Below are positions 1 through 32,000 of a DNA stretch of 32,000 nucleotides, piece after piece; within the stretch, counting starts at the first letter, position 1, and each line of letters begins with the position of its first letter. The stretch spans positions 3,180,001 through 3,212,000 of the forward strand of contig NZ_CP011304.1 in NCBI RefSeq assembly GCF_000981785.2. The letters run 5' to 3'. Both the position numbers and the translations under genes were made by a program. Source of the stretch: Microcystis aeruginosa NIES-2549 (GTDB taxonomy: Bacteria; Cyanobacteriota; Cyanobacteriia; Cyanobacteriales; Microcystaceae). The notes under the pieces are model-generated. The model searched no databases. It saw nothing but the letters and a program-made list of their open reading frames with translations, and was not told the origin of the DNA.

Positions 1-419
1 ACGGGAGTATGATCGTTCCCTGCATAGCGATGATTCGCGGGACGTGGATAATCGGGAGATTGTCGCACTAAACGACAGGAAATGTCGAGAATTTTCTGGA
101 ACCATTCGGCGATTTCATCCCCTTGATCCATGGCTATGGTTTGAGATTCCCAGATTTGAACCGCTCTTTTTTCTCCTGTGAAATTAGGACAAAAAGTTAG
201 GGAATCTTGAGATGTTTTCAGAGAAAAGTTATCTCCTGTCATCCTGATAGAAACCCTGGCTAATTGCGGATATTCTCTTTGAGTGATAAATTTACCCTTA
301 GCATCCACCAACATCATTTCCCGATCCCAGAGTAAACCTTTAGGAGTCACTTCAGCTTGGGATAATTGAATACCTCGACAGGATTTAATCGGGTAGATAT
401 AGAGATCAGTAACCTGCAT
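1..419 (-). CDS. MOSC domain-containing protein (N-terminal part; the 3' end lies beyond the left window edge)
   Basis: Absent from the ORF track because it runs off the window edge. My minus-strand translation from the ATG at 419..417 reads MQVTDLYIYPIKSCRGIQLSQAEVTPKGLLWDREMMLVDAKGKFITQREYPQLARV... and stays open to position 1. The LYIYPIKSCRG opening is typical of the MOSC N-terminal beta-barrel domain. The start overlaps the upstream glycosyltransferase stop by 14 nt. Confidence 0.6.
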   Translation of the reverse strand, partial: MQVTDLYIYPIKSCRGIQLSQAEVTPKGLLWDREMMLVDAKGKFITQREYPQLARVSIRMTGDNFSLKTSQDSLTFCPNFTGEKRAVQIWESQTIAMDQGDEIAEWFQKILDISCRLVRQSPDYPRPANHRYAGNDHTP

Positions 420-1683
420 TTTCTTTCAGTATTTCTACATATTTTTTTGCCACATCTTCCCAAGTCCAGAGATTAACTCTATTGGGGATATCTTCGGGTA
501 ACAAGCGAGGAATTGGATTGAGGATAAATTGTTCTAAACAATTGGCTAAACTGTCCGCATCTCCCCTAGGATAGAATTGCACTCTTTCGGGACAATTATA
601 TAATTCTACCTGTTCTTGAAACACTTCTAAATCGGAAGCGATAACGGGAATACCTTGTAAAATTGCTTCTGCTATTGCTAATCCAAAACCTTCGTATTTT
701 GAGGGAAATACCACACAGGAACAGGTTTGATAATAAAATTGCAAGGTTTCATAGTCTTGATAACCTAATCCCTTGATATGACTCTCGAAAATTTCTTGAT
801 TTTCCCGATAAAGTCGGGTACATTCTTTGAGATAATCTTGATATTCTTGAGTTTGGGACTGTTGAGACAATTGCAGATTTCCACTAACTAGATTATCGGT
901 TTCTTTGCCGATAAAAACTATTTGAAATTTTAAACCTTTTTTAGCTAGTGTCATGGCTGCTTTGAGTAAAGTCAGATGATCTTTGTAGATACCAAAAGAG
1001 GAGGGAAAATAAAAAGTAACTAGCTCACTTTTGACTAGATCACTCTTGGGATGAGACTGCTCGATAAATCCTGCTAAGGGTACAGCTTTTAATTTACTGG
1101 CATAGGTAGCATTGGGAAAAACTTTTAAAACATCGTCTTTAGTTTTTTGGGAAATTGTGAAGAGTAGATCGGCCTTATCTAACCATTCTTTTAACGCTTC
1201 ATTGTAGGGTTCTTGATAGGATTCTGAGTAAGTTAAGGGAGCAAATTGCCAAAACACATCATAAATAATGCCACTTAAAGTAACCTTGACATTGGGGGGA
1301 GAAATCCGATTAGTCATCCCATACAAACAGTGATCAGCTTGGTAACGATTGATAATCTGATTGATTCTTGCTTCGCTGCGTAAAAGCTCAATTCTACGAG
1401 AGAAAAGACGATGAATATAATTCAGTCTTAGGGTTTTGTAAAAATTGGCTATAAGACCATAAAAATAGATTAATTTTGTCTCAAAACTCTGGGGATAAAA
1501 ATCAAAATTTTCGTAGATAAGTTTATCGGAATCGGGCATTAAAGACTTAAAATATTCAATGTCATGACGAGGGAGGACGATAATAATTTGTTCGACGTAT
1601 TCTAATAAGCTAGGTATTAAAGAGATAATGACTCTTTCTACTCCTCCTTTGCGATAAAACACGATCGGGATGACAATTTTCAT
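406..1683 (-). CDS. Glycosyltransferase, group 1 / GT4-like (GT-B fold)
   Basis: 425-aa ORF with an ATG start. The C-terminal half carries the typical GT4 block FPSKYEGFGLAIAEAILQGIPVIASD. The N-terminus MKIVIPIVFYRKGGVERV fits a GT-B beta1-loop. Confidence 0.8.
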   Translation of the reverse strand: MKIVIPIVFYRKGGVERVIISLIPSLLEYVEQIIIVLPRHDIEYFKSLMPDSDKLIYENFDFYPQSFETKLIYFYGLIANFYKTLRLNYIHRLFSRRIELLRSEARINQIINRYQADHCLYGMTNRISPPNVKVTLSGIIYDVFWQFAPLTYSESYQEPYNEALKEWLDKADLLFTISQKTKDDVLKVFPNATYASKLKAVPLAGFIEQSHPKSDLVKSELVTFYFPSSFGIYKDHLTLLKAAMTLAKKGLKFQIVFIGKETDNLVSGNLQLSQQSQTQEYQDYLKECTRLYRENQEIFESHIKGLGYQDYETLQFYYQTCSCVVFPSKYEGFGLAIAEAILQGIPVIASDLEVFQEQVELYNCPERVQFYPRGDADSLANCLEQFILNPIPRLLPEDIPNRVNLWTWEDVAKKYVEILKENAGY

Positions 1684-1848
1684 AGATTTACTTACAGATA
1701 GATGGCAATAAAAAGATTGATTTTTGACTTGAACCTATTATATGATAGGCTCGAATTGTTCTACTGAGTCGAGAAATCGAGTTAAATTCAAGGAACTAAG
1801 ACTCTATCACCCATCGCCCCTATTTTCCCTCGATCTTGGAGAAAAAGA

Positions 1849-3018
1849 GTGTCACAAGCTACTCCATCCCTACAATCTAATCTCAAACAATGGCTACGAG
1901 CCAGCGCACCTTCTCTATTTCAAATTAAACAACGTTTGAGCGCCCGTCGTTGGCCGAAAAAATCGATCGTTATTTACACAGAAAAATATCGTCCCATGCT
2001 TCCGGCGGAAATTTGGCAACGGGGGGCCAGTGGTACACAGGCATCGGTGGCTTTTTTAGCGCAAGAATGGACGAAACGCGGCTATAAAGTGACGATTTTT
2101 GGCAATTGTGAGGGTATGGAAGGGGAACAGGACGGGATTCGCTATGTTAATTATTACCAGATGAATTGGCAGGATCGCTTTGAGACATTGGTGATCTCTC
2201 GTCATCCCACCTATTGCCGTCCTGGTACCAAGGCAGAACGAATTTTTTTTGATTGGCAAGATATTAAAGTGCCAGCAGCCTCCTATACCCCCGAAATTTT
2301 GGCTAGATATGACAAAATTTTCTGTAAAAGCCAATATCAACGGGATTTACTGGATTTCTGTCCCGATAATCAATGTCCGATTGTTCCTAATGGTATTGAT
2401 GCTTCCCTTTTGGCTGTAAGTGAGACGGTGCCGGAAAGTGAGTATCTTCCCTATCGTCTAGTCTATGCCTCTCGTTATTATCGCGGCTTAGAGTCAATGT
2501 TAAAGCATGGCTGGCCGATGATCAAGGCGGCAATTCCCGCAGCCGAGTTACATCTCTACTATGGTTTTACTAAACGGGATGACTATGGCGATCGCAAGGA
2601 ATGGCGGGATAATTTAATGGCTTTGATTAAAGCTAGTCCGGGGGTAGTTGATCGCGGAATGATCGGTTATCGTCAACTCATCGAGGAAAAAGCTCGCTCT
2701 GCTATTCATTACTACGGTTGCACCTATCGTGAGATCGATTGTATTTCCGTGCGCGAGTCAGCAGTGGTAGGCTGTCTGCCAGTGGTGACGGATTTTGCCG
2801 TTTTTCGAGAAAAGGACTACTGTGTGAAAGTGCCGGGGGAAGTAACCGATCCGGCTACTCAGGAAGCTATAGCCCGGAAAATCGTCGAATTACTGAAAAA
2901 TCCCCAGCTTTTAGCCCAAGAGCGCGAAAGATGTCGTCAAATTGCCCTAACTGACACTTGGGAGCGATCGGCCGCCGCTTGGTTAGATGTGATTGAAAAG
3001 GAGTCTCCCAGTCAGTAG
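1849..3018 (+). CDS. Putative glycosyltransferase-like protein (GT-B-like), divergent from the 406-1683 gene
   Basis: 389-aa ORF. A GTG start at 1849 is preceded by GGAG at 1838-1841. The first strand-like element KKSIVIYTE lies upstream of the first in-frame ATG (1996), so the GTG start is needed. GASGTQASVAFLAQEWTKRGYKVTIFG resembles a GT-B N-terminal domain. The assignment is weak. Confidence 0.5.
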   Translation: MSQATPSLQSNLKQWLRASAPSLFQIKQRLSARRWPKKSIVIYTEKYRPMLPAEIWQRGASGTQASVAFLAQEWTKRGYKVTIFGNCEGMEGEQDGIRYVNYYQMNWQDRFETLVISRHPTYCRPGTKAERIFFDWQDIKVPAASYTPEILARYDKIFCKSQYQRDLLDFCPDNQCPIVPNGIDASLLAVSETVPESEYLPYRLVYASRYYRGLESMLKHGWPMIKAAIPAAELHLYYGFTKRDDYGDRKEWRDNLMALIKASPGVVDRGMIGYRQLIEEKARSAIHYYGCTYREIDCISVRESAVVGCLPVVTDFAVFREKDYCVKVPGEVTDPATQEAIARKIVELLKNPQLLAQERERCRQIALTDTWERSAAAWLDVIEKESPSQ

Positions 3019-3104
3019 ATTGTTTACTTAGACTGGAAAAATGACCTTTTCGTTTAATAAGTGCCTAAATTAGGGATTTTAAGGGGAAGTAAGCCCTTGA
3101 AATC

Positions 3105-4436
3105 TCACTGGTGCGGGATATCTATCAGCATTTCCTCTAAAACCATGGCTACGCTTAGGATTAAGTCTTCGCGATCAGGAGCGGCGATGATTTGTAAACC
3201 TAAAGGTAGCTGGGATGAACGTTTAATCGGCAAAGAAAGGGCAGGTAAACCGATAAAAGAAAAAGGTTGGGTGAATCTGCCTAAATTAGGTCTAATTAAT
3301 AGCTCTTGCCCGTCAATAATCATTTTTTCTACTCCTAACGGCGGCGCAATACAGGGAATCGTCGGGGTGAGGATAATATCGACTTCGGTGAAAATCTCTC
3401 GCAGACGATCGCGATACCAACGGCGAAAACGTTGAGCCTGTAAATACCAGCTAGAGGGAATTAATGCCCCTGCCAAGAAGCGATCCCGGGTTGCGGGGTC
3501 AAAATCCTCTAATCTGGTCTGTAAACGCGGTAAATGCCAATTTGCCCCCTCAGAAGCGGTAATTATATAGGCGGCTGCTCTGGCGCGGGTGGTTTCGGGA
3601 ATGGTGATTTTTTGGCTCACTCCCAAACGTTCGGCGATCGCTGTCACCGCCTCGATTACTTCCAGTTCGGCTCCCTGCTGAAAATAATCGTCGGCAAGGG
3701 CTATTTTTACCCCCTCTAAGCCATTTAAAGGAGCTTTAAGGTTATTTTTGGCAAAAAGACTCCAAATAGCCGTCATATCCGCCACATTGGCGGTAAAAAA
3801 TCCCGGATGATCCAAACTACTAACGAACAAAAATAGACCCTGACGGGATACGCGCCCAAAGGTGGGTTTTAGCCCCACCACGCCACAGCAAGCGGCGGGA
3901 ACCCTCACCGAACCATTAGTATCGGAACCGAGGGCGAGAGGCACTAAATTAGCGGCAACGGCAGCGGCGGAACCGCCGGAGGATCCCCCCGAGACGCGAC
4001 TGGGATCGAGGGGGTTGGCAGTGGCCCCATAATGGGCATTTTCGGTGACAAAACCGTAGGCGTACTCATCCATATTGGTCGCCCCCACCAAAACTGCCCC
4101 AGCCGCTTCTAGGGTTTGAATAGCGATCGCATCTTGTCCGGCGGCAGGGTGATCTCGATTGATTTTGGAACCAGCAAGGGTGACAATACCCTCGATATCA
4201 AAGAGATTTTTGACGGCGAAGGGGACTCCTGCTAAGACACCGACGGGTTCCCCATTGGCGATCGCTTGATCGATTTTTTGGGCTTGAGCGAGCGCCCTAG
4301 GGTGTAAAATGTCGGTAAAGCAATTTAAATGGGTATTTTTTGCCTCTATCTCCGCCAAAGTCTGGCTAATAACTTCTAAGGCGCTAGTTTGACGATTTTG
4401 GATCGATCGAGCTAAATTGCTCACAGAAATAGTCAT
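3105..4436 (-). CDS. Amidase-signature enzyme, AtzE/GatA-like branch
   Basis: 443-aa ORF with the amidase signature GGSSGGSAAAVAANLVPLALGSDTNGSVRVPAACCG, the catalytic-Lys context FAVKNLFD, and TENAHYG and SLDHPGFF blocks. Its ATG (4436..4434) overlaps the TGA of the upstream small ORF (ATGA). Confidence 0.85.
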   Translation of the reverse strand: MTISVSNLARSIQNRQTSALEVISQTLAEIEAKNTHLNCFTDILHPRALAQAQKIDQAIANGEPVGVLAGVPFAVKNLFDIEGIVTLAGSKINRDHPAAGQDAIAIQTLEAAGAVLVGATNMDEYAYGFVTENAHYGATANPLDPSRVSGGSSGGSAAAVAANLVPLALGSDTNGSVRVPAACCGVVGLKPTFGRVSRQGLFLFVSSLDHPGFFTANVADMTAIWSLFAKNNLKAPLNGLEGVKIALADDYFQQGAELEVIEAVTAIAERLGVSQKITIPETTRARAAAYIITASEGANWHLPRLQTRLEDFDPATRDRFLAGALIPSSWYLQAQRFRRWYRDRLREIFTEVDIILTPTIPCIAPPLGVEKMIIDGQELLIRPNLGRFTQPFSFIGLPALSLPIKRSSQLPLGLQIIAAPDREDLILSVAMVLEEMLIDIPHQ

Positions 4437-4618
4437 GGTTCAAAGCTGAGGGCGCTTTCCCCGTCATCCTCTAAGGGAAATTCTGTCACTAAACTGGCGA
4501 TTTCTTGCAAGCGTTGCCAGTTTTCAACCACAGAATTTAAATAGCGATCGGGAATGGTTAAATCTAGGATTTTCGCCATGATTATAACGTATTCTTCTGG
4601 GTTATTCATAGATTTCAT
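4433..4618 (-). CDS. Small GatC-like / AtzG-like (DUF4089-type) partner of the amidase
   Basis: Only the C-terminal part of the 111-aa track ORF looks real: (MKSMNNPEEYVIIM)AKILDLTIPDRYLNSVVENWQRLQEIASLVTEFPLEDDGESALSFEP. From memory this fits the small subunit found with AtzE-type amidases. The stop overlaps the amidase start. Alternative starts are at 4609 and 4579, and none has a strong SD. Confidence 0.55.
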   Translation of the reverse strand: MKSMNNPEEYVIIMAKILDLTIPDRYLNSVVENWQRLQEIASLVTEFPLEDDGESALSFEP

Positions 4619-4923
4619 TCTGGCTGGGGTGAAGGGGATCAATCGACACCTAGTTAAGCTGTGAAAATTGCTAGGATATAAGAGAAAATATCCTGTAAAT
4701 ACAATAGCTATGCCTAGGCAGGAAGTATAACTTAAATTTGTTCTTGACCACCGAATCCCTAGGATCATAACCTGAGATAGTATCCTAGAACTGTATATTG
4801 AGATATTTTCCCCTCCTTCACCCCCCGATTAAATTAAACTTATATATGACCAAAAACAAGAGGTAACAAGTCTCCCCTTTCAAGAGAATGAAAATTAAAA
4901 GCTACTGAAGACTACTGGTAGTC

Positions 4924-4950
4924 ACTGATAACTGATAACTGATAACTGAA
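4924..4950 (+). repeat. Heptanucleotide tandem array ACTGATA x ~3.9, ending on the base before the ATG at 4951
   Basis: The sequence reads actgata actgata actgata actgaa then ATG. The phase-shifted unit ATAACTG is the same family as the array at 10822-10884. Confidence 0.9.
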
Positions 4951-6552
4951 ATGACCATCTTACAAGACGAAAAACTACTCTTTACTCCCGCAATACCCCA
5001 CAGTGATGCCCTTAGAACTATTTTTGCCTTTCCTAATCAGTATTCTGTGGGTATAACCAGTTTAGGTTATCAAATTGTTTGGGCAACTTTAGCCCTGCGA
5101 TCGGATATACAAGTTAGTCGTTTATTTACGGATTTTCAAGAATGTTTACCCCGTTATCCCGAATTAGTCGGCTTTTCCTTTTCCTGGGAATTGGACTATG
5201 TTAATATCCTCTCGCTGTTAGAATCTTTAGACATTCCTTGCCACAGTCATCAACGGCAAGATCAGCAAGCGATAATTTTTGGAGGTGGACCGGTTTTAAC
5301 CGCTAATCCCGAACCTTTTGCCGCTTTTTTTGATGTAATTTTATTGGGAGATGGTGAAAATTTAATTGCTGATTTTATTAATGCCTATCAAGAGGTTAGA
5401 AACGCCGATCGCCCGACAAAACTCCGTCATTTAGCCCAGGTTCCGGGGGTGTATGTTCCTAGTTTATACACCGTTAATTATGATAGTCCTGATGGCGAAA
5501 TTACGGCAATTCTACCCATAGATAATAATATTCCCGCCTTTGTTAGTAAACAAACCTATCGCAGTAATACCCTTTCAGCTTCTACGGTGGTGACAAAACA
5601 AGCGGCATGGGAGAATATTTATATGGTAGAGGTGGTGCGAAGTTGTCCAGAAATGTGCCGTTTTTGTTTAGCTAGTTATCTAACTTTACCCTTTCGTACT
5701 GCTAGTTTAGAATCTTTAATTCCCGCCATTGAAAAAGGTTTAAAAGTGACCGATCGCCTGGGTTTATTAGGTGCTTCCGTCAGCCAACATCCTGAATTTG
5801 AAACCTTACTTGATTATCTTTTTCAACCAAAATTTGAGGGAGTTAGACTCTCGATCGCTTCAGTTAGAACTAATACTGTCACGGAAAAATTAGCTAGAAT
5901 TTTATCCCTAAGAGACAGCAAATCAATTACTATTGCCGTAGAAAGTGGTTCTGATCGCTTGCGGGAAATTATCAACAAAAAGTTAGCCAATGATGAAATT
6001 ATTCAGGCTGCCATTAATGCTAAAGCGGGCGGTTTAAAAGGTATAAAACTCTATGGTATGGTGGGAATACCGGGAGAAGAAACCGAAGATATTGGCGCAA
6101 CTGTGGAAATGTTAATAGCCTTAAAAAAAGCCGCCTCTGGACTGCGAATTTCTTTCGGTTGCAGCACCTTTGTGCCTAAATCTCATACTCCTTTTCAGTG
6201 GTTTGGAGTTAATAAAATGGCCGAAAAAAGATTAAAATATCTAGAGAAACAATTAGGTAAACAGGGCATAGAATTTCGTCCAGAAAGTTATAATTGGTCG
6301 GTGATTCAAGCCCTATTGTCTAGAGGAGATCGCCGCTTAAATTCCCTGTTAGAATTAACCCGTGGCTACGGAGATTCTTTAGGCAGTTATAAACGGGCTT
6401 TTAAGGAACTAAAAGGACAAATTCCCCCTCTAGATTATTATGTTCATCAACAATGGCGTTTAGAACAGGTTTTACCCTGGAGTCATTTACACGGTCCTTT
6501 ATCCTCCAATGTTTTAATAAAACATTTAGAAGATTCCCAAACAAAAAGGTAA
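4951..6552 (+). CDS. Radical SAM protein with an N-terminal B12-binding-like domain
   Basis: 533-aa ORF with a CxxxCxxC cluster (SCPEMCRFCLASY). The N-terminal segment IIFGGGPVLTANPEPFAAFFDVILLGDGE is typical of the B12-binding-like domain of class B-type radical SAM proteins. Confidence 0.8.
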   Translation: MTILQDEKLLFTPAIPHSDALRTIFAFPNQYSVGITSLGYQIVWATLALRSDIQVSRLFTDFQECLPRYPELVGFSFSWELDYVNILSLLESLDIPCHSHQRQDQQAIIFGGGPVLTANPEPFAAFFDVILLGDGENLIADFINAYQEVRNADRPTKLRHLAQVPGVYVPSLYTVNYDSPDGEITAILPIDNNIPAFVSKQTYRSNTLSASTVVTKQAAWENIYMVEVVRSCPEMCRFCLASYLTLPFRTASLESLIPAIEKGLKVTDRLGLLGASVSQHPEFETLLDYLFQPKFEGVRLSIASVRTNTVTEKLARILSLRDSKSITIAVESGSDRLREIINKKLANDEIIQAAINAKAGGLKGIKLYGMVGIPGEETEDIGATVEMLIALKKAASGLRISFGCSTFVPKSHTPFQWFGVNKMAEKRLKYLEKQLGKQGIEFRPESYNWSVIQALLSRGDRRLNSLLELTRGYGDSLGSYKRAFKELKGQIPPLDYYVHQQWRLEQVLPWSHLHGPLSSNVLIKHLEDSQTKR

Positions 6553-6744
6553 AGTATCGCTAATAAGCTAAGACGCATTTAAACAATGTCTTGACTATCA
6601 AACCCCAAATGAGGTATTCTATCAAGGTAGGCTGGGTATTGGTGCCATTCAGACTTGAATTAGCCCTATTAAAAAACCAAAAATGTTACTTTTATTAACA
6701 TAAATCTCGATTAAACCATTAATTTAATCTTAGTTGATCAGCCC

Positions 6745-8160
6745 ATGAGCCAGAAAAATGAGACCGTTACCCTGCTTTTAGCCCTGCTGATTACCCTAAT
6801 ATTTTTTGGGGCTGGTAGTTGGTGGTTATACATTCTTTTTCAAGAAAGAAAGAACCCAAACAATCTTTCTAACATCGAGAAAATATCACCCGGGCAAAAA
6901 TCGATATCGGCACAAGCAAGATTTAGTCAAGGGGAAAACTTATTAGTAGTTGAAGGGGCTTCTTCTGACAAACAAGCCGCCATACAGGCACTCGGAAAAG
7001 GAGACTTTCAGCAAGCAGTTTACCTCCTAGAAAGATCCCTGCAAACTAATCGAAATGATCCCGAAGCTCTCATCTACTTAAATAACGCCCGTATTGGTGA
7101 AGCTAAGTCCTATAGTATCGCCGTTTCCGTGCCAATTGGGGGCAGTGTCAACACCTCCCTAGAAATTTTACGAGGAGTTGCCCAATCTCAAAATCAAATC
7201 AATCAAGCCGGGGGAATTAATGGCACTCCTTTAAAAGTTCTCATTGCTGATGATGCTTATAATCCCGAAATTGCCGTTCAAATTGCCCAAAAATTAGCGG
7301 CTGACAACAGTATTTTAGGAGTAGTAGGACACACTAGCAGTGACACCTCTTTAGCGGCGGCGGCTATCTATCAAAAAGCAGGATTAGTAATGATTTCCCC
7401 CGTCAGTACCTCAGTTAAACTCTCCAATTTTGGTGACTATATCTTTCGTTCTGTTCCCAGTGATTTTGTGGCGGCACGGGCATTAGCCGAATCTAGCTTG
7501 CAAAAAAATCCTAACGTCAAGGCAGTGGTATTTTTTAACTCCCAAAGTAATTATAGTCAATCCCTAAAATCTGAATTTATCACCGCTTTAGGATTAGGAG
7601 GAGGTCAAGTGGTGAGTGAATTTGATCTATCTTCCCTGACTTTTTCCCCGTCTAAAAGCCTCCAACAAGCTCAACAGGAGGGAGCAAATCTAATCGCCCT
7701 TCTTGGGGATAGTGGTACCCTAGATAAGGCTTTGCAGGTGGTTCACATCAATGGTCAAAAATTACCGATTGTGGCGGGTGATGTCGTTTATAGCCCCAAA
7801 ACTCTGGATGTAGGCGGAAAAAATGCCCTGGACATGGTTGTGGCTGTCGCTTGGCATTTGGCGGCTAATCCGAACAGTCCTTTTGTGAATAATTCCCGCC
7901 AATTGTGGCAAGGAGACGTAAATTGGCGCACTGCCACCGCCTATGACGCTACCCAGGCTTTAATCGCTGGCATTAAGGCAGAATCTAGCCGAGAGGGAGT
8001 TAAACAGGCGTTAAGAAGCAGTGATTTTTCTGTGCCTGGGGCGACTAATCCAGTGCGATTTTTACCGTCTGGCGATCGCAATCAATCCGTGCAATTAGTG
8101 GTAGTTAAACCCGGTTCTCGTTCTAGTTTTGGGGTGGATTTTGTGCCAATTTCTCGATAA
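6745..8160 (+). CDS. Periplasmic substrate-binding protein, type 1 (LivJ/branched-chain amino-acid-binding-like), with an N-terminal membrane anchor and a TPR-like segment
   Basis: 471-aa ORF. It has an N-terminal hydrophobic helix (TLLLALLITLIFFGAGSWWLYILF) and a TPR-like stretch (GDFQQAVYLLERSLQTNRNDPEALIYLNNARI). A PBP1-like core follows (IAVSVPIGG..., VVGHTSSDTSLAAAAIYQKAGLVMISPVSTS). Confidence 0.65.
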   Translation: MSQKNETVTLLLALLITLIFFGAGSWWLYILFQERKNPNNLSNIEKISPGQKSISAQARFSQGENLLVVEGASSDKQAAIQALGKGDFQQAVYLLERSLQTNRNDPEALIYLNNARIGEAKSYSIAVSVPIGGSVNTSLEILRGVAQSQNQINQAGGINGTPLKVLIADDAYNPEIAVQIAQKLAADNSILGVVGHTSSDTSLAAAAIYQKAGLVMISPVSTSVKLSNFGDYIFRSVPSDFVAARALAESSLQKNPNVKAVVFFNSQSNYSQSLKSEFITALGLGGGQVVSEFDLSSLTFSPSKSLQQAQQEGANLIALLGDSGTLDKALQVVHINGQKLPIVAGDVVYSPKTLDVGGKNALDMVVAVAWHLAANPNSPFVNNSRQLWQGDVNWRTATAYDATQALIAGIKAESSREGVKQALRSSDFSVPGATNPVRFLPSGDRNQSVQLVVVKPGSRSSFGVDFVPISR

Positions 8161-8178
8161 AATAAAAACTAAATCAAG

Positions 8179-8913
8179 ATGAATTATATGTTAGAAACTC
8201 CCCCCAAATATTCTGTTCTTGGTTTACCGGTTCATCTCCTCGATAACTACAGTCGTTGGTTAATCGATCGCCTCTATCAAGGTTTTGGTTCCCACGTTGT
8301 CACTCTCAATGCAGAAATGGCAATGTTAGGAGAAAATGATGCTAAAGTAGCCCAAGTTATTCGGGAAGCAGATTTAGTTATTCCCGACGGCGCGGGGATT
8401 GTTATTTACTTAAAATTAAGGGGCAGAAAACAAACCCGCTGCCCCGGTATTGAATTATCAGAATCCTTAATTACTGAGTTAGGAATGCAGGGAGAAAGTT
8501 CTCCTATTGCTTTTTTTGGTGGTAAACCGGGGATTACGGAAAAAGCGGCAAGTAATTGGCAGAAAAAGATACCTAATATCCGTATTCTGGCTAACCACGG
8601 TTATCTATCTTCCGAGGAAATGTCCGATTGGATCGAGGTGTTAAAAGATCAACAACCTCGGTTAATTTTAGTTGGTTTGGGAGTACCCCGACAAGAATAT
8701 TGGATTAGGGAACATCGCCATCTCTGTCCCCAAGCTATCTGGGTAGGTGTGGGGGGCAGTTTTGATATCTGGTCCGGGATAAAAATCCGCGCCCCTCGCT
8801 TTTTCTGTGACAATAATTTAGAGTGGTTGTATCGACTATATCAGGAACCTTGGCGCTGGAAAAGAATGTTAGCTTTACCTAAATTTTTCTGGCGCTCTCT
8901 TTTTTATTCCTAG
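8179..8913 (+). CDS. WecB/TagA/CpsF family (GT26) glycosyltransferase
   Basis: 244-aa ORF carrying the family blocks VVTLNAEM, ADLVIPDGAGIV and LVGLGVPRQEYW. Confidence 0.8.
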   Translation: MNYMLETPPKYSVLGLPVHLLDNYSRWLIDRLYQGFGSHVVTLNAEMAMLGENDAKVAQVIREADLVIPDGAGIVIYLKLRGRKQTRCPGIELSESLITELGMQGESSPIAFFGGKPGITEKAASNWQKKIPNIRILANHGYLSSEEMSDWIEVLKDQQPRLILVGLGVPRQEYWIREHRHLCPQAIWVGVGGSFDIWSGIKIRAPRFFCDNNLEWLYRLYQEPWRWKRMLALPKFFWRSLFYS

Positions 8914-8922
8914 CAATAGTTA

Positions 8923-9516
8923 TTATAAATTCTTTTCGATAAAGGCAATCACTCGCTCTAATCCTTCCCGTGTTTTCAAGTTGGTGAAGATAAAGGGTTT
9001 ATCCCCGCGCATCTTTTTGGCATCTCTATCCATGACCCCTAAATCTGCCCCCACCATCGGGGCTAAATCTATTTTATTGATTACCAATAAATCTGATTTG
9101 GTGATACCAGGTCCTCCCTTGCGAGGGATTTTATCTCCGGCTGCCACGTCAATCACATAGATGGTTAAATCTACTAATTCGGGGCTAAAGGTTGCCGCTA
9201 AGTTGTCACCACCACTTTCCAGAAAAATTAGCTTTAAGTTAGCAAATTTTCTCTCTAACTGTTCAATGGCAACTAAGTTAATTGAGGCATCCTCGCGAAT
9301 AGCTGTATGGGGACATCCTCCCGTTTCTACTCCTAAAATTCTTTCCGGGGCTAAAGCTTGCGATCGCACTAAAAATTGGGCATCTTCTTGAGTATAAATG
9401 TCATTGGTGACTACGGCGATCGGATATTGATCCCGCAAATTTTTACACAGAGCATCGAGAAGGGCTGTTTTTCCTGAACCCACCGGACCGGCAATTCCCA
9501 CGCGCAAGCAAGACAT
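8923..9516 (-). CDS. ureG: Urease accessory GTPase UreG
   Basis: P-loop [14 protein letters not shown], with ESGGDNL and NKIDLA motifs. The 38-aa N-terminal extension in the track ORF is not UreG-like. I place the start at the ATG at 9516..9514 ([17 protein letters not shown]), giving 197 aa. Confidence 0.9.
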
Positions 9517-9691
9517 AGTTTTTTCGGGAAAAAGTGAAAAGGAAAGGGTTAAAAATTTTGGGGCTATCCGATAGAAAAAAGAGGGGTTCGCAGGGCGACA
9601 CGGATTCCCATTATAATAAAAGGTTAACACAAATCTGAGAATTTGTCAAGCCCTTTTGTCAATAAATTTGGGAAAATTATCAGCCAAAAGA

Positions 9692-10279
9692 TCACCAAAA
9701 GTCAGTGATTTGGTAGCCAAAATCCGTTAACATCTGCCTAAATAGGGGTAAACTTAAACCGATAACATTACTGTGACATCCCTCCAATCTTTCTATGAAT
9801 AAACCCCCCTTTCCTTCTAAGGCAAAACAGCCGGCACATTTGAGGGGTTCTTCGGTGTCAACGTAGGCAATAATTGTTTCATCGCTGATATTGGCAAAGT
9901 GAACTTTAGTAATCCCACAACGAGTCAAAGTTTGATGATTAACTCGATCGATTAAAGCATGACCTGTATAGAGTGTACCCACCTGACCACGCATTTTTTG
10001 CCAACGCTCGATCGCTTCTGATTTATCCTTGGGTTTGCCATAGACTTCCCCCGCTACTTCTAAGACGGAATCACAACCAAGAATTAATCCTAAATCAAAT
10101 TGGGGGGCGATCGTTTGCGCTTTACATTGGGCTAAAGTTTGGACAAGATGGAGAGTATCATCGGCATTAATTGTCGATTCATCAAAGTTACTCACTCGCA
10201 CAATCGGATCGATTCCTACCATTTGTAATAGTTTTTTACGCGCGGGAGAAGCGGAAGCAAGAATCAAGGGAATAGACAT
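9692..10279 (-). CDS. maf: Maf-like nucleoside triphosphate pyrophosphatase
   Basis: The opening [13 protein letters not shown] plus GCDSV and a GYALEG-like block ([17 protein letters not shown]) are typical of Maf. The start is trimmed to the ATG at 10279..10277 ([11 protein letters not shown]), giving 195 aa. Confidence 0.85.
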
Positions 10280-10407
10280 AAGTTTTAAAGGAAAAAGTAA
10301 AAAAGTTAGGTAGGGTGGGTTAGGCAATGACAAATTATTAGAATTAATTATTAATTGATCTATTGGCCGTAACCCACCATCAGTTATCAGTTTTTTAGCT
10401 ATTTATG

Positions 10408-10818
10408 CTAAGAATTGGCAGGATTTTCGGGGGGAAAATAACGATCTAAAATCTCAACCATGCGGGATTGTCTTCCTTCATTGTCAAATCGATTGTAAAA
10501 ATCTGACTGAACCTCATAAAAATCCGACATCGATCGAGTTAATTGTCCTAGCAGTTGATCAAGTCCCTGTCTGTCTTTTTCCCATTCTTTTTTAGACTGA
10601 GCAAGACTATTAGTTAACGCTTCGATCGATTTGGCGTTAGAATTAGCGATCGCTCTAGTTTCTTTTAATCCCTGATTGGTTTCCTGTAGTCCTAATTTAA
10701 TCTCCTGTAATCCTAATCTAATCTCCTGTAATCCTGATTTAATCTCCTGTAGTTCTGTTAGGGTATTTTCAGCAAGAGATTCGAGTCTATCTAGTCTATT
10801 TTCTTCCGAGTTACTCAT
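10408..10818 (-). CDS. Hypothetical coiled-coil protein with tandem heptad repeats
   Basis: 136-aa ORF with an ATG start. It contains LQEIKSG-LQEIRLG-LQEIKLG-LQETNQG-LKETRAI. I recognise no catalytic motif. Confidence 0.5.
   Translation of the reverse strand: MSNSEENRLDRLESLAENTLTELQEIKSGLQEIRLGLQEIKLGLQETNQGLKETRAIANSNAKSIEALTNSLAQSKKEWEKDRQGLDQLLGQLTRSMSDFYEVQSDFYNRFDNEGRQSRMVEILDRYFPPENPANS
10670..10753 (-). repeat. In-frame 21-bp tandem repeat (4 clear units) inside the coiled-coil gene
   Basis: Plus-strand units are ccctgattggtttcctgtagt / cctaatttaatctcctgtaat / cctaatctaatctcctgtaat / cctgatttaatctcctgtagt. Each encodes one heptad on the minus strand. Confidence 0.9.
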
Positions 10819-10821
10819 ATT

Positions 10822-10884
10822 CAGTTATCAGTTATCAGTTATCAGTTACCAGTTATCAGTTACCAGTTATCAGTTACCAGTTAC
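10822..10884 (-). repeat. Heptanucleotide tandem array, 9 units, (A/G)TAACTG in the sense of the downstream gene
   Basis: The plus strand reads CAGTTAT x3, CAGTTAC, CAGTTAT, CAGTTAC, CAGTTAT, CAGTTAC x2. The array ends 3 nt upstream of the minus-strand ATG at 10818..10816. Confidence 0.95.
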
Positions 10885-11005
10885 CACTTCCCCACTGATT
10901 ACTGACTCAGTAAGTAATCTCAATTAATTGTTAGATAGTGGGACAGGCTTCTGGTTCTTTGTATGTTATCTTTAATTGTAACCGGCTACCTAGTTGATGA
11001 TAGGT

Positions 11006-11067
11006 GGTGCGTTACGACGGATTTTTACCTTTAAGTCAAAGCGGTGATTTTTGCCGTCTAACGCACC
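11006..11067. repeat. Imperfect long-loop inverted repeat (palindromic intergenic element, possible psbP-like terminator)
   Basis: ggtgcgttacgacgg (11006-11020) pairs with ccgtctaacgcacc (11054-11067). That gives 14 bp with one bulged base and a 33-nt loop. It lies about 30 nt downstream of the minus-strand stop at 11100-11102. Confidence 0.4.
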
Positions 11068-11099
11068 CTACATTTTACTATTGCCTGTTGCCAGTTTCC

Positions 11100-11648
11100 C
11101 TAACTAACCGAGAAAGAATCAACGATAGTTTCAAAGAGTTCTTGAATTTGCGTCCAACGTTTTTGGGAAGTGGAAAGATTAAAAGAATAGAGTTTATTAT
11201 TATTAACCGTGACGCTGGCCAGATTATGACGTTCTTGGCCGTTGGCTAATTTAACTTGATATTCGAGGATATAATAATCTTGACCGTCGATTTGATGAGA
11301 TTCTGAGCGAATTAATTCTACTTCCTTATCGAGATTGGGGTTAAGACTGTTATTTTTCAGGAGACGATAGCCAACTTCCGAGGGTGTCCCTAAATCTGTT
11401 AAGGTTTTATTGTCGGGAACGGGGTTGATAATAACGCTTAAATTTTCGCTCGTTTCGATCAGATCATGAAAAACCACATCTACTCCCGCAACTTTTTTCA
11501 CCTCCACCTGCGTCCAACCCTTAGGATATAAAAATTGATAGCCTTGGCTGCCACTGGTGTATCCTTGCAGTCCAGCGATGGGAGTTGTACAACCGGTGAA
11601 GAGGAGGGTGGTAATTAGGAGGAAAGTCGCCAAAAGAGATTTAATCAT
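11100..11648 (-). CDS. psbP: PsbP-like lipoprotein (CyanoP type)
   Basis: 182-aa ORF with a lipoprotein-type signal ending LLFTGC. The blocks GYQFLYPKGWTQV, DVVFHDLIETSENLSVII and YYILEY...RHNLASVTVNNNKLYSFNLST are characteristic of the cyanobacterial PsbP family. Confidence 0.75.
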   Translation of the reverse strand: MIKSLLATFLLITTLLFTGCTTPIAGLQGYTSGSQGYQFLYPKGWTQVEVKKVAGVDVVFHDLIETSENLSVIINPVPDNKTLTDLGTPSEVGYRLLKNNSLNPNLDKEVELIRSESHQIDGQDYYILEYQVKLANGQERHNLASVTVNNNKLYSFNLSTSQKRWTQIQELFETIVDSFSVS

Positions 11649-11710
11649 GATATTTTGACCTGTAAGTAGGGCTGTTTAATTTTACCTTGAATTGTTTAGG
11701 TGAACGGATT

Positions 11711-12493
11711 ATGAAAATTAAGAAAAAATTGACAATTATTATGGCTATAGCGACTTTTTTACTGACTATCTCTCCCCTAAGCGCTCAAACTACCGCTAAC
11801 CCCGTCAAGGCTGTAGAATTTTATAATCGGGGGGTGGATCGTTTAACCGCAGGGGATTACTCAGGGGCGATCGCAGATTTTACTCAAGCTCTACAATTAG
11901 AACCGAAGGATGCCGATGCTTACTATAATCGCGGCTATGCGGAATTAGTTCTCGGCCAGTACGAGCGAGCGATCGCAGATTATACCCAGACCTTGACAAT
12001 CAACCCCAATTATGTTAATGCTCTCGGTAATCGTTGTTATGCCTATTATCTGACGAAAAAATACGAGGCAGCGGTGGAAGATTGCACAAAAGCGATCGCT
12101 TTAAACGGAAATTTTGCTGATTTCTTTATTTATCGCGGTAATGCTAAGGATGACTTGGGAAGACACGCAGAAGCGATCGAGGATTACACAAAAGCTTTGA
12201 GTTTACAGGGAACCAGAGGACAGGATCGCATTTTCTATAATCGCGCTCTAGCCTATAACCGAGCCGGACAGCAGGAAATGGCTTTAAGGGACTATGATGA
12301 GAGTCTGAAAATCAATGCTAATTTTGCCGAAGCGTACCACAATCGGGGTTTAACCCATTATAAATTGGGAAACAGGGAAAAAGCGATCGCTGATTTAGAG
12401 GCGGCGGCTCGTCTAGCGTTATCTCAGGGTAAACAGGGGACTGCGGCTAAGTCTCAGTCAGCAGTGGCATTAATTCAGGGTCAAAAGCCTTAA
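11711..12493 (+). CDS. Secreted or periplasmic tetratricopeptide (TPR) repeat protein
   Basis: The ATG at 11711 gives MKIKKKLTIIMAIATFLLTISPLSAQ, a signal peptide. Repeated 34-aa TPR units follow (AIADFTQALQLEPKDADAYYNRG, AIADYTQTLTINPNYVNALGNR, and more). The track ORF starts at an upstream TTG that I consider unlikely. Confidence 0.8.
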   Translation: MKIKKKLTIIMAIATFLLTISPLSAQTTANPVKAVEFYNRGVDRLTAGDYSGAIADFTQALQLEPKDADAYYNRGYAELVLGQYERAIADYTQTLTINPNYVNALGNRCYAYYLTKKYEAAVEDCTKAIALNGNFADFFIYRGNAKDDLGRHAEAIEDYTKALSLQGTRGQDRIFYNRALAYNRAGQQEMALRDYDESLKINANFAEAYHNRGLTHYKLGNREKAIADLEAAARLALSQGKQGTAAKSQSAVALIQGQKP

Positions 12494-12567
12494 AATCGGG
12501 AGTAGTTGTGATATTAGCACTAAATAGGAGTGAAAGAGGCTAAATCGCAACTACGAGGGACTAAATT

Positions 12568-12747
12568 TTAGCCAGCTTGGGATGCGTAAAAAGCGACGGC
12601 TAACAGTCCACCCACAAGTGTGATCGCAGCAACACCCCAGAAAATATAATTACGTTGTTGCGATTTAGTCGGGGGATCCGCTTGATAAACTTTCGGTTCG
12701 GCGGCGAAATTATTTAAGCGTCCACCTTCTTCGTTTGTATAAGGCAT
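12568..12747 (-). CDS. psb34: Small single-helix thylakoid protein, ssl1498/Psb34-like (recognised from memory)
   Basis: MPYTNEEGGRLNNFAAEPKVYQADPP is followed by one C-terminal TM helix (IFWGVAAITLVGGLLAVAFYA). The ATG at 12747..12745 is preceded by GAGG about 8 nt upstream. The track ORF starts 2 codons earlier at a TTG. Confidence 0.55.
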   Translation of the reverse strand: MPYTNEEGGRLNNFAAEPKVYQADPPTKSQQRNYIFWGVAAITLVGGLLAVAFYASQAG

Positions 12748-12830
12748 AATCAAAACCTCAAATATGACAATTTTTCAGGAAAAAGATCCTCTTATTACAA
12801 TAGTACAACATATTAGTAACCGAGTCGGAG

Positions 12831-12953
12831 ATGTGGGAAATTCTCACGGGGATAACAATTCTTAGTCTTGGGGTAACTGCCGGACTCTGCTACTTTTATT
12901 TGCGATCGCAATTTCAAGGATTGAAACTGCGAAAACAACTTAAAAAAGGCTAA
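12831..12953 (+). CDS. Candidate 40-codon single-TM micro-protein (below the ORF-track length cutoff)
   Basis: The ATG at 12831 directly follows GGAG. The translation is MWEILTGITILSLGVTAGLCYFYLRSQFQGLKLRKQLKKG, one hydrophobic helix plus a basic tail. A TACAAT -10-like hexamer lies at 12796-12801. I recognise no family. Confidence 0.3.
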   Translation: MWEILTGITILSLGVTAGLCYFYLRSQFQGLKLRKQLKKG

Positions 12954-13143
12954 TCATACTAAATCCGTTTTTAATACTATGATTAACTCCCAAGTTATGG
13001 ATTGTTTTTCCCTGCTCCCTGATCCAGCGTTCCCCACTCTCCTATACCTTTTAAACAGAATTTAGTATTAGGTGTTGGGATAGGGGGAGGTGGTTGCGTT
13101 AATATTAGTTACTGTATCTAATAACGCCGGAAAAAAACTATAG

Positions 13144-13734
13144 ATGAATTCTCCCTATGCAGATGTCTCTCCTAGTAATTGGTTATCTATCACCCAACGA
13201 CTTGTGGAAAGACATCCCCTATCTACCGATGCAATTGTTGATGTTGTTTTAACATCTTGGCAATCAATTTTTAATTCTCAGTTAGGTACAAAAGGTTTTA
13301 GAATTGGTAGGGATATCTTCCCTAAACCTCAAATTATGGGTTTTCTACTTCATGAATTAATTCCTTTAGAACTAAAAGCAAAATATCCCGATTTCTGGAG
13401 AGGAGATATCAGTATATCTGATAAAGATATTGTCTATATACCTGATGACTTTTTTTCAATTGAAGTCAAAACCTCCTCTGATCCTAGACATATATATGGC
13501 AATAGAAGCTATGCTCAAAATTCTAATAACAGCAAAAAAGGTAAGTCTGGATACTATTTAGCAGTTAACTTTGAGAAGTTTTCTAATACTACTAATCCTC
13601 AGATTAAACTAATTCGTTTCGGTTGGATTGATTCTGGGGATTGGATTGGGCAAAAGGCAGCTACAGGTCAACAATCGCGTCTTTCCTCTGACGTAGAAAA
13701 TTATAAATTGCTCCAATTGTATCGAAAAATCTAG
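13144..13734 (+). CDS. Candidate type II restriction endonuclease (PD-(D/E)xK-like)
   Basis: 196-aa ORF convergent with the adjacent DNA methyltransferase and overlapping it by 4 nt. It has a possible nuclease core DKDIVYIPDDFFSIEVKTSS (D...E-x-K). The region is AT-rich and has no HIP1 site. The call rests on context and a weak motif. Confidence 0.5.
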   Translation: MNSPYADVSPSNWLSITQRLVERHPLSTDAIVDVVLTSWQSIFNSQLGTKGFRIGRDIFPKPQIMGFLLHELIPLELKAKYPDFWRGDISISDKDIVYIPDDFFSIEVKTSSDPRHIYGNRSYAQNSNNSKKGKSGYYLAVNFEKFSNTTNPQIKLIRFGWIDSGDWIGQKAATGQQSRLSSDVENYKLLQLYRKI

Positions 13735-14780
13735 AATAACGAGCCTTGAATATAAGTATTGCTTCTTTCTTTTTTAAATCTTTTAAATCTCTCTGCAGCT
13801 ATCTCGCAATAGTCTGGTCGAATTTCAAAACCCACAAAAATTCTTCCTAATCCCAAGGCCGCTATTCCTGTAGAACAAGAACCAGCAAAGGGATCAAGAA
13901 TTATTTCTACCGGATTAGATGAAGCTTGTATAATTCTCTCGACAATTGCTAAAGGAAATTGTGCGGGATGTCCGGTTCTTTCCTTAGAACTGCGCTTTTC
14001 TCCTGTAGTGACTTTAGGAACTTCCCACACATCAGAAGGATTTTTACCGAGGGGATTACAACGATATTTACCATTTTTCTTTTGATTGGGATACTTAACG
14101 TTAGGGTCACGAATATTATCTAAGTTAAAAGTATATTCTTGGCAATTTTTGAGATAAAAAAGCCATTTTTCATTGCGAGGACTAAGACGATTTTTTGTAG
14201 AAACACCTGCCCCATATTTCCAGACAATTTCTTGTAAAAGATAAAAGGGAGACTTATCCCAAAGAAGATAGGGAATCGGAACACATAATCCCTTTTCTGG
14301 TACTTCTAAATAACCAACATTTAGCCACAAAGCACCGTTATCTTGAGTAATCTGATAAATTTGCCGCAGCCAATTAGCACACCAATCAACATAGTCATTG
14401 ATTGAAAGAACTCGTTCATATTCTTTGCCAATATTATAAGGTGGTGATGTAACAGTGAGGTCAATTTTTATGTCACTATGAGATAGTTTAGACAAAAAGT
14501 CTGTGGCATCTCCTTGATAAAGAATAAAGCCGTTGTCCGAGTAAAAAGGTTGACCAAGATGACTAACCAGAATTTCTTTAAGAAAATTAAATTTGTTGGC
14601 TCTATCTTTTTCTAACTCTGGAGAAAATGGCTGTAGTAAGGAGGAAGGAGCAATCTGAGTTGATTGATGATCAACAATTCCCTCTGCTAGATAAGAGTTT
14701 TGTTCCTTGCTGGCAATTGGACGAGACTCATCTTCCCTAGACGATAGTTTTTTTTGTTTCCGCTGGGACTCTACAACCAT
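13731..14780 (-). CDS. DNA methyltransferase, beta-class N4-cytosine/N6-adenine type (N6_N4_Mtase)
   Basis: 349-aa ORF. Motif IV DLTVTSPPY (SPPY at aa 112-115) precedes motif I ILDPFAGSCSTGIAA (aa ~294-308), the circular permutation typical of beta-class enzymes. The SPPY variant is seen more often in m4C enzymes. Confidence 0.85.
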   Translation of the reverse strand: MVVESQRKQKKLSSREDESRPIASKEQNSYLAEGIVDHQSTQIAPSSLLQPFSPELEKDRANKFNFLKEILVSHLGQPFYSDNGFILYQGDATDFLSKLSHSDIKIDLTVTSPPYNIGKEYERVLSINDYVDWCANWLRQIYQITQDNGALWLNVGYLEVPEKGLCVPIPYLLWDKSPFYLLQEIVWKYGAGVSTKNRLSPRNEKWLFYLKNCQEYTFNLDNIRDPNVKYPNQKKNGKYRCNPLGKNPSDVWEVPKVTTGEKRSSKERTGHPAQFPLAIVERIIQASSNPVEIILDPFAGSCSTGIAALGLGRIFVGFEIRPDYCEIAAERFKRFKKERSNTYIQGSLF

Positions 14781-15016
14781 AATCTCAAAGGACAGGTAAG
14801 TATTTTGATAGTTTTAATTATGCCCTTATTTTAGCAAAATATCACTGGAGTTGTGCTTAATTTAATAACTTTTGTAATCATTCTCCTTCCCTTACCCTGG
14901 ATGGGGGGGGTAAAACCCCACCAAGAGTTAAAGATTGACTGATAAAGCAGCGAGTTTTCCTTGAAAAATCTCAACTGAGTAGATTGATAATTAGGGTATG
15001 CACCCGAAAATTATCC

Positions 15017-16027
15017 CTAAAATGGTGGTAAATAACCCATGGCATTTTTGACTCGATCGAGAGTTTGATTGGCCACCGCTTCTGCTTTGAGACGACCTTG
15101 CCGCAAAACCGTGGCTAAATAATCTTTATCCTCTCTAATTTGAGCGTATTTTTCCTGAATAGGTTTCAGAGATTCTATGGTAACTTCTGTTAACATCGGT
15201 TTAAATTGTCCCCAACCTAAATCGGCACATTCTCCCGCGACCACCTCTTTACTTTTTGCCGATAAAATGCTATAGAGAGTTAATAAATTATGGCATTCGG
15301 GACGCTCCGGATCATCGAAACTTAAACCCTTAACTAGATCGGTTTTACAGCGTTTAATTTTCTTGGCAATGACATCGGGACTATCGAGAATATTAATCCG
15401 ACTCATCTCGGAAGGATCGGATTTAGACATTTTATTCCGGCCATCGGTTAAACTCATCACCCGCGCTCCTTCCTTGCGGATCATCGGATCAGGAAGTTTT
15501 AAAATTGGTTGTTTCGGTTGTCCAAAAAGATGATTAATTCTAACGGCTATATCGCGGGTTAATTCTAAATGTTGTTTTTGATCTTCTCCCACGGGTACTT
15601 TATCGGCATCGTAGAGTAGGATATCGGCAGCCATCAGTACGGGATAATCGAGTAAACCTGTGCCAACATTTTCCCCCTGTTTAATCGCTTTTTCTTTAAA
15701 TTGAATCATATCGGTTAACCAATTTAAAGGGGTGATACAATTCAATAACCAAGTTAATTCCGTATGGGCCTTAACGTGGGATTGGACAAAGATAGTCGCA
15801 TATTCTAAATCAATTCCGCAGGCTAAATATAAAGCGGCAATTGCTAAAGTATCCTCCGCAAGAGTGGCGGGATTATGGGGAACGGTGATCGCGTGTAAAT
15901 CGACCACACAAAAGAAATTATCGTAGTCTTTTTGTCCCTCCACCCAATTGCGGATCGCACCGAGATAATTGCCTAAATGTAAATTGCCGGTTGGTTGCAC
16001 ACCAGATAAGATTCTTTGTTTACCCAT
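15017..16027 (-). CDS. trpS: Tryptophan--tRNA ligase
   Basis: It has a HIGH-type motif (QPTGNLHLGNYLG) and KMSKS. I prefer the second ATG (16027..16025, MGKQRILSGVQPTG) because AGGAG sits immediately upstream of it. The track ORF starts 8 codons earlier at 16051. Confidence 0.95.
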   Translation of the reverse strand: MGKQRILSGVQPTGNLHLGNYLGAIRNWVEGQKDYDNFFCVVDLHAITVPHNPATLAEDTLAIAALYLACGIDLEYATIFVQSHVKAHTELTWLLNCITPLNWLTDMIQFKEKAIKQGENVGTGLLDYPVLMAADILLYDADKVPVGEDQKQHLELTRDIAVRINHLFGQPKQPILKLPDPMIRKEGARVMSLTDGRNKMSKSDPSEMSRINILDSPDVIAKKIKRCKTDLVKGLSFDDPERPECHNLLTLYSILSAKSKEVVAGECADLGWGQFKPMLTEVTIESLKPIQEKYAQIREDKDYLATVLRQGRLKAEAVANQTLDRVKNAMGYLPPF

Positions 16028-16087
16028 AACTCCTGCGATCGCTTTTTTCATGATTTTATTGTATCAGTTTTTGCCGCTAATTTCATC

Positions 16088-17401
16088 CTAAATCCAATTG
16101 GGAAAAATCATTCTCAGATAATAATCCAGCACTGACAGGGGAATGCCTAAATAAATTGGTAGCCAATGGATAAAAGCAAAAATTATCAAAATTATCAGCA
16201 AGCGCGAGACATTTTTATAAATAGGAGTGGAACTTTCTAAACCATCGGCTAACAGCCAAGCTAGAGCAATCCAAGTGAAGCTATAGGCAGCCATATAATG
16301 ATAGAGAAAGGTACAGCGACCAATTTTTAACCAGGGCAGCAGATTGGCAATATAGTTACAGATAAGATAGGCGGAAATTACTCGCTCTTTTCGGTTAAAT
16401 AATCGACTAAAAACCACTAGAATCGCTCCCGTAGAAAACCACCACAAAAACGGATTTCCCATAGCGTGAACATCATAAATTTTATCACCTAATCTCTCAA
16501 AATAATAAGCCACAGGTCGCCCCATTACTAACCAACTATACCAGGGAGAACAATAGGGATGAACATCAGATTGATTACCTTTTATTCTCTGATGAAATGA
16601 CCAAATTTCCTGATGTACTTGCCAAAAATTATATTGATGGTTGACGAGAAGATGCGGTATCCACAGCAAACTATAGGTGACTAGGGGAAAGACAATTAAG
16701 GCGATAAAAATGTCCTCTAATCTCAGGTTAGTTGCCTTTGTCCAAAGATTATCTTTTGACTGCTCTTGATTCAATAATTTTATTAACCAAGCAATACCGA
16801 TAAAAATAAATATTCCTAGTAAAAATCCTAAGCCATTCCATTTAATATTTGCCGCTAAACCGAAAGAAACTCCTGATAATAATAGCCAATTGAGTTTCTG
16901 ATTTTTCTGGAGTGCTAATAAAAAAAATAATTGTCCAGACAAACCGAATAAAATTAAGTAAATATTATTGAGAGCATAGCGGGATTCCACCAGAAATAAT
17001 CCGTCTAAACTAGCGAGGAAAGTTGTGATTAAAAATACAGTTTTTCTCTGGGTTAATTGATAAGCAATTCCCCCAATAATTAGGGGAATAAAAGAACCAG
17101 TCAAAGCATTTAACCAGCGATAACTAAAAGTTGAGCGCAGGGAACCTGTTAAATTATTAATGGTTTCAGGATCGGCAGGAAAATGGGAACCAATCCAGAT
17201 ACTAATAGCAATTAAATATTGACTTAACGGTGGATGAGACTGGAAAAAATCTTTACCGATTAGATATTCATTGCCGTATTTAGCATAATAAACTTCATCG
17301 AAAACAAGTGTATTAAATTGACTGAGATTCCAGAATCTTATTGCCAGAGAAAATAAAAATATCCCTAGGATAGATAGGTTAAATTTTACTTGAGAATTCA
17401 T
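16088..17401 (-). CDS. GT39/PMT-type (ArnT-like) membrane glycosyltransferase dependent on a lipid-linked sugar donor
   Basis: 437-aa polytopic membrane ORF. The loop-1 motif VFDEVYYAKYG (DE motif) is typical of dolichyl/polyprenyl-phosphate-mannose protein mannosyltransferase-like enzymes. Confidence 0.75.
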   Translation of the reverse strand: MNSQVKFNLSILGIFLFSLAIRFWNLSQFNTLVFDEVYYAKYGNEYLIGKDFFQSHPPLSQYLIAISIWIGSHFPADPETINNLTGSLRSTFSYRWLNALTGSFIPLIIGGIAYQLTQRKTVFLITTFLASLDGLFLVESRYALNNIYLILFGLSGQLFFLLALQKNQKLNWLLLSGVSFGLAANIKWNGLGFLLGIFIFIGIAWLIKLLNQEQSKDNLWTKATNLRLEDIFIALIVFPLVTYSLLWIPHLLVNHQYNFWQVHQEIWSFHQRIKGNQSDVHPYCSPWYSWLVMGRPVAYYFERLGDKIYDVHAMGNPFLWWFSTGAILVVFSRLFNRKERVISAYLICNYIANLLPWLKIGRCTFLYHYMAAYSFTWIALAWLLADGLESSTPIYKNVSRLLIILIIFAFIHWLPIYLGIPLSVLDYYLRMIFPNWI

Positions 17402-17417
17402 GGAAAAATAATAGTTA

Positions 17418-18044
17418 TTATAACTGGGAATTTTCTGTTAAACGCGAGCGAAATTCTTTGACGGCAAGACGGGGATTAGGATGGTTAACATATTCGGCTA
17501 ATAATTCTAAATTTAAATCTGGTAATAAAGCACTTTTAGGGATTAAAATATATTCGCCATTCTCTTGCAAAGAATAGATTTTTAACTGATTATCTTGCCA
17601 AAACCAAACCTCTTGAGTTCCCAATCTTTTATAAACTTCTAAAACTTTCAGGCTGCCACTGGTTAAGATTATTTCTATCGCCAAATCAGGAAACTCTTTT
17701 TCTGTAAATAAACAAAAACATTCATCTGGTTCTTTTCCCGCTTCTTTTTCCTGTTTTCGCAAAGTGGTGGAACCTAATCCCCAGAAATCAATTTCAGCAT
17801 ATTCTAAATAAACTTCTACCAATCTACCGATATTTTTTTTGCTAACTTCGTGACGACGACTAGGAGCCATAATTTCTACCATTCCATCTAAGTAAGTAAT
17901 GCGATAACTGGAACTATCTTCTAAATGTTTTAAGAGGGTTTCGTACTGTTGCCAATTAACCCCAGAAATTAACATTCTTTGTTCAGGATCATTAGCTTTT
18001 AACTCGAAATCTTCTAATCCTTGTAACAGAATCGTAGTCATCAT
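17418..18044 (-). CDS. Uma2 family (DUF820) PD-(D/E)xK nuclease-fold protein
   Basis: 208-aa ORF with family blocks NWQQYETLLKHL, RITYLDGMVEIMAPSRRHE, EPDECFCLF, PDLAIEIILTS and GTQEVWFW. Confidence 0.8.
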   Translation of the reverse strand: MMTTILLQGLEDFELKANDPEQRMLISGVNWQQYETLLKHLEDSSSYRITYLDGMVEIMAPSRRHEVSKKNIGRLVEVYLEYAEIDFWGLGSTTLRKQEKEAGKEPDECFCLFTEKEFPDLAIEIILTSGSLKVLEVYKRLGTQEVWFWQDNQLKIYSLQENGEYILIPKSALLPDLNLELLAEYVNHPNPRLAVKEFRSRLTENSQL

Positions 18045-18078
18045 ACAATTAATTACCTCATCTATCTTACTTAATTAC

Positions 18079-20151
18079 TCAGGAAGACTTATTTTGATTT
18101 CTTCTGGCGTTAATTTTAGCGCGTAAAATCCTCACTTTATAGGGATCAGCATCTTTTCGCCACAGTATCTGATAGCCTTTGATTGTAGCACAATTCTCCT
18201 CTAAACATTTTTGCCAACCCTGTAAACGTTCGATCGCTTTTCTATCCTCTAACAATCCCCAATCCTTTTCTAATTGAGTTAAGCGAACCAATTTATCATA
18301 GTTAGGATAATCCGCCGTTACTAAAAGCTCTTTTTCGTGTAGAATTGGCGGATTAGGACTATCCCGATAATCGCGAAAACTAAAATCAGCCGAACCTAAA
18401 TATACATCCATGCTAGTGGCTAAAATCGGATGAATTTCTGTATCAAAATTGGGGTAATAGAGATAGGAAATTTTGGGTTGACGAAAGGATAAACGAATAA
18501 CGTTAGCATTTTCTAACCGTCCGATAGTTTGACTAGCACAACCTTCATATAAGCGTAATAACATCGGTAATTTTTCCAGAATGCTAATATGAATAGTTAG
18601 GGAATAACGGGAAAGTTTGCCTAGAGAACTATTTTCACAAGTACGAGCGATTGCTGGCAAATTTCCCGCACTTATTAACACTTCTTCTGCTAAAGCGCAA
18701 GCATTGCGATAACTGCCAAATAAAGCTTTAAAATCGGCACGGGTAGCGGGGGATAATTCCCGTACTTTCGGACATTGGCTAAATTGACTTAAAGCTAAAT
18801 AAAGTAAAAGATCTGCGCGTCTTTTATCGGCAATTATCTCCCATTCTTCCCCTTCTGTTACTTGTAAAATCACTTGAAAAGCTCGTCTAAAAGTCCCAAA
18901 TTCTGCCTTAATTTCTTCCTCTTGTAATAATTCTCCTGCAACGGGTAAACGTCCTTGTTGGGTGTAAAATTCCATCAGGGGAGTTAATAAATCTTCGTAA
19001 TCTTCAAAGCGTTTGAGATGGGTTTTAATTTTAGGAGTGGCAGTGCGGGAACGACATCTCGATAAACGAAAAGTTTCGGCTTTTTCTTCCTCTCGAAAAA
19101 CTAGATAAATTCCCAAAGTTATTGGAATAGAATCAACTCCTAAACTGCTATCAATATACTGTTTTAGCTCTTCCTGTTGATAGTATTTTTGAAAGGTATT
19201 GCGACGGGTTATAATTCCATCTTCATAAGCCATTAAACCCCGTTCGCTATCATCAATTAAAATCTGTGCCGAAACAATTAAAACTTGACGGGTTAATTGC
19301 CAAGCTTTTAATAAAGCTTCCTGCCGTTCTTCGGCGGATTCAATAACATTAATTACATAGCCTAAATTAACAATATCAGATTCAATTAAAGGACTATCGG
19401 GACGATAATAAGGATCCCAACCTTCACTTTGATAACCCTGTTCAGCTATGCGTTCTATATCACCTCCATAACCACAACCGTAATCAAAAAAAGTGGTTTC
19501 AGGAAGAAATAATCCCGCCGCTAATGCTAATCTTGTCGGACGAGAAAGGGTTTTGCGAACAAGAGCGGCTTTGTGGCGATCAATTATTATCGATTTTTCC
19601 TTTTGTCCCTCTAAATTACAAACTAAATAATCTCCTGCAAAATCAAGGTGATGCTTTCTTAAAAGCCGTTGCCATTCCTGTTTAGTACCGATGGGATAAG
19701 AACTATTTAAAAGTCCTAAAGCACTCTCGATTTTTGTGAGATGATCGAATTGTTCATAAAGAGGATAGTCCCTAGTAACAAAAGTTTCTTTTCGGTGTAA
19801 AATGGGCGGATTATCAGCATTTTGATAATTCCATTCACTTAAGATTAATGTCCCCAAATCTACCACTAAACTTTTAGTTAAAACTGGGTGAGGTTCCCGA
19901 TCAAAATCGGGATAAAAAAGATAGGATATTTTCGGTTTATCGGTGCTAAATTTAATTATTGTTGCCTCAGATAAATGCTGATTAATTCTTGCTTGTTGTT
20001 CGTAATTCTGGAGAATAGGATCAAGTTGATGTAATGCTTCTCGATGAACATAAAGCGCCCCCGGTAATAGTTTACCGATGGGACTAACTTGACACAGTTG
20101 CACGATTAAGGTGAAATTATCAGCCATGGCAATTAATCTGTCTAATGACAA
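18079..20151 (-). CDS. Large SAM-dependent methyltransferase-like protein; resembles the 'DNA phosphorothioation-associated putative methyltransferase' family; contains an internally duplicated flanking module
   Basis: 690-aa ORF from a TTG at 20151; the first ATG at 20127 would give 682 aa. Class-I methyltransferase motif I is FFDYGCGYGGD (aa 221-230), followed by DIVNLGYVINVIE. Aa 74-148 and 560-634 are about 52 percent identical to each other. The family name is from memory and is not verified. Confidence 0.6.
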   Translation of the reverse strand: MSLDRLIAMADNFTLIVQLCQVSPIGKLLPGALYVHREALHQLDPILQNYEQQARINQHLSEATIIKFSTDKPKISYLFYPDFDREPHPVLTKSLVVDLGTLILSEWNYQNADNPPILHRKETFVTRDYPLYEQFDHLTKIESALGLLNSSYPIGTKQEWQRLLRKHHLDFAGDYLVCNLEGQKEKSIIIDRHKAALVRKTLSRPTRLALAAGLFLPETTFFDYGCGYGGDIERIAEQGYQSEGWDPYYRPDSPLIESDIVNLGYVINVIESAEERQEALLKAWQLTRQVLIVSAQILIDDSERGLMAYEDGIITRRNTFQKYYQQEELKQYIDSSLGVDSIPITLGIYLVFREEEKAETFRLSRCRSRTATPKIKTHLKRFEDYEDLLTPLMEFYTQQGRLPVAGELLQEEEIKAEFGTFRRAFQVILQVTEGEEWEIIADKRRADLLLYLALSQFSQCPKVRELSPATRADFKALFGSYRNACALAEEVLISAGNLPAIARTCENSSLGKLSRYSLTIHISILEKLPMLLRLYEGCASQTIGRLENANVIRLSFRQPKISYLYYPNFDTEIHPILATSMDVYLGSADFSFRDYRDSPNPPILHEKELLVTADYPNYDKLVRLTQLEKDWGLLEDRKAIERLQGWQKCLEENCATIKGYQILWRKDADPYKVRILRAKINARRNQNKSS

Positions 20152-20170
20152 ATTCTAGAGACAGAAAAAA

Positions 20171-20950
20171 CTAAATAAATCTAGTTAAATGAACCCGATA
20201 GCGCTCTTTTTTTGTCACAGTCACCTCACCCACTTCTAAACGACCTTTTCCCCGAAAAGAAATCAAATCACCGGTTTTAACGTTATAACTAGATTGACTG
20301 ATATCTTTCCAGTTAACTCGCACATCCCCAGCACTAATTGCCTCGGCCATTTTACTGCGAGAAATGCCAAAACCCGCCGAGGCAATCGCATCCAAACGTA
20401 AGGAAGCTTCCACAGTATTAATTTCTTTTTTTTGCGGTGGTCTAACTTTTAATTCCGTCAAAGGAATCGGGCTAGTTTTCACGGGAACCGAACGCACTTG
20501 TAGTAAATTAGCACATAAAAAATCTGCCAATTCAGGCACTACAATCGCCTGCGCTCCTCGCTCACCTAAAACGATTATATCGCCGACTTTTTCCCGGACG
20601 ATCCCTGTCCCCAACATTGCCCCTAAAAAATCCCGGTGGTTAGCGGTATCAAAAAGAAAATTACCGGCAATATCAAGGGCAGATAGGGGAATATCTGTTT
20701 CTGCCAAAGGTAAATCAACTCTAGCAATACCGATGCGCTGTCTTTCTGCTTGGGGATAACCGCCCCATTTCTGCATTGACACATCGGTTAAACGCTGAAA
20801 AACCCGTTCTACTTCCGCCAAAACCGCAGGAGAAAGAAAGTCTGTCACCGTCACTTCCCAAGTCTTAATCGCTTGTTCGGCTTTATCAATAACTTTCGCT
20901 ATGTCCTCGCGGTTTTCAACACCCTTTAGTAATTCTTCTCTTGGTAACAT
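20171..20950 (-). CDS. S4 RNA-binding-domain protein, YlmH-like / cyanobacterial 'photosystem II S4 domain protein' type
   Basis: The ATG at 20950..20948 (MLPREELLKG) gives 259 aa; the track ORF starts at an upstream TTG. The WGGYPQAERQRI block and the C-terminal S4-like segment RLDAIASAGFGISRSKMAEAISAGDVRVNWK fit the family. Confidence 0.65.
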   Translation of the reverse strand: MLPREELLKGVENREDIAKVIDKAEQAIKTWEVTVTDFLSPAVLAEVERVFQRLTDVSMQKWGGYPQAERQRIGIARVDLPLAETDIPLSALDIAGNFLFDTANHRDFLGAMLGTGIVREKVGDIIVLGERGAQAIVVPELADFLCANLLQVRSVPVKTSPIPLTELKVRPPQKKEINTVEASLRLDAIASAGFGISRSKMAEAISAGDVRVNWKDISQSSYNVKTGDLISFRGKGRLEVGEVTVTKKERYRVHLTRFI

Positions 20951-21021
20951 TGTTTTCTGGTAATTAATCAAAACTTCTTAGGAAAAAATCAGATGAACCA
21001 TAACTTATTCCCGATAACCGT

Positions 21022-21531
21022 TCACCGTTCTAGGGCGTATCCTTGCAGATTTTCGGGGTTAAATTGACGGAGGATAAGAGTCGCTTGATTTTTCAGGTTT
21101 TCCGAACCCTGCACGATAATAATATATTTTCCGGCACCGAGACGATTGCGATAGGGAAGTGCATCACCACTGCCGGACGATAAACCCACACCACCACCGA
21201 CGAAAATACTGCCCATCGCCCCCCCAATCGCCCCGGCAATACCGCCGACGATATGATTGCCCGGTTCTCCGGCCCAATCAAAGGTATGCAACCCCGTAAT
21301 CAGGTTAAAAAGGTAGCCACCGGCAAAACCGAAGGGAATTAGCCAAAAAGCCATGAGAGTGGCCCGTTTTTTGGCCTGTTGAAAGGGATCGATCAAACCG
21401 AACTCATCGGCACTTTTATAGCCGCGACCGAGAATGGTCACTTGAGATTGGGGAATTCCCGCCTTTTCCAGGGCAACGGAAGCTTCTTCTGCTTGTATGC
21501 GATCAGCTAACACGGCAATGAGATAATTCAT
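21022..21531 (-). CDS. Hypothetical membrane protein with glycine-zipper segments
   Basis: The ATG at 21531..21529 is preceded by GGAG (ttGGAGaatATG); the track ORF starts 3 codons earlier at a TTG. A soluble N-terminal domain is followed by hydrophobic Gly-rich stretches (FGFAGGYLFNLITG, GGIAGAIGGAMGSIFVGGGVGL). Confidence 0.5.
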   Translation of the reverse strand: MNYLIAVLADRIQAEEASVALEKAGIPQSQVTILGRGYKSADEFGLIDPFQQAKKRATLMAFWLIPFGFAGGYLFNLITGLHTFDWAGEPGNHIVGGIAGAIGGAMGSIFVGGGVGLSSGSGDALPYRNRLGAGKYIIIVQGSENLKNQATLILRQFNPENLQGYALER

Positions 21532-22119
21532 ATTCTCCAACTTTTTAGGCTATCTTCATCTCCTATTGTAAGGATTTTGGGGACTGAAAAGCCGCTCGAT
21601 CGAGAAAATATTCAAGGGGATGCGTTAGTCAATCTTAGATAGGATTGATTAATGTGGAATTATTAGCAATTCAAGAAATTGCTCTATCTTAGTTATTTCT
21701 GGTACTACTTGACCATAAAGATCGAGGAAGATAGTCGAATTATCATTATTAACAAGAAGTTTTTCGGGATTATTACCATTGGGATTAGACTGTAAAGTTT
21801 GACTCACTCCTGTCATTATTTGAATGTTTTTATCGGCTACATCTGAGTTAAAAACTAAAAAATAGATTAGATTTTTGTTAATAATAGCTAGTCTTAATAA
21901 ATCCACTTGTCCGCCAATTAAATTTATGAGAAAAAAGAGAAATAAATACCGCAGTTCTAGCCTTCTCTTATCGACCTATACCAATTTAGATGCGCGGCAG
22001 CTTATTAGTTAAAACCGACTTGACTGCTGAAATAAGGAATTGATTCCCTGACTGAAGATTGACTTCTCTCTTGTGTTTAGTTGTGGCGCTGGGATCCCTA
22101 ACCATTGTATCATGGAAAA

Positions 22120-23151
22120 ATGCGAAGACTCACAATCACTCGACCCGACGACTGGCACCTTCATCTCCGCGACGGTGCGGCACTGAAAGCGGTTCTACCC
22201 CATACGGTGCGTCAGTTTGCCCGTGCCATTATCATGCCAAATTTAAAGCCCCCAGTGCGCTCGGTGGCCGATGCCGCCTCCTACCGCGAGCGCATTCTGG
22301 CAGCAGTTCCAGAGGGTCAACAGTTCGAGCCACTGATGACACTATATCTCACCGATAATACCAGTCCCGAAGAAATCATGGCGGCGAAAGCCTCCCAGTT
22401 TGTCAAAGCGGTGAAATACTACCCAGCCGGTGCCACCACTAATTCCGACTTGGGGGTGACGGACCTTCGTCGGTGCGATCGCGTTTTGGCAGCGATGGAG
22501 CAGGTAGATATGCCGCTACTACTGCACGGAGAAGTCACCGATGGTGATATTGATGTGTTCGATCGAGAGAAAGTGTTCATTGAGAAGCACTTGCTCCCAC
22601 TGATAACAAGATTTCCGAAACTGCGCGTCGTCTTTGAACACATTACCACTGCCGATGCGGTCAACTTTGTTCTATCTGCTAACAACAACGTCGCCGCCAC
22701 AATTACGCCCCAACATTTATTGTTTAGCCGAAACATTCTCTTTACCGGGGGCATTCGTCCCCATTTTTATTGCCTGCCGATTTTGAAACGAGAGGATCAT
22801 CGTTTGGCACTTTTGCAAGCGGCAACATCGGGCAATCCCAAGTTTTTTCTAGGGACCGATAGTGCGCCCCATTCTCGCTACAGCAAGGAAAGTTCCTGTG
22901 GCTGCGCGGGTTGTTATTCGGCTCTGCACGCCCTAGAGTTGTACGCAGAAGCTTTTGAGAGTGTCGATGCAATTGAGCAACTGGAAGGGTTCGCCAGCTT
23001 CCACGGTCCAGATTTCTATCAACTCCCCCGAAATACGGAACAAATCACCTTAACCAAAACCCCTTGGCGCATTCCCGATGAATTGCCATTTCCCGAATCC
23101 GGACTGGTGCCGTTACGAGCGGGTGAAGAGATAAGCTGGCAATTAGGGTAA
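22120..23151 (+). CDS. pyrC: Dihydroorotase, homodimeric (E. coli PyrC) type
   Basis: The [19 protein letters not shown] opening (metal-binding HxH), the carbamylated-Lys context and LGTDSAPH are typical of class II dihydroorotase. I prefer the ATG at 22120 over the TTG at 22105. Confidence 0.9.
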
Positions 23152-23193
23152 TAAAAACCGCCAGTCTTAGCTTACCTAAAATGTTTGTGGTTT

Positions 23194-24489
23194 TTATGCT
23201 CCCGTCTTATTTTGATAATAATCGCGGGTTCCCTTGGCATCTAGGGCCTCACCGAGACGAGTAATAGCCTGGGCGTAGGCGGCGTTACGCAGAGATATAT
23301 CGAACTCCTGGGCGAAAGACCAGACTTTTTCCGCTTCTGTCACCATTCTTTCTTTTAAGCGCTCATTGATCTCGTTTAATCGCCAATAAAGACCGCTGCG
23401 ATTTTGCACCCATTCAAAATAACTCACCGTTACCCCACCGGCGTTAACTAGAATATCGGGGAAAACGAGAATCCCTTTTGATTCTAAAATGCGATCGGCT
23501 TCTGAGGTAGTCGGACCATTGGCCACTTCAAAGATATATTTTGCCCGCACGCGATCGGCATTTTCGGCGGTAATTTGGTTTTCTAGGGCGGCTGGAATCA
23601 AAATATCTACATCTAGGGCTAATAATTCTTCATTACTAATCGCCTCGTGTTCTACGATATTACACACAGTACCCTCACAGTAAATAGCAGTAATTCCGCG
23701 ATGTTCCTGTTTATAATCACGAATGCTGGCAATATCTAGGCCTTTTTCCCGATAAATGCCGCCCTGGGAATCACTTACCGCCACCACTTGATAACCGGCT
23801 TTGGCGAGGAGATCCGCCACTACGGCCCCAGCGTTACCGAATCCTTGGACGGCTACGGTAGTATTAGCGGGTTTTTTGTCTAATTTCGGCAAAAGAGAAT
23901 GGATGACATGAAAAGCACCCGTTCCCGTCGCCGTATCGCGGCCGCGACTGCCTCCCATGGTTAAAGGTTTCCCCGTCACCACCGCCGGACTAATTTTACG
24001 CTGAATGATGCTGTACTGGTCCATCATCCAACCCATGATCATCTCGTTGGTATAGACATCGGGGGCAAGAATATCGACATCGGGACCGATAAAGTCGGCT
24101 ATACCCTCGATATAACCCCGGCTAAGGCGTTCTAACTCGGCTTTTGACAATTCTTTCGGATTGAGGGTAATGCCGCCCTTAGCCCCACCAAAGGGCAAAT
24201 CCAGCAGGGCGCATTTAAAGGTCATCCAAAAGGCTAGGGACTGCACCTCATCGATGTTGACGTTGGGATGATAGCGCACACCTCCCTTGCCAGGGCCACG
24301 GGTGTCATCGTAGCGGACGCGGTAGCCTTGGAAGATTCTTAAAGTGCCGTTGTCCATACGGACGGGTATGGAGACGCTGAGACTAGCTTTGGGATATTTT
24401 AACCGCTCGATCGCATCATCGGAAATGGAGACATACTTAAGGGCCCGTTCTAGGCGACTGCTGGCATCGGTAAAGAGTGATTTCGACAT
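23194..24489 (-). CDS. gdhA: Glutamate dehydrogenase (Glu/Leu/Phe/Val dehydrogenase family)
   Basis: It has the catalytic-Lys block PFGGAKGGI, GPGKGGVRYHP, and a Rossmann segment VAVQGFGNAGAV. I prefer the ATG at 24489..24487 (MSKSLFTD), which is preceded by GAGGA. The track ORF begins 9 codons earlier at 24516. Confidence 0.9.
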   Translation of the reverse strand: MSKSLFTDASSRLERALKYVSISDDAIERLKYPKASLSVSIPVRMDNGTLRIFQGYRVRYDDTRGPGKGGVRYHPNVNIDEVQSLAFWMTFKCALLDLPFGGAKGGITLNPKELSKAELERLSRGYIEGIADFIGPDVDILAPDVYTNEMIMGWMMDQYSIIQRKISPAVVTGKPLTMGGSRGRDTATGTGAFHVIHSLLPKLDKKPANTTVAVQGFGNAGAVVADLLAKAGYQVVAVSDSQGGIYREKGLDIASIRDYKQEHRGITAIYCEGTVCNIVEHEAISNEELLALDVDILIPAALENQITAENADRVRAKYIFEVANGPTTSEADRILESKGILVFPDILVNAGGVTVSYFEWVQNRSGLYWRLNEINERLKERMVTEAEKVWSFAQEFDISLRNAAYAQAITRLGEALDAKGTRDYYQNKTGA

Positions 24490-24533
24490 GATTTTTTTTC
24501 CTCTATCTATCCCCATTAGAACAGGTCAAAACC

Positions 24534-24547
24534 GTATATTTTGCTAC
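24534..24547. promoter_or_regulatory. NtcA-type palindrome GTA-N8-TAC upstream of gdhA
   Basis: GTATATTTTGCTAC matches the GTAN8TAC core exactly. It lies 45 nt upstream of the preferred gdhA ATG. No clean TAN3T -10 box sits at the canonical 22-nt spacing. Confidence 0.3.
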
Positions 24548-24624
24548 AGTTTATTTTTCTTAATTAACCATAGACAAGAATTGCCGACAAGTGTTCTCAA
24601 ACAAGGTTACTGTCGGGGTTAACT

Positions 24625-25767
24625 TCAGTTGCGAGAAAAGAGGCTTGACCCGGGAGGATAGCATCGGCTTTCCGAGTTATATTCTAGATTAAGAGGCAAA
24701 TAAACGGTAAAAGTTGTGCCTTGATCTAGCTGAGAATCGACAGTAATTTTTCCTCGATGTTTTTCAATAATTTGACGGGAAAGATATAATCCTAAACCGC
24801 TGCTAACGCAACGTTGGTGGTTAGTCGGAAAGATATCAAATAGGCAAATTTTTTCTTCTTCAGTAATACCGATTCCCGTATCAGTAACGGTAAAAATTAA
24901 CTGTTTTAATTCCCGATCATCTATACTCAAACTAACATTGACTGAGCCACTATCGGTAAATTTAATCGCATTAGTGATCAGATTCGTGGCCATGCGTCGC
25001 AATTCTAATTTATCTCCCATGAGAGTATATTTTGCCTTGGCAGCCCAGAGAAAATCAAGGGGTAAATGTTTCTCGTCCGCTAGGGGTTGCAATTCCCGAA
25101 TCACTTCCAGAATAATTGCCGGTAAATCCACTTCTGTGTAATCAAGGGTTTTGCGATCGGCTTCGTAGAGATAAACTTCCAGTAAATTATTAACCATCTG
25201 CAATAAATTGCGATTATTGCGGGTCATGGCATCGATAACTTCTAGCAAGTTTTCCGATAATTCTCCTAAGACACCCTGCTGCATTAAGCTAAACATTCTT
25301 TCGGCCGCCACTAGCGGTGTTCTTAAATCGTGGGTGAGACGGGAGACAAAATCCTCACGAATGCGAACCATCTGTTCCCGTTCATCGATACTATGTTTTA
25401 ACTGGAGCAGCGATCGCACTCTGGCGATTAATTCACCGATATGGAGGGGTTTACGGATAAAATCATCGACTCCTAGCGCTAAACCCTTGATCACACTAGC
25501 TTGATCGTCGGTTGAAATTAACAGGATCGGGATATAAGGTAAGTTGCTATCTTGACGGATTTTTTGGGTGAGTTGGTACCCATCGATCTCCGGCATCATC
25601 ACATCGAGTAAAATCAGGTGAGGAGGGGAAATTCTGATTTTTTCCAGAGCTAACACCCCATTATTGGCTTTAATGATCTCAAATCCCTGACTTTGTAAAA
25701 TGGCATCGATGAGTGAGAGATTTTCTGGCACATCATCCACCACGAGGACGCGAGCGCTTAATTCCAT
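24625..25767 (-). CDS. Hybrid two-component protein: N-terminal receiver domain fused to a histidine kinase core (HisKA + HATPase_c)
   Basis: The REC domain shows VLVVDDVPENL, LLDVMMPEIDGY and RKP. The H-box is SRLTHDLRTPL, the N-box NLITNAIKFT, and the G-boxes DTGIGI and GLGLYLS. No transmembrane segment is present. Confidence 0.9.
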   Translation of the reverse strand: MELSARVLVVDDVPENLSLIDAILQSQGFEIIKANNGVLALEKIRISPPHLILLDVMMPEIDGYQLTQKIRQDSNLPYIPILLISTDDQASVIKGLALGVDDFIRKPLHIGELIARVRSLLQLKHSIDEREQMVRIREDFVSRLTHDLRTPLVAAERMFSLMQQGVLGELSENLLEVIDAMTRNNRNLLQMVNNLLEVYLYEADRKTLDYTEVDLPAIILEVIRELQPLADEKHLPLDFLWAAKAKYTLMGDKLELRRMATNLITNAIKFTDSGSVNVSLSIDDRELKQLIFTVTDTGIGITEEEKICLFDIFPTNHQRCVSSGLGLYLSRQIIEKHRGKITVDSQLDQGTTFTVYLPLNLEYNSESRCYPPGSSLFSRN

Positions 25768-25830
25768 TTAATTTTAATGCCAACGATACTATGACGGCAT
25801 TTCTCGTCAAGATAAAGTGTAACCTAAAAA

Positions 25831-25943
25831 GTGCAAGGGTTTTCAGACTTGCGGTAGTTATAACCTTGCACTTGTTTGGGAAAAAAGGGCTTAAAACCGT
25901 TAACCGCACTGAATTCTACTTTTATTCAGCCAACCCTAAATAG
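25831..25943. repeat. Degenerate ~112-bp repeat unit A, with an internal 8-bp inverted repeat and a terminal 21-mer
   Basis: gtgcaagg (25831-25838) pairs with ccttgcac (25864-25871). The unit ends in ttattcagccaaccctaaata (25923-25943), which recurs exactly at 26140-26160. A 9-bp hairpin gccaaccct/agggttggc spans 25929-25950. Confidence 0.7.
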
Positions 25944-25958
25944 GGTTGGCGGCAAAAA

Positions 25959-26030
25959 GTAGGGGCGAAGCATTCGGATAGAAAATCTACGGTTTCACCG
26001 ATAGGTTATGCCCGAATGCTTCGCCCCTAC
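25959..26030. repeat. Perfect 19-bp inverted repeat element (MITE/REP-like palindromic unit)
   Basis: gtaggggcgaagcattcgg (25959-25977) is the exact reverse complement of ccgaatgcttcgcccctac (26012-26030), with a 34-nt spacer. The element sits between repeat units A and B. Confidence 0.8.
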
Positions 26031-26049
26031 AGGACGTGAGCCGATGAAG

Positions 26050-26160
26050 ATGCAAGATTTTGAACCAAGATTCTCTCAAAATCTTGCACCTGTTTCGCCA
26101 GAAAAGCCACAAAACCCCTATCCTGCCTACATTTCACATTTATTCAGCCAACCCTAAATA
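26050..26160. repeat. Degenerate ~112-bp repeat unit B
   Basis: It has the same architecture as unit A: an 11-bp inverted repeat tgcaagatttt/aaaatcttgca (26051-26061 / 26078-26088), then cttgcacctgttt..., ending in the identical 21-mer ttattcagccaaccctaaata (26140-26160). Confidence 0.7.
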
Positions 26161-26163
26161 AAT

Positions 26164-26196
26164 CACAGAACCGATGATCCTATCATCGGTTCTGTG
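26164..26196 (-). terminator. Second stem-loop downstream of the S8 protease gene (15-bp perfect stem, 3-nt loop)
   Basis: cacagaaccgatgat-cct-atcatcggttctgtg. On the minus strand it is followed by ATTTATTT. Confidence 0.45.
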
Positions 26197-26219
26197 AACT
26201 CGTTGACGGAAAATGGAAA

Positions 26220-26248
26220 TCAGGCATCAGCGAAAAGCTGATGCCTGA
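26220..26248 (-). terminator. Rho-independent-type terminator of the S8 protease gene
   Basis: tcaggcatcagc-gaaaa-gctgatgcctga forms a 12-bp perfect stem. It lies 36 nt past the minus-strand stop (26284-26286). On the minus strand it is followed by TTTCCATTTTCC. Confidence 0.6.
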
Positions 26249-26283
26249 AGATAAGATATCTGAGTCCGAAAAACAGCTAAGTT

Positions 26284-28098
26284 TTAGGCGACATTACCAG
26301 CTGTGTCCGTAATAATTTGACGTACTTGAGCATCGGTCAGATTCGGATTGGCACTCAACATTAAGGCTACCACTCCAGCCACATGGGGTGCTGCCATGGA
26401 GGTTCCACTCAAGAAACCATAGCCACCATTAGGGAGAGTAGAATACACTTGTACGCCTGGAGCGGTGACATACCGCATCGAAGAATTGGAGCCAGCACGA
26501 TTGGAGAAGGAAGCCATCTGGTTAGAACTATCAACGGCACCTACGGCAAGACCCCAAGAGGTGGCACTGGAAGCGGGATAACCGGGTTGAGCTGCCCCCT
26601 CATTACCGGCGGCCATAACTACGATAACACCGCTACTGCTGGCATACTGGAGGGCCGATTGAACTGCACTGTCAGTGCTACCACCACCCAAACTCATATT
26701 AATCACATCGGCACCGTTGTCCACGGCGTAGCGAATTCCTTGGGCAACGCCACTATAGCTGCCACTACCAGAATCGTCCAAAACTTTCACTGGCATAATT
26801 CTGGAATTGTAGGCCACACCAGTGGCCCCGAAACCATTATTACCGGCAGCAATAGTTCCCGCCACATGAGTACCATGGCTGTTGCCATCTAAAGTGTTAT
26901 TATTGCCATTGGCAAAGTTCCAGCCATAAACGTCATCAACGTAACCGTTGCCATCGTTATCAAGACCATCATTGGCAATTTCGCCCGCATTCGTCCAAAT
27001 ATTGCCCGCTAAGTCGGCATGATTGCGGTCAACTCCTGTATCTAGTACAGCAACGACTACTCCTTGTCCTGTATAACCTCTTGCCCAAGCTTCCGGAGCA
27101 TTAACTAAGTTAACCCCCCAGTCATTAGCACCACCAAAAGTGGGAACATCGGCAAAAGGACTTTCATTCAAGGCTCCGGCGACGGCTGCTGCGGCATTAA
27201 CTAAACCGTATCCTGAAATGGCACTATATCCGGGTGCAACTGTGGCTGTGGTCGCCGACAGGGCTAAGTTATAGTTAGTGCTGCCACTGTAGGGATATAC
27301 CTGGACAAAGTAAGTACCCGCACTGAGTTGACGAGTAATACTCTCACTGCTGTTACTGCTATTAGTTGAGCTAGTAATCACACTGCCATTACTATCTAAT
27401 AAGGACACATCGGCATCGTCACTTAATCCCGTTAAATTCAGGCTAAAGTCGCTAGTGGTTCCTAAACTAAAACGATAGTAATCATTGGTGTCTGTAGAAC
27501 CAACAAAATCACTGTAGCTGGTGGGAGTTGCTCCAATGGTGATATCACGGGCCGTTGCTAAGGTATTGCCGGCGTTGTCAGGAATCGCTAGAGGAGCGGC
27601 AGCTAAACTTAAGTTATAGTTAGTGCTGCCTCTGTAAGGATAAACCCGGACATAGTAAGTACCCGCATTGAGTTGACGAGTAATACTCTCACTGCTGTTA
27701 TTGTTATTAGTCGATTTAGTAATCACACGGCCATTACTATTTAACAAGGACACATCAGCATCGGCACTTAATCCCGTTAAATTCAGGCTAAAGTTGCTGG
27801 TGTCTCCTAAACTAAAACGATAGTAATCATTGGTGTCTGTAGAACCAACGAAATCGCTGTAGGTGGTGGGAGTCGCTCCAATGGTGATATCACGGGCCGT
27901 TGTTAAGGTATTGCCAGCGTTATCTAAGGTAGTAAGATCAAGGCTCGCTACTTCTTCTTTGAAAAGAGACGTGGCTCGATTAGTGGCTATGGTGGGAAAA
28001 ATTGATGAGTTATTCCCCGCTAAAAATTTCTCAAAACCTGAGGAATCTAGACCATCTATATAGTTATAGATGTCGTTGGCGGCAAAGTTATCTATCAT
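26284..28098 (-). CDS. S8 (subtilisin-like) serine peptidase with two tandem N-terminal PPC/beta-sandwich-like repeats
   Basis: 604-aa ORF. The catalytic triad contexts are VAVLDTGVD (Asp), HGTHVAGTIAA (His) and GTSMAAPHVAG (Ser). Two 115-aa repeats are present (DNAGNTL.TARDITIGATPT.YSDFVGSTDTNDYYRFSL...GTY.V.VYPY.GSTNYNL). Confidence 0.9.
   Translation of the reverse strand: MIDNFAANDIYNYIDGLDSSGFEKFLAGNNSSIFPTIATNRATSLFKEEVASLDLTTLDNAGNTLTTARDITIGATPTTYSDFVGSTDTNDYYRFSLGDTSNFSLNLTGLSADADVSLLNSNGRVITKSTNNNNSSESITRQLNAGTYYVRVYPYRGSTNYNLSLAAAPLAIPDNAGNTLATARDITIGATPTSYSDFVGSTDTNDYYRFSLGTTSDFSLNLTGLSDDADVSLLDSNGSVITSSTNSSNSSESITRQLSAGTYFVQVYPYSGSTNYNLALSATTATVAPGYSAISGYGLVNAAAAVAGALNESPFADVPTFGGANDWGVNLVNAPEAWARGYTGQGVVVAVLDTGVDRNHADLAGNIWTNAGEIANDGLDNDGNGYVDDVYGWNFANGNNNTLDGNSHGTHVAGTIAAGNNGFGATGVAYNSRIMPVKVLDDSGSGSYSGVAQGIRYAVDNGADVINMSLGGGSTDSAVQSALQYASSSGVIVVMAAGNEGAAQPGYPASSATSWGLAVGAVDSSNQMASFSNRAGSNSSMRYVTAPGVQVYSTLPNGGYGFLSGTSMAAPHVAGVVALMLSANPNLTDAQVRQIITDTAGNVA
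27266..27955 (-). repeat. Intragenic tandem duplication, 2 x 345 bp
   Basis: The copies are 27266-27610 and 27611-27955 and are roughly 90 percent identical by eye over the first ~310 nt. Both begin aagttatagttagtgctgcc. The period of 345 nt equals 115 codons. Confidence 0.9.
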
Positions 28099-28295
28099 GG
28101 TGTTCCGGTCGTTTTTTAGTGGTTAGATGGCTGAGAAAACAATCAAGAATATCTGATCACAAAGGCAATATTGGCCAGCTTTTGGGTAAGCATCCAAAAG
28201 GTTAGCGCAATTTAAATCTGGATTCCACCACACTCTGATCCTATTCCAGAGAATACCTTGAATGGGGTTCGATAGTCAAGATATTTTCGGGGACG

Positions 28296-28335
28296 TATGA
28301 ATTACAAATTCTGAATTAGGAAGTGGGTAGTGGGG
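28296..28335. repeat. Direct repeat copy 1 (tatgaattacaaattctgaattaggaagtgggtagtgggg)
   Basis: It matches the copy at 28619-28666 apart from small indels and substitutions. Confidence 0.7.
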
Positions 28336-28466
28336 TGATAAAATTATGAATCATAAGTTATAATGGACATTCCGCACATCTTCCTATACTTTTATATATT
28401 TTTACATTACCCAAGATATTTTGACGAAAAACCTTGATTGTAGAAACCACTATTGAGAACATTTTC

Positions 28467-28503
28467 AATAATTGATTTTTTCTCTCAGAAAAAATCAATT
28501 ATT
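28467..28503. repeat. Perfect 15-bp A/T-rich inverted repeat with a 7-nt loop
   Basis: aataattgatttttt (28467-28481) - ctctcag - aaaaaatcaattatt (28489-28503). Confidence 0.85.
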
Positions 28504-28618
28504 CACCTTGATAAAAATCCGTCATTGTAGCTATAGTCCCTACGGGCAAGGGATTGTCAGCAATATATTAGTAAAAATTATCAATTGAATGTTAAGAAGT
28601 GCGGAAAGTGGGATAAAT

Positions 28619-28666
28619 TATGAATTACAAATTATGAATCATGAATTATGAAGTGGGCAGATGGGG
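28619..28666. repeat. Direct repeat copy 2, with heptamer periodicity
   Basis: tatgaattacaaattatgaatcatgaattatgaagtgggcagatgggg. It reads as ATTATGA-like heptamers (attatga attacaa attatga atcatga attatga) running into gagaagg gagcagg gag. Confidence 0.7.
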
Positions 28667-28834
28667 AGAAGGGAGCAGGGAGAAAAAAGCGTTCGTGTTA
28701 GTGAGCTTGTCGAACTACTGAGCTTGTGCCGAAGTCTGACAGCTAACGAATGTTACGATTGTTACAACATCTTGACATTAATTCTGATACCCTGACAATG
28801 TGTCAATCTGTGCAGTAATGGGGCGGAAACTCAG

Positions 28835-29623
28835 GTGGTATCGATCCTTATTTCTATTGTTGAGGGCAACCCGCACTTGCGATCGCTATTAGCTTGGCAT
28901 CTGCAACAGGCTGGTTATTTGGTCAATCAATCGGCAACCCTGCAAAGTGCGCGTCAAACTTTCCTTCATCGTCAACCAACCTTAGCAATTATCGATTCCG
29001 ACTTGCCAGATGGGGATGGAATCGAACTGTGCCGTTGGCTTTATCAACAAAAACAGTCTTTAATACTGATTCTCTCGGCCCGCAATAGCGAAAAAGATGT
29101 GGTCAATGGTTTAAAAGCAGGGGCCGACGACTACCTGAGAAAGCCCTTTGGAATGCAAGAATTTATGGCTAGGGTAGAAGTGTTAACCCGTCGTTTAGGC
29201 AGTAGGGCTGCTCCTCTACACTTGGATTATGGAGAATTAAAAATAGATTTAGCCCAACGACGGGTACAATTTCGCGGGGAATATATCGAATTAACCCCCC
29301 AAGAATTTAGCCTACTCTACGTTTTAGCCCAAGCGGAGGGAACACCCCTATCAAGAGCCGATTTACTGCGTCGCGCTTGGCCCGAGGAAATCGATAATCC
29401 CCGGACAATAGATACTCATGTTCTCTCTCTGCGGAAAAAAATCGAAACCGATCCCAGGCAACCTAATTTAATTCAAACCGTCCGCAACGTCGGCTATCGT
29501 TTCAATTTAGAAATGTTGGCCGAGATCAATTCAGCTTTAGAAGCTAATATTATTGCCTCCACCAAAGGCAATCATAACGGCCATTCCATGAGTAAAATCC
29601 CCGCTCACAATGTTAGTCGTTAA
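28835..29623 (+). CDS. OmpR/PhoB-family response regulator (receiver + winged-helix DNA-binding domain)
   Basis: 262-aa ORF with a GTG start. The REC domain shows LAIIDSDLPDGDG, ILILSAR and RKPF. The winged-helix domain shows LTPQEFSLLYVLA, TIDTHVLSLRKKIE and VRNVGYRF. The beta1 acidic pair is replaced by VEGN. Confidence 0.9.
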   Translation: MVSILISIVEGNPHLRSLLAWHLQQAGYLVNQSATLQSARQTFLHRQPTLAIIDSDLPDGDGIELCRWLYQQKQSLILILSARNSEKDVVNGLKAGADDYLRKPFGMQEFMARVEVLTRRLGSRAAPLHLDYGELKIDLAQRRVQFRGEYIELTPQEFSLLYVLAQAEGTPLSRADLLRRAWPEEIDNPRTIDTHVLSLRKKIETDPRQPNLIQTVRNVGYRFNLEMLAEINSALEANIIASTKGNHNGHSMSKIPAHNVSR

Positions 29624-29664
29624 TTCTGGCTTTGTCCGACCGATTAGCAGATTTTTGGCTGAAA

Positions 29665-29700
29665 TCGTCTCCTAACCACTGAATCGAAGCGAGGAGACGA
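29665..29700. terminator. Stem-loop between the convergent response regulator and ftsH genes
   Basis: tcgtctcct (29665-29673) pairs with aggagacga (29692-29700), a 9-bp perfect stem with an 18-nt loop. No clear U-tract lies on either side. Confidence 0.3.
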
Positions 29701-29708
29701 AGGGCAAG

Positions 29709-31604
29709 TTAAACCGTAGTCACCATTGACCGAGCCGCTTGTCGCTGAAATTCCGTCAATAAACGCCGGAATTCGTCACCGTCAATGGTTTCCTGTTCAA
29801 TCAGTATATCCACCAAGCGATCGATCGCCACACGATTGTCAAGGATAAGTTTTGTTGCTAAATCGTGGCATTGCTTGACAAGTTCCCGCACTTGTGCATC
29901 AATTTTCGCCATCATCGCGAAAGAATGGTCGGCATGATAACCAGCGCCAGCACCACCGAGATAGGAATTACCATCCTCCTCTAGGGCAATCAATCCCAAT
30001 TCCGACATTCCCAGACGCGTTACCATCTGTCGGGCCAGATAGGTAATTTTTTCAATATCATTACCAGCACCGGTGGTCACTTCATCCTCACCGAAGACAC
30101 ATTCCTCCGCCACCCGTCCCCCTAATAATCCCGCAATTCGGGCCAATAACTGGGAACGACTGGTTAAACCCTGTTCCTCATCGGGAGTGAACCAAGTTAA
30201 CCCCTGCGCTTGACCTCGGGGAATCAGGGTAACTTTTTCCACTTGATCGTGACCGGGACAGAGAGTACCGACAATCGCATGGCCGACTTCATGATAGGCG
30301 ATCAAACGCTTGGCTTTACTATCAACTAAAGCGCGCCCTTCCATACCGGCCACAATCCGATCAATCGCATCGTTGACTTCCTCCATGGTAATCGCCTCTT
30401 TCCGTCTTCTAGCGGTAAAAATCGCTGCTTCGTTGAGCATATTAGCCAAATCTGCCCCAGTAAAACCGGGGGTGCGACGGGCGATCGCCTCCAAAGCCAC
30501 ATCGGCAGCCACCTTTTTATCGCGAGAATGGACCTCTAAAATGCCCAAACGTCCCTTAAAATCTGGATAATCCACCACCACCTGTCGGTCAAAACGACCC
30601 GGACGCAGCAAGGCCGAATCCAAAACATCAGGCCTGTTGGTGGCGGCAATGACGATAATGCCAGTATTTCCCTCAAAACCGTCCATTTCCGTCAATAATT
30701 GGTTCAGGGTTTGTTCCCGTTCATCATTACCTCCCCCATAACCGATCCCTCTTTGACGACCAACGGCATCAATTTCATCGATAAAAACCAAACAAGGGGC
30801 ATTTTCCTGGGCTTTTCGGAACAAATCTCGCACTCGCGACGCACCAACCCCGACAAACATCTCGACAAATTCCGACCCGGAGATGCTGAAAAAAGGCACT
30901 CCCGCCTCTCCTGCGATCGCTTTAGCCAGCAAAGTTTTCCCCGTCCCCGGGGGACCAATTAACAGGACTCCCTTGGGGATTTTTGCGCCAATAGCCGTAA
31001 ATTTTTCCGGTTGTTTGAGGAATGTTACTACTTCCTGTAGATCTTCCTTGGCCTCATCCACACCCTCCACATCATTGAATTGTATGCCAGTTTTCGCCTC
31101 CATCTGAAACCGCGCCCTTGATTTACCGAAGTTCATCGCTTGACCGGAAGCATTGGCAGAACGACGGATAATAAACACCAATAATCCCAAGACGAGAATA
31201 ATCACTAACAGGTTAGTGAGAACATTGATCAAGGCCGAATTGTCAGTGCTGGGGAGAATGCCGTACTCAATTTTTTCAGCATCGAGTTTCTTGATTAATT
31301 CGGGATTTTGGTCAAATAAATTGACTTCTTTCGGGGGATCCTTATCCGTTTGACCGACGAGGGTAACTGCTGCCTGCTGCAAAGAAGGATTGATTTCCAC
31401 CTTTTTTACCTTGCCTTGGTCAATCTTCTCTAACAATTCACCGTAGGTGAGGGTATTTGGGTTTTTTTGACTCCAAGCAGGAGTGACATGGCCAAAGGTT
31501 TGCAGAATCATCCAAGTGCTGACAATCCCTTTCCATACTTGCCGATTACCACGATTCTTAGCTGACTTGGCTCTAACTACGATGAGCGGAGATTTTTGAT
31601 CCAT
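29709..31604 (-). CDS. ftsH: ATP-dependent zinc metalloprotease FtsH
   Basis: 631-aa ORF. It has Walker [24 protein letters not shown], Walker [10 protein letters not shown], the second region of homology [20 protein letters not shown], the zinc motif HEVGHAIVG, and two N-terminal TM segments. Confidence 0.95.
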
Positions 31605-31719
31605 AATTGACTCTATATCTAGTTACCCTGTATTCATTGTGACAGATCGACTCGATCGTGACCACTGTTCTGTTTTTGCCCCGGCACGACCCTGAGGGCA
31701 AATAGTGATGACGGTTTTT

Positions 31720-31728
31720 TGCTATACT
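31720..31728 (+). promoter_or_regulatory. Extended -10 promoter element TGcTATACT
   Basis: tgctatact lies at 31720-31728 in the divergent ftsH/rimP spacer. There is no good -35 box, which is consistent with an extended -10 promoter. Confidence 0.3.
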
Positions 31729-31783
31729 GTATTCAGCTAGGTGGTCTAACCACTGCCTATCCCAATCACTAACAGTTTAGGGA

Positions 31784-31807
31784 AGTGGGTTTCGCCCGCT
31801 TTTTTTA
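31784..31807 (+). terminator. Intrinsic-terminator-like hairpin plus T6, 12 nt upstream of the rimP ATG
   Basis: agtggg-tttcg-cccgct forms a 6-bp stem including one G-U pair (31784-31800). It is followed by tttttt (31801-31806). Confidence 0.4.
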
Positions 31808-31818
31808 TTGTCCAAATC

Positions 31819-32000
31819 ATGACCCATCCGCTCATTCCCGACCTGCTGCACCTAGCCACCCCTATCGCTGAAAACTTGGGGCTAGAAGTGGTCGATATCG
31901 TTTTTCAAACCAATAAAAGGCCTCCCGTCCTGCGCGTCGATATTCGCAATCTTGCGGGAGATACTGGTTTAGAGGACTGTGAGCAGATGAGTCGGGCCCT
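31819..32000 (+). CDS. rimP: Ribosome maturation factor RimP (5' part; continues beyond the right window edge)
   Basis: My translation from the ATG at 31819 is [60 protein letters not shown]. It follows the RimP N-terminal pattern (A.P.AE.LG.E.V....LRV.ID....I.L.DCE..SR). Confidence 0.8.

Follow-up and report, generated by a model that had tools for sequence, protein, structure and literature searches.

A fixed long-form TIGR04096 methyltransferase-like gene in Microcystis aeruginosa and the link of its family to DNA phosphorothioation genes

Gene content of the locus

The window analysed here is a stretch of 32,000 nucleotides from Microcystis aeruginosa NIES-2549, in which a gene for a 690-aa methyltransferase-like protein (hereafter MT) is followed by a Uma2-family gene. 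An earlier note on this DNA, made from the sequence alone, had described the two as co-directional minus-strand genes 34 nt apart, which agrees with the coordinates of the open reading frames. Both belong to a longer co-directional string:

15017-16051, minus strand: trpS (tRNA-synt_1b; annotation taken from the Microcystis assembly L001), downstream, housekeeping
16088-17401, minus strand: PMT-family glycosyltransferase (Pfam PMT and PMT_4TMC), downstream, housekeeping
17418-18044, minus strand: Uma2-family PD-(D/E)xK-fold protein of PADLOC PDC-S17 type, 208 aa (PF05685, 59.7 bits)
18079-20151, minus strand: MT, a long-form TIGR04096 'DNA phosphorothioation-associated putative methyltransferase', 690 aa from a TTG start (NCBIfam, 870.9 bits)
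20171-20971, minus strand: Sll1252-family photosystem II S4-domain protein (TIGR03069, 364 bits), upstream of MT

Because the NCBI homologues of MT are 682 aa long, its true start is probably the ATG at 20127, which gives a protein of that length. The 34-nt gap between MT and Uma2 is nothing special, as the neighbouring gaps are 19 nt (S4 gene to MT), 16 nt (Uma2 to PMT) and 36 nt (PMT to trpS). Promoter and terminator scans for operon boundaries gave no signal exceeding shuffled controls, and Rfam and tRNA scans of the whole window gave no matches.

Family and domain architecture of the methyltransferase-like protein

The family named in the earlier note proved to be the right one. The 690-aa protein matched TIGR04096 with 870.9 bits (cut-off 150), the complete profile (2-478 of 478) aligning with residues 190-665, and a second TIGR04096 stretch matched its N-terminal duplicate; no match was obtained in Pfam or PADLOC. 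The SAM-binding motif FFDYGCGYGGD and the later DIVNLGYVINVIE, which the note had also pointed out, are both present. The protein is built of a domain that we call X, a class-I SAM-binding fold, a helical region and a second domain X:

19606-20151, minus strand: domain X, N-terminal copy (aa 1-182), alpha/beta, a fold without known relative; motifs KISYLxYPDFDxxPHP and NPPILH(R/E)KE
19057-19566, minus strand: class-I (Rossmann) SAM-dependent methyltransferase domain (about aa 196-365); motif I FDYGCGYGGD, motif II GWDP, post-strand-4 segment DIVNLGYVINVIE
18667-19056, minus strand: all-helical middle region (about aa 366-495) with a 'GRLP...FG..RRAFQ' segment; putative DNA-binding module
18082-18666, minus strand: domain X, C-terminal copy (about aa 496-690), belonging to the TIGR04096 core

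The internal duplication is clear in sequence comparison (aa 4-173 versus aa 489-659, 39% identity, E 3e-35). The AF2 model of the whole protein had a pLDDT of 87.5, with a disordered linker at aa 183-195, and a separate model of aa 484-690 reached 91.6. When the C-terminal domain X was compared with the PDB by Foldseek, no structural relative was found (best E 0.23, TM <=0.22), and a sulfur-binding domain (ScoMcrA SBD) and a nuclease fold were both rejected as candidates; its single viral match was an unnamed 1232-aa protein (E 4e-6). Searching PDB sequences with an HMM of the whole family recovered SAM motif I alone. The middle region of relatives (P0043, P0212, P0005, P0134 and P0155) weakly matched the HTH-like homing-endonuclease-associated repeat PF18780 at equivalent positions (E 2e-6 to 2e-3), all of these matches being at or below the Pfam gathering score.

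Across 66 family members of 28-64% identity, residues D223, G225, C226, G227, D231, D246, P247 and N268 were invariant, and dN/dS of MT against other Microcystis was 0.07-0.19; these sequence features argue for an active protein under selection. The Microcystis orthologue cluster contains 576 members (682 aa), and the TIGR04096 family as a whole, when grouped at 50% identity, forms over 3,500 clusters, including short forms (~480 aa) without the N-terminal domain X and some relatives of about 850-1020 aa with extra N-terminal modules. A phage origin of MT was rejected, as 50,697 phage records yielded one partial tblastn match alone. The family is already named in databases with its function uncharacterised, and the Microcystis protein is another member of it. 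A literature search on TIGR04096 and 'phosphorothioation-associated methyltransferase' gave a single match, an incidental mention in a genome annotation, and the family is not treated in a reappraisal of DNA phosphorothioation (PT) (PMC10853773).

Comparison of the fold with DNA base methylases

The segment after strand 4 is DIVNLGYVINVIE instead of the DNA-methylase motif IV, (D/N/S)PP(Y/F/W), and the PCQ/ENV motifs of C5 enzymes are absent as well; both NPPILH motifs fall in the non-Rossmann X domains. The Pfam search of MT gave no DNA-methylase family, and its relatives gave weak matches to Methyltransf_23. Foldseek matched the methyltransferase domain to NmbA, Trm9, GSMT, CmoA and Hen1, and the best 50 PDB matches were all small-molecule, tRNA, RNA or peptide methyltransferases, with no DNA methyltransferase among them. 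Judged by motifs and model, the domain has a class-I fold of the small-molecule/tRNA type with its SAM-binding site intact, and does not look like a DNA base methylase. Indirect evidence comes from Synechocystis 6803, whose pSYSM encodes a homologue of MT (48% identical) and whose five methylated motifs have all been assigned to five other enzymes (PMC6105098). The homologue thus appears to be needed for none of the methylated motifs there, although SMRT and bisulfite sequencing would miss unusual modifications.

Association of the family with phosphorothioation genes

HMMs made from verified DndC/D/E and SspB/C/D neighbours detected no Dnd or Ssp gene in the 32 kb, in line with the earlier note. 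The association of TIGR04096 with PT genes is therefore absent at the Microcystis locus and present for the family overall. Genuine Dnd or Ssp genes lie beside MT in 25 of the 80 cyanobacterial loci (ten Dnd loci, thirteen Ssp loci and two at which only a DndC-like gene is present). The verified neighbours include DndC (TIGR03183, 697 bits), DndD (TIGR03185, 674 bits) and DndE (PF08870) on the one hand, and SspB (368 bits), SspC (1301 bits) and SspD (374 bits) on the other. Roughly two in three cyanobacterial loci, the one analysed here among them, have no PT gene within 10 kb and lie in housekeeping surroundings; thus, a PT-independent cellular role is possible.

Similar arrangements occur outside cyanobacteria, where proteobacterial plasmids carry family members adjacent to dndBCDE, sspABCD or PAPS-reductase/FtsK operons. 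All of the following examples stem from independently annotated records. The gene order is MT-dndB-dndC-dndD-dndE in Pseudoalteromonas; in Rhodobacteraceae SC52, sspD-C-B faces a cysteine desulfurase-MT pair; and Azospirillum and Methylobacterium have PAPS reductase/hyp/hyp/FtsK-MT operons. Among cyanobacteria, Ssp genes adjoin MT on Trichormus variabilis plasmid A and Pseudanabaena pPg_05, and Synechocystis pSYSM carries Ssp remnants and a cysteine desulfurase. Three different PT-type modules are linked to MT across Cyanobacteriota and Alpha-, Beta- and Gammaproteobacteria, in many cases within a single co-directional operon whose genes overlap or nearly do so, and family members are common on plasmids and in defence islands with CRISPR, toxin-antitoxin (TA) and HNH genes. 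Many TIGR04096 genes are also accompanied by a convergent gene for a conserved Cys/His-rich protein of ~190 aa ('c2'), for which no relative was found in Pfam, NCBIfam, PADLOC or PDB sequences; an impression of a LAS/peptidase-M15-like motif in c2 was dropped.

Three loci (L021, L023 and L031) were withdrawn as Dnd loci, their 'DndD' being only DndD-like: the proteins of these loci and the Microcystis 'DndD' score 141-171 bits, below the TIGR03185 cut-off of 246. The widespread Microcystis 'DndD', at 141 bits, is thus also only DndD-like, and it is itself solitary. In a search for DndC homologues, the best 120 matches listed all had at least 70% identity and belonged to genera other than Microcystis. 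The word 'orphan', which the earlier note had used for MT, is appropriate for the locus but less so for the species, since M. aeruginosa PCC 7806 does have dnd homologues (dndC, dndE and one resembling dndD), which lie dispersed on separate contigs (PMC2442094, supplement 9).

Genomic context and alternative explanations

It had been suggested that the pair lies in an AT-rich block without HIP1 sites, and recent acquisition of a genomic or defence island would explain both features. The GC content is indeed low in MT (0.376) and Uma2 (0.343) compared with the window mean (0.422), GC3 in the MT/Uma2 block is 0.26-0.27 and no HIP1 site lies within. However, equally low values were found in the adjoining PMT gene (0.351) and in further genes of the window (0.29-0.38), and the HIP1-free stretch (16043-22474) is wider than the block and not significant, as a gap of such length appears in 28% of random placements of 18 sites (P=0.28). 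Comparison of the trpS/S4 locus with three other Microcystis assemblies (L001, L002 and L007) showed the block present in all of them, with trpS, PMT, Uma2, MT, the S4 gene and pyrC colinear at 96-97% identity and with no indel. Values of dS and dN/dS in the block were similar to those of flanking housekeeping genes, and no mobility gene or integrase, tRNA or flanking repeat was found at it. A recently acquired island is thus highly improbable, and MT in Microcystis is an old, fixed chromosomal gene. The strain-variable insertion near the pair is a ScaI-like restriction-modification (R-M) pair at 13144-14780, about 3 kb away, which varies in presence and absence among the compared Microcystis, whereas the MT-Uma2 pair is fixed in all four sequences.

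The identification of the downstream gene as Uma2/DUF820 was correct (PF05685, 59.7 bits, cut-off 27, profile 1-160 of 172). Its product matches the PADLOC candidate PDC-S17 (E 6.7e-80, 265 bits), keeps its PD...E residues (P106-D107 and E124), in columns conserved in 92-100% of 27 Uma2 sequences, and has a dN/dS of 0.11-0.24. We know of no demonstrated defence function for PDC-S17. Two co-directional genes with a 34-nt gap, one of them with intact PD...E residues, could be read as a two-gene R-M-like or defence module, in which self DNA would be marked by MT and DNA lacking the mark would be cleaved by Uma2. Genomic neighbourhoods lend this some support: Uma2 is the commonest Pfam-annotated immediate neighbour of MT, genus-specific synteny aside, it is nominally enriched there relative to other flank genes (OR 3.5, p=0.008), and Uma2 genes lie inside the PT/MT clusters of L050, L079 and Pseudanabaena pPg_05. 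On the other hand, the enrichment fell to OR 2.6 (p=0.051) once related loci were collapsed, and Uma2 adjoins MT in only 8 of the 80 cyanobacterial loci (8 of 152 immediate neighbours, or 8 of 150 by Pfam), leaving 90% of the loci without it. The adjacent Uma2 proteins share at most 30% mutual identity, the Microcystis one compared with those of other genera included, lie upstream or downstream on either strand and include both PDC-S17 and PDC-S03 types; because they stem from at least four unrelated lineages, Uma2 and MT are not a co-inherited pair. Gaps of 16-36 nt run throughout the string from the S4 gene to trpS, MT has neither motif IV nor any other DNA base-methylase motif or fold match, and the genes of a true R-M pair would be expected to come and go together among strains, as those of the ScaI-like pair do and those of the fixed MT-Uma2 pair do not. 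We therefore regard such a module as improbable. The juxtaposition looks recurrent but weak and largely incidental, as the earlier note had itself cautioned, with some functional coupling possible. Uma2 may be one of many cyanobacterial paralogues that are prone to end up at the borders of MT-type loci. It would be a stand-alone nuclease with loose coupling to MT at most, as opposed to its cognate restriction enzyme.

A further explanation is that MT is a housekeeping enzyme acting on a small molecule, tRNA/rRNA or protein, unrelated to PT, so that its dnd/ssp neighbourhoods would be secondary recruitments or annotation lore. The structural neighbours (NmbA, Trm9, GSMT, CmoA and Hen1) are consistent with this, as is the post-strand-4 motif, which seems to resemble the UbiG/Methyltransf_11/23 type. 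So is the setting of MT amid housekeeping genes at 55 of the 80 loci and in Microcystis (S4/photosystem II, PMT and trpS), and identity falls roughly with taxonomic distance (Microcystis 96%, other Chroococcales ~60%, Oscillatoriales 50-55%). However, chance would hardly produce linkage to three PT-type modules across phyla. The frequent presence of family members on plasmids and in defence islands and the HTH-like middle region also speak against such an enzyme. We consider this explanation rather unlikely.

Proposed role

To our knowledge, phosphorothioation is the sole natural modification of the DNA backbone. On balance, we lean towards the view that the 690-aa gene is a TIGR04096 copy passed on vertically and maintained by selection in Microcystis, and that the family is an accessory component of DNA PT systems. 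The HTH-like middle region and the two X domains may bind DNA, the two X copies forming a pseudo-dimer on a two-fold symmetric or double-stranded site, and the short form would dimerise. MT might use SAM to modify or sense a target tied to PT-marked DNA, as opposed to generating a classical m6A/m4C/m5C motif, and the Microcystis protein would work in trans with the dnd homologues dispersed around the chromosome.

A bolder and fairly doubtful extension is that TIGR04096 is an unrecognised PT-system partner in cyanobacteria, which are reported to lack DndFGH, and maybe in other phyla, often with c2 and sometimes with a stand-alone Uma2. The duplicated X domain would then be a new DNA- or PT-recognition fold, and the SAM domain would either carry out an undescribed PT-coupled chemistry (such as methylation at PT sites or beside them, with the nucleophilic PT sulfur as one possible target) or couple SAM sensing to PT status, with Microcystis keeping a fixed-locus reader or modifier that acts in trans on a dispersed dnd set.

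Cyanobacteria have been proposed as the cradle of PT, with no PT-dependent partner identified there (PMC8569181). TIGR04096 is a large family with an intact SAM site that accompanies three different PT-type modules across phyla. Databases name it but the searchable literature does not cover it, and one of its domains is predicted with confidence yet has no solved structural relative. The pSYSM homologue in the genetically tractable Synechocystis PCC 6803 makes the role of the family directly testable. With regard to the flagged pair, it is neither a novel R-M system nor an island, and what does vary nearby is a defence element of an ordinary kind, the ScaI-like R-M pair.

Comparison with known systems

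Stand-alone REase-fold genes border Dnd neighbourhoods, and a role as back-up or suicide effectors has been proposed for such genes at the margins of PT loci (PMC10853773). The Uma2 neighbour fits their pattern, but it sits at a locus without PT genes, and Uma2 goes unmentioned in that study.

Small-molecule, tRNA and RNA methyltransferases (NmbA 9ri2, Trm9 5cm2, glycine-sarcosine methyltransferase 5him, CmoA 4iwn and Hen1 4xrp) share the Rossmann SAM fold and Methyltransf_11/23-like motifs with MT. These similarities are weak (best E 2e-4, TM to target <=0.5, 10-17% identity) and extend over only about 200 of the 690 residues, and the X domains and helical region have no counterpart in these enzymes. 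Type II R-M methylases and cyanobacterial orphan methylases (the N6_N4 methyltransferase at 13731-14780 and M.Ssp6803I-V) are likewise SAM-dependent and, putatively, DNA-associated, and the orphans resemble MT in having no adjoining cognate endonuclease of known type. They differ from it in what MT lacks: (D/N/S)PP(Y/F/W) after strand 4, the C5 motifs and a Pfam DNA-methylase match.

The closest comparison is with relatives that lie beside PT genes, such as Pseudoalteromonas shioyasakiensis QWV06574.1 (upstream of dndBCDE), Trichormus variabilis ATCC 29413 plasmid A WP_011316602.1 (beside sspBCD) and Synechocystis PCC 6803 pSYSM WP_011153563.1. They share with Microcystis MT the full-length NCBIfam match, the invariant SAM motifs and the TFQKYY segment, and those of cyanobacteria have the same long form with two X domains; identity to MT is 48-55% for cyanobacterial plasmid copies and ~30% for proteobacterial ones. 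Unlike them, Microcystis MT has no PT gene in 32 kb and is set in a housekeeping string. With regard to the known PT partner modules (DndFGH, PbeABCD, SspE and SspFGH), the family occupies the same position next to dndBCDE or sspABCD, and because cyanobacterial dnd systems are reported to lack DndFGH (PMC8569181), there is room for another partner. MT has no sequence or domain homology with these modules, and differs from them in having no recognisable nuclease or NTPase domain and no PADLOC match. Its SAM site is intact, whereas the DAM domain of DndH is eroded (PMC10853773).

Family assignment and architecture of the MT protein

The two minus-strand ORFs that the earlier note placed 34 nt apart were both recovered:

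18079-20151, minus strand: putative methyltransferase (MT), 690 aa, TTG start
17418-18044, minus strand: Uma2 protein, 208 aa

The methyltransferase family that the note had suggested proved to be the right one: MT matched the NCBIfam profile TIGR04096 ('DNA phosphorothioation-associated putative methyltransferase') at 870.9 bits (cut-off 150), with no match in Pfam or PADLOC. TIGRFAMs/NCBIfam already has a name for this family, and the gene bears that name in Microcystis genome annotations. Because annotated orthologues are 682 aa long, the ATG at 20127 is the likelier start. The Uma2 call was also borne out (Pfam Uma2, 59.7 bits; PADLOC candidate PDC-S17, E 6.7e-80), and the protein keeps the conserved P-D and E residues. 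A search of the 32-kb window with HMMs made from verified Dnd and Ssp proteins found no such DNA phosphorothioation (PT) genes, in agreement with the absence claimed before.

On the basis of its AF2 model (pLDDT 87.5) and sequence, MT was divided as follows:

aa 1-182: domain X, first copy
about aa 196-365: class-I Rossmann methyltransferase domain, preceded by a disordered linker
about aa 366-495: helical region
about aa 496-690: domain X, second copy

Identity between the X copies is 39% (E 3e-35), and both have the motifs SYLxYP(D/N)F...HP, NPP(I/V)LHxK(E/D), GLL and W. Invariant residues of domain X include H88/P89, N114-P116 and H119-K121. When the domain was modelled alone (pLDDT 91.6), nothing of similar structure emerged from the PDB (best E 0.23), and its single significant match in BFVD was to a section of an unnamed viral protein of 1232 aa (E 4e-6). 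The helical region of MT relatives weakly matched the HTH-like homing-endonuclease-associated repeat (PF18780; lowest E 2e-6, close to the gathering score). Family members also come in a short form of ∼480 aa, which has only one X, and in longer ones of 850-1020 aa. Oscillatoriales versions of ∼1,000 aa carry an extra N-terminal ∼300 aa (L039 1490-4495, L050 9893-12904, L066, L077 and L041; proteins P0005, P0043 and P0078) and are those most often found beside dndCDE. In P0043 this region gave faint methyltransferase (Rsm22) and HNH_repeat matches and may be a partial second MTase-HTH unit.

Motif I of the SAM site (FDYGCGxGxD) and its acidic motif II (GWDP) were invariant in 66 members, down to 28% identity, and thus the SAM site is maintained. 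DNA amino-methylases carry a (D/N/S)PP(Y/F/W) motif, whereas MT has DIVNLGYVINVIE after strand 4, which by our reading resembles the UbiG/Methyltransf_11/23 pattern; weak Methyltransf_23 matches were obtained for MT relatives. In Synechocystis 6803, whose MT homologue is 48% identical, SMRT and bisulfite sequencing revealed five methylated motifs, all assigned to five other enzymes (PMC6105098), which is indirect evidence that the MT family does not write a classical base-methylation motif.

Association of the family with PT modules

We collected the best 80 genomic loci encoding MT relatives (49-96% identity) and identified neighbours by unbiased clustering and family scans. Record titles were cyanobacterial or unclassified for 79 loci; the exception, a MAG labelled Tatlockia (L015), we take to be misbinned. 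The recurrent partners were PT genes: DndC (TIGR03183, 697 bits), DndD (TIGR03185, 674 bits), DndE (PF08870), SspB/DUF4007 (368 bits), SspC (1301 bits) and SspD (374 bits). Altogether 25 loci (31%) had PT genes beside MT, namely 10 Dnd loci, 2 with a DndC-like gene alone and 13 Ssp loci. Independently annotated plasmids displayed the same pattern: MT-dndB-dndC-dndD-dndE in one direction in Pseudoalteromonas; sspD-C-B facing cysteine desulfurase-MT in Rhodobacteraceae; Ssp genes adjoining MT on T. variabilis ATCC 29413 plasmid A and Pseudanabaena pPg_05, the latter with an annotated Uma2 within the cluster; DUF4007, a split SspC-like ORF and cysteine desulfurase near MT on Synechocystis 6803 pSYSM; and a PAPS-reductase/two hypotheticals/FtsK-SpoIIIE/MT order in Azospirillum, Methylobacterium and Methylibium. 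No PT gene was found near MT on plasmids of Picosynechococcus (a CRISPR/TA/HNH island) and Massilia. Since the recurrent neighbours in loci and plasmids are PT genes, the family name is justified, and the link spans three different PT-type modules.

Two of these arrangements deserve description. The Ssp cluster of pSYSM (L087/L090, record 17880-30168) is apparently disrupted: DUF4007/SspB is followed by a 563-aa ORF and by LAGLIDADG and HNH endonuclease genes, possibly a split or intein-invaded SspC, and farther on by TA pairs, cysteine desulfurase, an AAA ATPase with DUF4276, DUF433, the TIGR04096 gene and a small HNH gene. The proteobacterial operon, recurring on Azospirillum p3 (L093), Methylobacterium pVL1_1 (L098) and Methylibium RPME01 (L089), encodes an FtsK/SpoIIIE-domain protein of ∼1,780 aa, and its gene ends overlap. 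Possibly it is a third system, PT-like or of capture type, that uses a TIGR04096 protein.

The most frequent single cyanobacterial neighbour was c2, a convergent Cys/His-rich protein of ∼190 aa:

L003 10087-10671 and L050 13569-14147; also L012, L015, L019, L020, L065, L069, L085 and others: c2 (20 of 80 loci)

It occurs with or without PT genes across cyanobacterial orders and is absent from the window. This uncharacterised protein is highly conserved, with invariant residues including Cys17, Cys19, Cys71, Cys113, Cys120, His100 and His156, and had no relatives in Pfam, NCBIfam, PADLOC or PDB sequences.

The Microcystis MT is probably an orphan only in its own locus. For M. aeruginosa PCC 7806 the genome paper (PMC2442094, supplement 9) places dnd homologues on three separate contigs: DndC beside a DGQHR/DndB-like gene on one, a DndD homologue together with DndA on another, and DndE on the third. 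The dnd homologues of Microcystis are likewise unlinked; its DndD-like ATPase, a cluster of 490 members, stands alone among housekeeping genes. Representatives of this SMC/Rad50-type protein (∼690 aa) are:

L091 9124-11196 (Microcystis): DndD-like ATPase
L021 6800-8869: DndD-like ATPase
L023 6780-8849: DndD-like ATPase
L031 14696-16774: DndD-like ATPase

Three loci were removed from the Dnd count, as their 'DndD' was this DndD-like protein, which scores 141-171 bits against the TIGR03185 cut-off of 246. The ATPase is widespread in Chroococcales and adjoins the MT homologue in Crocosphaera-like genomes, and many genomes in the MT match list recur in its own. In L031, an Oscillatoriales MAG (12176-14341 and 16771-18183), MT is followed by a fused PLD nuclease and SF2 helicase (ResIII, Helicase_C, PLDc_2), this DndD-like ATPase, an HSDR_N-like protein and Uma2, an arrangement resembling a defence island.

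Conservation of the locus and the Uma2 neighbour

The earlier note saw in MT and Uma2 the logic of an R-M-like or defence module, and placed them in an AT-rich block without HIP1 sites. GC content is indeed low (MT 0.376 and Uma2 0.343 vs 0.422 for the window), but not distinctively so, as the adjoining PMT-family glycosyltransferase gene (0.351) and several others are alike; the block does lack HIP1 sites, but the gap (16043-22474) extends beyond it, and one of equal size arises in 28% of random placements. An island reading failed on comparison of loci. Window 15010-23168 (trpS, PMT, Uma2, MT, the photosystem II S4-domain gene, a 172-aa ORF and a dihydroorotase-like gene) forms a single colinear block at 96.2% identity in Microcystis sp. 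LE19-131.1A and a second Microcystis contig, and 13728-21622 aligns with Microcystis sp. LSC13-02 at 96.9%. Against two Microcystis assemblies (L001 and L007), dS was 0.10-0.13 for MT and 0.06-0.08 for Uma2, similar to S4 and PMT (0.08-0.12), and dN/dS was 0.07-0.24 across the four genes, which have been passed down together under purifying selection. Scans of the window revealed no tRNA, Rfam match or flanking repeat. The MT-Uma2 block is therefore not a genomic island, and a recent arrival is extremely improbable. At 90% identity the Microcystis MT cluster has 576 member sequences. The glycine-rich 172-aa ORF (21022-21540, minus strand; GC 0.50), between the S4 and dihydroorotase-like genes, is conserved in all Microcystis loci examined and had no Pfam or NCBIfam match. 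The real strain-variable element of the window is a complete type II R-M pair, convergent with a 4-nt overlap:

13144-13734, plus strand: ScaI-family restriction endonuclease (PF09569, 246 bits)
13731-14780, minus strand: N6_N4 DNA methylase (PF01555, 192 bits)

Both genes are missing in LE19-131.1A and a Logan contig (12955-15009 absent), and LSC13-02 retains the methylase without the endonuclease (12984-13727 absent).

A conserved modification-plus-cleavage pair was not supported by co-occurrence. Using an iterated HMM, we found Uma2 directly beside MT in just 8 of the 80 loci. This is an enrichment (8/152 adjacent genes vs 15/967 other flank genes; odds ratio 3.5, P=0.008), and the Pfam Uma2 model applied to 150 of the 152 immediate neighbours likewise gave eight. 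However, collapsing two pairs of closely related loci left six events (odds ratio 2.6, P=0.051), and the Uma2 proteins are not orthologues: BLAST detected no similarity between the Microcystis one (PDC-S17 type) and the others, which form at least three further lineages (mutual identity ⩽30%) and lie up- or downstream of MT on either strand. The adjacency is thus recurrent yet weak and polyphyletic. The 34-nt spacing is also unremarkable among the gaps (19, 34, 16 and 36 nt) in the co-directional five-gene string that runs from S4 to trpS, where the promoter/terminator scan gave no signal exceeding shuffled controls. An R-M-like MT-Uma2 module is therefore very unlikely. A recurrent but weak, polyphyletic adjacency would be expected if the many Uma2 paralogues of cyanobacteria favoured variable or defence-type neighbourhoods as places to settle, as described for stand-alone restriction-endonuclease-fold genes bordering Dnd loci (PMC10853773).

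Proposed role

MT is a conserved, selected protein with an intact SAM site, and its family is coupled in genomes to PT modification modules. A PT-independent housekeeping methyltransferase would agree with the top 50 Foldseek matches in the PDB, all of them small-molecule, tRNA, RNA and peptide methyltransferases (weak matches, best E 2e-4), but PT genes adjoin MT in 25 of 80 loci and on several plasmids, and we consider this alternative rather unlikely. A PT-accessory role is, taken as a whole, on balance probable, any specific chemistry being much less so. DNA might be bound by the helical region together with the X domains, which would form a pseudo-dimer, and MT might use SAM for a modification tied to PT but unlike standard base methylation, or else link SAM to PT status; in Microcystis it would act in trans.

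The searchable literature contains no characterisation of the family and no mention of its association with Ssp and PAPS-reductase/FtsK modules besides Dnd, its duplicated domain of unknown fold or its c2 partner. As cyanobacterial dnd systems are said to be without any restriction partner (PMC8569181), the family is a reasonable, albeit doubtful, candidate for the missing component. It differs from DndH, in which the DAM domain is eroded (PMC10853773), in that its SAM site has been kept.
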